IMG/VR virus record: IMGVR_UViG_3300033565_000003
Location: 1 to 55,170 of that record
Direction: 5' to 3' (one strand)
Source of the DNA: a virus
Lineage: Duplodnaviria; Caudoviricetes
DNA: 55,170 nt
The position numbers and the translations under genes are program-made. Positions 1 to 55,170 of the stretch are shown one piece after another. Within the stretch, counting starts at the first letter, position 1; every line of letters begins with the position of its first letter. A model generated the notes under the pieces. The model made no database searches. It had not been told where the DNA came from and saw only the letters and a program-made list of their open reading frames with translations.

Positions 1-123
1 TGTTGTCATTGTAAACCTGATATCATTATACTTGATAATAAAATTTATAATGGTAAACTAATAATACATCATGCATTTGATTGTAGAGAACTACAAGAAT
101 TGAATCCTCATATTAATAATTAA
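1..123 (+). CDS. 3' end of a small putative metal-binding phage protein (5'-truncated by the window)
   Basis: Frame 1 is open from base 1: CCHCKPDIIILDNKIYNGKLIIHHAFDCRELQELNPHINN*. The CxCxP...HH.FD.RE pattern suggests Cys/His metal ligands. TAA at 121-123. Confidence 0.55.
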   Translation, partial: CCHCKPDIIILDNKIYNGKLIIHHAFDCRELQELNPHINN

Positions 124-135
124 ACACTTAACGCT

Positions 136-387
136 ATGCAAAAACATAAAGTAATTACAACACCAACAGCAAATGTTCCACCTAAAGTAGAGCCTATTCC
201 TGTTAAAGCAAAAGAAGTGACTATTACATCAATAGATCAGATTGATAGTAATACACAAGTAGGCAAACTATTACTTGCTGCTATTGAGATTCTTGGTGAT
301 CGTTTATATGAAGGTAATAATTTACCAGTTATTACTAAACTTCAAAGTAAGGCGACACTGATGTTTCCTAGTGAATCAACTGAATAA
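136..387 (+). CDS. hypothetical protein (83 aa)
   Basis: ATG with A-rich upstream region, typical codon usage, stop 3 nt before terL. No recognisable motif. Confidence 0.65.
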   Translation: MQKHKVITTPTANVPPKVEPIPVKAKEVTITSIDQIDSNTQVGKLLLAAIEILGDRLYEGNNLPVITKLQSKATLMFPSESTE

Positions 388-390
388 TTT

Positions 391-2655
391 ATGAATTACG
401 GAGATTCACCATATGTAGCTGGACTTCATCCATTCATTGACTTTGTTCATGAGGATAAGTCCAGCTATCCTTTTGCATCTACTATTGATAAGATAGATGA
501 TGATAATGATTTTCTTATTGGTGAATCAGGTGGATTTCTAATGAATTGGAATTTCATTGGAATAGGTACTAAAGCATTTAGCGATGTAGCAGATAACTAT
601 CGTACTACAGGTATCTATTGTAGTTTCTATCCTAATACTATTGAATATAACGAATTCTGGACTAGAGAGACTAAACGTAGAAGAGAGGGTATGACTCTTA
701 ATTGTAAATTATACCACAAAGATATTGACGAATACTTTCATGAAACTACAACTGTTAAACGTCAACAAGAACTATTACATCCTTTACATATAACAGGTGA
801 CCATTATAATTATCTTAATTATAGTAGAATACTTAGATCACCACATCCAGATGAGAAAGCTAGACTTATAGCTATTAAAAGTAAGAAGAAGAAAATACAA
901 GATTTTCCTGATTATCGTGATGGTGATTATTGGAACTTTAAGATAGATGAATTTTGTTTTAATAATGGTTATCATTTAGCTAAGAGTAAAGCACGTCGTA
1001 AAGGATATTCATACAAACGTGGTAGTCAAGCTGCTAATACTGTTAATCTTAATACTGATATTACTGTTATATTAGGTGCTTATGATATTGATTATTTAAC
1101 TGAAAAAGGTGCTACTACTACCATGGTTAAGACTAATCTTGACTGGTATGAAAGGCAAACATATTGGCATAGAGGTTATATTAGCGAAGCAATGGAAGGT
1201 ATCCATTTAGGATACAGAGAGAGTAAAGGTGGTAATGCTAATATGGGTTGGAATAGTGCAGTTATTAGTTCATCACTTTATCAAAATCCATCTGCTCTTA
1301 TCGGTAAAGATGCTGTTGAAGTTGACATTGAAGAAGCAGGTAAGTGTCCTAATCTTCAAGAAGTACTTAATGTTACTTTATCAGGTACTGAAGCAGGTGA
1401 TGAATTATCTGGTATATTACGTATCTATGGTACAGGTGGTGCTAAAGATGCTGATTGGGCTGCTTTTAGTAATGCATTTTATTCTCCGGGTGCTAATGGT
1501 ATGTTACCACTAGAGAATGTTTGGGATCAAGATGCTAGACTTCAAGTATGTGGTTTCTTTCATCCACAGATACTTAACTATGAACCTTTCATGGATGAAC
1601 ATGGTAATAGCTATCTTGTTACTTCATGGTATATTGATGTTAAGAAAAAGAATGAAGCTAAAACAGTTAAAACACCACACGATTGGAATATCTATTGTGC
1701 ACAACGTGCTAACAGTCCAAGTGAAGCTTTCATTATTGGTAGCACTAATATATTCTCACATCCAGCTTTAACTGAACACTATAAAGATTTAGTAGTTAAT
1801 AAAAATACCATTAAGTGTCGTGATGGTATGATTGTTGATAGGAAAGGCGTACTTAGATTTCTTAGTAATGCTGAACTAGAATCAGAAGGTATTAAAACAC
1901 ATCCTTTTATTGAGAATGTACCAATTGAAAAGAATGACGATCCTATGGGGTGTATTCGTATGTTTGCACAACCCTTTAGGATAGGCAGTCAAATAGACGG
2001 TACTATACCTGATAATCTTTATGCTGTACTTATTGACCCTATGGGTAAAGATATTGAAGAAAAAGAAATAACTATTAAGCACTCACTTGTATCTATACAA
2101 GTTTGGATGTTGCCTAATACAATTGCTAATAGCATAGGTAATATACTTGTTGCATCTTACACAGGTAGGCCTGAGACACTTGAAGAAGGATCTAAAATAG
2201 CAATGTATCTTACTGAATATTATAATGCTCGATGTCTACCTGAAACTGACCGTGGAACAGTAGTAACTGATTTTAAACGTGAGGGTAAAAAGGAATATCT
2301 TATGCGTGATCCAATGCGTGTAGTTAAAGATGAAGCATGGTATAACATTCCTTATGGTACAAACATAGGCGGTGGTCCTAAAGCAGATGATGCTATTATA
2401 GCACTTAAAGATTTACTATTTACAAAAGTTAGTGTTAGAGAGAATGGTGAACCTGTTTATGTATTACACTATATACAAGACATTGGTTTTATAAAGGAGT
2501 TGTTAAAGTATAATAAAAAAGGTAACTTTGATAGAATTAGTGCGGCTCGACTATATCCTATGTTTAAACAAGCATATAATTATAAACAGATGCGAGCAGA
2601 AGTTGAAGAAGTAGGTGAGACACTTTTAGGTTCATTAAATCTTTATGGTAATTAA
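391..2655 (+). CDS. terL: terminase large subunit, crAss-like
   Basis: Walker A-like KSKARRKGYSYK, Walker B VDIEEAGK, coupling motif IYGTGG, RNase H-like nuclease LIDPMG and C-terminal KGNFDRISA. Lies immediately upstream of the portal gene. Confidence 0.95.
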   Translation: MNYGDSPYVAGLHPFIDFVHEDKSSYPFASTIDKIDDDNDFLIGESGGFLMNWNFIGIGTKAFSDVADNYRTTGIYCSFYPNTIEYNEFWTRETKRRREGMTLNCKLYHKDIDEYFHETTTVKRQQELLHPLHITGDHYNYLNYSRILRSPHPDEKARLIAIKSKKKKIQDFPDYRDGDYWNFKIDEFCFNNGYHLAKSKARRKGYSYKRGSQAANTVNLNTDITVILGAYDIDYLTEKGATTTMVKTNLDWYERQTYWHRGYISEAMEGIHLGYRESKGGNANMGWNSAVISSSLYQNPSALIGKDAVEVDIEEAGKCPNLQEVLNVTLSGTEAGDELSGILRIYGTGGAKDADWAAFSNAFYSPGANGMLPLENVWDQDARLQVCGFFHPQILNYEPFMDEHGNSYLVTSWYIDVKKKNEAKTVKTPHDWNIYCAQRANSPSEAFIIGSTNIFSHPALTEHYKDLVVNKNTIKCRDGMIVDRKGVLRFLSNAELESEGIKTHPFIENVPIEKNDDPMGCIRMFAQPFRIGSQIDGTIPDNLYAVLIDPMGKDIEEKEITIKHSLVSIQVWMLPNTIANSIGNILVASYTGRPETLEEGSKIAMYLTEYYNARCLPETDRGTVVTDFKREGKKEYLMRDPMRVVKDEAWYNIPYGTNIGGGPKADDAIIALKDLLFTKVSVRENGEPVYVLHYIQDIGFIKELLKYNKKGNFDRISAARLYPMFKQAYNYKQMRAEVEEVGETLLGSLNLYGN

Positions 2656-2658
2656 GCT

Positions 2659-4833
2659 ATGGCAACACAACCAGATTACAAAGTAACTGATGCAGTTAAA
2701 CAAACTAAGGATTGGTATATCAATGCTGTAGATTGGTTAATAGCTAAAGCAATTAGTAGTAATAATAAAGCTGCTACAGCTGATGCTATTAGAGTTGCTA
2801 ATGGTGATATTGATACTGCTAGTTTTAAGAAAGTAATGCAACCTTTTGGTAATGCACCTGAAGAAGTTAAAAATCTACCTGGAACTATACGTGCAGTAGA
2901 TTTTATTACACCTGTTAGAGAAAAGAATATGGGAGAATATATATCACTCCCATATAATTATTTTGTGACAGTTGAAAATCCTGATGTAGCAATGCGACGT
3001 GATGCACAAGTTGCTGAAGATGTATTCAAACAATTACAAGAAGAACTTGTTAAGTTTGTTGAATCACTACAACAAGGACAAGCACCACAACAGATTGACC
3101 CTAAAGTTATTAAAGATAAAGTTGATAAACTTAAACAACAATTATTTGATGATGAAGTTATTAACGCTCAACACGTACTTGATTTTATCAATGAGTTTAA
3201 TGATTTTGATTTCTTTCGTATTAATGCTTTTAGTGATTGGTGGATGACACAAGAAGTATATACTTATAGATATATACAGAATGGTGAATTATATAAAGAA
3301 TTACTTGATGTAGTGCATTGTTATCCACTTGTTAATAATAGTCAATTTGGTGAAGATTGGGATGGATTTGTATATAAACAACGTATAACATTTCAAGAGT
3401 TTGAACAGCAATATGCTGATAGACTTACTAAAGAAGAATACAATTATCTTAAGTCTTTTAATTATAATGCTCATACAGGTGTTTATACAGTACCTGTTAA
3501 CATTCTTTATGAGCGTGGTAATATGGATGGTATTACATATAAGACTGATGATCAACATCAATTTGCTATTGGTAGTGAAAGTATGGATCTTTGGCGTGTA
3601 TGGTTTGTAGCACCTTCACCAGTATATGAACTTAAATATGCTGATGATATGGGTAGAGTTCAAACTATGCATGTTGATAGTAAATATGAATTAAATCCTG
3701 ATAATGGTGATATTGAGATTAATCGTATTTGGATACCTAAAGTATATCAATGTGAACGATTTGGTGGTGAGCATTCAGGTATATATACTAAACCTGAAGC
3801 TTGTACTGTTCAACGTTACGATAAGAAATCTAATAAAGTAAAGATGCCAGTTAATGGTAAGAAAGGTTTACTTCGTGGACTACCTCTTAATCCCATACCA
3901 CTTCGTTTAAAAGACTATGCAATTGTTGATAGATTATTACTTTTATCTATTGAACGTGCTATTGCTAAGTTTAGACCTGACTTACTTATTATACCACAAG
4001 TTGTATTAAATGCCGATAAAGCTGGTACCCCACAACAGAAGTATCAACATATGATGGCTGATGATACACTTGTTTATGATAATACTAAGATTACTGATAT
4101 TAATTTGTTAACTAATGGACTCCGTGCTATTGGTCGTACTAATATTGCTGATTATATTCAAACGCTTGATAATTTACGTACTCGTAATAGAATGGAAGCG
4201 ATGGATGTAGCTAATATGAATCAAGAACGATTAGGTAATGCACCTCAAGGTCAAACAGCTACAAGCGCACAGAATAATCTTGCTTATGCTAAACTTGGTA
4301 GTATACTCATGATTACAGTTTTTAATAAGTTTCTTGAGAAAGAACATATGGCTGATCTTGAGTTTAGTAAGTTTGCATATATCAATGGTAAAAAAGGTAC
4401 TTATTTTGATAGGAAAACTGAATCTTATATTGAGATAGATATTGATCCTGAACAATTATATTATGATAAACATAGTATAGCTGTTAGTAATGCAGAAACT
4501 GATAAAGAAATTATGAATGAGTTTCGTAAGATGGGTTTTGCATCAGGTCAAAATGGTGAGTGGGATGTTGCTAGCATTGCTATTACAGGTACTACACCTA
4601 AAGAGATTGCTCGTACTCTTAGTGATTTATCGGAAGCTAAACGTCAGTTTGATCAGTCAATGAAAGAACAAGAAGTTGCTCAACTTACTCGTAAGAATGA
4701 TTTGATTGAGAAACAATTACAACTTGCTGAGAAGAAAGAAGTAGAAGAAAATGCTACTGATATTCAAGTTGCTCAGATTAACGCTGGTAGTAAAGTTCAA
4801 GTTGCTAGTATGACGCCTAATAGAACTGAATAA
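2659..4833 (+). CDS. portal protein, crAss-like
   Basis: 724 aa, largely helical with a coiled-coil C-terminus. DFITPVREKNMGEY and NQERLG segments resemble crAss portals. Sits between terL and the capsid genes. Confidence 0.88.
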   Translation: MATQPDYKVTDAVKQTKDWYINAVDWLIAKAISSNNKAATADAIRVANGDIDTASFKKVMQPFGNAPEEVKNLPGTIRAVDFITPVREKNMGEYISLPYNYFVTVENPDVAMRRDAQVAEDVFKQLQEELVKFVESLQQGQAPQQIDPKVIKDKVDKLKQQLFDDEVINAQHVLDFINEFNDFDFFRINAFSDWWMTQEVYTYRYIQNGELYKELLDVVHCYPLVNNSQFGEDWDGFVYKQRITFQEFEQQYADRLTKEEYNYLKSFNYNAHTGVYTVPVNILYERGNMDGITYKTDDQHQFAIGSESMDLWRVWFVAPSPVYELKYADDMGRVQTMHVDSKYELNPDNGDIEINRIWIPKVYQCERFGGEHSGIYTKPEACTVQRYDKKSNKVKMPVNGKKGLLRGLPLNPIPLRLKDYAIVDRLLLLSIERAIAKFRPDLLIIPQVVLNADKAGTPQQKYQHMMADDTLVYDNTKITDINLLTNGLRAIGRTNIADYIQTLDNLRTRNRMEAMDVANMNQERLGNAPQGQTATSAQNNLAYAKLGSILMITVFNKFLEKEHMADLEFSKFAYINGKKGTYFDRKTESYIEIDIDPEQLYYDKHSIAVSNAETDKEIMNEFRKMGFASGQNGEWDVASIAITGTTPKEIARTLSDLSEAKRQFDQSMKEQEVAQLTRKNDLIEKQLQLAEKKEVEENATDIQVAQINAGSKVQVASMTPNRTE

Positions 4834-4852
4834 TTTAACAATATATTAGGTT

Positions 4853-4910
4853 TACCTTTATATAGATAACGACAAATAGGCTTGTAAAATCAATATAATG
4901 ACTACCTTTA
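4853..4910 (+). promoter_or_regulatory. putative Bacteroidota-type promoter upstream of the scaffold/capsid operon
   Basis: TTG (4882-4884), 18 nt spacer, TACCTTTA (4903-4910), one mismatch from the -7 consensus TAnnTTTG. A second TACCTTTA lies at 4853-4860 in the same 129-nt intergenic gap. Confidence 0.45.
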
Positions 4911-4962
4911 ACACTTAATGTTAATAACAGATAAATACTAACTGATTAACTAATAACTAATA

Positions 4963-6225
4963 ATGATGGATACGAAACTTAAATTAACGCTTCCTGTTGG
5001 TGAGAATGGCATTATTGAGCCAGTAGTTACACCTGCACTTACACCTGAACAAATTGAAGCTAAACGTGTAGCTGATGAAGCGGCTGCTGAAGCGGCTAGA
5101 CTTGCTGCTAAAGGTACTCCACCTGCTAACCCACCTGCTGACCCACCTGCTGACCCACCTGCTGACGTTACAGTAGAGCAAGTTGATCTTGATGGTGTTC
5201 TTTATAATTTAAATGAACAAGGTGATGCGCTTGATAAAGATGGTAAAGTTCATCTAACTAAAGCACAACTTGATGCACTTGATACCACACCTCCTTCTAC
5301 TGACGAAGATCCTTTTGAAATTGTTCAAACTATATTAGAATTTAAACCTGTTGTTAATGGTGAACCAGTTGTTTATACAAAAGATAAAGCTGGTTTAGAA
5401 CAATTAACACTTGACGCTGCTACAGCAAAAGCTGAAATTATAGCTGAAACTATTATTGATGAATATTGGAATTCAAGACCAGCTTTAAAACAATTACGTG
5501 ATCATATTGAATTAGGCGGTACACCACAGAATTTCACTACTCAACCTGATTGGAAAACTATTGATATTGCAGTATTAACTGATGAACAACTTGAACAAAT
5601 AGTTTTAACTGAACGTACAAGTAAAGGTGATTCACCTGAAATAGCTAAGTATTATATTGATGGTCTTAAGAAAGATGGTAAACTTAAAGAGTTTGCTCCA
5701 CAATCACTTACCTATTTAGCTACTCTTCAAGCAAACAGAGAAGCACAAGCAGCAACTATTCGCAAACAACAAGCAGAGAAACAAAAAGCTGATGATTTAG
5801 CTTATTGGACTGATGTTAAAAATGCTCTTACAACTAAGAAATTAAAAATTAAAGGTGAAGACTTTGTAATACCTACTTCATTTAAAGTAAAAGAAGGTGA
5901 TGGTAAGATTGTTGTTAAAACCATAACTGACTTTGAAAACTATATTAACAAAGAACAAGTTTTTACACTTGATGGTAAGCAAGTACGTTGTACACAAAAC
6001 GTGTATGATCTTGAAATGGAGAGACGTGCTACTAATGCTCATGTTGATTTATTTAATGCCTTACGTCGATTCCTCAAAGATGATGATAGCCAATTAGTAA
6101 CTGCTAAAGCTAGATTTGAAGAGGTTAAGAAAGTACGTAAAATTGTTACTACCACTGGTGGAAAATCAGGTGCCACACCAGGTGGACCACTAAAATTAAT
6201 TCTTCCTGTTAAATCCAATTCTTAA
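4963..6225 (+). CDS. conserved crAss capsid-module protein, probable scaffolding protein
   Basis: Directly upstream of the major capsid gene. Acidic, Pro/Ala-rich disordered N-terminus followed by helical and coiled-coil regions. Confidence 0.65.
   Translation: MMDTKLKLTLPVGENGIIEPVVTPALTPEQIEAKRVADEAAAEAARLAAKGTPPANPPADPPADPPADVTVEQVDLDGVLYNLNEQGDALDKDGKVHLTKAQLDALDTTPPSTDEDPFEIVQTILEFKPVVNGEPVVYTKDKAGLEQLTLDAATAKAEIIAETIIDEYWNSRPALKQLRDHIELGGTPQNFTTQPDWKTIDIAVLTDEQLEQIVLTERTSKGDSPEIAKYYIDGLKKDGKLKEFAPQSLTYLATLQANREAQAATIRKQQAEKQKADDLAYWTDVKNALTTKKLKIKGEDFVIPTSFKVKEGDGKIVVKTITDFENYINKEQVFTLDGKQVRCTQNVYDLEMERRATNAHVDLFNALRRFLKDDDSQLVTAKARFEEVKKVRKIVTTTGGKSGATPGGPLKLILPVKSNS
5119..5166 (+). 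repeat. 12-bp tandem repeat x4 (CCACCTGCT[A/G]AC) encoding PPAN-PPAD-PPAD-PPAD
   Basis: Read directly from the sequence. In-frame coding repeat. Confidence 0.95.
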
Positions 6226-6243
6226 TCTTAATCTAAACTCGTT

Positions 6244-7725
6244 ATGAGAGAATTATCAACAACTCAATTTATAGCAAGTCAGCATACTGATGTTAATTTG
6301 CTGTATCGTAATGGTCTGATTACACCTGTTGAACTTAAAAAGAATCTAACATACTTGTATGGTCGTGATTCTGATATGTTTCCACTTCTGACTATGACAG
6401 AAGGTAATGGTGCTATTGTCAGTAAAAAACCATTAAAGCTTAATGATACCCAGTACACATGGAAAGTATTTGGTCGTACCAAACACACATCTAAAGTTGT
6501 ACGTCTTCAGTATGCTAGTGCCAATCCTGGACAAGGTCGTGTTAAAATGCACATTGTATTTGAAGACAATCTTATTCACGTACAGTATTCAGCACGTACT
6601 CCTGATGGTCTTAACCGCGTTCGTATTCAAACCGAGGGTCGTAAGATTGGAACTAATGAATGGTTGTATGAAGCAGTTTTGATGACTGGTGATGAAACCA
6701 CATTTATTTCTAATGACAACTTCTTGCAAGGTAAGAGTTGGACTTATGGACCTACATCCGTATCTGCTACCAAATCAGATGGTACACACAGTAACTCTAT
6801 GGTTCCTGGAGAGTGGACTAATCAGTTTGGTTTTCAACGTTACAGTAAAGAAATCACAGGTAATATTGCTAACAAAGTAGTTAACATTCAATTGGACGCT
6901 GTTGATGGTAATGGTAATACTGTTACTACTGATATGTGGATGCCTTTTGAAATGGCTATGTTTGAACGTGATATGCGTTTAATGCTTGAAACTGATTTGT
7001 GGGAATCTGAATATAACAGAGATCAGTATGGTGTTATTCACCTTATCGATCCTGTATCAAATGAAGTTGTGCCACAAGGTGCCGGTATCAAACAAGCGTT
7101 GAAAGTTGTAGGTAACTACGATACTTATTCAACACTTACTCGTAGCAAGTTTGATAATACCATTAAATCAGTATTTGGAAATCGTGTTGACGATACTCCT
7201 ATGGAACTGGTTATCTATACCGGTCGCGGTGGAGCAGAAGCTTTCCATACTGCTATTATGAATGATGCTATTCTCAATCAGTATTTTACACCTGTTGGTG
7301 AAAAAGTTGTTGGTGGAAATGGTTTCCTTACATATGGTAAATATTTCAATCAGTATACCACTATTGATGGTAAAGTATTAACTATTAAAGTTAGTAACTA
7401 TTTCGATCATGGTTTGATTGCTGAAGGACAACGCGCTAACGGTCAAATGTTTGGTTCATATCCTTGGGAATCATATACAATGATTTGTCTTGATCATAGC
7501 CGTACTAATGATGGTGGTCGTAACATCACATTGGTTGCTGAAGATGGTCGTGAATATATCACTGGTGTATTTAAAGGTCTTACTCCTTTACCAGGTTCAT
7601 GGGGAGCTATCCCTGATGGTCTCTTATCTACTACTAAAGATGAGGCTAAGTATGAAGTAATGATCAGTCAGGGTATTAGTTTTACCAACCCTACTACATC
7701 ATTTATGCTTACATTCGAACCGTAA
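6244..7725 (+). CDS. major capsid protein (HK97 fold, crAss-like)
   Basis: 493 aa. LTYLYGRDSDMFPLLTMTEGNG, YTWKVFGR, VIYTGRGG and KVSNYFDHG match crAss-like capsid motifs. More C-ending codons than neighbours, consistent with high expression. Confidence 0.92.
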   Translation: MRELSTTQFIASQHTDVNLLYRNGLITPVELKKNLTYLYGRDSDMFPLLTMTEGNGAIVSKKPLKLNDTQYTWKVFGRTKHTSKVVRLQYASANPGQGRVKMHIVFEDNLIHVQYSARTPDGLNRVRIQTEGRKIGTNEWLYEAVLMTGDETTFISNDNFLQGKSWTYGPTSVSATKSDGTHSNSMVPGEWTNQFGFQRYSKEITGNIANKVVNIQLDAVDGNGNTVTTDMWMPFEMAMFERDMRLMLETDLWESEYNRDQYGVIHLIDPVSNEVVPQGAGIKQALKVVGNYDTYSTLTRSKFDNTIKSVFGNRVDDTPMELVIYTGRGGAEAFHTAIMNDAILNQYFTPVGEKVVGGNGFLTYGKYFNQYTTIDGKVLTIKVSNYFDHGLIAEGQRANGQMFGSYPWESYTMICLDHSRTNDGGRNITLVAEDGREYITGVFKGLTPLPGSWGAIPDGLLSTTKDEAKYEVMISQGISFTNPTTSFMLTFEP

Positions 7726-7780
7726 GCTACTGAACAAGATTATCATAAAAGAAATACTAACTTACTTAATCAATATTACA

Positions 7781-8875
7781 ATGATACAAAGAAATAAGAA
7801 AATACAAATCATGTGGCGTGACACATCTGACTACTTCGAAAAGAAGAATGCAGATGTGATTAATCAAATCGTAAGAACACGTCCACTTGGTAGTAGTAAA
7901 AGTTCTATTAATGCTATGCTTCGTCAAACAGAAGAAATGAAAGCATTAATGCCTTTTATACTTGGTCAAGGTCATTCAGGAGGACAGGATCAGAGTTTTG
8001 CAAGTGCTGTTGCAAATTATTGGAATAGCTTATCATATCGTGTTAAATTTCCTAGTGATGATTGGGAAATCGGTATGGTATTCGATGCACAAGACTCTGA
8101 TCCTCTTCGTAAAGAGTATATTACAGCACTTGCTGTTTCAATGAATAAGGTGAAAGTTAAAGCGGCTAAAGCAGCGGCTAAAGCAGATCCTAAAGCTGAA
8201 ACAGAAGAAGAAGTTGAAGTTACTATTACCGACGAAGAACTTGCTGACTACGTAATGGGTTTTGATAAAGATGGAAAACCTAATGTACCTGTTGAACATA
8301 TGTTTAGATATGGTACACCTATTGATCACGCACAGTTTCTATTGTGGCAATACTCACTCAATCATGGTCTAGTTGCTAACACTAAAGCACTACTTAAGAA
8401 TTCTACTAAAATGGAGTTCTATCTGATTGATGAAGCTATTGCTAAGAAAGAACGCGAATCACTACATCAAATTAAGAATAAGGCACGTCGTGCTTATCTT
8501 GAAACTATTCAGAAACCTGAATTAGTTATTGATGTACTTGCTGTGCTTAAACGGTCAATTCCATACGATACTCCTGAAGATGAAGAAAAGATGGTTAGAG
8601 AAGAACTTCTCGAAACTGTTATGAATGAAACACCACAGGAGTTTATCAATACTCTTAATCATCCTAATCTTACTACTCTTGCTAAAATTGAGCGGTATAT
8701 TACGAATGGTATTTTACGTAGACTTGACAATTCTAATATCATTGTTGATGGGACAAACCCAGAAATCGTTATTGGAAATGATACAGCTGAACACTTAGCA
8801 TGGTTCGCTAACAACATTAATAAAAATAGTGTTGCTGAGTATGCTGCAAAATACAAATTAATATTAACAAACTAA
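7781..8875 (+). CDS. conserved crAss capsid-module protein (gene following the major capsid gene)
   Basis: Synteny after the capsid gene. LGSSKSSI, EEMKALMP and YWNSLS segments resemble this crAss family. Contains an Ala/Lys/Glu low-complexity insert. Confidence 0.6.
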   Translation: MIQRNKKIQIMWRDTSDYFEKKNADVINQIVRTRPLGSSKSSINAMLRQTEEMKALMPFILGQGHSGGQDQSFASAVANYWNSLSYRVKFPSDDWEIGMVFDAQDSDPLRKEYITALAVSMNKVKVKAAKAAAKADPKAETEEEVEVTITDEELADYVMGFDKDGKPNVPVEHMFRYGTPIDHAQFLLWQYSLNHGLVANTKALLKNSTKMEFYLIDEAIAKKERESLHQIKNKARRAYLETIQKPELVIDVLAVLKRSIPYDTPEDEEKMVREELLETVMNETPQEFINTLNHPNLTTLAKIERYITNGILRRLDNSNIIVDGTNPEIVIGNDTAEHLAWFANNINKNSVAEYAAKYKLILTN

Positions 8876-8887
8876 TTTAATTAAACA

Positions 8888-9919
8888 ATGGAAAAACTTA
8901 TCGTAGTTAAAAGCGGTGTAGCATATGGATACGATGGAGGTTCAGGAACCACTATTGCTAACCGTGCTGATATAAACACTGGTACTAATAACCTTGCTGA
9001 TGGTGCTTTAGCTTTGTTTGGAGAAGATGGAACTCTTCTATTAGCCAATACAGCTACAACAGCCTATAATGAAGTGGATATCTTTGAGGGTAGGACTGCA
9101 GGTGGTCCAATCTTTCATGGTACACTTTATCCTCGTGAATTTAAAGTTATTAAGTCTACATATGCTGCTTCTGCCGTTAAAATTGCTGCTCTTGGTAGTA
9201 ATGCTGCTGAAGGTACCACTTATGGACTTAACTTCCCAAGTACACTTGTTGTAGGTTCTACTGCCGGTATTCAAATCATTGACAAATCCAAACGTCATGA
9301 TGACAATTCAAGGCTTAAAATTTATGATACACAAGTACGTACTGGTGATACTGCTACAGCTGTATTTACACGTATACTTGCTAAAATCACTGCTGATACT
9401 AAAAAATGTATTGCTAGCGTTGCTGGTCTTACTACAAGTTCAGTGTCATGTGGCGCATTATTTACAGGTAAAACGCTTGTAGATTTTAGCGTATCAGGTA
9501 CAGGTATCCTTGCTAATGCTGATCAACTTGAGTATAAAGATATTGTTTATGCTGGTACAGTTGGTGTTACTAAAGGATATGCAAGTGGTCTTACTGCAGG
9601 ACTTCAAGCATTTACCACAGGTAAAAATACAACAGTTCAGATGATTGAAGCTGAAAAAGATGCTGCTCCTGGTTATGGTAGCATTGGTGGTGTTGATACT
9701 ATACGTAATAACAGTTTGTACACACTTCCTACACGTCTTGAAGCTGGTATCAATTATCTTGTATATGAGCTTTCATGTAAATCACCTAATAATATGGGTG
9801 GCTTGATTGAAGCTGATAACTTTACTAACACTTATCAATTAGCAGTTGATGCTGATGATAGTGCTATCATTACCATACTTGATGCGATATTCGCAATCAT
9901 GGTTGCTCAATCATACTAA
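8888..9919 (+). CDS. putative auxiliary capsid (decoration) protein
   Basis: Ala/Gly/Thr-rich 343-aa beta-type protein with capsid-like codon usage, two genes after the capsid gene and followed by a terminator-like hairpin. Confidence 0.5.
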   Translation: MEKLIVVKSGVAYGYDGGSGTTIANRADINTGTNNLADGALALFGEDGTLLLANTATTAYNEVDIFEGRTAGGPIFHGTLYPREFKVIKSTYAASAVKIAALGSNAAEGTTYGLNFPSTLVVGSTAGIQIIDKSKRHDDNSRLKIYDTQVRTGDTATAVFTRILAKITADTKKCIASVAGLTTSSVSCGALFTGKTLVDFSVSGTGILANADQLEYKDIVYAGTVGVTKGYASGLTAGLQAFTTGKNTTVQMIEAEKDAAPGYGSIGGVDTIRNNSLYTLPTRLEAGINYLVYELSCKSPNNMGGLIEADNFTNTYQLAVDADDSAIITILDAIFAIMVAQSY

Positions 9920-9935
9920 TTCTAGTCTTGTAATC

Positions 9936-9963
9936 AGTAGCCACTCTTAATTGGGTGGCTACT
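9936..9963 (+). terminator. stem-loop ending the capsid operon (weak U-tract)
   Basis: AGTAGCCACTC-TTAATT-GGGTGGCTACT, an 11-bp stem with one G-U pair, followed by AATACTT. Confidence 0.65.
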
Positions 9964-9975
9964 AATACTTGTGAT

Positions 9976-11313
9976 ATGACAAACAAACAGCTACATATAG
10001 GTATTGATCTTGCACTTAAAGTGTTTAACCCTACACTTCTTAGTAGGCTTTTACCACAAGAAAAAGATTATATTATCAATAAGATTATAATGGATCTTAT
10101 TCATACTACTGCTGAAGATGCTCGTCATAGTGTTTTAAATAATGAAAGTTATACTGAAATATCTAATTTTTACAATATACTTGAGCCATATCTTATTACT
10201 AAACAATTAGAATTAGTTGCATTACAAGGTAATCATAATGATTATGCATTACCTGTTTATGAATCTGTTATAACTAATAATACACAAGAAATAATGTGTG
10301 GTGTTAGATATAAAGTAGAAGAAGTTGGTACACTTAATTCTGATATTGCTATTTTAAATACTGAATATGCTGATTATATATCTAATCCTCCAATCTATAT
10401 TGAGAACGATATATTTGAATTTCCATCAATAGATGCTACATTTAAAGTTATTACTGGTGATACGGTTTTAAATATATATGCTGGTATCACATATCAACTG
10501 CTTCGTGGTATTACTTATGATTTAAGTGCATATGGTTTACCAGTTAACAGTCCTATTGGAACTATATTTAAATGTACAAATACAGGTGTTATTGATATTC
10601 ACGCAATCCCTACAGAAGTAGAAGATGTATTACTAAGACCTTTAAGTTTTACTTTAACTCAAGGTACAGGAGTTAAACTTGTTGCTATTAAAAATTATAA
10701 TGTATTTGAACATATTAGCCTTGATGCTTTAATTGATACTGATATATTATTATATAGAATTCTAGATAATCTTAATCAACCTTTAATTAAAGGTAAAACA
10801 TATAAAGTTACTAGTTTTAGTAGATATTATGATCTTGTTGATTTTGGTAGTGATTATGATTATGTTGAAGTAGGATACAAATTTGTATGTACTAAAGATG
10901 GATATCCTAGAATATGGTTTGATGTACCAGAAGCTGGGCCTAATCAAGGTGAACCACAATACGATAATGTTAGTCTTATTCAACTAAAAGATATTGCTTG
11001 TAGGCTTGTTAAACCTAATGATGTTAAATCATTTTTAAATCATGCTTATTTAGGTGCTGATGTTTCTCCTTTATATACATTAAACGATGGTAAAGTTAGT
11101 GTATATCACGATAATAAATACAATATTGATAGCGTTAAACTTGTTTATGCTAGACAACCAGTTGTTATTGATAGTGACGTTGATATAGAAACTGATTTGA
11201 ATCCTAGTATTCATCCACAGTTAGTAACTTTAGCTGTAAAAGAAATTGTATCAACTAGTCAACCACAACTTTATCCAACTGTAAACGCTCAAGTTCAATC
11301 ATCTAAAATCTAA
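9976..11313 (+). CDS. tail ring / head-tail adaptor protein with inserted small beta repeats
   Basis: Likely start is ATG 9976 (MTNKQLHIGIDL), because GTG 9955 lies inside the hairpin. N-terminal LLPQEKDYIIN and C-terminal YARQP...LNPSIHPQLVTLAV resemble crAss ring proteins. Confidence 0.65.
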   Translation: MTNKQLHIGIDLALKVFNPTLLSRLLPQEKDYIINKIIMDLIHTTAEDARHSVLNNESYTEISNFYNILEPYLITKQLELVALQGNHNDYALPVYESVITNNTQEIMCGVRYKVEEVGTLNSDIAILNTEYADYISNPPIYIENDIFEFPSIDATFKVITGDTVLNIYAGITYQLLRGITYDLSAYGLPVNSPIGTIFKCTNTGVIDIHAIPTEVEDVLLRPLSFTLTQGTGVKLVAIKNYNVFEHISLDALIDTDILLYRILDNLNQPLIKGKTYKVTSFSRYYDLVDFGSDYDYVEVGYKFVCTKDGYPRIWFDVPEAGPNQGEPQYDNVSLIQLKDIACRLVKPNDVKSFLNHAYLGADVSPLYTLNDGKVSVYHDNKYNIDSVKLVYARQPVVIDSDVDIETDLNPSIHPQLVTLAVKEIVSTSQPQLYPTVNAQVQSSKI

Positions 11314-11419
11314 CGTCATGAGAGAATATGTATTAGTACATATCATAACTCATTGGAATAGTGAACTAACATTTCGATTTAAACAAACTAACATACTCAT
11401 TCATAAAATCCTTTCAGTT

Positions 11420-11713
11420 ATGAGTCCAGAAAAAGAAACAAAATTTGGTGTTACTTTTGGTCAAATATATTTAACTCTTAGTCTGCTAGCTACTATTGTA
11501 ATAGGTGGTGGCACAGCTTGGAGTAATATCAATAGTCGTATTACAGCTTTAGAGACTAGCAAAGTAAGTTTAGAGAAATCTATATTAGTAGATAGAGCTG
11601 AGAATCGTGAAGAACATAAATTAATAGTTGATAAATTAGATAGAAATAATGAAGCATTAAATCTACTAATAGGTGCTGTAAATGATAATTCACAAGACAT
11701 AAGAAGCAAGTAA
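11420..11713 (+). CDS. small single-TM plus coiled-coil membrane protein (possibly lysis-related)
   Basis: TM segment IYLTLSLLATIVIGGGTAW followed by coiled coil INSRITALE...IVDKLDR. Alternative in-frame start at 11318. Confidence 0.55.
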   Translation: MSPEKETKFGVTFGQIYLTLSLLATIVIGGGTAWSNINSRITALETSKVSLEKSILVDRAENREEHKLIVDKLDRNNEALNLLIGAVNDNSQDIRSK

Positions 11714-12411
11714 TGGCTAAACTTGATCATATAGTTACTCAAATAGCAGATTCTCTTAATCGACCAATTGATGCTGCATTAAAAGCTAGGATTAAAGAAT
11801 TGGTTATTCAAGAGTTTGCTATGTTTGTTAGTCGTAGTATTAATAAATATGGTATAGATAAGGAGTTTGTATATTCTTATACTATTACTGAATTTACGAT
11901 AACTAACTATATTAATCAAAAAGAGTTAACTATACCATATCTAACAACTGTTAATAAAATACCTAGACCACTTAGATATGAAAGCGATACTCCATTTGTG
12001 TATGTTGGCTTAGAAGAGGGTAATATCCCTTTTGCTTTTCGTAATTTTAGTAGTAGACAGTATACAAATCTTTTGCCTAATGTTGGACTTATTCCATCAT
12101 ATGATTTTCATGAAGATAGGATACGTATTTGGAATGCCCCTATTGAACTTATGATTCCTAAATTATATGATGATCCTAATCCACCTGATAATATTGTTGC
12201 ACCTACAGCTAAATTGTTAGTACAACAAGTTCCTGCTGATCCTAGAGCATCTAGTACACCTGATGTTATACAAAATATATTTGATGGTGATAAAGAATTT
12301 CCTATTACACAGGATATGGTTCAGCAAATCAAGCTTTCACTCCTAAAGGGTGAGTTAAGTGTTACAGATAGTAAAGATAAAATAGAAGCTACACATCTAG
12401 AGAACAACTAA
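11713..12411 (+). CDS. tail ring protein, crAss-like
   Basis: TAATG-coupled to the previous gene. TVNKIPRPLR...PFVYVG and EFPITQDMVQQIK motifs resemble crAss ring proteins. Confidence 0.6.
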   Translation: MAKLDHIVTQIADSLNRPIDAALKARIKELVIQEFAMFVSRSINKYGIDKEFVYSYTITEFTITNYINQKELTIPYLTTVNKIPRPLRYESDTPFVYVGLEEGNIPFAFRNFSSRQYTNLLPNVGLIPSYDFHEDRIRIWNAPIELMIPKLYDDPNPPDNIVAPTAKLLVQQVPADPRASSTPDVIQNIFDGDKEFPITQDMVQQIKLSLLKGELSVTDSKDKIEATHLENN

Positions 12412-13304
12412 TGACAAACGTAAACGTAACATATGGTTCATACGATGATAAAGTTAATTCTTTATATAATAAGGAATTTGCTTTAAATGAATCATTAACT
12501 AAACTTGTTAATGACAATATTAATGAGATTCAACTGCTACATGATAAGTATGAATTTAAAACAAATATAGCAGAACTATTGAAACAAGTTAATAAGATAT
12601 CACTTACTAACGATGATAATACTTTTGTTAGACGTGATAATGCTCATATATTAACTTGTATTGCTCTTGATAATGAACATCCTAAACAGAAACTCTTGCT
12701 ATTTAAAGTAAGACTTCTTATTACTTTATCAACTAGACTTTATTATAGTACACAACGTCTAGTTAAATATAAGAATATGAAGATGCCTTACTATAGCTTT
12801 AACTACCTTAATACTGCTATTAACACTGAAATGGCAAAATCTATACTTCGTGGGTATAATTTTAATTTTGGTATTGGTAGTGTTAATATGGGTAGCATAC
12901 GAGTTGAAGAAGTAGAACGCAAGTTTGATGAAGAAGGTTATCCTACTGATCGTTCTATTAATTGGGAAGAAAGCAAAATACTCAAACAAGCGTTAATTGC
13001 AGACGGTATAGAGGTATATAATAAGGAGAGTAAACCTAATGGTCGCAAATGGTTTGTGTATCATACAGAGCCTTATATCTACTATATTAATTGGTTTATA
13101 TCAATGTATTCGCATAAGATGATTAAATTCTTTAAGTTTGAACCTACTGCTTTTATTAATACAAAGAATAGAGCAAACAGTGATATACTTGATGATTATA
13201 ACATTGATGTAGAAGATATCATTAATAACCCTAAACTTGGTTTCTCTACCAAATTAAATAACATTATCAAAAAAGATCCTAGTTACGTTTTAACATACAG
13301 ATAA
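12411..13304 (+). CDS. IHF/HU-like protein of the crAss structural module with N-terminal extension
   Basis: AINTEMAKSILRGYNFNFG...MGSIRVEE resembles the HU/IHF helix-strand core, followed by INWEESK...GRKWFVYH...YYINW. Located just before the tail tubular gene. Confidence 0.5.
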   Translation: MTNVNVTYGSYDDKVNSLYNKEFALNESLTKLVNDNINEIQLLHDKYEFKTNIAELLKQVNKISLTNDDNTFVRRDNAHILTCIALDNEHPKQKLLLFKVRLLITLSTRLYYSTQRLVKYKNMKMPYYSFNYLNTAINTEMAKSILRGYNFNFGIGSVNMGSIRVEEVERKFDEEGYPTDRSINWEESKILKQALIADGIEVYNKESKPNGRKWFVYHTEPYIYYINWFISMYSHKMIKFFKFEPTAFINTKNRANSDILDDYNIDVEDIINNPKLGFSTKLNNIIKKDPSYVLTYR

Positions 13305-13307
13305 GTT

Positions 13308-14000
13308 ATGGTACAGTATATTAGTGGTAGAGAACTTATTGCAAGGATAGAATTTGATATATCCTTTGATAATACTGATTGGATTGCTAAAGCTCCACTA
13401 TGGATTGCTGATTGTCTTGCATTAATGGATATCGCACCGGCTCTTCAACCTGTATATGTTGATGTTGCAATTGTTGATAATCAATGTATTGCTCCACTTA
13501 ATATAAAAATACTTGATGGTATTACTATTGATAACATACCATTAACACCACATACTGCTTATAATGGTGGTAAAGATTTGAATCATGCATTACGTTATGC
13601 TACTAAAGTAGATACAGATACAGCAACAACAGTTGTAGAATTTGGAGTAGAAACAGGTACTGCTAGATTTTACTATCATATACCAGCTGTTGAACCAATT
13701 GATGATTATAACGTAATAATGCCTAAAGTTATTGACGATATATTTGTCTTTGAAACAGTTAAATGGTTTATTGTTATGAAGATGCTTCAACGAGGTTATG
13801 TTCATAGTATATATACGCTTAAAGATAATAATCCATTTACTAACGTCGGTTTACTTTGGAAAGAATATGAAGCTAAAGCTCGTAATCATGTTAGTACAAT
13901 GAATCAAGCTGAACTTAAAGTGTTGTTTGATATGCAACGTGAACTGATTAAAGATTATGATTATTTTTATCGTGGTAATTTTACACCTGTAATACAATAA
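13308..14000 (+). CDS. tail tubular / ring protein (P22 gp4-like, crAss Ttub family)
   Basis: YISGRELIARI...DWIAKAPLWIADCL N-terminus and MPKVID...VKWFIVMKML...W.EY..KAR C-terminus are typical of this family. Confidence 0.7.
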   Translation: MVQYISGRELIARIEFDISFDNTDWIAKAPLWIADCLALMDIAPALQPVYVDVAIVDNQCIAPLNIKILDGITIDNIPLTPHTAYNGGKDLNHALRYATKVDTDTATTVVEFGVETGTARFYYHIPAVEPIDDYNVIMPKVIDDIFVFETVKWFIVMKMLQRGYVHSIYTLKDNNPFTNVGLLWKEYEAKARNHVSTMNQAELKVLFDMQRELIKDYDYFYRGNFTPVIQ

Positions 14001-14003
14001 ACT

Positions 14004-15518
14004 ATGAGTGATATATTAGATAGCAAACGAATTAAAGATTTAGAACACGCAATGAGTGTTGTTATGTCTTTGCGTATTCCTGTAGATAATACTTCATTTG
14101 CTAATGCTAAATATATTACAGTAGCTGAATTGGGTACTGCTATTGGTGCTAATACTGCTGGTTATATCTATCCCACTACTGTACCTAATTTATTAGACCT
14201 TAACATTACAGTAGCTGAAGTTGTAACTGCTGACCCATATGCTACTAAAAAACTTGTTGATCCTGGTTTTCCTTATATGTATATTGGTGGTGCTAATCCT
14301 ACATATACTAATCCATTAAAGATTGATGGCAATTTATATGCTACAAACGTTTATATTAGTGGGGGTACACCTAGTAAATATTATGGTACAGATGCTAATA
14401 ACAAATTAGTACCTATGACTGACCCTGATACTTTTTGGCAACGTTCAGGTAGTAGACTTCTTCCAAGAGTATCAACTGATTATCTTAGTATTATATTAAT
14501 ATCTGGTTCTAACATTCCCGTTATGGGAAATCATACAGGTGCTGTTACAGGTGTAGCAGGTATTTCTAATACTGGCTATGGTGTATATGCACAATCAGGT
14601 TCAGGTGTTGCATTTAGAGCAAGTGGTGGTACTATGGCTGCTGAATTAGCTTCATATACTGCAGTATTAAATGATATTACTCCAATTGTTAAGCTAACAA
14701 AAACAAATCAAGGAACACCTACTGTTGGATTTGGACAATATCTTCAATTTCAATTACATAATGCTAATACTCCTAGAGTAATACTAGATTCTGGATATAT
14801 AATTAATAAATGGACAGATGTAACAGTTGGTGCAGAACATTCATCATTTGAATTACATTTAGTTAATGCTGGTACAATTGCTAAAGCATTAGAACTTACA
14901 GGTTCAGGTGAGTTAAAACTTAATAACACATTAACCGTTGCAGTAACAGGTGCTGGTGGTTCATATCCTTCACTTTATGGAACTTCTGATAGTGGTATTG
15001 GTGCTTATGGATTGAGTGGAACTGGTAGAGGTATATTAGGTTATTCTACATCAGGAGAAGGTGTACAAGGATCATCTGATTCTGGGGTTGGAATATCTGC
15101 TAGTTCTGTAACTGGAACAGCAGGTCAATTTAGTTTAAGACCAGCATCTACTGATACTCTTTTAGAAGTGTTGAGAATTACTAGAAACTCTATTAATCCA
15201 GGTGCTATTGGATTAGGTGGATATATATCTATTGCTGGAAGAATAGTTGCTGATGTTACTTCTGAATTAGGAAGATTTGGTGCTAAATGGACAAGTGTAA
15301 TTGCTGGTTCTGAAACTTCATCTTTAGAATGGTGGACTAAAAATTTAGGTGTATTAGCTAAACAAATGGAACTTAATAGTATAGGAAAACTTACTATTGC
15401 TACAATAAAACAAACTAGTATACCAGTATATAGTGATAATGCTGCGGCTTTAATTGGTGGACTTACAGCTGGTGATACATATAGGACATCCACAGGACAA
15501 CAAATGATAGTTTATTAA
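14004..15518 (+). CDS. tail fibre protein with two internal repeat modules
   Basis: N-terminal KRIKDL...IPVD...KYITVAEL anchor-type motif, Gly-rich GxYGxSxxGxG repeats, and C-terminal PVYSDNAAALIGGLTAGDTYRT motif. Confidence 0.7.
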   Translation: MSDILDSKRIKDLEHAMSVVMSLRIPVDNTSFANAKYITVAELGTAIGANTAGYIYPTTVPNLLDLNITVAEVVTADPYATKKLVDPGFPYMYIGGANPTYTNPLKIDGNLYATNVYISGGTPSKYYGTDANNKLVPMTDPDTFWQRSGSRLLPRVSTDYLSIILISGSNIPVMGNHTGAVTGVAGISNTGYGVYAQSGSGVAFRASGGTMAAELASYTAVLNDITPIVKLTKTNQGTPTVGFGQYLQFQLHNANTPRVILDSGYIINKWTDVTVGAEHSSFELHLVNAGTIAKALELTGSGELKLNNTLTVAVTGAGGSYPSLYGTSDSGIGAYGLSGTGRGILGYSTSGEGVQGSSDSGVGISASSVTGTAGQFSLRPASTDTLLEVLRITRNSINPGAIGLGGYISIAGRIVADVTSELGRFGAKWTSVIAGSETSSLEWWTKNLGVLAKQMELNSIGKLTIATIKQTSIPVYSDNAAALIGGLTAGDTYRTSTGQQMIVY

Positions 15519-15522
15519 CGTA

Positions 15523-15756
15523 ATGCTTATAATTATGATAAATACTGAAATGTTAGTAGCTAGGAATGTAGAACTTAAACAAGAATTAGATAATATCAAT
15601 AAAGATATATCAGAAATTCAAGCTACAATGCAACAACTACAACAAGCTCTTACCAATAAAATAGCAGAAGCTAATGGAGTAATTGGTAAAGGTAATGAAA
15701 TTGAAAGACTTATAAAACTAATTGATAAACCTCTAAATACTGATAACAATGAATAA
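15523..15756 (+). CDS. small coiled-coil protein, possible fibre chaperone (paralogue of 21713-21943)
   Basis: Continuous heptad pattern, follows a fibre gene. Start could be at a downstream ATG. Confidence 0.6.
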   Translation: MLIIMINTEMLVARNVELKQELDNINKDISEIQATMQQLQQALTNKIAEANGVIGKGNEIERLIKLIDKPLNTDNNE

Positions 15757-16111
15757 ACTACAAATAACAGCAGAACTTAATAATCCTATTGGTATTAGAC
15801 TTGTTGAATCAATCAATGCCTTAATAGATACAATTGAAACTGGAGTTCAAGCCACAGTTACTATGTTTACTAAAACTATAACATTACCTGTTACTGTTGT
15901 AGATACATATGAATTAGGTAGTACTTTTACACCACCTATCGATAAACAACCATCACTATATAATGCAATGAAAATTGAAGGTGATGGAACTGGTACAGAT
16001 TATTCTTTTGTAATAGGAGGTTTTAGACCTAATGTAGATGGAATACATTGGGATATTATGTTTCCTGCAAATGATACAGAAATTACTAACCTAATAATAA
16101 ATGTACAATGA
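15749..16111 (+). CDS. hypothetical protein (120 aa), probable virion accessory
   Basis: Overlaps both neighbours, ending in an ATGA overlap. N-terminal helix followed by a beta-rich domain. Confidence 0.6.
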   Translation: MNKLQITAELNNPIGIRLVESINALIDTIETGVQATVTMFTKTITLPVTVVDTYELGSTFTPPIDKQPSLYNAMKIEGDGTGTDYSFVIGGFRPNVDGIHWDIMFPANDTEITNLIINVQ

Positions 16112-16986
16112 AAACTAGAACTTTAATTACAATACTTATAGCAAGTCTTACTCCTTTACTTGCATTTAATCAAACTACACCTGATTCTAAAAACTGGAAA
16201 CATACAGGTAAACATAGATTTACACAAGAAGTTGTAATTCAAACTGATACTATTAATGCAGTTAAGATAGGTCATCTTGATAACTTTATAGCAAATATAG
16301 GAGATACACTTGATCTTGGTAGTGTTGCTGTACTTGACAGTGATACTACGCTTCAAAAACCTGGTCATGTAGCTAGTAGATATGATTTTAAGAACGAAGC
16401 AGTAAAAACTCCTCTATTAAGGATTCTAAAAGGATTTGGTTCAACAGTAAAGTTAACACCACTCTTAGAAGTAGGTTATCCTTCTAATAATCCTATGATT
16501 GATGGTAGAGGATATTATACTCTTAGTTATACAGCGGATAGTTGTGTAGTGACAGGATTTAAATTTACTATGGCAACAGCTGGTAATTATAATTCAGATC
16601 AATATAATGGAATTGCTTTGTTTTCTATTTCTGGTGGTAGCAATGGAGTAGGTACATTAGTAAGTCAAACAGCAGATGATGGCGCTATATGGAAGAACAC
16701 AGCCTCAACTCTTGTTACAAAAGCATTACCTACACCTGTAACCATACCACCGGGGTATTATCATATAGTTTGTGTATGGAATACATCTGATGCTTCTCCT
16801 GTACAAATTCCAAGTATTCATGGTACTACTCTTCCACTTGTATGGAATATTGGGCAAGGTTGGACTAATGCTTCAAATGTTGGATTTTGTAGTTATATAA
16901 CAGGACAGAACACATTGGCTAGCCCTTTTAATCTTAGTACATTTACGAATCAAAGTGTACTACAACCTAATATAATTGCTTATTAA
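16108..16986 (+). CDS. signal-peptide-bearing fibre/adhesin-like protein with C-terminal beta-sandwich
   Basis: N-terminus MKTRTLITILIASLTPLLAFNQ has basic n-region and hydrophobic h-region. C-terminal ~170 aa is beta-rich (VVTGFKF, GIALFS, PPGYYHIV). Confidence 0.6.
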   Translation: MKTRTLITILIASLTPLLAFNQTTPDSKNWKHTGKHRFTQEVVIQTDTINAVKIGHLDNFIANIGDTLDLGSVAVLDSDTTLQKPGHVASRYDFKNEAVKTPLLRILKGFGSTVKLTPLLEVGYPSNNPMIDGRGYYTLSYTADSCVVTGFKFTMATAGNYNSDQYNGIALFSISGGSNGVGTLVSQTADDGAIWKNTASTLVTKALPTPVTIPPGYYHIVCVWNTSDASPVQIPSIHGTTLPLVWNIGQGWTNASNVGFCSYITGQNTLASPFNLSTFTNQSVLQPNIIAY

Positions 16987-16987
16987 T

Positions 16988-19285
16988 ATGAAAAAGATAC
17001 TTTTCACACTAATTATAGTAATGGTAGGCTTGTTTACAAGTGCTACTAATTACTATTTTAAGACTGCTGGTAATGATGGTCTTACAGGTCTTTCTGATGC
17101 TCAAGCATGGACTTATGCAAAACTTAGTACTTTCAGTTTTGCGGCAGGTGATACAGCATTTTTGAAAAGAGGTGAAACATATAATGGAACTATCACTCCT
17201 GCAACATCAGGAACATTTGCTAATCGTATTGTTTTTAGTGCGTATGGTTCAGGTGCAAAACCTATTGTGAGTGGTTTTACTACAATTACAGGATGGAGTA
17301 ATGAAGGTGATGGAATTTATAGTAAAATTATTTCTGCTGCATCTACTCCTAATGTATTAACTATTAATGGAGTGAATACAGCTTATGGTAGATATCCTAA
17401 TACTACATTTCTTACAATTGATAGTCATGTAGGAACTACTACAATTACTGACGCTGCTACTCCAAGTTCTACAATAAATTGGACAGGTGCAATAATGATG
17501 GTTAGATTTGCACATTGGCTTATTAATAAATGTCCTGTTACTGGTCATTCAGGAACTACGATTACTTATACTAATCCTATTTCTTATGCACCTACTAATG
17601 GTTGGGGTTTCTTCTTTGAAAATGATGTTCGAACACTTGATGTACTTGGTGAATGGGCTTATGTAGGTGGTAAACTATCAGTTTATTTTGGTGCTGCTAA
17701 TCCAGATACATATACTGTTAAGTTATCAACTATTAATAGATGTGTTTCACTTAGTTCTCGTAGTTATATTACTATTCATAATCTTAATTTACAAGGTGCT
17801 AATGTTGAAGCTGTTTATTCAACAGGAACTTATAATACAGTAAAGGATTGTGATATTTCTTTTTGCGGTGATAATGGGATTACTCTTTGGTCAGGTGCAA
17901 CTTATAATACTGTTGATGGTTGTAATATTACTCAAATTCAGAACAGAGGAGTACTTGGATTAGCTGCTGATCAAACAATTAAAAATAATTATATTCATGC
18001 TATTGCTTTATTACCTGGAATGGGTCATTCTATTAATAAAGGTCAAATGGCAATATCATGTCAAGGAAGTGCTGGTTATAATAATAATACATTGATTGAA
18101 TATAACAGAATTGATAGCATAGGCTATAATGGAATAACATTTAGTGGAAACAATTCAATTGTTAGATTTAATTATGTTACTAATTATTGTAAAAATCTTG
18201 ATGATGGAACAGGTATTTATACAGGTGGAAATCAATATATAGGTAGGAAAATCTACAATAATATAACTGTTAATGATTTTACTTTTGAATCTACTTCAAT
18301 ACTTGGAACTACTGCTACTACTGCATCTACAATGGGTATATATTGTGATGATAACTCAACTGCAATTAGTGTTTACAATAATACTACATCAACAGCACAA
18401 TATGGTATTTATTTACATGGTTCACATGAAATTGAAGCATATAATAATATTGTATATAATACTAATTTTGGAGTAGGTTATTTATCAAGCAGTTCTTATG
18501 ATCCTATGAGAAATAATAATGTACGTAGAAATATTATTTATGCAACTAATGCAACACAATACGTTACTTATCATTCAACTTGGACTACTGATGTTGCTTT
18601 ATTTGGTGCAATTGATAGTAATTATTATTGTAGACCTTCAGCAGAATCAACTGCTAAATTTAAAACAGTTACGGTAGGAGCAACTTCTTACAAAACCCTT
18701 GCTCAATGGAAAACACATAGTAGTCTTGATGCTAATTCTTTTAATACTCCTTATACAAGTTCAAATGTAATTTTAGTTTACAACCCTAAAGTAGCAGATA
18801 GTATAGTTGATTTAGATGAATTTAGATATAAAGAAGCTAATGGGACAACACATACTGGAACTGCTACTCTTGGTGCGTATGAGGGTAAATTACTATTTAA
18901 AGATGATACATATGATCCTGTACCAGAAGTACTATCTATTATAAATCTTGATACTCCTTATAATTTAGCATCACGTACATTAAACATTTATGCTTCAACT
19001 ATAGATGATGGTGGTGGTACAATATCAGAAAGAGGTATAGTTTGGAATACTTCCCCTACTCCAACAACAGCTAATAACAAACAGACTCAAGGTACTGGTT
19101 TAGGAGTTATGTATTTTACTATTTATACTCTTACTCCAAGTACTACATATTATATGCGTGCATATGCTATTAATGAAGCTGGCACAGCTTATAGTAATGA
19201 GATTAGTTTTAGAACTGCTGCCAAATCTTATATGAATAAAGCAGGTATAACTGTAGTGTATAAAGGTAAAGTGCTTAAATACTAA
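16988..19285 (+). CDS. secreted-type right-handed parallel beta-helix protein with C-terminal fibronectin type III domain
   Basis: Signal peptide MKKILFTLIIVMVGLFTSA then TNYYFKTAGNDG, GDTAFLKRGETY, Asn-ladder repeats (IEYNRI, VRFNYV, IYNNI, VYNNT, AYNNI), DDGTGIY, and Bacteroidales-style FN3 (ERGIVW...LTPSTTYYMRAYAINEAGTAYS). Start adjusted from 16976 to ATG 16988. Confidence 0.8.
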   Translation: MKKILFTLIIVMVGLFTSATNYYFKTAGNDGLTGLSDAQAWTYAKLSTFSFAAGDTAFLKRGETYNGTITPATSGTFANRIVFSAYGSGAKPIVSGFTTITGWSNEGDGIYSKIISAASTPNVLTINGVNTAYGRYPNTTFLTIDSHVGTTTITDAATPSSTINWTGAIMMVRFAHWLINKCPVTGHSGTTITYTNPISYAPTNGWGFFFENDVRTLDVLGEWAYVGGKLSVYFGAANPDTYTVKLSTINRCVSLSSRSYITIHNLNLQGANVEAVYSTGTYNTVKDCDISFCGDNGITLWSGATYNTVDGCNITQIQNRGVLGLAADQTIKNNYIHAIALLPGMGHSINKGQMAISCQGSAGYNNNTLIEYNRIDSIGYNGITFSGNNSIVRFNYVTNYCKNLDDGTGIYTGGNQYIGRKIYNNITVNDFTFESTSILGTTATTASTMGIYCDDNSTAISVYNNTTSTAQYGIYLHGSHEIEAYNNIVYNTNFGVGYLSSSSYDPMRNNNVRRNIIYATNATQYVTYHSTWTTDVALFGAIDSNYYCRPSAESTAKFKTVTVGATSYKTLAQWKTHSSLDANSFNTPYTSSNVILVYNPKVADSIVDLDEFRYKEANGTTHTGTATLGAYEGKLLFKDDTYDPVPEVLSIINLDTPYNLASRTLNIYASTIDDGGGTISERGIVWNTSPTPTTANNKQTQGTGLGVMYFTIYTLTPSTTYYMRAYAINEAGTAYSNEISFRTAAKSYMNKAGITVVYKGKVLKY

Positions 19286-19289
19286 TATT

Positions 19290-19595
19290 ATGAAAAATAT
19301 AACATCGAAGAATGTAAAAGATGCTTTTCAATACTTTATTATATTAGTATTGGTAGTAGCAATGATTGTACTTATAGGAATGTTATTTAAAATTAAACTT
19401 CCAGAAGAGAATAGAGAGATTGCATTGATACTTATCGGTCAATTCTCTGCTAAATTTGCTGATGGTATTTCGTTCCTTATTAATTCTAGTAAAGGTAGTG
19501 CTGAGAAATCTGAAACTATTGCTAAACTACCTGCTTTACCTAGTGAAAATTCTGATGTTAAATCAATTAAAGTAGAAACAACTGAAACTAATTAA
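19290..19595 (+). CDS. holin-like membrane protein
   Basis: TM segment FIILVLVVAMIVLIGMLF, second hydrophobic helix IALILIGQF...ISFLINSSKGSAEK (resembles the FFGSSxGSxxK motif of small phage holins), and a charged tail. Confidence 0.6.
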   Translation: MKNITSKNVKDAFQYFIILVLVVAMIVLIGMLFKIKLPEENREIALILIGQFSAKFADGISFLINSSKGSAEKSETIAKLPALPSENSDVKSIKVETTETN

Positions 19596-19607
19596 TATAA
19601 TACTATA

Positions 19608-19967
19608 ATGACAGAACTAATAGCAGATAAAATTTTACAAATGGCAATTGTTGCTGGAGTACTTATTGTACTTAGAGAATCATTTAAACGTCGTGATGAA
19701 GTAAAACCTAGTAAAGCTGTTTCTAATTGGTGGCATATCTATGGTTGGTTTATGCGACTTTTTGTAATAGGTATTGTGTATCAAGTTAGTCATAATTGGT
19801 GGTATGTTTTATTTATGGTTGTACTTCTATTTCCTATATATAATATAGGTTGTGCAATAGGTGGTAAACAGAAATGGTATTATCTTAGTGGTAAAGGTAT
19901 TGATGGATTGCTACTAGATATTTGGATGTTTATTAAGAAACAATACAACAAACTAATAAAGAAATAA
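19608..19967 (+). CDS. small multi-pass membrane protein
   Basis: About three hydrophobic segments, Trp/His-rich (WWHIYGWF, HNWWY), basic C-terminus. Confidence 0.6.
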   Translation: MTELIADKILQMAIVAGVLIVLRESFKRRDEVKPSKAVSNWWHIYGWFMRLFVIGIVYQVSHNWWYVLFMVVLLFPIYNIGCAIGGKQKWYYLSGKGIDGLLLDIWMFIKKQYNKLIKK

Positions 19968-21706
19968 TGCTTACATCTGATCAACTATATGAAATAAGCA
20001 GACTTATTAGAAATACTTTAGGTAGTATTCCAAGCGGTGGTATTAGTTCAACTGATATATCACATTGGAATACTGCTTATGGTTGGGGTAATCATGCCTC
20101 AGCTGGTTATGCACTTGCATCTTCTTATATTCCCTATACAGGAGGAACATCTAATGTTAATTTAGGAGTTCATAATTTAATAGTTGATACCAATAGCCTG
20201 TTTGTGGATAGCGTTAATCATAGGGTAGGAATTGGGACTTTAACACCAAGTGTTTTATTTGATGTTAATGGAGTAATAAATGCTACATCATTAGGATTAG
20301 GTGGTGCTTTGTCAGGTGCAAAGTATTTATCTATGCCGCTTTCAACAAATAATTCACAAGCTAAATTTGGCAACTTCGAGATTCAAGGTTATGCTATAAA
20401 TAATGCTGGTTTTAGTGATAATATTTATTTTAATGGTGGAAATTACATCTATAGAGCAAATGGATATGGTGTAAATTTTTGGCTTTATCAAGGTGGTTTT
20501 CAGGTTCTTACTGCTCCATTAGGTATTGCAGGTGATATCGCTACATTAACAGCAAGGCTTTTTGTTGGTAATACAGGTAATGTTGGAATTGGTAATATCC
20601 TACCTGCTTATAAATTAGATGTTACAGGTGATATTGGTTTTAGCGGTGGATTAATAAAAGCAACTGCTGCTGATCTTGATGCAAAATTATCAGGAACAGT
20701 AACAGAAAGAGCATTAAGGTTTATTACGTCAACTCTTGGGGCAAGGATTCAGGCTATTGGTAGCACTTCAAGTAATTTGACATTAAGTACAACTGCATCT
20801 GGTATAGAACAGGTAAGGTTAACAATTTTAGAAGCAGGTAATGTTGGAATTGGGACTACAACACCAATAGGTAAGTTGTTTATTGGGTCATATTGGCGAG
20901 CTACATATGGAGGAACAGCTTTATATGTTGGTGCAGGTGCAGGAGTAGTCAGTACAAGTAATCTGGGAATAACATATTCTGTTTCTGATGCATCTACTGT
21001 AGCACCATCTGTTGTGGGTATTACCTTGTATAACGATGATACTACTGCGGGAGGTTGGTCACCTTTACTTTTGTTTTCTAAAGCTGAAAGTGGAGCAACT
21101 CCGTATAAAGGTACAATGGCTGGAATAGCTGCTAAGGCACCATTAGGAACAGGTAATTCTGATAGCTGGATTGATGGGGAATTACATTTTTATACATCTG
21201 GAGCAGCAACTAGTGGTCTTGCGGATAGAATGGTTATTAATAAAGAAGGTAATGTAGGTATAGGAACTACAAATCCAACAGCAAGTTTAAGTGTTAACGA
21301 AAAAACAGCTATTAACTCAGATGGGGGATTAATGGTTAAACTTACTAATAGAACAGGTAGTAATACCGTAAAAGGAACTATTGTCAGTGCTGACCTATCA
21401 AATGAAGAAGCATTTTATACTACTCCTATTGATGGAGATATGCCTATTGGTATTGTTTATGAAGCAGGAGTAGCAAACGGTTCTGCTGCATGGATAGTTG
21501 TCAGTGGAGTAGCAGAGGTTCTATTTAAAAATACAGTTGCACCAGTAAGAGGTTATGTAGCCTTTGTTAGTGATACAGCAGGCAGAGCAGATATTAGTGC
21601 TGCTGTACCTGCCGCACTTACCCATTGGAGAGAAATAGGTCACCCAATACAAACAAAAACAGCTGGTACAAATGTACTTGCCAAAGTAGTTTTACATTTT
21701 AATTAA
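19967..21706 (+). CDS. tail/head fibre protein with GNVGIG repeats
   Basis: WNTAYGWGNHASAGY and YIPYTGGTSNVNLG motifs, four (G/H)(N/R)VGIG repeats separating knob modules, and a C-terminal cement-like domain (PIGIVYEAGVANGSAAWIVVSGVAEV). Confidence 0.75.
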   Translation: MLTSDQLYEISRLIRNTLGSIPSGGISSTDISHWNTAYGWGNHASAGYALASSYIPYTGGTSNVNLGVHNLIVDTNSLFVDSVNHRVGIGTLTPSVLFDVNGVINATSLGLGGALSGAKYLSMPLSTNNSQAKFGNFEIQGYAINNAGFSDNIYFNGGNYIYRANGYGVNFWLYQGGFQVLTAPLGIAGDIATLTARLFVGNTGNVGIGNILPAYKLDVTGDIGFSGGLIKATAADLDAKLSGTVTERALRFITSTLGARIQAIGSTSSNLTLSTTASGIEQVRLTILEAGNVGIGTTTPIGKLFIGSYWRATYGGTALYVGAGAGVVSTSNLGITYSVSDASTVAPSVVGITLYNDDTTAGGWSPLLLFSKAESGATPYKGTMAGIAAKAPLGTGNSDSWIDGELHFYTSGAATSGLADRMVINKEGNVGIGTTNPTASLSVNEKTAINSDGGLMVKLTNRTGSNTVKGTIVSADLSNEEAFYTTPIDGDMPIGIVYEAGVANGSAAWIVVSGVAEVLFKNTVAPVRGYVAFVSDTAGRADISAAVPAALTHWREIGHPIQTKTAGTNVLAKVVLHFN

Positions 21707-21712
21707 ACCAAT

Positions 21713-21943
21713 ATGAAAAAAACAGAAACACCAACAGTAGAAAAACAAGTTGCAGAGTTTAATTATCAACTAGCAATTACTAACAGATTAACAGAATTAA
21801 ATGCAATTAAAGAAACAATACAAAGAGAACTTAACGATGCACAACAATATATGCAACAAAAAAGTGCTGAACTTAATGCTACTCTTGGTGCTATTGCTGA
21901 ATTTGAGAAACTTATTACAATACCCAATTCAATTAATCATTAA
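21713..21943 (+). CDS. small coiled-coil protein, possible fibre chaperone (paralogue of 15523-15756)
   Basis: Heptad pattern, follows a fibre gene, shares the K.AE.N...G...E.E.LI motif with 15523-15756. Confidence 0.6.
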   Translation: MKKTETPTVEKQVAEFNYQLAITNRLTELNAIKETIQRELNDAQQYMQQKSAELNATLGAIAEFEKLITIPNSINH

Positions 21944-21961
21944 CAATTAACACAAATAACT

Positions 21962-22231
21962 ATGGAACAGATATTATCACTACTTAATGACATACTAGGT
22001 GGAACTGATTTTCAAATAATCAAAACAACAGCACTTACTGGACTTAGTCTTAGAAAGATTGTATTACTTAATGCTAGTGTATTTACTAAACTTGATTCAG
22101 GTACTAATGATATTCATACACTTAAGAATTTTGAATCAACTGAATATCCAGCAGGTACAATTTTCACATTTACTAATTATCCAATAACAGCTATTACACT
22201 TAGTAGTGGTCTTGCTATTGGTTATAAATAA
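21962..22231 (+). CDS. small beta-rich virion protein, possible adaptor
   Basis: 89 aa ending YPAGTIF...ITAITLSSGLAIGYK, a pattern I associate with small Bacteroidota-phage structural proteins. Confidence 0.5.
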   Translation: MEQILSLLNDILGGTDFQIIKTTALTGLSLRKIVLLNASVFTKLDSGTNDIHTLKNFESTEYPAGTIFTFTNYPITAITLSSGLAIGYK

Positions 22232-22237
22232 GATGTT

Positions 22238-23785
22238 ATGATTAATCCTACACATGGACTTAGTCCATATTTAGTTCATAATTTAACAAATGTGAACCTT
22301 GCGCAAAATATAACGGTGCTGAAGGCTGATAACTATGTTTATTTAAGAACAGCCTTTAACTCAACCCAGGATATAGTTCAAAAGTTATTTGTCGGAACTT
22401 CTGATGTGGCCTATTCGCCCGGATATACAACGCATTTAATTGCAAAAACTGCTGCTGATACGGCTTTTGCTTATGAGGCAGACACGATTATACACGTTAA
22501 TCCAGATGATGCAGCCCCGTTGTTTTTAACAACAAGTTACATAGGTGCTGCGCATGGACTAAATAATGTCAGAATAGTTACATCAAACAATCACGGCAAA
22601 ACAGTTGAAGATGTCGGTTCACAATGGGCTGATACCAATAATCGTAAATTTACGATTATTAAGATCGTAGATATAAACACTTTGTGGATTTTAGGAAATC
22701 CTGCCAACGCAAATTATCCCAAGTGGTATATTTATTCGGTAATCACCGGAAATTTAACCCATTTCTCAGGAGCTACACATACAGATACCATTACCATTAC
22801 CACACAGGTTAACAGTCAACTAATACCCGCAATCAAAAATAAAACACTTACCGTTAAATTAAACGGCACAAATACCTTAACAACAAACGGTATATACAAG
22901 GCGAATAATGTGGTTATTAGTGAGTATTACGATGTTGTTAATCCGATAAGTGCAATATGGTATTTACAATCACAGGTTGGATCATCGACACAACCGGCAA
23001 TTAATACAGGTGATACAATGTTTTCACAAGAAACAAAATACACCTATTATGACAATGCCGCTTGTTTGGTTTATAATAAATTTACGCCAAAACAAGAAAT
23101 GGATTTCGGGTATTATGGATTCATACAGTCAAGCCCGTTGTATGTGTCTGGATCGTTAAGTAAAATGAAGCATTATATTCCTAAAGCATTGCCGATTACA
23201 TTAGGCGCAACTTCGTATGATTTTAGAACAGTTAAGGATGTTACATCATTCCCTGTACGTGCTGAAATTACCGCACCATATTGGCAGGATGCAAACAGCC
23301 CACCTGAAAGAGCGATTCAATACCTTTCAAATTCATCGGATGCTTTACAGGTTGGTTTTGCAATGGGATATTTAAAAGGTAAAGGTGTTGAAACTAATCT
23401 AAAAAACAGCACAACAGAAACTTACAGGCTTGAAACAACTAAAAAACAATATCCAAGAGCTTTTAATATAGTTGCTTACCTGAATATAAATACCGTTTAT
23501 GAGGGATATTGTTTCAGAAACTACTTTGCTGCAAGCGAATTGGCAACGGGTAAAATCGGACAGTATTTTGTAAAAGAGGGTACAGATGTTTATTTGTACC
23601 TTGATTATACGGGCGTAATTGCTGACACAGTGGCAATTCCGACAGCGTATAGAGGTAAGACAATCACACTCGTTGAGAAGTCAGCAAATGTAAGTTATAG
23701 CGATACGGTTACAGGTGCAACATTAGCCGTTGATGTGGTTGAGGCAACACCGCAGACCGGATTTTTGATACTTAAATTAACATAA
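22238..23785 (+). CDS. putative receptor-binding/tail spike protein of foreign composition
   Basis: Beta-rich 515 aa (YIGAAHG, HGKTVEDVGSQW). From ~22290 it uses many C/G-ending codons (GCG, ACG, CCG, TCG) that are rare elsewhere in the window. Confidence 0.55.
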   Translation: MINPTHGLSPYLVHNLTNVNLAQNITVLKADNYVYLRTAFNSTQDIVQKLFVGTSDVAYSPGYTTHLIAKTAADTAFAYEADTIIHVNPDDAAPLFLTTSYIGAAHGLNNVRIVTSNNHGKTVEDVGSQWADTNNRKFTIIKIVDINTLWILGNPANANYPKWYIYSVITGNLTHFSGATHTDTITITTQVNSQLIPAIKNKTLTVKLNGTNTLTTNGIYKANNVVISEYYDVVNPISAIWYLQSQVGSSTQPAINTGDTMFSQETKYTYYDNAACLVYNKFTPKQEMDFGYYGFIQSSPLYVSGSLSKMKHYIPKALPITLGATSYDFRTVKDVTSFPVRAEITAPYWQDANSPPERAIQYLSNSSDALQVGFAMGYLKGKGVETNLKNSTTETYRLETTKKQYPRAFNIVAYLNINTVYEGYCFRNYFAASELATGKIGQYFVKEGTDVYLYLDYTGVIADTVAIPTAYRGKTITLVEKSANVSYSDTVTGATLAVDVVEATPQTGFLILKLT

Positions 23786-23864
23786 CGATTGGTTCATCTT
23801 TGGAACTTTTTGAACTAATTATGCTTATATCACTAACTACTAATTAAACACTTAATTAATCATT

Positions 23865-26800
23865 ATGGAAACATCAGGTTTAATACTCGATCGTAAACTT
23901 ATTAACACTAGACAAGCTAGTTGGGTTAATGCACTTAATATGTATCGTAATGTTACTAAAGATACGATTGATGTTGAACCTGGTTTTTCCAATGATGAAT
24001 TATGTATTGAAACTGCTTATCCTGAACTTGGTAGGATAGCAGGTAATAATGAATATGTGCTTCTTTGTGGTGATGGTATAAATAGTCAAATTGTTAGTAG
24101 CAGAAAAGGTGTAGTTATTGACGATCCATTACTAGGCTTCTCTCCTTCATTTCCTATAGGGGGTGTAAGCACATATAATCATAAAGGCGAGTTTGTTATC
24201 GCATATACAGATAATAACAAATCTCCTAAGATACTTAATATAGATAATATACCATTTGAACTTAATGATGATTTTAGTATTACTGATCCTAATAAATTTA
24301 CTTTACTTGAACTATTCCCTATTGTAACTGAACCTGTTATTACTTTAAATACTGTGTTAGGTAATGGTTCACTTAAATCTGGTGTTTATTATATTGTTCC
24401 TGCATATGCTTATTCTGATGAAAGTATAACTAATTGGTTATATAAACATAATCCTGTTTCTATTACTGATGATAGTAATGTTGTCACATTTGATCTTATT
24501 GATGGATGTGCTGCAGGTACTCAAACTAATAAAGCTATTGATTGTAAAATAAGCAATCTTGATACTAATTTTGCTTATGTTTATATAGCAGTTATTAGTA
24601 AAATTAATGGCATTGTATCAGCTTTTAATTATGGTAAATATCCAATTGATAGTTATGGTACACCTATTAATGTTATTATTAGTAGTTTAACAAATGCTAC
24701 TCCTGTAACATTAACTGAAATATTATCTAATAATGCTATTTATACTAAAGTTAAAACTTTAACTACACTTGATAATGAACTATTATTAGGTAATGTTACA
24801 GGACTACCACTTCTTGATTTTCAACAGAATGCTAACGATATAGTTGTAAATTGGGTTAGAGAACAAGAAATATCACTAGATGGATATAAAGGTTCATATA
24901 AAGATCCAACTACTATATTTCTTAATAAAACATTCAGAGCAGGTGAAGTTATTGGATTACTTATAGGTCTTAAGCTTAAACAGACTGGTACATATGCATT
25001 GTATCATATTCCAGGTAGACTTGCTGAAGGTACTGATAAAGACCCAATTATTGATACTACATTACTAGAAATAGATGAAGATTTATTGAAGTATCAAATT
25101 GAAGATACTTCAACAGTTAATGGTGATGGAGTTAGTGGTAAAATGGGTTTTTGGGAAAATAAGAATGAAGTATATCCTTCTTGGTTTCCTGTTGATAGTA
25201 ATGATAATGTATTTGCAGGACAACCTGTAAGGCATCATAGAATGCCTAGTTTAAGAGCATTAAATGAATATGGTCAAAAGTTTGTTGATAATATCAATAC
25301 TGCTGCTGAAACTGAAACTATAGTGGCAGAAGCAAGTAGTCTTGGAGTTAATACTAAATATGAACAATACGCAATATATACTCCAACTATTACTCCAACA
25401 TTAGGTACACTTAATACCAATGGTAATAAATATACTGCATTGTTTGATCAAACAGTTGCTTTTAGCATTTATATTGAAACTATCAATTATGATTACTTAG
25501 AAGCAACATATTATGTAATTACACTTACAGTTAAAGTATATAATGCATCAGGTGCTGTTATACGAACTATTGCTAATATGGAAGTTCCATATAATGCTCC
25601 AACATATAGTTATGCTAATAATTATAATATAACACTTAAAGCAGGAGAATATATTGAATATAATGTTACTTCTGAAAGAGAATTTTACCTAATATTAACT
25701 GATGGATACAATTGTAATATAGATTTTACATTAGCAATCAATAAAGCTGCTGGTGCATTAGCCGGAACACTTAATACTAAAGCATTAGGTATTAAACTTG
25801 ATAATATTATCATACCTGAAAATATGCTAGATTATATTGATGGTTATGAAATATTCTATTACGAACGTGATAACGATAACATGACGATCCTTGATCAAGA
25901 TGTTATTGATATGCGTGGTACAGGAATTAGGTATAGTTCAGGTACTGATGATGAGATTAAATTTCATGGTTTTCAAGCACTTAGTAATCAAATTAACCCA
26001 ACACCAAGATATATTTCTATTGAATTAGAATTAACACCAACTGATAAAACACTTGATTCTAGCGATCCTGATCTTGGTAGTATAGGATATTGGAATGCTG
26101 TTAACAATGGTATTGCTAGTTATGCGGGTACTCAAAAAATACTAGTTAATAGTATTTTATTTGTACCTGCTCATAATAACGCAACTATTTATGATAATTT
26201 ATATTCAGAAGATAGTTTTATTATTAAACTACATGATGATGTAACAAATTCACTTACTAAATTATATTTGTACAATCTTTGTGCATATAAAACAGATATG
26301 TATTATGGATTTCTTACTAGGAGAGTTGTATCTACTGGTCAATATGTTAAGATTAACCCTGATCTAGCAATACAAGAAACACTTAAAGTATATGGTGGTG
26401 ATACATTTATTAGTAAGTATTCATATCTTATTTATAACAATAGTACAGATGAAAACGATGTAGATTTTGATAGATCGTTTACTAGAGTACTTGTTACTAT
26501 ACCATATGAATCTACTAGTAATGTAGGTTTTAGGCATGAAGGTATTCAACCACATGAAAAGTATTATCCTAAAACTGATCTTACTGAATTAGCTTATGAT
26601 AGTATAGGTAATTTATGGAGTGGGGTATTTAAAGATATTTGGCAAGCAGGTAATAGTTATTTATATAATACTGATTATAATAGTATTAATAACATTACTT
26701 CACCATTTATTTGGAATAATTCTAATAACTTTGTAGTTAATAATCCTACACTTATTCATAGGTCTCTTCCAATGAATACTGAAAGTACAGAGTTCAAATG

Positions 26801-28640
26801 GAGAGTTATGCCTGCTAGAAATTACTATGTCATGCCTTTTAATAAAGGTGAAATAGTTAAACTTCTTGCACACGGTAGAGCTATATTTATAGGTATGAGA
26901 AATAGTACTTATAAAGCATTTGTTAAAGATTTACTTTCAACACTTAATACTGATGCATATTTAACTAAAGGTGATATATTTGATCGTGAACCTACTGAAA
27001 TCATTGATAGTAATGAAGGTATCATTGGGGTTCAGAATCAAGAATGTATGATTTCAACACCACATGGTGTATTAATACTTGATAGAGATCAAGCTAAGTT
27101 ATATTTACTTAATGAAGCTATTACTCCACTTAGTCAAGGTGATGTATATGAATATCTTAAAGAGCATCTTACATTCAATGAAGAATATACAGAACATCAC
27201 ATACTACTTGCTAATGTTAGTACTTATATTGAAGCATCTGCTGGTGTAGCATTAACTTGGAGTGATTCTAGAACTGCTCAATTAATTAATAGCATAGATA
27301 ATATATATCAAGATAAAGGTGTTATACTTGGCTATGAGATTACTGATAGTACAAGATTTCTAATTACTGCTCGGAATAAAGATTTTTATCCTGGTTCAAG
27401 TATTGCTGAAACTGCTGCTTTAATTAACAAACCTATATCTGAAATTGGTTACTATCCTAGTGCTTTACAACTTAACATATTAAGTGGTAATGTTGTTAGT
27501 ATTAGTATTACTTTTGGTGCTATTGCTATAAATCTAGTAGAAGATCCAATTGCAGGTACAGGTACATTTATACGTTATGCTGATCCTATAGAACAAGCAA
27601 TAGGTTTAGCTGATTCTATTGCATATAATATGATTACACCTGGGCTTAGTGATAATTATAGAGTACAAATAATTGGTAATACTATTTATATTGTTGCATT
27701 ACAAGAAGGTAGCGATTATGATATGGTTGTTACTAATTTTGTAACCACTGATAGCAAACAGAATACAGCTATATCACATGATTTTGTTACTTATTATGAT
27801 AAGTCATTTACTCTTAGTTACTCATTCGATAATAAATATTGGGTTAGTAGACATTCATACAAACCAACTAGTTACATTCAATTACGTAAAGGAACTTATA
27901 TTGTAGATGGACATGCGCTTATACATACTAATAAAGTTTATAATATCAGTAAAGGTTACCTTGGTACATATTCTAAGTTCACAGGTACACTTGAACAATA
28001 TCTTGATAATACTTTAATTACGTTTCCTGCTTATATTGATATGGCATTTAATTTTAAAGATGGCCAAAATAATTATATTGTTAGTGCAGTTACATGGATT
28101 ACTAAAGGATATAATGGTAATAAACTTGATTTATTTACTACATTTAGTAAAATTATGGCATATAATGAAACTCAATGTAGTGGTTATATAACACTTGTTC
28201 ATGTTAATGGTAAACAAGTTGGTACATTAGAGGGTCATAATGGTAATTGGTATTGTAATCAGTTTAAAGATTTAGTGATGCCAGACACTGATATTGATAT
28301 ACTTGATAATGAATTTGAACCATTATCAAGTGTATTACATGACGGTCAAGTTACTACACTGATTAATGGTAACACATATTTAGTGTATGATGCAGATGTT
28401 TCTAATACTGTTACGTATAATGGTAGAGTTATGAATTACAATGGTGCTAAATTTACTGTTGTTAATAATGATACAAGTTACAGTATATTAGGAACGGCAA
28501 AAATAAAAAATGTTAAAAATTGGTTTGATATGTCGGAAATAAGTAGTAAATTAGCCGTTATACGCTTATATACTGACAATACACAACTAACAGACTTAAA
28601 ACTACTACAAATAGCACCCATAATAAAGACTATCATATAA
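23865..28640 (+). CDS. muzzle / tail stabilisation protein (P22 gp10-like, crAss Tstab family)
   Basis: 1591 aa. N-terminal GL..D...WVNALN, YTDNNKSPKILNID, LLLGNV, VRHHRMPS, YGGDTFISKY, NKGEIVKL and FTLSYS...WVSRHSYKP motifs. Directly precedes the cargo genes. Confidence 0.85.
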   Translation: METSGLILDRKLINTRQASWVNALNMYRNVTKDTIDVEPGFSNDELCIETAYPELGRIAGNNEYVLLCGDGINSQIVSSRKGVVIDDPLLGFSPSFPIGGVSTYNHKGEFVIAYTDNNKSPKILNIDNIPFELNDDFSITDPNKFTLLELFPIVTEPVITLNTVLGNGSLKSGVYYIVPAYAYSDESITNWLYKHNPVSITDDSNVVTFDLIDGCAAGTQTNKAIDCKISNLDTNFAYVYIAVISKINGIVSAFNYGKYPIDSYGTPINVIISSLTNATPVTLTEILSNNAIYTKVKTLTTLDNELLLGNVTGLPLLDFQQNANDIVVNWVREQEISLDGYKGSYKDPTTIFLNKTFRAGEVIGLLIGLKLKQTGTYALYHIPGRLAEGTDKDPIIDTTLLEIDEDLLKYQIEDTSTVNGDGVSGKMGFWENKNEVYPSWFPVDSNDNVFAGQPVRHHRMPSLRALNEYGQKFVDNINTAAETETIVAEASSLGVNTKYEQYAIYTPTITPTLGTLNTNGNKYTALFDQTVAFSIYIETINYDYLEATYYVITLTVKVYNASGAVIRTIANMEVPYNAPTYSYANNYNITLKAGEYIEYNVTSEREFYLILTDGYNCNIDFTLAINKAAGALAGTLNTKALGIKLDNIIIPENMLDYIDGYEIFYYERDNDNMTILDQDVIDMRGTGIRYSSGTDDEIKFHGFQALSNQINPTPRYISIELELTPTDKTLDSSDPDLGSIGYWNAVNNGIASYAGTQKILVNSILFVPAHNNATIYDNLYSEDSFIIKLHDDVTNSLTKLYLYNLCAYKTDMYYGFLTRRVVSTGQYVKINPDLAIQETLKVYGGDTFISKYSYLIYNNSTDENDVDFDRSFTRVLVTIPYESTSNVGFRHEGIQPHEKYYPKTDLTELAYDSIGNLWSGVFKDIWQAGNSYLYNTDYNSINNITSPFIWNNSNNFVVNNPTLIHRSLPMNTESTEFKWRVMPARNYYVMPFNKGEIVKLLAHGRAIFIGMRNSTYKAFVKDLLSTLNTDAYLTKGDIFDREPTEIIDSNEGIIGVQNQECMISTPHGVLILDRDQAKLYLLNEAITPLSQGDVYEYLKEHLTFNEEYTEHHILLANVSTYIEASAGVALTWSDSRTAQLINSIDNIYQDKGVILGYEITDSTRFLITARNKDFYPGSSIAETAALINKPISEIGYYPSALQLNILSGNVVSISITFGAIAINLVEDPIAGTGTFIRYADPIEQAIGLADSIAYNMITPGLSDNYRVQIIGNTIYIVALQEGSDYDMVVTNFVTTDSKQNTAISHDFVTYYDKSFTLSYSFDNKYWVSRHSYKPTSYIQLRKGTYIVDGHALIHTNKVYNISKGYLGTYSKFTGTLEQYLDNTLITFPAYIDMAFNFKDGQNNYIVSAVTWITKGYNGNKLDLFTTFSKIMAYNETQCSGYITLVHVNGKQVGTLEGHNGNWYCNQFKDLVMPDTDIDILDNEFEPLSSVLHDGQVTTLINGNTYLVYDADVSNTVTYNGRVMNYNGAKFTVVNNDTSYSILGTAKIKNVKNWFDMSEISSKLAVIRLYTDNTQLTDLKLLQIAPIIKTII

Positions 28641-28655
28641 CTAATGTAATTAGTC

Positions 28656-30833
28656 ATGGCGAATAGATACAATCCACCTACTAGAATTAATGGTGTTCGT
28701 ACAGCTCCTTTTGGTGCTATTATGGCAGGACTTCAACTTGGCAAAATGGTTGGAGATATGATGCCTGATACAAATGCTGGTAATACACTTAAAGGTGTGT
28801 TTGACCCAATGGCAAATGTTGGTGCAGGTATAGCGTATATGAGTGAAGGCAAAATAGGTAAAGGTCTAGCATCACTTATACCAGGTATTGGAACATACAT
28901 GCAAGGTAAAGATGCTGATGCTCGTGAAGCTGAAATAAAAGCTATTACTGATGCTAGGGCTAAAGCTAGTTATGTAGAAGCAGTCCGATCAGCTAGTATG
29001 AATGATCTTCAAAATTATACTCCTACTAATAATATTAGTATGTACCCTGATGGTGGTGTAATTAGTGATAGTACTGTTAGACCTAATCAGTATAAAGTTA
29101 TTAAAAGTAGAGTTCCGAAACTTGATGAATTTGGTAATCCTACAGGTAGATTTATTACACGTAATGATACTGTATTTTTACAAGATACTGGTACATGGGG
29201 AGAAAATCTTCAAGCTAAAGATATACCGCAACAATTCATAGTTGATTCTAATGGTAAATTAATAGTTAATCCTGTAACTATGAGTACTCCTAAAATGTCT
29301 AATGGTGGTAAGATTAATAGCAAACCTGTTATGGTCTTATCCAATAATGATATTACTAAATTTGGTAGTATGAAAAGTATGAGTGATGCATTAGAAGCAG
29401 GTAGAAAACTTGGTGCAACTGATCATGATCTTATGCGTATTGCTAAAATGAAATATTGGATTGATGGTCAATCAGTTGGGGTTAATATTGATCCTATGAA
29501 TACTAATATGAAGAATCTTATTTATAAAGATCAAACACCTACTATGCCTAATGGTGGCAGATTAAACTCTCCTATCACTCCTATGGGGGGTCGACAAGAT
29601 TTCTCTCCTGTTTCTGGTGACCCTATGACTCAAGGTGCCACAACGATAACTACGCCTGCTGGAAGTACTGCGGGTCGCCATGAAACGGGTCAAAATGTGC
29701 CAGTACTTAATAATAATGGGCAACCTGTTGCAATAGGTGAACCAGGTGAAGTTGTAGTTGATGATCTTATTATATCTAAACGTAATGGTTTAGCACAAAA
29801 ATATATTGCGATTGATAATCAGAAACAAGCATTACTTGCTAAAATGGATAAAGCTAAGACTCCTGAAGCAAGAGCAGGTTTAACTCGTTCTATTACATTC
29901 TATGATAAACAACTAGAAAGTATTAAAGCAGAACAAGAAACACTTGCACAACAACCACAACAACAGCAAATACCAGTTGCTGCTAATGGCATGTATGGTT
30001 TAGGTGATTATCAATTACAGAATCAAAGTAACTTTGGTATGTTTAATCCAAATAAAGGATTAAATGCTACAATTGAAATGCCAACAATGCCATATAGTAC
30101 AGAAGCAATGAATGATAAATATGGTTATCAACCAGAACCATATACTTTAAATACAAATAGTGTAGATACTCCAGTTAAAACAGAAGATATTAATTCTTTT
30201 GATTGGGCAGGTGGTATAGATAAAACTACACAAATTGGTGCGATGATTCTACCATCAGTTATGAATTATAAGAATCAAAAACTAATGGATGAGAGTATGA
30301 AAGAGATTGCATCTCACAGACCTACTCTTAATAAAATGAACTATATAGAACCCGATTACCAAGTGGGTGACCAAGTTGCAGGTATTAACAATAACTTTGC
30401 AACGATGAATGCAATTGCAGGTAAAGTAAGTAATCCTTTAACTGCTGGAAGTATTCTTGCAGGTGCCGGTGCTGATAGAGCGCAACGTCTCAATGAAGTA
30501 TTTGGTGCTAAGAATAGAGCGGATGCTGAAACTCATTATCGTCAAACAATGATGGGTAATCAGATGAATGTTCAAAATACTGCACTTCTTAATCAAGATA
30601 GTGCAATGAAACTAGAAAATCGTCTAAGTCTTAATAACGCACAAATCACGCTTAACAACACTACTGCTGACAATCTTTATACTATGCTTCAAGAGCAGAA
30701 TCTGAAAGAGAAAGATCGTCTTACATTGACTATGGCTGTAAAAGCTCTTAATCAATATGGAGTAATTGATCGTAAACTTGCAGATGAACTTAAAGCTATG
30801 GGAATAGATATTAGTAATATTAAAACTAAATAA
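28656..30833 (+). CDS. cargo/ejection protein 1
   Basis: Gly/Ala-rich hydrophobic N-terminus, repeated M-x-(x)-(N/D)-G-G motifs, HETGQNVP...GEPGEVV...ISKR segment, Gln/Asn-rich helical C-terminus, no Cys seen. First gene after the muzzle. Confidence 0.7.
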   Translation: MANRYNPPTRINGVRTAPFGAIMAGLQLGKMVGDMMPDTNAGNTLKGVFDPMANVGAGIAYMSEGKIGKGLASLIPGIGTYMQGKDADAREAEIKAITDARAKASYVEAVRSASMNDLQNYTPTNNISMYPDGGVISDSTVRPNQYKVIKSRVPKLDEFGNPTGRFITRNDTVFLQDTGTWGENLQAKDIPQQFIVDSNGKLIVNPVTMSTPKMSNGGKINSKPVMVLSNNDITKFGSMKSMSDALEAGRKLGATDHDLMRIAKMKYWIDGQSVGVNIDPMNTNMKNLIYKDQTPTMPNGGRLNSPITPMGGRQDFSPVSGDPMTQGATTITTPAGSTAGRHETGQNVPVLNNNGQPVAIGEPGEVVVDDLIISKRNGLAQKYIAIDNQKQALLAKMDKAKTPEARAGLTRSITFYDKQLESIKAEQETLAQQPQQQQIPVAANGMYGLGDYQLQNQSNFGMFNPNKGLNATIEMPTMPYSTEAMNDKYGYQPEPYTLNTNSVDTPVKTEDINSFDWAGGIDKTTQIGAMILPSVMNYKNQKLMDESMKEIASHRPTLNKMNYIEPDYQVGDQVAGINNNFATMNAIAGKVSNPLTAGSILAGAGADRAQRLNEVFGAKNRADAETHYRQTMMGNQMNVQNTALLNQDSAMKLENRLSLNNAQITLNNTTADNLYTMLQEQNLKEKDRLTLTMAVKALNQYGVIDRKLADELKAMGIDISNIKTK

Positions 30834-30902
30834 AGACTTAGACGAGATAAGACTTTATTTAGAAAACATGGTTGGTTGCTTTATCTAGGTGTGTTTGGTG
30901 AA

Positions 30903-30938
30903 CCCTCTTGATGTAATGTCGAGAGGGCTTTACTATTT
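30903..30938 (+). terminator. intrinsic terminator-like hairpin
   Basis: CCCTCTTGAT-GTAAT-GTCGAGAGGG (30903-30927, 10-bp stem with two G-U pairs) followed by CTTTACTATTT. Confidence 0.65.
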
Positions 30939-30962
30939 AATAACAATTCAAATAATAATAAC

Positions 30963-33296
30963 ATGGGTGCATTTGATGGTATACAATTTGCTAAATATAG
31001 ACCTACATATACAGGTCTACCAGTTGATCAGTTTGTAAAGACTGCTCAAGAGTTTAATACTCGATATGAGAATGCAGTTGAGGGTAAAGATAAGATTGAT
31101 GCTATGTTAGCCAATACTCCTGCTGCTGACATTAATCAACCTATTCTCAAAGATATTGCAAATGGTATTAATACTGATTTGCGTGGTTTTATACAAGAAG
31201 GTAATTGGGAAGACGCACCACTTGCTATTAAACAAACTGCTCAAAAACATATTATTACTAATCCTTTATATAAAGGTGTGGTTAATGATTACACGAATAG
31301 ACAAGACTTTCTTAAAATGCTTGATGAGGGTGTTAAGAAGGGTGTAGCTGGTGGAGGATTTAGTAAAGAATATGCTGATAAAGTTAAAAAGTATGAACTT
31401 GACTTACTAGGTAACGAACAAGTACATGTTGGGTCAGATGGTGCTCTTAAAGGTGTATTTAATCCAATTACACCACCTAAAGAGTTAGATCTTACTAGCG
31501 AAATGGTAAAGATTGGCAAAGAAGTTGTTGAAAGTAGTTATGTTGATTTACTTAAAAAGTATCCTGGAATACAAGGTTATCTTTATCAAGATACACATAC
31601 AGGTAAAGACCCTAAAGCTATTCAAATGGCAGTTCAAAATTATATATTGAATAGTCCTGACGCTAAGTCTTATTTAGACTTTAAAGTTAATCTTGATCAT
31701 CATGATAAATTTTACAATCCTGATACTAAATCATATAATACACCAACACAAGATGATATTATTAAACTAGGGTATAATGTATACAATCCTGTAATGGGAC
31801 CACCTAGAGAAGATGAAGTAGATCTTAGACCAGGTGATATTAGATACTCATTAGGTCCTGTTGCAACTAAAGATAAAAATGGTAATGATACAGATAATGT
31901 TGTAATGGCATATTCTAAACCAATTGGCAATATTAATGAAACTGACTTAAATGCTGTTTGGAGACAAGGTGCATCTGCTAACATGATTGACTTACCTATC
32001 AGAACTGTTGTTAGTATGTTAGGTGGTCAAAAAGTAGATAGAAAGCTTGTAGAAGATAACGTATATATGGAAAATTACAAAGATGGTTTACGTAAGAGAG
32101 CAGCAGCAGAAGAAGATCAAAAAGTAACAACATTTGCTGTAGGTTATAAACTTCCTGCTAAAGGCGTTGTTAATTTGCCAAAATCATATAATGATGTAGC
32201 TAAGATTAAACATGATTTTACTGTTAGTAATCTTGATTTACGTAATGATATTAATAGTACTACACTAACGGAAGATGAGAAACAACTTGTATCTGGCTTT
32301 CTTATTAATAAGAATAAATATTCTACTGAAGAAATATTAGGTTTTCATAAATGGAGTGATCCTGCTGTTGTTGCATTGCTTGGAATGAAAAGAGATGCTA
32401 CACGTTCAGTTTATGATTCAGCAGTAATGATTGAAAATGCAGCAAAAAAGTATGCAAATGTAACAGATGAAGAAGTAGAAAGTATAGTTAAATCATATAG
32501 GAATCAAGCTATTGAAAACATTAATGCTGCTCAACAAGCTGAATATAGTTCAAGTGATTTACCAATTGGAAGTGTTTTTAGTCCTACAAATTCATTATCT
32601 GAAAAAGCTATAGAACGAGAATCTAAATTATTAGCATTTAGAGATAATTCAAAACTTGCAAAATTTAATTCATTTCTTGAAGCACAATCTAATCAAAGTA
32701 ACATTCTTTCGCCTACTAATTTCTTTGGTAGTTCATCTACACAAACTAAAGACGTACAAGCATTAGTTAGTAATGCTGTAGAACAAGGTTTATCATCAGG
32801 CGGTATGCTTACTGTATATGACCCACAAACTGGTACTCAAATTACAGAAAATAAAAGAGATGAAATACTTGGCAATCTTGCGCCATCAAGTATTGATTTT
32901 GATGTAATTCCTGGACATGAGGGTATATCAATCATTGGTAGACCTATTATTGGTAAAGAGAAGAATGGTGTAGATAAACTTGGTGATTATGTTATTATTG
33001 ATGGTGTAATAGGTTTAGAGAATATATTAGCTAGTAATAAAAGTAGTGAACGATTAATCAATTATAAGAACATTACAAATAAAGCTAAGGTTACACCTGG
33101 CATACCTGCTTATCTACCTGGCACTAGAAATGCTAGAGTTACTATGAATTTAGCTAATCCTGATAGGCCAAATGATCCACCATCATATAAAGTTGAAACA
33201 TTCAATGGTAAAGATTGGGTAGCTGATATTCCATTATTTAGTTTAGGTGATGTATATGGTAGTTTTGATTTAATATACAATAACAATGGGAATTGA
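30963..33296 (+). CDS. cargo/ejection protein 2
   Basis: 777 aa, helical N-terminus (YRPTYTGLPVDQF), no Cys seen, between cargo 1 and the giant proteins. Overlaps the next start by 11 nt. Confidence 0.6.
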   Translation: MGAFDGIQFAKYRPTYTGLPVDQFVKTAQEFNTRYENAVEGKDKIDAMLANTPAADINQPILKDIANGINTDLRGFIQEGNWEDAPLAIKQTAQKHIITNPLYKGVVNDYTNRQDFLKMLDEGVKKGVAGGGFSKEYADKVKKYELDLLGNEQVHVGSDGALKGVFNPITPPKELDLTSEMVKIGKEVVESSYVDLLKKYPGIQGYLYQDTHTGKDPKAIQMAVQNYILNSPDAKSYLDFKVNLDHHDKFYNPDTKSYNTPTQDDIIKLGYNVYNPVMGPPREDEVDLRPGDIRYSLGPVATKDKNGNDTDNVVMAYSKPIGNINETDLNAVWRQGASANMIDLPIRTVVSMLGGQKVDRKLVEDNVYMENYKDGLRKRAAAEEDQKVTTFAVGYKLPAKGVVNLPKSYNDVAKIKHDFTVSNLDLRNDINSTTLTEDEKQLVSGFLINKNKYSTEEILGFHKWSDPAVVALLGMKRDATRSVYDSAVMIENAAKKYANVTDEEVESIVKSYRNQAIENINAAQQAEYSSSDLPIGSVFSPTNSLSEKAIERESKLLAFRDNSKLAKFNSFLEAQSNQSNILSPTNFFGSSSTQTKDVQALVSNAVEQGLSSGGMLTVYDPQTGTQITENKRDEILGNLAPSSIDFDVIPGHEGISIIGRPIIGKEKNGVDKLGDYVIIDGVIGLENILASNKSSERLINYKNITNKAKVTPGIPAYLPGTRNARVTMNLANPDRPNDPPSYKVETFNGKDWVADIPLFSLGDVYGSFDLIYNNNGN

Positions 33297-36200
33297 CATA
33301 AATAAGTTAAGAGAAGATGCTAATAAGAAAGCTGCACCTTCGACTAAAGGTATTGATATTAGACAGCTTCGTGCGACTCAATCTGATAGGATTGATCCAT
33401 ATGCACAGGGTTTCAATCCTGGTGTTATGCGTAATTTTGATGTTAACGAATTTAAGTTTCAACCTACATTTGATGGTGATAACTATAGAAAAAGAGCAGA
33501 ATTACAAGGTTTTGGTGAAAGTTTAGCAAAAGGTGCTGGTAATACTGTAGCTAATGCTATACTTGGGTTAGGTCGTGATGTTGGGTATTTAGCTGAGCTT
33601 GGTGGATGGATTGCAGGTAAAGAAACAGATTTTAGTAATGAGTTAATTGAAGGAACTGAACGACTTAGAAATCCATTTGGTGAAGTGTATCGTATTAATC
33701 CTAATAAAGTTTGGGATCCTACTGATAGTGCTTGGTGGATTAACAATGTTGGACAAGTTGCTGAAAGTGTTGGTACGTTTGCACTAGAGGGTTGGGGTTT
33801 AGGTAAACTATTTAGTTTTGCTGGTACGAGTCTTGCAAAAGGTTTAGGTAATAGTAAGACATTACTTGGACTTATTGATGATGTTGCTCAAACAGGTAGA
33901 TATTTTAAGCAAGGACAATCACTTGATGATTTTGGACAATTAGGTGTTAATATGGCACGTACTGATTTTCAAATACAACAAGCAGAAGCTAAAATAGTAT
34001 CTAATTTTATGCAAGGTACACAACGTGGTGCGCATCTTGCTAATTCATTTACACTTGCTTATATTGAGGGTGCTCAAATAGCTAATAATGTATACAAAGA
34101 AGTATATACTAAACAAAGAGAACAAGGTGTAGATGAAAGTACTGCCAAACGTATTGCTGCTGAATCTGCATCTATTACTGCTAAATGGAATACAGCATTA
34201 ATTGGTTTAACTAATCTTGCTGTTTTAGCACCACTTCATTCTAATGGTCAAGGCTTCTTTAAAAAGACTGCTGAGTTTGAACTACGCAAAGGTGAGGCAT
34301 TACCAGCTTACATAACTAGACTTGAAGGTATTCTTGCTGATCCTAAAACTAAACTTAGTATATTTAAACCTAAGAGTTTAAAAAAACTTGTAGCACTTGA
34401 ATCAGGACAAGAATTTATTGAAGAAGCAGGTATTAATAATTTTGCTGAATATAATGGTAATTGGCATGGCAAGAATGTAGAAGCTACATATGATGAAGAA
34501 TCATTCAATACTAATACAGAGCCTAAACCTGATTACATTAAAGGATTAACTAAACGTATTTTTAGTAGTCAAGCATTACTTGAAGGTATGCTTGGAGCAT
34601 TAGGTGGTGCAGGTCAATCACTAATTCTTGGTAGTCTTAAGAATCAAAAAGTATATGACCCTTCTAATCCTGGTAAAGTACTTGAAAAGATTAGTAGAAT
34701 CACACAAGAAAACAGACTTAAAGAAGAGTTTGTTGCTCGTACATTAAAAGAACTTCAAGAAGATGTTAGTTCGATGAATGATCAATTAGCTAAAGTTGAA
34801 GTATTAGCTGATAAAAATGATATTAATTCTAAATGGCAGAGAGAAGAACTTCTTAATAGACTATTCATACCAGTAACGTTGAAAGCTGTTATGGGTGGTA
34901 ATGCTAATCTATTTATTAACAGTTATGAAAATTTAAAGAATATTGATAATACAACTGATTTAGGTATTAAAGCAAAAGAAGAACTTGATCAACTGATTAA
35001 AGACAAACAAGAACTTGAAAGTACAGGTGTTGTCGATACTACTATTGATAATAGAATTGAAGCTGCTCAACAACGACTTGATTTAGTTAAAGGCAAGACT
35101 GAAGCTATGGTCAAAGGTTTTGCTGATAACACTAATGATAATAGGTATAAGGATAAAGCTGATTTAGCTATTGCTGTACTTAAAGAAATGGATGGTTTAA
35201 GTGAAGAACTTGAACGTACATATAGTTTTGAACTTGATGATCAGTTATCTGGCTACGCTAAAGCTATATATCTTGCTAATCTTCGTCGTGTATATTCTGA
35301 TGTAAATCATAAGTTTTATAGTAAGACTAAAGAAATGTATGAGCAACTGATTATAGATGAACTTACAGCATTGAATGTTGATGAGAAAGCACAAAATCAT
35401 ATGCTTAAAACTAATAGACTTAAAATATTAGATAGTTACATTACAGAAGCACAACAAGAATACGATGCGTTTATTAATAAGAACACTAAAGAAGCTAAAG
35501 AACAAAATAAGAAACTTAAATCTGCCAAAGATACATTAGACTTTCTTACTAAAGAATTACTTGAATCTGAAGTTGATGTTATAGTTGCTAAGATTGATCA
35601 AAGCAGACTTAATGAAGTTAATGTTAAAAACCTTGAAGGTATTAATAAAAATCTTACTCAATTAGAAGTTGAGAAGAATGTAGCATTAGAGCGTCTAACT
35701 GATCTTACTAAAGGTGATAGTAGAAAGGAATGGATTGCTAATTGGAAAGTTGAATTAGACCTTCTTAGAGAAGATGCTAAACAACATGAAAAAGCATTGA
35801 TGCTTGGTAAGATAGTTAAAACTAAAGTTGAAGATTTAGATAAACTTGTATTTGATAAGAATGATAAAGATTTAACTGATTTAGTTGAAAGTCGTAAACG
35901 TGATCATGCTAAAGAACAAGCTGATGAATTAAAGAAGAAAGAAGCACAAGCTGTCATTGATAGTGCAAAGAAAGAAGCAGAAGAAGTTATAACTGTTGAG
36001 CCAGAAGTTATAGTTGATCCTGAAACAGCTGTTGTTGTAGAAGCAGAAGAAACTGTTAAAGAAGAAGTTATTGAAAAACCTAAACGTATACGTAAAAAGA
36101 AATCTACAACTCAAACAACCATATCAACTGAACAAGTAGATGCTAATATAGTTGTACCTGGTTTATCTAGTAATCTTAATAATGCATTAAGTTTATTTGA

Positions 36201-39200
36201 TACAATTCCTGATATTGAACCTAATACTGAACAAGTAGTTGAACAGATAGAAGTAATTACACCAACTCAACTTGAACAAGAGATAGCTGAAATTAACGAA
36301 CGTCGTCAACTTATATTAGATTTTGCTAAAAGCAAAGAAGCACAAGAGATAGCTACAGCTGCTGCTAATGCTATTACTGCTTTAGTTGCTATTAGTCAAA
36401 TATCTGCTGATGATATAAATACATTTATTAAAAGTGAAGATGGTGAAAAACTAATTGATACTGCATTAACATTTAATTCAATAACTGGACGTAGACTATT
36501 TACAATAGACCCAGTTAAATTTGATGATAAAGCTAGTATTTATGATGCTATATTAACATATAATGAATATATTAATAACGTTAACATATTATTTATAAAT
36601 AAACAATTTGATGATGAAATAGATAATGCTAAAGTTAATGCTAATCAAAAACCATTGCAATCATTTGATTTAACTGGTATTAGTCCAACTAGTGATGAAT
36701 ATATTAATGCCATACAAGCATTTATGTATTTAATTAATCAAATGTCTACATCTATGTATGATGAACATACTGCATTTACATTACAACAGATATTTGATTA
36801 TATTAATGATGAAGATCCTAGTATGGCAACTCTTAAAAAATATGAACGTAAATTAATGAATGCTGCTAAGATTTTACTTGTTAATCAACACAGAGCAGAT
36901 GAACATTCTTTATATCAACAAGTAATGAATAGATTAGATTTTACACAACAAGAAGAACTTATTCTTACTAATCTACCAAAGAATTTTTATGTTGATACAA
37001 TAATGTCTAATAAAGATTATAATATAGCATTAGGCGTATTTACATCTATTGTTAATAAGTTTGATGCTAATAACTATTTAGAAGTTACTAATTTTATTGA
37101 TAATCAAAAAGAAATACTTAATGATCATCAACGGTTATTACTTGAACATATGCTTTATAATCCTAATTTTGGTAGTAAAGCAATTATTCGTGTTGATAAA
37201 GAATATAAGAGTAGATTTATTCAAAATGGACAAGCAGATAAATATTCTTATGAAGCTACTAAAAATAACTCTAATCTTGTACCTGTTGCTGTATTTGACC
37301 ATGCTACCGGACTAAAGATTGGTCAGATAGTTACTATACCTTATATTGTAATGAACATTATCAATGCAGGTAGTAAAACATGGTTTGATACTAATGATTT
37401 ACATCGTGCTATTGAAAGAAATTATAATGCATTATATCAACTTTATAGAGGTGTTGAATTGAATACTGATGAATGGGATCAATTAATGATTGATTTTAAA
37501 GAAACATATAATGTTAATCGTAAAGATAATCCATTATATGCTGAATTAGATAGAACTAACATTGATGATTATAATAAAATTGTTGATGCCATTACTCATA
37601 TGGCTAAAGTAATGTTTTTTGGTTCTACTTATACAACTGAACATACTAATTTAGATACATATACTAATGCAAAAGAATTTATTGAAAAGAATTTAGCTAA
37701 TCAAAAAGCGCAAGTTATCAGTACTATTGAACATACTAGACGCATTAGACAACAAGTGCTTAGTCAAAGCTTTGTTACAAGTTTACATAATGTGCATGGT
37801 GGTACAGTACTTAAATCTAATATGGTAACAGATGGTGGCTTTCAACTTAAATCTAATCTTTTAGATACTATTGTTGTACTAAAACAAGTGCCTGTTACTG
37901 ATATTAATGGCAATGAAATGCTAGATGAGAAAGGTAATGTGATAACTCGTGGACTCCCCATAGAGGATAGAGCAGAGAGATTAAAGCATATTAAGTTATA
38001 TTTTAAACCATACACATCTACTGATGTTAGTGGTGATATAACAATATCAAATATAGCAGATGATGATGATACCATGGTTATCAATACTAATAAATCTAAA
38101 ATACCTGTTTTGTATGTCAGAGTTCAAGGTAGAAATCATGATATACCAATGCAAGTATTCAGAAGTAAAATTAGTGAACTTGGTAATAGTGAAGAATATA
38201 TTAATGGTATCATACTTGAAATACTTACTCAACTTAGAAATAATGTAAAAGGTTCTGCTCTTACTCCTAATCAAATGGGTGCTACATTAGCATCTATAAT
38301 ACAAGAGGGTGGTACTAAGAAACAATTTATATTTAATACTAAACAAGTAGTAAAGGTTCAAAAAGAAGCTGGTAAATCAGATAGTGTGTCACAAGCTACT
38401 TTTGAAATACTTTATGAAGAAGGTGAAAGTACTAAAATTGTTAGAAGTCTTAAGGTACAAGTTTTTGGTAATGTTGTAACGTTATTTAAAAATGTTGTAG
38501 AAGATAACAAAGATATGACATTAGAATCACTTAATAGAGCATATGATTATAAAAATGGTATAAAACTTGAAAGTAATCCTGATTTATTTCATGCTACATT
38601 AGCTAATGCTATTAGTCAACAAACACGTTCATTTTCTTCAATTCATGCTAAGAAAACAGATTGGGTTGATCCAATTACTAAAAAGACTTATGATACATAT
38701 ACTGAATATTTAATTGCTACAGAAGCAGTAAAGACTGATGTTGCCGCTTATGTTATGAATGGAGTTCCTATTTCTAATATTGGTGGTATTGGTTGGTCAA
38801 ACTTACGTGCGGAAGTTAGAGTTGATGATTTGCAGAATAGAGCAATATCAACTGCTGATAATAATATACGTAAAGGTAGAAAGCAATCTGGTGTAGTTAA
38901 ACCTAAAGTTACTCAACCAAAGAAAATACCTAAACAAGTTAGAGCAAAGAAGTCTACTGCATTAAAAAGTGTTGTTCCTATTGATACAAAAGTATTATAT
39001 ACATTTGAAGAAGCTAAAAGTAAATTAAGTGAGAATGACGTTGCTATGATTGAAGCATTACATCTTCAAGATACAGAATTTATTCTTATCACTGATGATA
39101 ATAGATTTGCAGTTATTGACTACCTAAGTAAGACCCCTTATGGTGGTTCAATTATTAATCTTATCAATACATCAAATGCAATATATCATCCGTCTATTCC

Positions 39201-40512
39201 TAATCTTATAACAGTAGTTAATAACAAGCCTGGTGTTATTCCACATGAACTTATACATCGTAGTATAAGAAATTTAACTATAGAACAACAAACAGCATTA
39301 GAAAAAGAAAGTGTTGAAATATTTGAATTCATTAAACAAAGAATACAAACTATAACTAATGCAAATGAATTACGTCCAAAAGATAAAAAAGAAGTTATAC
39401 CACCACAAGTTCTAGAATGGGTTGAACGACTTGAAACATCAGATATAAGTGAACTTTATACTTATATATTTGAATATCAAGATATTGCTAAATGGTTAGC
39501 GAATCAAAAATATGATGATAATGGTAAAGAGAAATCTACATTTAGAGTACTTATTGAAAAACTTTTGAATGTAATTGGTGGAATCTTTGACGGTAGCATT
39601 CTTGATAAGATGATTAACACATTAGAATCATATGTAGCTACTGAAGAAATATCATTTGCTAATGAAGTTATAAATAAGTTAGAAGAATCACAACTTAATA
39701 TTGTTACAATTGAAGTTACAGATAATGGTAGAACCATTAATGATGTTGAAACCGATAGAGTAACTAATAGAATACCAAATATTAGAGTTGAAAATGATTT
39801 TAATGAGACTATTGCTACAAAAGTAGGAACTGAAGTAGATGGTGCATTACGTCAAATGTTAGATGGACAACAATATATACCATTAAATAACGTAGATGTA
39901 TCTGATGAAGCATATGAAGATTTATTAACTATTTCTACAGAACTATATGAGTGGGCTGCTCAAAATGATGTTACTTTGTATGCTAAAAATACAGTATTAT
40001 TTGATCTTAATGCTAAGATATCAGGTGAATTTGATATTATAGCTGTTCATAATAAAGAGAAGAAAGTTAGTATAATAGATATTAAAACAAGTTTGAAGAG
40101 TAAAACTAGTATAGATACAGCATATTATACTAAATATAAAGGTACAAGTGGTGAAACATTGAGTTCGTACGATAGTCATTCTAATCAAGTTAGTGTATAT
40201 GCACATTTATTTGAACAACAAACAGGTTACAAAGTTGAGAACATATATGTACTACCTTTGACTGTTAGTTACATAGAAGCTGAAAACATACTATCAGGTG
40301 TATATATAGATGGTGATTCATTAACTCTTATACCACTTACACGTAATGAACAATTAATAAGCAAATTATTTAATACTGCACCAGCAAGTAGTAAGCGTAG
40401 ATCAAGTGAATTTGACAATCTATTTTCTGAACCACTTGTAAGTATGACTATTGATGAACTTATAAAACTAAAAGTTGATACAAAAGAATTAACTGCAATT
40501 TGTGGTTTCTAA
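33286..40512 (+). CDS. giant polyvalent cargo protein with zincin-like metallopeptidase and C-terminal PD-(D/E)xK (RecB-like) nuclease domains
   Basis: Gly-rich hydrophobic helices in the N-terminal ~450 aa, long coiled coils, HELIH (H1987-H1991, nt 39244-39258) with downstream E2056, then SGEFDII (D2250), IIDIKT (D2265/K2267) and QVSVY. Confidence 0.8.
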   Translation: MGIDINKLREDANKKAAPSTKGIDIRQLRATQSDRIDPYAQGFNPGVMRNFDVNEFKFQPTFDGDNYRKRAELQGFGESLAKGAGNTVANAILGLGRDVGYLAELGGWIAGKETDFSNELIEGTERLRNPFGEVYRINPNKVWDPTDSAWWINNVGQVAESVGTFALEGWGLGKLFSFAGTSLAKGLGNSKTLLGLIDDVAQTGRYFKQGQSLDDFGQLGVNMARTDFQIQQAEAKIVSNFMQGTQRGAHLANSFTLAYIEGAQIANNVYKEVYTKQREQGVDESTAKRIAAESASITAKWNTALIGLTNLAVLAPLHSNGQGFFKKTAEFELRKGEALPAYITRLEGILADPKTKLSIFKPKSLKKLVALESGQEFIEEAGINNFAEYNGNWHGKNVEATYDEESFNTNTEPKPDYIKGLTKRIFSSQALLEGMLGALGGAGQSLILGSLKNQKVYDPSNPGKVLEKISRITQENRLKEEFVARTLKELQEDVSSMNDQLAKVEVLADKNDINSKWQREELLNRLFIPVTLKAVMGGNANLFINSYENLKNIDNTTDLGIKAKEELDQLIKDKQELESTGVVDTTIDNRIEAAQQRLDLVKGKTEAMVKGFADNTNDNRYKDKADLAIAVLKEMDGLSEELERTYSFELDDQLSGYAKAIYLANLRRVYSDVNHKFYSKTKEMYEQLIIDELTALNVDEKAQNHMLKTNRLKILDSYITEAQQEYDAFINKNTKEAKEQNKKLKSAKDTLDFLTKELLESEVDVIVAKIDQSRLNEVNVKNLEGINKNLTQLEVEKNVALERLTDLTKGDSRKEWIANWKVELDLLREDAKQHEKALMLGKIVKTKVEDLDKLVFDKNDKDLTDLVESRKRDHAKEQADELKKKEAQAVIDSAKKEAEEVITVEPEVIVDPETAVVVEAEETVKEEVIEKPKRIRKKKSTTQTTISTEQVDANIVVPGLSSNLNNALSLFDTIPDIEPNTEQVVEQIEVITPTQLEQEIAEINERRQLILDFAKSKEAQEIATAAANAITALVAISQISADDINTFIKSEDGEKLIDTALTFNSITGRRLFTIDPVKFDDKASIYDAILTYNEYINNVNILFINKQFDDEIDNAKVNANQKPLQSFDLTGISPTSDEYINAIQAFMYLINQMSTSMYDEHTAFTLQQIFDYINDEDPSMATLKKYERKLMNAAKILLVNQHRADEHSLYQQVMNRLDFTQQEELILTNLPKNFYVDTIMSNKDYNIALGVFTSIVNKFDANNYLEVTNFIDNQKEILNDHQRLLLEHMLYNPNFGSKAIIRVDKEYKSRFIQNGQADKYSYEATKNNSNLVPVAVFDHATGLKIGQIVTIPYIVMNIINAGSKTWFDTNDLHRAIERNYNALYQLYRGVELNTDEWDQLMIDFKETYNVNRKDNPLYAELDRTNIDDYNKIVDAITHMAKVMFFGSTYTTEHTNLDTYTNAKEFIEKNLANQKAQVISTIEHTRRIRQQVLSQSFVTSLHNVHGGTVLKSNMVTDGGFQLKSNLLDTIVVLKQVPVTDINGNEMLDEKGNVITRGLPIEDRAERLKHIKLYFKPYTSTDVSGDITISNIADDDDTMVINTNKSKIPVLYVRVQGRNHDIPMQVFRSKISELGNSEEYINGIILEILTQLRNNVKGSALTPNQMGATLASIIQEGGTKKQFIFNTKQVVKVQKEAGKSDSVSQATFEILYEEGESTKIVRSLKVQVFGNVVTLFKNVVEDNKDMTLESLNRAYDYKNGIKLESNPDLFHATLANAISQQTRSFSSIHAKKTDWVDPITKKTYDTYTEYLIATEAVKTDVAAYVMNGVPISNIGGIGWSNLRAEVRVDDLQNRAISTADNNIRKGRKQSGVVKPKVTQPKKIPKQVRAKKSTALKSVVPIDTKVLYTFEEAKSKLSENDVAMIEALHLQDTEFILITDDNRFAVIDYLSKTPYGGSIINLINTSNAIYHPSIPNLITVVNNKPGVIPHELIHRSIRNLTIEQQTALEKESVEIFEFIKQRIQTITNANELRPKDKKEVIPPQVLEWVERLETSDISELYTYIFEYQDIAKWLANQKYDDNGKEKSTFRVLIEKLLNVIGGIFDGSILDKMINTLESYVATEEISFANEVINKLEESQLNIVTIEVTDNGRTINDVETDRVTNRIPNIRVENDFNETIATKVGTEVDGALRQMLDGQQYIPLNNVDVSDEAYEDLLTISTELYEWAAQNDVTLYAKNTVLFDLNAKISGEFDIIAVHNKEKKVSIIDIKTSLKSKTSIDTAYYTKYKGTSGETLSSYDSHSNQVSVYAHLFEQQTGYKVENIYVLPLTVSYIEAENILSGVYIDGDSLTLIPLTRNEQLISKLFNTAPASSKRRSSEFDNLFSEPLVSMTIDELIKLKVDTKELTAICGF

Positions 40513-40561
40513 CTTAAAACAAGTCATTTAAAAGCTAAATAAGCACCTAAAACCAATTGAA

Positions 40562-43500
40562 ATGAGCTGTATATATAATTATCACAATCAAACATTTACT
40601 AGCAAAGAAGAACTCTATATTCATCTTGTAGCTGAAACTGTAAAGCATCTTGAAAACTTCACTATTCCTGCTAAACTTTTAGAAGATATTGCAAGTGGTG
40701 CACTTGATTTTAACGATAAACAACTTACTAAAAAACTTATTGATGCTGGTATATCATCACAATATGCTAGTTGGATTGCAGCATTGACTAAACGTTCTGA
40801 TTATATTAAAGCTATAGCAAATCCTACTGATGCTATTGAAAATACTACACCTACTACTTTTATTCAACCTGAATTTGATTTTGATGAAAGACCTGAAATA
40901 GCAGAAGATAGTGAACTACATTTAGTAGAAACAGAAGATGGTGTTACAATACAAGGATTGTCAGCTACTGGAGAATTGGTTACTGTACCTTTATTTAATG
41001 TTAGACAGAATATTGTAAATACTAATCAAAATTTATATGTTCATAATATATTTCCTAATATTGAAGCACAACAATATACTTTTAGAGTATTAGCTAATAC
41101 TTTTGTTCGTATTATTAATAAAGTTAATATTAAGCTTATTGATGTAGAAGAGGGTGTTAACGATGTTAAGACTCAAATGCTTGATGCACTATATAATGCT
41201 ATATTTGATGAATATGGTGAACATAGTGATTATATGAAGAACTTTATAACACTTGAAAATGCATTGAAAGAAAAAGATAGTCCACTATGGATTAGCTTTA
41301 AAGCTCATTTAAATAGATATCATGGATATAAGATAACTGATCTTAATGATGCCAAAGATGAAGAGGGTATGCTTAAGAAAAGTTGGGATGCTAATTATCA
41401 ATTTAGTGTTGATAAGAAAACTACTATTGCTAGTGAAATAAAAGACTTATTTAACACATCATATAAAATTGTTAAATATAAAGTTAAAGATACAGATACA
41501 AATATTGATAACAAGTTTGAAAAAGAAAACCTTGATAAAACTACTTGGTTAGGTATGCCTGATAGTTTACAATGGATGGATTATGCTAGTATGATGCTTA
41601 AACTTATGGCAGACGCTACAACTAAAGAACAGATGTTGGAACGTTTACGTATTATGTCATCAATTAACAAACCTAAAGCAAAAGCTCTTTATAATATATA
41701 TCTAAAACTTAAACCTAAACTTAATGATGATGGTAGTTTAAATGAGGAATTACTAGAAACATGGTATAGTCAGTTTGCGCAACAACATCCTATTGCTATA
41801 CTTGATCTTGTGCAATCTAATAATAATGTTATCATACATAATTCTGTTATTAGTAATAGGTCAACTATTGTTGAATTTAATGTTACTGATAGGTGGGTTA
41901 AAGAATTTATTGGCAAAGTAATTGATTATACCAATAGTACTGAAAAGAACAAAGAAAAACATAAAGTACAAGCATTTCTTAATGAATACGATAGTTTAGT
42001 ACAAATTATTAATAGTGGTGTATTCGGTACAAGTATAACAGCTATTAACAAATTTTATGCTAAACTAGCTAAACATCTTAATAACATTGGTATTGATATT
42101 AGTGCTGCTGAACTAGAATATGTAACATATAAAGATGGTTCACCTAATGGACTCAAAGGTTCTCTTCTACTTCCTATGGGGAAGTTACAGCAGTTCATAG
42201 TAAACTACAAAGGTGACAATAATTTTGAATCATATAACGATTTAAAACAACTTGCCTTAGCTATTAAATTATTCAGAATGGATGAAGCTGACACATCTAG
42301 TGTTAATGCTAATAATGAAATAGAACAATCATCTTTTAATCCTAATTTTATATCTGATAGAATAAAAGAACTTAAAAACCCTGAGACTCGTGTATCTGCA
42401 CTACTTAAACTTGCACGTATTCCTCAACTTCAACATTCTAATTGGCTATGGCATGAACCTAATCGTAGTAATATAGTATCTGGTATGCTTAAATATAGTT
42501 TAGATGATAAAGGTAAACGTATTCCTGTATTTAAAGATAACAAATTACAATATAATGAAGATTTTGTTAATAATTTTGATATAGTACTATACAAAGGTGT
42601 TAAAGATACTATCAATAATAAAGTTGATGAGTACGATACATTTGATGATAATGCTAGAATGCAAAGTGATATACTATCATTTTTCAATAATCCTAGAATG
42701 CAGTTTACAGGTCTAGGTTTATATACTATGCGTTGTAACTCAGATAGTACTTGGACTTATAAGATTTATAATGCTATTACTGATCTACCTACTGCTGTTA
42801 TTGATTTTGTTAAATCTGATAAAGTTAAAGAAGATGCACATACTATCTTTGGTACTAGGATATTTAAAGCTTTTTTAAATGTTTATAAACAAGATGTTGA
42901 TGAGATTAATCAAGCATTAGCATTAATGTTTGAAACTAATGCTCAAGGTCTTGTTTATGAAAATGGTAAATTAAAGATTAAAGAAACATTAGATTTAAGT
43001 ATACTTGACGAAGGTTATCACTTTAAAGATAAAGATAAGAATGGCAATCCTATTATATTAGACAAATATGGTAAGCCAACAGGTCGAGTATTTAAAATGA
43101 AAAACTTACGTCTTGCTGATGGTACATTCATACAAGATGAGATATTAGCATTATCAGATTGGAATAAGGTATATACATCTGATTTCACTTCTATTGAGAT
43201 TAAAAGAATTAATACTTTTATTGCACAAGTTATGCATGAAACAGTGCAACTTGGTCTAGCTGAATTTAATAAAATTAAAGATAATTTACTTACTGTTAAA
43301 TCAAAAGCTAACGTTAATATATTTACAGAAGATAATTTTGAAGCTAAAATTGCTACATTCTTATTGAATGATTATATATCTAATGTTGAACAAGGACTTT
43401 GGTGGGAAGGTACATTAAGTGAATTTAATACTAGTAAAAATGATAATACAGGTTATACTTACTTAGATTATCTCAAACGCTCTAGCGCATCTACTAAATT

Positions 43501-46500
43501 TGTACAACGTGCTAATCCATCTATTGTTGTAAATGGACAAGTCCGGACTGGTTGGAAAACACTTATTGTAAATGATTTAGAGATAGAAGATATACTTCTT
43601 AATAATAAGATAGATACTGTTTATGAAGATCTTATTAAACGTAAAGTTATTACTAAAGATGATACGTTTAATGCAAAACATCTTATTGGTAAAGTTAATT
43701 TTAATACATTAACTAGTGCTGAAGCATTTGTATATTCTGAAATTAAAGCTTATAAAAAGATGACATTATCTGATGGTATTAGTATCATCACATATAATGA
43801 GTTTAAGAATAGAATGAAAGCTTTTGGGCTTATTGGCAAATATAAAGCATTATTTGATAAGATTGATAATGGACAACCAATAAATAGTACAGATCATAGT
43901 TTACTTATTGAATCACAAAAAGAATTTTATTATCATAGAGTTCATAATGCTACTAATAATACATTTAAAAGTAGACTTGTAAAAGACTCAAAGTACATTC
44001 TTATACCAGGTTATGAACCTAGTGATCAGCTTACTGATTTGCATGAATTTATGATGCGACATGGTATTGATGAAGTACAGTTTCAAAGTGGTAATAAAAT
44101 ACAATCTGGTCAAAGTGTTAATATCTTTGATAAAAAGAATCAACTTAAGAAATTTACTACTGATGAACTTAATCACATTAAAAGTAGAATTCAAGAATCT
44201 CATTATAAATACCTTGGCATACAGCAATCTATTCATAGTATTGAATTAGATAGTAACAACAAACTTGGTGTACAAATAATGAAGATTATTTGGGATAATA
44301 TATCACCTAAAGCAATATATACTTTAAATGGTAAAAAAATTACTGGTACCGAACTGTTTGCTAAATTTGGAAAACTGTTTAGTTCACAAATTAGAGAATC
44401 TGTTAATCAAATGATTGTTGAATTTGGTGGCAAATTAGAAACAATAAATGGTGAACTTAATTATGTGTATTCAGATGAAATGATTTCATTAACTGAACTT
44501 ACTACTTACATACTTACACAAGCTGTAAAACAAGGTTTAGATAATAACATACTTTATGGATTACAAATTGGTGAAAATGGTAGAACTAATGTTCCATTAT
44601 CAGGTAATATTCATAGAAAGAAGATACTTTCTATATTAGAATCTGTTATTACTAATAGAATTATTAGACAAGTACATCCAGGACCACATGCTGTACTTGT
44701 ATCTAATGCTTTTATGAATGATTCACGAAAGTATGTTAAAGGAAGTAAGCTTGCTAATAAAAAGATTAAGTTTATTAAACGTATTCAAGATGCGATAGAC
44801 AGAGGTGAAAGAACATCATCATTACAAGCAGAAACATTAAGTAGTAATGGAGAAATTATAATTAAAGCAGAAGTAGTTTTATCACCTTGGACTAAATATA
44901 TTGTTAAAGATGGAAAATTACTTGTTGACATTAATGATTTATCAGAGGATGTACGTACTATGATTGCGTATCGTATTCCTTATGAAGATAAACATAGTAC
45001 TATTTATCTTGAAGTAGTTGGTTTTATCGAATCAGGTGCTAATCAAATATATGTGCCAGATGAGATTGTTCCTCGTTCAGGTACTGACTTTGATATTGAT
45101 ACTGAATATTTAATGGCATATAATTTATATGCTAATAGTAAAGGTGAAATTAAAGTGTTAAAATATATTGAAGATGATGCAACAAAACAATCTGATATTT
45201 ATATCGAACAATGGATTGCATATAAACGTTCAATGTTTCATAAATATGGTGATGTAATACCTAATAATATAAGTGAAGCACTAAAAGATAAGTATAATGA
45301 ATTTCATATGTTATTAGATACTAATATTACATATGATGGTGATCCTGAAATAAAGAAATTAGCCTTTACTCGTAGAAAACTATTTAAACAACTTAATGCG
45401 GAACGTGCTAACAAAGTTCCTAATAAAGCTCTTATTAAGGATTTAAAGAATAAAATTAATATTATTAATCCACAGATTGAAGCATCTAGTGAATTTAAAG
45501 AATATGTACAAGCATCTAAAAATAAGAAGCTTGGTCTTACAACAGTAAATGAACAATTAAATACACTACATGAAGAGATAGAACAAGCATTAATTAATGC
45601 TAAACTTCTACCAACATTTAATGAATTTAAAACATTATCAGAAGAGGATAGAAATACGTATGAAGCAAAACAAAACAAAATGCTTGATACGATGATTGCA
45701 GTTATATCTAATCCTGAACATTTGTATGAACTTCGTAAGTCTAATGTGTTTGAAGAAATTCAAATAAGTAAAGAACAGATTGATAATAAACTTACACTTC
45801 ATAATGTTGAAATTAATATTAACAATTATACAAGCAAACTTAAAACTACTAAAAGTCTATTACAAACAGTTAGCCTTAAAGGTAATGCGGTAGCGTTTAA
45901 ATCTTTAATATCTATGCTATCTAAGCTTGATACTAGACTTTCTACTAGTGAAGATAACAACTTAGGTGTTAAATGGAAATACAAATTTAGTGAACTTGCA
46001 ATTCCTATATCTGATATTATTGCTAAATATGGAGAAACTAACGTTCAAGTAAATGACTTTACACAAGAAGTTACTATTACTCACTTATTTGTTGGTAATA
46101 CACTACTTAATGATGGTAGAAATATGGCTAATTCTCAAATTAGTTCATATCTTGCACAGGTCGTATCTAACATACTTGATTCTGTTAAATTCCCTATGAG
46201 TTATAATCTTAATGGTATTACTCTTAACTTATATAGTATATTACCAACATTAGGTGTAAGTCATAGAATAACTCATACTGCTGATGAAAATACATTTGTT
46301 AATGATAATCCATTTATTGGTGGTGATAGTTTTATTCATCAACCTATCATATTAGAACTTGTTAATAAGATTAAACAAACTAATAGTAATACGTATACTG
46401 GTTCTGAAAAGAATAAAGAACTTTATGTTATTCGTAATAAGTATTTAAGTAAATTAATTACATTATATAACGATAATTCTAAATTTGCTAATCTAAGTAA

Positions 46501-49500
46501 TGAAGAAGGTAAAGTTATAGATAACGTCTTACATTCTATTGCCGGTGGTAAAAATATATACTTAAGTGATGAAGAAAACGTTCCTGTACTTAAAAAAGTA
46601 CTTGGCTTTGATTGGACTGAAATACCAATTTTATCATTAAGCGAACTTACTAGTGCATTAACAGATTTTAATGAAAACACTGCAACAGAAGAACAACTTA
46701 AATATCAACTTCTTTTACTTAATAATTGGACACAACTAGATAAGATTAAAAAGGCTTTATTTGAAGCAATACAAATACTTCGTCAAGATAAGAAAGAGTT
46801 TTCCATTGCTGATCATAATAATGTAACTAATAAGATTAACTATAAATCTAATGATTTATCATTATATAATGTAGTTGATGGAAAAGCAGTAAGTATATAT
46901 GAAAACATATACGAAAATAATGCTTATCCTATACTTAGTTCTATCTATGATTATGCATATACTGCTGCTAATAGAATGATTTCTCCTTTATTAATTAGTG
47001 AATCTAACATAGTACAAACATATCTTAATAAGTTTTTTGAACAACATAAAATATACAGACCTGACGTTAAAGAAAAGATTACTGATTATCTAGTTAATCA
47101 TATTTTAACTAGACTACCTATATTAGCTGAAATTGATGAAAAAGAAATTAAAGATCGAATACTCAGTTTGGGTGAAACAAACGATCTTGATAGTAATATG
47201 TCATTAGATGAATTTATTACTTTAAATTTAGATGATAAAATTGCATGGTATAAAGAAAACTATGCTAATGTAATTGAAATTAATGGTAATAATAACATAC
47301 TTAATAAGATTACTATTAAAAATAAGTCAGAAGATATAGCTAGACATGGCTATGTTCGTTTAGAATATATGTCTGATACAAATAACAACGAAGCACTAGA
47401 CAGTGTTAATAGAATTTACAATTCTAATGATTTTGGTAAAGCACTTGTTGAAGATATTATTCGATATTCATTTTTAACAGAAGGTTTAACTTATGGTTTT
47501 AATCTTTCTAAAACTATACCTTACACTATACTTAAAAATTATGGTTATAGCGAATTATTATATAATGTACAAAAGTATTTAGTTGATGCTCAGAATGAAA
47601 TTGATGGTAAACTAACCATGTATCAATTACTTAGTGATCCATCAAAGATTCAAGTACTAGAATTAGAGAATCATTATAATGATGCTGCTATCAGAGCGTT
47701 ATTCTTTGAAAATAGTAATATCATTAATGATGAACATTTCATGGAAATGATATATAAAACTAACTTCTATAATAACAATCTCATTCCTATTTTGAGAATG
47801 TCTGAACATATGGAAGAAATTAACGGTGCATATATCATTGGTAATGATCAAATTGTTAAGAAGAATGGATATTATTCTAATTACTTAACTAATACTTATG
47901 TTAGGATTAAATCTAATAATATTAGAAATTTACTTCAGATGAACAATAATCATGACTTATTTGATAAGTTAGAATTACTAGAATTTGGAGAAGAATTTGA
48001 TCTTAATATTCATAGTCATATACAAGGTAAATTATCATTTAAAAATGTTAATCTAAATGACTTTTTTGAAGGAAATATAGTTGCTATTCGTAGTCCATAT
48101 AACAGAAATCAAGATAGCAGATATGTAAATCTTGAAATAATAGATGCTACAAATCCAAAAGCAGTACGTGTTCGTAAGACAAGTAGTTCTGCTGCTATGA
48201 TAGAAAGTTTATATAAACAACTATATGTTGATGATGGAAGAGGACGTGGTGTTACAATGTATTATCCTATTGAAAGAATGCTACCTAGTGAATATGGTCG
48301 TACAAGTATTCAAGCTTTCAAACCTATTTACAATGAAGAATTTTATCGTGAAGATTTAATGGGTTATGTACTAGAAAAGCGTAAGGTTAACACTAAAGTG
48401 ATGGAACATTATAATAAGATTATTACTAATGATAATAAACCATTACAATCAGCACCTTTAACTTCACAATCTAATGAACCAGTTGTAGTATCTAACTATG
48501 AAAAAGCTATAGCTGAAGCATTAATTAATCATAAAGTTCTTGTTAAAACATTATTAAATAAATTTAGAGCATTAGATGGTGATATCATAACTGATGAAAA
48601 TGAAGCTACTGATGAAAATGTAGCAGTTCATATTCTAACTAATCTTACTAAAGGGTATGCTACATTAGACATCACTGCATTGGCTGCTTTAGCTAGACCT
48701 ACATTACTACAAGGACTTAAACATACACTTGCTGCAGCAACTGGTTTTGCTAATACATTTGAAGTTACCAAACTTAGGAGGATGATTGATAATTCAGGTG
48801 ATGATGTAGTAGCTTATTGGGCTAAAATACAAGAGGGTGGTAAAGAGTATAATGATTTAATGACTTTACTGTTTTCAATCAAACAATTTGTTGAAGGTTA
48901 TAATCAATTTACATCTCTTATTGAACCCTATCTTCCTGATTTGTTAGCAGAAATGAGTGAAGAAGATAGAGTTGTAGCACAACAAATAAATGATACAATC
49001 AAAAAACTTTCTGATTTAAAAGGTGCTATTGAAAAACTTAATAATACTCGTCATGCTGCATTTGAAAGATATGCCAATATAGAATTCAGAAGTATTAGTC
49101 ATAATCCAGAAGTTACATCTGATATGATTAATACTATAAAAAATGAACTTGCTAATATATTTGATGGCGCTTATGATGATATAGGTGTTATTAGATTATA
49201 TTTAGATAGTCCATTAGCTGTTGGTAATACAATAGCAGCTCTTGTTATTAAGAAGTTTTTACTTAATGAGCATAAAAGAAAGAGACATTCTGTTGAACTA
49301 TTAGAAAAGTTTGAATCAGCACTTGATAATTGGTTTGCTGTAACTAAATTTACAACACAAGGAATGAAAGACTTTAGTGCACAAAAAGATGATCGTGCTA
49401 AAGCATTCTTTAATACGTTTATAGATAAGGATAGCGGACGACTTATAACTGAATTTAAACATACGTTTCTTACTGACTTATGGAGTATGAAGAATGCACT

Positions 49501-52500
49501 TCAAATGTCATTAGAAGAAGAACAACATAATGGTGGCAAACAAAGTCCTAATTATATACTTAAAGAAAAAGAATATCATAAATGGCTAAGAGATAATCTT
49601 TCTCAACGTTGGACTGATGAATATCTTGATGCTAAAGAATCAATACAAGAAATACTTAATGCTAATCCTAATGCTAAAATATTTATTGAAAACATTAACG
49701 ATAAAATAAATGCTATTACATTAGGTAATAGAGATAGAACAGATTTAACTGAAGAGCAAAAAGATATGCTTAAGGATTATCAAAGTGATATTCGTAAAGC
49801 TGCATCTATGTATAATGAATTTGGAGCATTTAAAGAAGATTCTGAATTAGAATTAGCTAAAGTATTATCTGCTTGGCAAGAAGCTCGTACTGAGTTTTAT
49901 ACTAGATATCATACTGAACCTACAACTGAAAGTTTTGATAAAGAACTTAAATTAGCTAAGAAAATAGGTGGTGAAACACTAGAACGATTCCTAGCTAATA
50001 ATACTGAATTACGTATTAATAAAGAATTTTATACAAAACAAAAAGAATTGTTTGAAATACTTTATGGTATTGAATCTAATCCAGAACTTGAAACAATTAG
50101 CAAAACAATATCAGATTTTAAAAAGTCATATCCTAAAGGAGATTATCCAATTGCTGTACAAACTAAACTACATGAATTAGAGCAACGTAAACGTGATATC
50201 ATTAATGACGATAGAGACGAACGATTAGTCAAATTTACATCTATTAAAAATGATACTATTTATACTCCTGAATGGTATGAGTTATTAAGAGATGCCGGAC
50301 TCAGTTCATATTTAGATAAGAATATTATTAGCCAAATTGATACTAGAATTAAAGAAGCTAATAAGATTATTATGACAGTTGTTGATGAATATGGACATAG
50401 AAATAGTGAAAAATTAACACTTGATCAACTTAAACAATTACATGATTTACTTAAGGATATAAAAGATTTAAATTCACTAGCTGATCAAGGTGATACGCAT
50501 GAAAGTATATTTACATTGTTTGAAACAGTGTATGATATGGATGCATATAATACAAGTAGAAAAGAAGTAATGGATAAAAAAGACCCACAACTACTTGCTG
50601 CTTGGGATAAGATATTTACTCGTACAGTATATGATAAAGAGTATCAACAAAAGTTAGATGGTTTACTTAAACGTATTGCTAAAACAAATAAACTACAACA
50701 GTCTAAACTTGATAACAAGAAAAAAGAAATACGCGATATTAAAACATATCATTACGATGTTAATGGTATAGTTAATGGTCTTACATGGAATCAAAATGAT
50801 CCTAATGATTTAAGTGAAGTACTTAGAGTTAAAGAACTTGAAGAATTAGATGTAACATATATTAGGTTTACACCTTTAATTACAGAACGTGTTAAATACA
50901 CAAAAGAATTCTATGATAATGTTAATAGTATCAAACGTGCATATGAAACTGAAATTAATACTGAACGTAAAGAACAACTAGGTAAATATTTAGAGGAAAG
51001 TAAGAGTATAAAGATGCAGATTAATGAAATTTATTCTGTATATTCTGATAACGTTGAGGGTAGATATGATGCTACAGATATAGCATATGATGATTTACTA
51101 GCGTTAAAAGAGTTAATGAAAAAACTTGAAACATTACGAAATAAATATGATATACCTAAAGATACCGAACAAACAGCATGGATTAAAGCTAATACACGAA
51201 GCATATTTCATTCTACTGAATATGCTCAAGCAAATAGAGCTGTAATTGAAAAACATGGCAAAGATAGTGACTATTACAAAGCATGGGTTGATGTTAATTC
51301 AACATTAGATTATGCTACATATCATGATACTTTAAATGATATGTTGTATGATATCATTAAGGAAGAACTACGTAATAAAGCAATAGCTCTAAGTTTAGAC
51401 CCTAATACTGTTACTGATGAACAAATTCAAAAGGTTGTCAAAGCTAATAGAATAGATTTATCACCAGAGGGTAAAGCTGTTTATAAAAAGTATGGTGGGT
51501 ATGAAAAGATGGATTATAATACGTTAACTGATAAAGAACGTGTTGCCGTTGATACATTCATTCGATATGATGCTAATAATAAACCTCATAAATTTACGAG
51601 TACTGGTTTAATAGCAACTGTAGATGATGATATTGTTTATAAAGATGTTATCTCTGAATATGTAGAAAAATGGTCTATTGCACATGCCAAAGTTAAAAGT
51701 GCAAATACTACTTATGTGTTTAGAGATAATTACATTGCTAAACTTAAAGAACTTGCTCAACATAATAGAGTTTTTCAAGATGTACTTAATGCAATATTTG
51801 ATTATGAAAAAACATTTGATAACAATGCTCTTGAAACTAATATTTACTATTATGGTAGTATAATATTTGATGATGCTACAATTAGTAATGAAGATAAAGC
51901 ATGGTTCATGCAAGTTCACAGGATTACTAATACAGGAGAGGGTGCATTACCTAGAGGATATTATATGAAATCAGTTCCTAGAACTGGTACATATTTTACA
52001 CCTAATTCATTTATTTGGCATGAGTTTACACCAATTAATGATAAGTATATTGATAAGGCGGCACAAGAACTTAATGATATTATGCAGACAACAGTTACTG
52101 AATATTATCAGCAAGCTAAAGCAGCTAGTAAATTATTACCCAAAGATAAACAACGTGAATGGTTTAACAATAATCATATTTGGAATGAATTTACACAACA
52201 ATATGTACCTATTAGTATTTGGACTAAACGTACACCTAGACCTACTGCAAATGGTGATGGAACATACAATACTCACATAACAACTGTTCCTAATAAACAA
52301 TTCTATGGTTATGGTAAATTAGACTTAACACATCCTGAGGCTAGACGTTTGCATCATAAATACAAAGATAAAGCTAAAACAGATGCACGTAAAGAATTAA
52401 ATGATTTATCAGAAACAAAAACAACACCATTGTATGAGTATATTAAAAATACTATGAAGAATGGTGATCCTAAATTATATAATGAATGGTTTGCTAGAAA

Positions 52501-55051
52501 TCATATTGTTGATGCAATATCTGGTAAGATTATACCTTTAAGTATATGGACTAAATCTATACCTAAAGATGAATCATATATTACAACTAATGCTCCATTA
52601 TATCATTGGAATGAAAGTGAAGTTAAAGATGAATATAAGAATAAAAACTTTAGAGAAGATAGAAGAGGTAATGCACTACCACAAGACCATTATAAAGATG
52701 CAAGATGGGACTCTGTAAAAGATGATAAGTTTTACAATTCACTTATTGAAACTATTGCAGAAGTAATGGGAACTAATCGTAGAACTATTGATGAAACAGG
52801 TCTTTTACCTATAATTCCTGATTATGAAAAAACAACTAAACAATCATTAAGTGATTATTTTGGTTTAACACAAGAAAGTAATACTGATGAAGTAGAAATT
52901 GCTGGTCAGATTACACATATACTCCGAGCACCTTTTATGCAAGAACTTATTAAAGAGAAAAACTTAGAACTTCCTATACGTGGTAAGTTTGAAGATTTCT
53001 TTGTATATAAAAAGCGAGTTATTGCATTCTTTAAAGAACATAATATAGTAGCACTTGATGGTAAAGAATTTACTACATTTGCTGAAATAATTAAAGATAG
53101 ACAAGCAAGACGTGATGCTAATCTAAAAGAAACTATTGAACACAAACAATATGATCCTTATACTCTAATGAAGTCTTTTATTAATGAGGGGCTTACTTAT
53201 AAGTATCGTAAACACTTTGAACGTGAATTGTTACTTTATGATGAAGCTATTGAAAAACTTGATATTACTCGTCGTAATAAGAAAGGTCGGACCATTAAAA
53301 GTTATGCAGGTAAAATACTTAACTCTAGTTATCAAGCAGCTACTGATAATGAAAATGCAAGTAATATTCATACTGTAATTAGACAATTTATTAAAACTAA
53401 TTTCTATGATATTACTCAAGAACGTACTAATGCAGAATCAATAGCTAAAGTTGCTATGGTTATGACTAGTCTTAATTATATGGGTTTAAACTTTTCAGCT
53501 GGTTTTGCTAACTTAACAGTGTCAGAACAATTTATATTACAAGAAGCTGCTGCTAGAACTCATATTGAATTTAAAGATTGGAGATTAGCTAAAGCATCAT
53601 ATGCACATTCAATTGTTGACATGATTGCAAATTCTAAGGTTGATACTAATACAACATTAGATGGTGCAATTATGAAGAAATTAGATATAATGGACGTATA
53701 TGATGAGAAAGGAAGTGTTGTATCATCAGCTACTAAAAATACTTTAGATAGAATACTTGGTGCTAGTAGTAGTGTGATGTATTTCTTTATGAATAGTACA
53801 GAACATATAGTACAAAATACAATGGCACTTGCTATGCATACATCTCATAGGATTGTAAATGGAAAAATTAAGTCTTTCTATGAATATAAAGGAGAGTCTA
53901 AAGAAAGAATGATTTATCCACTTATGAGTGAAGCACAAAAAGCTAATCTTGCTCAATTTAAAAAGGAGTATATTATTAAACATCAACCTAAGTCTGATAC
54001 ATATATTGATTACTTAGGTGAATGGTTAAGACGTAATCAAGGTAAAGAGAATTATAATGAAATAATGGATAAATACATTGCTGAAAATAAGAATGAAGAT
54101 ACTAAATTAAAAGCTGAATTTGAAACATTTCCAACAGTTAAAGACTCAATGGTTCTTATCAATGGCAGAGCTAAATTTAAAGAAGAATCTGATGCCATTA
54201 ATAAAGAATATGATGATTTCAAAATAAAGATTAAACGTGTTAATCAAATGATGTTTGGTGTATATGATAAAATTGGTGCTAACATGATACAAACTACATG
54301 GGGAGTTTGGGGTAATATGGCTATGCAATTTCGTAAATGGCTTCGTGAGAACTGGAATAGAGCATGGGGTGCTAGTTTTGGTAAGACAGAATTTGATGAA
54401 TTTAAACGTGTTTATAATTCACCTGTATATGTTGCATGGGTTAAATTTGTAGGTGATCCTATTAAACGTAATAATCCATTTAATAATAAAGATACTACCA
54501 TATTATCTGCAATGTTTAATATATTGCATGATTATGTTAAGTTTATTGGTAATGTAAGATATTATTACAATACACTTACTGAATTAGAAAAAGCTAATAT
54601 TAGAAAGGTAAATGTACAAATGGGTGTAATACTTACGTCAATACTTGCAGTTGCTGCTTTAGTAAGACTTAAAGATGACGAAGATGAAGATGAAAACTAT
54701 CTTGCATGGTTAGGTATTTATCAAGCATTTAGATTGTATAGTGATAGTTTAGAACTTACTCCTTTTGGTTGGTTAGGTGCTAGTCAGAAAATGCTTAAAT
54801 CACCTTTTGCTTCTGTTAAAGCATTAACTGATATGGGTACATTTGCTTATAATACATTAGCATTTCCATTTAGAGATGAAGAAGAAAGATTATATCAAAG
54901 CGGTGCTAATGCAGGTAGAGATAGATTACTTACATCTGCTATTAAAGTTACACCATTACGTTCTCTGTTTAATATGCAACAAGTTCCAACATTAGTTAAC
55001 TATTATAAAATGTATACTCCATTTGATCTTAATACTAAAAGTAAAGAATAA
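40562..55051 (+). CDS. virion-packaged two-barrel RNA polymerase (phi14:2 gp66-like) fused to a large C-terminal cargo region
   Basis: Catalytic GTDFDID (D1509/D1511/D1513, nt 45086-45100) preceded by YRIP (R1471). Upstream motifs SDGISII, VKDSKYILIP, QSGNK, LGIQQ and GVQIMKI. C-terminal half has helical repeats, QFRKW and a hydrophobic segment GVILTSILAVAALV. Confidence 0.92.
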   Translation: MSCIYNYHNQTFTSKEELYIHLVAETVKHLENFTIPAKLLEDIASGALDFNDKQLTKKLIDAGISSQYASWIAALTKRSDYIKAIANPTDAIENTTPTTFIQPEFDFDERPEIAEDSELHLVETEDGVTIQGLSATGELVTVPLFNVRQNIVNTNQNLYVHNIFPNIEAQQYTFRVLANTFVRIINKVNIKLIDVEEGVNDVKTQMLDALYNAIFDEYGEHSDYMKNFITLENALKEKDSPLWISFKAHLNRYHGYKITDLNDAKDEEGMLKKSWDANYQFSVDKKTTIASEIKDLFNTSYKIVKYKVKDTDTNIDNKFEKENLDKTTWLGMPDSLQWMDYASMMLKLMADATTKEQMLERLRIMSSINKPKAKALYNIYLKLKPKLNDDGSLNEELLETWYSQFAQQHPIAILDLVQSNNNVIIHNSVISNRSTIVEFNVTDRWVKEFIGKVIDYTNSTEKNKEKHKVQAFLNEYDSLVQIINSGVFGTSITAINKFYAKLAKHLNNIGIDISAAELEYVTYKDGSPNGLKGSLLLPMGKLQQFIVNYKGDNNFESYNDLKQLALAIKLFRMDEADTSSVNANNEIEQSSFNPNFISDRIKELKNPETRVSALLKLARIPQLQHSNWLWHEPNRSNIVSGMLKYSLDDKGKRIPVFKDNKLQYNEDFVNNFDIVLYKGVKDTINNKVDEYDTFDDNARMQSDILSFFNNPRMQFTGLGLYTMRCNSDSTWTYKIYNAITDLPTAVIDFVKSDKVKEDAHTIFGTRIFKAFLNVYKQDVDEINQALALMFETNAQGLVYENGKLKIKETLDLSILDEGYHFKDKDKNGNPIILDKYGKPTGRVFKMKNLRLADGTFIQDEILALSDWNKVYTSDFTSIEIKRINTFIAQVMHETVQLGLAEFNKIKDNLLTVKSKANVNIFTEDNFEAKIATFLLNDYISNVEQGLWWEGTLSEFNTSKNDNTGYTYLDYLKRSSASTKFVQRANPSIVVNGQVRTGWKTLIVNDLEIEDILLNNKIDTVYEDLIKRKVITKDDTFNAKHLIGKVNFNTLTSAEAFVYSEIKAYKKMTLSDGISIITYNEFKNRMKAFGLIGKYKALFDKIDNGQPINSTDHSLLIESQKEFYYHRVHNATNNTFKSRLVKDSKYILIPGYEPSDQLTDLHEFMMRHGIDEVQFQSGNKIQSGQSVNIFDKKNQLKKFTTDELNHIKSRIQESHYKYLGIQQSIHSIELDSNNKLGVQIMKIIWDNISPKAIYTLNGKKITGTELFAKFGKLFSSQIRESVNQMIVEFGGKLETINGELNYVYSDEMISLTELTTYILTQAVKQGLDNNILYGLQIGENGRTNVPLSGNIHRKKILSILESVITNRIIRQVHPGPHAVLVSNAFMNDSRKYVKGSKLANKKIKFIKRIQDAIDRGERTSSLQAETLSSNGEIIIKAEVVLSPWTKYIVKDGKLLVDINDLSEDVRTMIAYRIPYEDKHSTIYLEVVGFIESGANQIYVPDEIVPRSGTDFDIDTEYLMAYNLYANSKGEIKVLKYIEDDATKQSDIYIEQWIAYKRSMFHKYGDVIPNNISEALKDKYNEFHMLLDTNITYDGDPEIKKLAFTRRKLFKQLNAERANKVPNKALIKDLKNKINIINPQIEASSEFKEYVQASKNKKLGLTTVNEQLNTLHEEIEQALINAKLLPTFNEFKTLSEEDRNTYEAKQNKMLDTMIAVISNPEHLYELRKSNVFEEIQISKEQIDNKLTLHNVEININNYTSKLKTTKSLLQTVSLKGNAVAFKSLISMLSKLDTRLSTSEDNNLGVKWKYKFSELAIPISDIIAKYGETNVQVNDFTQEVTITHLFVGNTLLNDGRNMANSQISSYLAQVVSNILDSVKFPMSYNLNGITLNLYSILPTLGVSHRITHTADENTFVNDNPFIGGDSFIHQPIILELVNKIKQTNSNTYTGSEKNKELYVIRNKYLSKLITLYNDNSKFANLSNEEGKVIDNVLHSIAGGKNIYLSDEENVPVLKKVLGFDWTEIPILSLSELTSALTDFNENTATEEQLKYQLLLLNNWTQLDKIKKALFEAIQILRQDKKEFSIADHNNVTNKINYKSNDLSLYNVVDGKAVSIYENIYENNAYPILSSIYDYAYTAANRMISPLLISESNIVQTYLNKFFEQHKIYRPDVKEKITDYLVNHILTRLPILAEIDEKEIKDRILSLGETNDLDSNMSLDEFITLNLDDKIAWYKENYANVIEINGNNNILNKITIKNKSEDIARHGYVRLEYMSDTNNNEALDSVNRIYNSNDFGKALVEDIIRYSFLTEGLTYGFNLSKTIPYTILKNYGYSELLYNVQKYLVDAQNEIDGKLTMYQLLSDPSKIQVLELENHYNDAAIRALFFENSNIINDEHFMEMIYKTNFYNNNLIPILRMSEHMEEINGAYIIGNDQIVKKNGYYSNYLTNTYVRIKSNNIRNLLQMNNNHDLFDKLELLEFGEEFDLNIHSHIQGKLSFKNVNLNDFFEGNIVAIRSPYNRNQDSRYVNLEIIDATNPKAVRVRKTSSSAAMIESLYKQLYVDDGRGRGVTMYYPIERMLPSEYGRTSIQAFKPIYNEEFYREDLMGYVLEKRKVNTKVMEHYNKIITNDNKPLQSAPLTSQSNEPVVVSNYEKAIAEALINHKVLVKTLLNKFRALDGDIITDENEATDENVAVHILTNLTKGYATLDITALAALARPTLLQGLKHTLAAATGFANTFEVTKLRRMIDNSGDDVVAYWAKIQEGGKEYNDLMTLLFSIKQFVEGYNQFTSLIEPYLPDLLAEMSEEDRVVAQQINDTIKKLSDLKGAIEKLNNTRHAAFERYANIEFRSISHNPEVTSDMINTIKNELANIFDGAYDDIGVIRLYLDSPLAVGNTIAALVIKKFLLNEHKRKRHSVELLEKFESALDNWFAVTKFTTQGMKDFSAQKDDRAKAFFNTFIDKDSGRLITEFKHTFLTDLWSMKNALQMSLEEEQHNGGKQSPNYILKEKEYHKWLRDNLSQRWTDEYLDAKESIQEILNANPNAKIFIENINDKINAITLGNRDRTDLTEEQKDMLKDYQSDIRKAASMYNEFGAFKEDSELELAKVLSAWQEARTEFYTRYHTEPTTESFDKELKLAKKIGGETLERFLANNTELRINKEFYTKQKELFEILYGIESNPELETISKTISDFKKSYPKGDYPIAVQTKLHELEQRKRDIINDDRDERLVKFTSIKNDTIYTPEWYELLRDAGLSSYLDKNIISQIDTRIKEANKIIMTVVDEYGHRNSEKLTLDQLKQLHDLLKDIKDLNSLADQGDTHESIFTLFETVYDMDAYNTSRKEVMDKKDPQLLAAWDKIFTRTVYDKEYQQKLDGLLKRIAKTNKLQQSKLDNKKKEIRDIKTYHYDVNGIVNGLTWNQNDPNDLSEVLRVKELEELDVTYIRFTPLITERVKYTKEFYDNVNSIKRAYETEINTERKEQLGKYLEESKSIKMQINEIYSVYSDNVEGRYDATDIAYDDLLALKELMKKLETLRNKYDIPKDTEQTAWIKANTRSIFHSTEYAQANRAVIEKHGKDSDYYKAWVDVNSTLDYATYHDTLNDMLYDIIKEELRNKAIALSLDPNTVTDEQIQKVVKANRIDLSPEGKAVYKKYGGYEKMDYNTLTDKERVAVDTFIRYDANNKPHKFTSTGLIATVDDDIVYKDVISEYVEKWSIAHAKVKSANTTYVFRDNYIAKLKELAQHNRVFQDVLNAIFDYEKTFDNNALETNIYYYGSIIFDDATISNEDKAWFMQVHRITNTGEGALPRGYYMKSVPRTGTYFTPNSFIWHEFTPINDKYIDKAAQELNDIMQTTVTEYYQQAKAASKLLPKDKQREWFNNNHIWNEFTQQYVPISIWTKRTPRPTANGDGTYNTHITTVPNKQFYGYGKLDLTHPEARRLHHKYKDKAKTDARKELNDLSETKTTPLYEYIKNTMKNGDPKLYNEWFARNHIVDAISGKIIPLSIWTKSIPKDESYITTNAPLYHWNESEVKDEYKNKNFREDRRGNALPQDHYKDARWDSVKDDKFYNSLIETIAEVMGTNRRTIDETGLLPIIPDYEKTTKQSLSDYFGLTQESNTDEVEIAGQITHILRAPFMQELIKEKNLELPIRGKFEDFFVYKKRVIAFFKEHNIVALDGKEFTTFAEIIKDRQARRDANLKETIEHKQYDPYTLMKSFINEGLTYKYRKHFERELLLYDEAIEKLDITRRNKKGRTIKSYAGKILNSSYQAATDNENASNIHTVIRQFIKTNFYDITQERTNAESIAKVAMVMTSLNYMGLNFSAGFANLTVSEQFILQEAAARTHIEFKDWRLAKASYAHSIVDMIANSKVDTNTTLDGAIMKKLDIMDVYDEKGSVVSSATKNTLDRILGASSSVMYFFMNSTEHIVQNTMALAMHTSHRIVNGKIKSFYEYKGESKERMIYPLMSEAQKANLAQFKKEYIIKHQPKSDTYIDYLGEWLRRNQGKENYNEIMDKYIAENKNEDTKLKAEFETFPTVKDSMVLINGRAKFKEESDAINKEYDDFKIKIKRVNQMMFGVYDKIGANMIQTTWGVWGNMAMQFRKWLRENWNRAWGASFGKTEFDEFKRVYNSPVYVAWVKFVGDPIKRNNPFNNKDTTILSAMFNILHDYVKFIGNVRYYYNTLTELEKANIRKVNVQMGVILTSILAVAALVRLKDDEDEDENYLAWLGIYQAFRLYSDSLELTPFGWLGASQKMLKSPFASVKALTDMGTFAYNTLAFPFRDEEERLYQSGANAGRDRLLTSAIKVTPLRSLFNMQQVPTLVNYYKMYTPFDLNTKSKE

Positions 55052-55084
55052 CCTACTGACGGTTAAGATAGAAAAAAGGGGTTT

Positions 55085-55128
55085 AAGCACGAAGGGACTA
55101 GTGATTGTACTAGTCCTTTCATGCTTTT
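55085..55128 (+). terminator. strong intrinsic terminator at the end of the late block
   Basis: AAGCA-C-GAAGGGACTAGT-GATTGT-ACTAGTCCTTTC-A-TGCTT followed by TT, a long stem with a 6-nt loop, 33 nt after the RNAP stop. Confidence 0.8.
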
Positions 55129-55170
55129 AATACTCACCAAGCCAGTCCTTTCTCCTATGGGGTAATAGAT

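Follow-up and report, generated by a model that had tools for sequence, protein, structure and literature searches.

The sequence analysed here, referred to as the window, is a 55,170-nucleotide stretch (positions 1 to 55,170 of IMG/VR virus record IMGVR_UViG_3300033565_000003), and it represents the structural and cargo module of a highly divergent crAss-like phage. Its genes run in the order terminase, portal, capsid and, further along, muzzle protein, two cargo proteins, a gp47-type protein and a virion RNA polymerase (RNAP), and TerL, portal, major head protein and a phrog_15100 structural protein were identified among them. The sequence hallmarks of a Crassvirales virion RNAP module, namely a DFDxD motif, homology to gp50 and gp49, a nuclease-bearing gp47-type protein and the gene order itself, are found together in the window. 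A blastn search of the window against phages gave no match, a word-index protein search returned the query alone, and locus searches that used the C-terminal part of the 2408-aa protein and the N-terminal part of the RNAP as queries brought up no close relatives of the window proteins.

Four genes on the plus strand constitute the cargo and RNAP part of the module. The first (28656..30833) encodes a Cys-free 725-aa cargo protein that occupies the position of crAss001 gp45 and is assigned by position only, with no family match in Pfam or PHROGs and no BLAST match, and the second (30963..33296) encodes a Cys-free 777-aa cargo protein in the position of gp46, with a weak BLASTP match to crAss002 gp31 (E 1.5e-4). 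The third, an ORF at 33286..40512, encodes a 2408-aa gp47-type cargo protein, whose residues 2173-2351 match residues 1707-1894 of crAss001 gp47 (BLASTP E 1.5e-11) and whose N-terminal residues 70-196 match gp47 88-210 at E 0.008; it also matches p-crAssphage gp45 and crAss002 gp32 in BLASTP, and tblastn matches to gp47 were found in 32 records. Near its C-terminus lies a PD-(D/E)XK nuclease-like domain (residues 2170-2325; 39793..40260) detected through phrog_298 'exonuclease' at E 3e-13, Pfam PF12705 falling under its cut-off (16.5 vs 22 bits), and the domain columns G/D...D.K...Q..Y are invariant across the 10 sequences aligned.

Separated from this gene by a 49-nt spacer (40513..40561), the fourth ORF (40562..55051) encodes a 4829-aa virion RNAP in which, as judged by BLASTP, a gp50-type and a gp49-type protein are fused. 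Residues 986-1518 match crAss001 gp50 1006-1492 (E 2.6e-31) and residues 4301-4804 match crAss001 gp49 929-1332, the BLASTP E values against gp49 being 3e-11 and 8e-7, and tblastn connects the protein with the crAss002 RNAP at E 9e-9; Pfam and PHROGs searches with the RNAP and a PDB sequence search with residues 900-1600 were without match. A regex match placed the catalytic DFDxD-type motif, as DFDID, at residues 1509-1513 (45086..45100), inside the stretch alignable with crAss001 gp50, and DFDxD is described as the motif of crAss-like virion RNAPs (bioRxiv 10.1101/2020.03.07.982082).

A preliminary description of this DNA had drawn attention to the scarcity of Cys in these four proteins, and recounting by script reproduced its figures without any extra Cys: none in the 725-aa and 777-aa proteins, one in the 2408-aa protein (residue 2406) and two in the RNAP (residues 3 and 725). 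The two TGT codons also lie exactly where they had been located, that of Cys2406, third from the C-terminus (tail ...ELTAICGF), at 40501..40503 and that of RNAP Cys3 (head MSCIYNY...) at 40568..40570. The codon of the internal RNAP Cys725, computed from the ORF start, is at 42734..42736 and falls outside the terminal pattern, and the RNAP C-terminus has no Cys nearby. The MSC head is independent of start-codon choice, since ATG 40562 is the first ATG, GTG or TTG, and hence the first possible start, after the in-frame stop at 40529-40531.

The other 16 window ORFs (at least 150 aa) hold 48 Cys in 8559 aa (0.56%), a rate at which about 49 Cys would be expected in the 8739 aa of the four cargo proteins, where only 3 occur (P = 1e-17). 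Neighbouring structural proteins had been said to use Cys freely, which is true of part of these 16 ORFs, at 0.2-1.2% Cys, but not of four that are Cys-free (364, 232, 504 and 579 aa). In calculations made post hoc, the probability of at least 2 of the 3 Cys lying no more than 3 residues from one of the 8 termini comes to 2.3e-5, and that of their occupying the two facing termini to about 7e-7.

Comparable modules were assembled from 21 genomes covering four Crassvirales families, Flavobacterium phage FpV4 and environmental contigs; these are the window, crAss001, crAss002, p-crAssphage, Rudgehvirus, cr3_1, cr8_1, cr11_1, cr271_1, cr127_1, cr128_1, phi14:2, FpV4, cr1_1, cr50_1, cr118_1, cr114_1, cr52_1 and the IMG/VR loci L109, L126 and L138. 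Modules occur as one polypeptide of more than 5000 aa without Cys in some lineages, or split into 2, 3 or 4 genes, and a junction was scored positive if Cys stood no more than 12 residues from both facing ends. The expectation that the two Cys would occur together in homologues was borne out, as both were found at 27/28 breaks inside the gp47/gp50/gp49-type module, with Cys at 0/21 N-termini of the first protein and 0/21 C-termini of the last. The sole miss is crAss002 gp33, in which an internal Met33 would give an MSC head, and with the start so corrected the count becomes 28/28. The distance of the upstream Cys from the C-terminus is 1-4 residues at breaks of the gp47 type and reaches 14 in Steigviridae gp50, and the downstream proteins begin M-x(1-4)-C. 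In phi14:2, for example, the chain reads 1797 aa (Cys at C-1), 2180 aa (N3 and C-2) and 1421 aa (N3), so that 4/4 Cys are terminal, as are 6/6 in the four proteins of L126 and 4/4 in the three proteins of L138. Across the 21 genomes the Cys frequency of the module proteins is 0.118% over 131,288 aa, and 55 of the 155 Cys fall in the terminal 0.9% of positions (binomial P about 4e-71, overstated, as the genomes were picked by search and are mutually related).

The bajarodcaudo virus (interrupted gene, unclear start) and cr10_1 (downstream gene outside the annotation) were excluded from this count; terminal Cys was present at those of their ends that were visible. A signal at the nucleotide level was also considered and ruled out, because the spacer between partner genes varies from -4 to 298 nt among the relatives and Steigviridae partners lie on opposite strands.

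Among 80 Steigviridae loci, Cys was borne by 68/68 C-ends of gp47, 65/65 N-ends of gp50, 78/78 C-ends of gp50 and 76/76 N-ends of gp49, and by none of the outer ends (gp47 N-end 0/18; gp49 C-end 0/75). Each Cys-bearing end is represented by 12-14 distinct terminal 12-mers, which means that the neighbouring residues vary while the Cys stays. Among 79 mixed loci, counted as distinct termini, the corresponding figures were 14/14 for the C-end of 47-like proteins, 11/11 for the N-end of 49-like proteins, and 15/17 and 7/11 for the C- and N-ends of 50-like proteins. One gp50 counted as a miss (L102) has its Cys at -14, beyond the 12-residue limit, and the ends missed in L107, L095, L100 and L122 have the appearance of truncated ORFs or of a single gene that has been interrupted. 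ORFs without homology in the mixed loci had terminal Cys in 6/84 and 6/76 cases. An independent sample, made up of 27 cluster representatives (at most 50% identity) found via the nuclease domain only, showed Cys in the last 4 residues of 14/27 and at residues 3-5 in 6/27, and 20 of its 35 Cys in 55,303 aa sit no more than 5 residues from an end.

The counts from the 21 genomes, the 79 mixed loci and the 80 Steigviridae loci refute a reading of the pattern as chance, composition bias or gene-calling artefact, to which we leave next to no probability. Such a reading could appeal to the mere 3 Cys that the window offers and to the post hoc character of the original test, but the enrichment is family-wide (P = 4e-71, inflated by kinship among the genomes), the C-termini are fixed by stop codons, and the pattern spans proteins at 11-21% identity, both strand layouts and varied spacers.

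It had further been proposed that the pair should appear where genes are split and vanish where they are fused, and this is what the fused forms display. P0015, with gp47, gp50 and gp49 in one chain of 5278 aa, has 0 Cys, and so do the partial ORFs of its relatives L179-L183 (3234-4002 aa in four loci; 1244 aa in L180). The proteins in which gp47 and gp50 alone are fused (P0003, P0005, FpV4) have one Cys each, at -2 or -3, and the window RNAP is Cys-free where gp50 meets gp49 (roughly residues 2440-3370). Breaks at unusual positions follow the same pattern, in that P0027, beginning inside gp47, has Cys at N5 and C-4, and P0013, ending inside gp50, has Cys at C-3; searches in IMG/VR for loci related to P0013 and P0003 found none, and their downstream partner genes thus lie outside the sample. 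A further Cys of P0013, at residue 1958, stands some 20 residues downstream of its mapped gp47/gp50 junction. A search of the junctions of fused proteins for remnants of the tail and head motifs yielded nothing recognisable. Avoidance of Cys is not absolute, some fused RNAPs having up to 14 internal Cys (cr8_1, cr271_1).

These breaks bear on the possibility that the bonding partner of each terminal Cys is not the chain neighbour but a second copy of the protein itself or a structural protein of the portal, the muzzle or the capsid interior. Crassvirus structural proteins are indeed Cys-rich and disulfide-bonded (PMC10172136), and several small cargo proteins of Intestiviridae have a C-terminal Cys with no N-terminal partner ('RCGG' tails; p-crAssphage gp47 at -2). 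An anchor of this kind is nevertheless unlikely in our estimate, as it leaves unexplained the matching numbers of C- and N-terminal Cys at each break, the Cys-free outer ends (0/21 and 0/21; Steigviridae 0/18 and 0/75) and the joint loss of both Cys on fusion.

Conservation of the terminal Cys in homologues, on which the preliminary description had made its proposal depend, can be deciphered from two alignments. In 13 C-terminal regions with 11-21% identity (alignment A3) no column but that of the terminal Cys is nearly invariant, and in 12 RNAP heads (alignment A4) near-invariance is confined to M1 and C3, apart from one invariant Leu. Neither His nor any other conserved ligand can be seen flanking the terminal Cys, in the alignments or in the table of termini, and this absence favours a disulfide over a metal site. 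A metal clasp, in which the terminal thiols, perhaps with other ligands, would hold Zn, Fe or Cu as a bridge between consecutive proteins, fits the same complementarity of C- and N-terminal Cys at the breaks, and metal-bridged 'hooks' between chains occur in other proteins. It is very unlikely all the same, each terminus offering a single Cys, beside which neither His nor Asp nor a further Cys is conserved, two thiolates alone being a poor Zn or Fe site, and all-fused forms being without any Cys, so that a metal site is unneeded for function.

The same alignments weigh on a role of the thiol without any link, be it as a modification site (e.g. acylation), as a redox switch of enzyme activity or within a non-covalent docking motif. 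From a reading of the terminus table, the residues around the Cys often alternate between hydrophobic and polar in a beta-strand-like manner, and the Cys could be one contact of such a docking strand; a strand of this type should conserve more than one residue, yet the Cys alone is kept in otherwise unalignable termini. The heads, with Cys at residues 3-6, have neither a lipobox nor a signal peptide, and fused forms manage without any Cys, all of which makes such a role improbable. A complex prediction that paired 270 aa of the 2408-aa tail with 300 aa of the RNAP head, on the basis of alignments A3 and A4, gave no usable answer (score 0.00), the fold of the partner being uncertain. Among specific modifications, a bacterial lipoprotein was rejected, the Cys at residues 3-6 coming right after Met with no hydrophobic leader, as was CaaX-type prenylation, which needs Cys at -4 and a fixed context, the observed Cys position being -1 to -14.

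The reading we favour, and hold to be rather probable from sequence comparison, is that the pieces of the module are joined one after another, probably through a head-to-tail disulfide, into one thread for packaging and ejection that would be released by reduction in the cytoplasm. Crassviruses carry giant gp47-type, gp50-type (catalytic part of the RNAP) and gp49-type proteins in the virion, which have to pass through the tail into the host in an at least partially unfolded state, and in the mature virion the facing thiols of neighbours would form one intermolecular disulfide. This bond would substitute for the missing peptide bond and give a continuous thread of the same polarity with few dangling residues, which may ensure that the subunits are packaged and ejected in equal numbers (1:1) and in the right order, until reduction in the host cytoplasm would free them to work. 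What such tethering needs of the sequence, one Cys per partner placed to meet, is found at 27/28 junctions. In the window the chain would consist of two links, the 2408-aa protein with Cys2406 as the first and the 4829-aa RNAP with Cys3 as the last. The original idea of head-to-tail concatenation of the cargo proteins is thereby retained for this pair and not for the 725-aa and 777-aa proteins, which, together with their gp45/46-like homologues in the mixed loci, have terminal Cys at 0/19 C-termini and 0/17 N-termini.

Counted against a disulfide are the assembly of virions in the reducing cytoplasm and the anoxic habitat of gut crassviruses. Disulfides do form in crassvirus particles, as tail and portal-vertex proteins of crAss001 are disulfide-bonded in cryo-EM maps (PMC10172136). 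A preprint on phi14:2 (10.1101/2020.03.07.982082) supposes that fused polyproteins are cleaved into their components, and if so, continuity of the chain would not always be needed.

To a broader evolutionary reading we give an even chance. A Cys-free polyprotein of more than 5000 aa may have been cut repeatedly, with a matched 'disulfide splice' evolved each time, and the pieces would be re-joined in the particle, ejected in fixed order and 1:1, and unzipped on arrival by the thioredoxin system of the host or the phage, as a general grammar that can be read from sequence. No thioredoxin gene was found within the record of the window, a 55-kb fragment.

The nearest known systems are gp47/gp50/gp49 of crAss001 and gp65/gp66/gp67 of phi14:2 (gp66 being PDB 6vr4), which are homologous to the window proteins, lie in the same gene neighbourhood and obey the same terminal-Cys rule. 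They differ in having two junctions, where the window, with gp50 and gp49 fused into 4829 aa, has one, and the divergence is so large that only short stretches align. Presence of the module proteins in virions is known for crAss001 and phi14:2 only, where mass spectrometry detected them (PMC10172136; GenBank notes). In the accessible text of PMC10172136 and of preprint 10.1101/2020.03.07.982082 the term "cysteine" does not appear in connection with these proteins, and no description of the terminal-Cys link rule was found in the literature searched. The tail and portal vertex of crAss001 offer a parallel to the proposed link, in that their proteins have oxidised cysteines in virions after purification (PMC10172136), but those bonds belong to a static structure between Cys-rich structural proteins and do not join ejected proteins.

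The N4-like Schitoviridae (vRNAP gp50/gp71, with gp51/gp72 and gp52/gp73) likewise package and eject a giant RNAP in which Cys is suppressed. As the preliminary description said, the lack of Cys in N4-type virion RNAPs, ascribed to passage through the periplasm and envelope, is stated in print (PMC11445570). The N4-like RNAP is one polypeptide with no Cys and no terminal pair described, and it is a different polymerase type, structurally distinct from the crassvirus RNAP (PMC13434306). The likeness to Schitoviridae is one of working principle, and what the window shares with them is the suppression of Cys (3 in 8739 aa vs 48 in 8559 aa).

In A-B toxins such as diphtheria toxin and the clostridial neurotoxins, an unfolded chain crosses a narrow channel on a single-disulfide tether and is freed by cytosolic reduction, both chains coming from one nicked precursor and the Cys not standing at both extreme termini. 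Crassvirus partners, in contrast, are separately encoded, sometimes on opposite strands, with Cys at the very ends and in a linear head-to-tail arrangement, and the two systems are not homologous. Split inteins and protein trans-splicing likewise re-join separately encoded fragments end to end, with Cys where they meet, but they employ halves of a Hint domain, tens of residues on each side, which the crassvirus termini do not have. A split intein was rejected here, there being only 0-13 residues beyond the C-terminal Cys, 2-5 before the N-terminal Cys and no Pfam intein domain.

No phages are more abundant in the human gut than crassviruses, and the finding bears on the way in which they package and deliver about 700 kDa of polymerase subunits, cargo proteins that the cryo-EM atlas failed to resolve (PMC10172136). 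In crAss001 the three proteins have masses of 262.5, 276.9 and 154.5 kDa (PMC10172136), about 690 kDa in sum. A conserved two-residue rule shows which protein ends go together and how the pieces are ordered, and makes the model directly testable in cultured phages. For annotation purposes, it can be used to correct start codons (in crAss002 gp33 and one bajarodcaudo virus gene the annotated start seems to lie too far upstream), to distinguish genuine breaks between proteins from genes into which elements have inserted, and to recognise chain members without detectable homology, such as the middle pieces of L126 and L138. If true, the model would extend the disulfide-tether principle of translocated toxins to the ejection of phage proteins, and ejected proteins would avoid Cys everywhere except where Cys does a job.

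The contig, a complete IMG/VR record of 55,170 bases with an estimated genome completeness of 60%, encodes a terminase, a portal and a major head protein (PHROGs); after the head genes comes a 1591-aa structural protein, the crassvirus muzzle protein by position, and past it ORFs of 725, 777, 2408 and 4829 aa in that order. Judging by its sequence, the 4829-aa protein (40562-55051, +) is a crass-type virion RNA polymerase (RNAP) with DFDID at residues 1509-1513, and since crAss001 gp50 aligns to its first half (E 2.6e-31) and crAss001 gp49 to its last 500 residues, it is read as a fused gp50+gp49, the form also found in crAss002 and p-crAssphage. The 2408-aa protein (33286-40512, +) corresponds to crAss001 gp47. 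Its residues 2170-2325 (window 39793-40260) form a PD-(D/E)XK-like nuclease domain, which is present in crAss001 gp47 as well and, in other lineages, inside gp49-type proteins (P0008, P0014, P0019 and P0021, distant proteins found through this domain); it has shifted from one chain member to another. All testable defining features of the crassvirus gp47/gp50/gp49 module were found in the window proteins, which belong to it. The window DNA had zero matches in the phage collection, close protein relatives were absent from two viral-contig scans and from 5.8 billion proteins, and a HMMER scan of 1.8 billion representatives returned 27 matches only, all distant, which sets this phage far from anything named.

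A script recount of the four cargo proteins confirmed all the cysteine counts of the preliminary description. The 725-aa and 777-aa proteins contain no Cys, the 2408-aa protein a single one, Cys2406, two residues short of its C-terminal residue, and the RNAP, whose start is the earliest possible in its frame, two, Cys3 and Cys725; the codons of the facing pair lie, as described, at TGT 40501-40503 and TGT 40568-40570. Three Cys in 8739 cargo residues compare with 0.56% Cys in the other 16 window ORFs (P = 1e-17), and two of the three lie within 3 residues of a terminus (P = 2e-5). The internal Cys725 (codon 42734-42736) has no obvious counterpart.

The comparison began with crAss001 and crAss002 and was followed by 17 more annotated genomes and two IMG/VR locus sets. 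In crAss001, the lone Cys of gp47 (2341 aa) is the third residue from its C-terminus, those of gp50 are residues 5 and 1334 and the ninth from its C-terminus, and the lone Cys of gp49 (1349 aa) is residue 5; the only Cys of crAss002 gp32 is the penultimate residue. The earlier proposal that Cys is retained at adjoining termini was borne out: with Cys within 12 residues of an end taken as terminal, both facing ends carried one at 27 of 28 junctions in 21 genomes, and the outer ends of the chain carried none (first-protein N-terminus 0/21; last-protein C-terminus 0/21). Terminal enrichment was equally evident, 55 of 155 Cys falling within the terminal 0.9% of 131,288 residues (binomial P = 4e-71, an upper bound on the strength of evidence because Cys are treated as independent and shared ancestry is ignored). 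The sole miss was crAss002 gp33, annotated to start 32 codons upstream of an internal M-S-C. The 21-genome count leaves out bajarodcaudo virus (gp50 interrupted by an endonuclease gene; gp49 start unclear) and cr10_1 (downstream gene absent from the fetched annotation), both of which have terminal Cys wherever visible. The annotated starts of crAss002 gp33 (L002 14366-14461) and the bajarodcaudo gp49-type gene (L089 25177-25230) are probably too far upstream, internal Met codons giving the family-typical heads MSC... and MAKSC..., respectively. Under table 11, in-frame stops occur in annotated cargo genes of cr114_1 (L177) and cr52_1 (L178), which is unsurprising in crassviruses with a reassigned stop codon.

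Among 80 Steigviridae loci, terminal Cys was found at the gp47 C-end in 68/68, at the gp50 N-end in 65/65 and C-end in 78/78, and at the gp49 N-end in 76/76, with 12-14 different terminal 12-mers at each of these ends and no Cys at the outer ends (0/18 and 0/75). Counted by distinct termini, 79 mixed loci gave 14/14 for the 47-like C-end, 11/11 for the 49-like N-end, 15/17 for the 50-like C-end and 7/11 for the 50-like N-end; one miss has Cys at -14, and the remainder are ends of ORF fragments, apparently pieces of a gene that is interrupted or cut. Terminal Cys was absent from the gp45/gp46-type proteins of these loci (0/19 and 0/17). An independent sample of 27 distant proteins, collected solely by their nuclease domain, had Cys in the last four residues in 14 cases and at residues 3-5 in 6, with 20 of 35 Cys within 5 residues of an end. 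At 11-21% identity, no column of the tail alignment but the Cys is nearly invariant, and in the head alignment only M1 and C3 are, besides one invariant Leu.

Genes of the gp50 type are interrupted in several phages (L006, L012, L043, L049, L053, L076, L077, L095, L100, L107; bajarodcaudo virus, L089 17043-25226, with an annotated endonuclease gene between the pieces). Unlike true breaks, the ends so made lack Cys, pointing to an intron or a comparable insert rather than to two separate proteins. The length of the intact gp50 ORF varies from 2396 to 2755 aa, and the N-terminal Cys stays put.

The sharpest prediction of the preliminary description, a Cys pair where genes are split and its loss where they are fused, also held. 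The gp47|gp50 break carries the pair in the window, Intestiviridae, Crevaviridae and Steigviridae; in Suoliviridae, FpV4, P0003 and P0005 the two are fused, the last three fusions having one Cys each, at the far C-terminus. The gp50|gp49 break carries it in Steigviridae, phi14:2, Suoliviridae and FpV4, and fused gp50-gp49 proteins, the window RNAP among them, lack a C-terminal Cys; no Cys lies in the gp50/gp49 junction region of the window RNAP. In P0015, gp47, gp50 and gp49 form a single 5278-aa chain with 0 Cys, and its IMG/VR relatives have Cys-free ORFs (3234-4002 aa in four loci, 1244 aa in L180) that run past the ends of the fetched DNA. Breaks at unusual sites bring new Cys pairs: P0027 begins within gp47, with one Cys at residue 5 and another at -4, and P0013 terminates within gp50 with Cys at -3. 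Four consecutive proteins of L126 have Cys only at C-1; N4 and C-1; N5 and C-1; and N4 (N4, residue 4; C-1, last residue), the three proteins of L138 have four Cys, every one terminal, and phi14:2, whose middle protein is the crystallised RNAP (PDB 6vr4), has C-1; N3 and C-2; and N3, with no other Cys in 5398 residues. A catalytic or structural metal site at the terminal Cys is unlikely, because the fused enzymes work without any Cys. Viral contigs sharing only the gp47 C-terminal domain have giant ORFs of 2379-4969 aa with 0 Cys and no detectable RNAP homology (L108 5780-18238; L131 764-15673; L124 5444-14638; L128; L146; L156; L116), which may be further single-chain ejected proteins.

A DNA or RNA signal is excluded by spacers of -4 to 298 nt and by Steigviridae partners on opposite strands about 11 kb apart; a split intein and a lipoprotein signal were likewise rejected, the features tested for each being absent. 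A metal bridging the two terminal thiols fits less well, as each side offers a single thiol and lacks a conserved His or acidic residue next to it; a bond with a structural protein, or one joining two copies of one protein, also fits less well, since neither predicts complementarity. That complementarity is expected if the Cys in each tail pairs with the one in the head of the protein that follows. Since every tail Cys is matched by a head Cys, the outer ends are Cys-free, both are lost on fusion and the alternatives fit worse, we lean towards a single intermolecular disulfide at each break; the linkage put forward in the preliminary description passed its tests of conservation, co-occurrence and splitting against fusion and is the best available explanation, although the bond itself is inferred.

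Such a disulfide would make the pieces one uninterrupted thread again, all running in the same direction, with just a few residues protruding at each join; it would form in the mature particle, may have a part in the order and stoichiometry of the chain members, and would be opened reductively in the cytoplasm. A disulfide-linked thread fits the cryo-EM atlas, in whose text the gp47/gp50/gp49-type proteins are proposed to pass the tail-barrel constrictions in an at least partly unfolded state and crassvirus particles do form disulfides (PMC10172136), and the removal of Cys otherwise seen in ejected proteins, a strong suppression known from N4-like phages (PMC11445570).

Internal Cys number as many as 14 in some RNAPs, P0013 retains a Cys about 20 residues beyond its fused junction, and small Intestiviridae cargo proteins have a C-terminal Cys without a visible partner, all of which count against a disulfide. 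So do virion assembly in the reducing cytoplasm and the life of gut crassviruses without oxygen, as does the cleavage of fused polyproteins supposed in the phi14:2 preprint (10.1101/2020.03.07.982082). In Intestiviridae, the muzzle protein is followed by a small membrane-anchored protein whose C-terminus consists of a conserved RCGG and a basic tail, and the only Cys of p-crAssphage gp47 (857 aa) is the penultimate residue; neither has a visible N-terminal partner (L083 6401-7195, 7316-9889; L084 8782-11055; L085 7739-8638; L087 5836-6642; L002 3671-5344). Several crassviruses have annotated thioredoxin-family genes close to the RNAP gene, mostly within about 3 kb; wherever the locus + strand encodes the RNAP, these genes are on the other strand (L083 32706-32984, 33704-33973; L084 34072-34347; L086 32898-33167; L091 36287-36532; L089 16062-16307). 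Linking them to the making or breaking of the proposed disulfides is pure speculation, and the window is uninformative here because the record ends 119 nt past the RNAP gene.

Our literature searches found no paper describing terminal cysteines in these crassvirus proteins. In the article text of the atlas, "cysteine" does not occur and "disulfide" is used only of tail and portal-vertex proteins (PMC10172136), and the preprint version of the phi14:2 study contains none of "cysteine", "Cys" and "disulfide". By its text, the atlas ran mass spectrometry on reduced and non-reduced virion samples (PMC10172136), and its tables may already contain data bearing on the terminal Cys. The window pattern exemplifies a rule that is strict, widespread and, it appears, undescribed. 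In A-B toxins, an interchain disulfide tethers the translocating chain until cytosolic reduction; these are perhaps the nearest system in working principle, with no homology to the crassvirus chain. The crassvirus chain would be a new setting for known principles, namely the disulfide tethering of translocated proteins and the control of Cys in ejected phage proteins.
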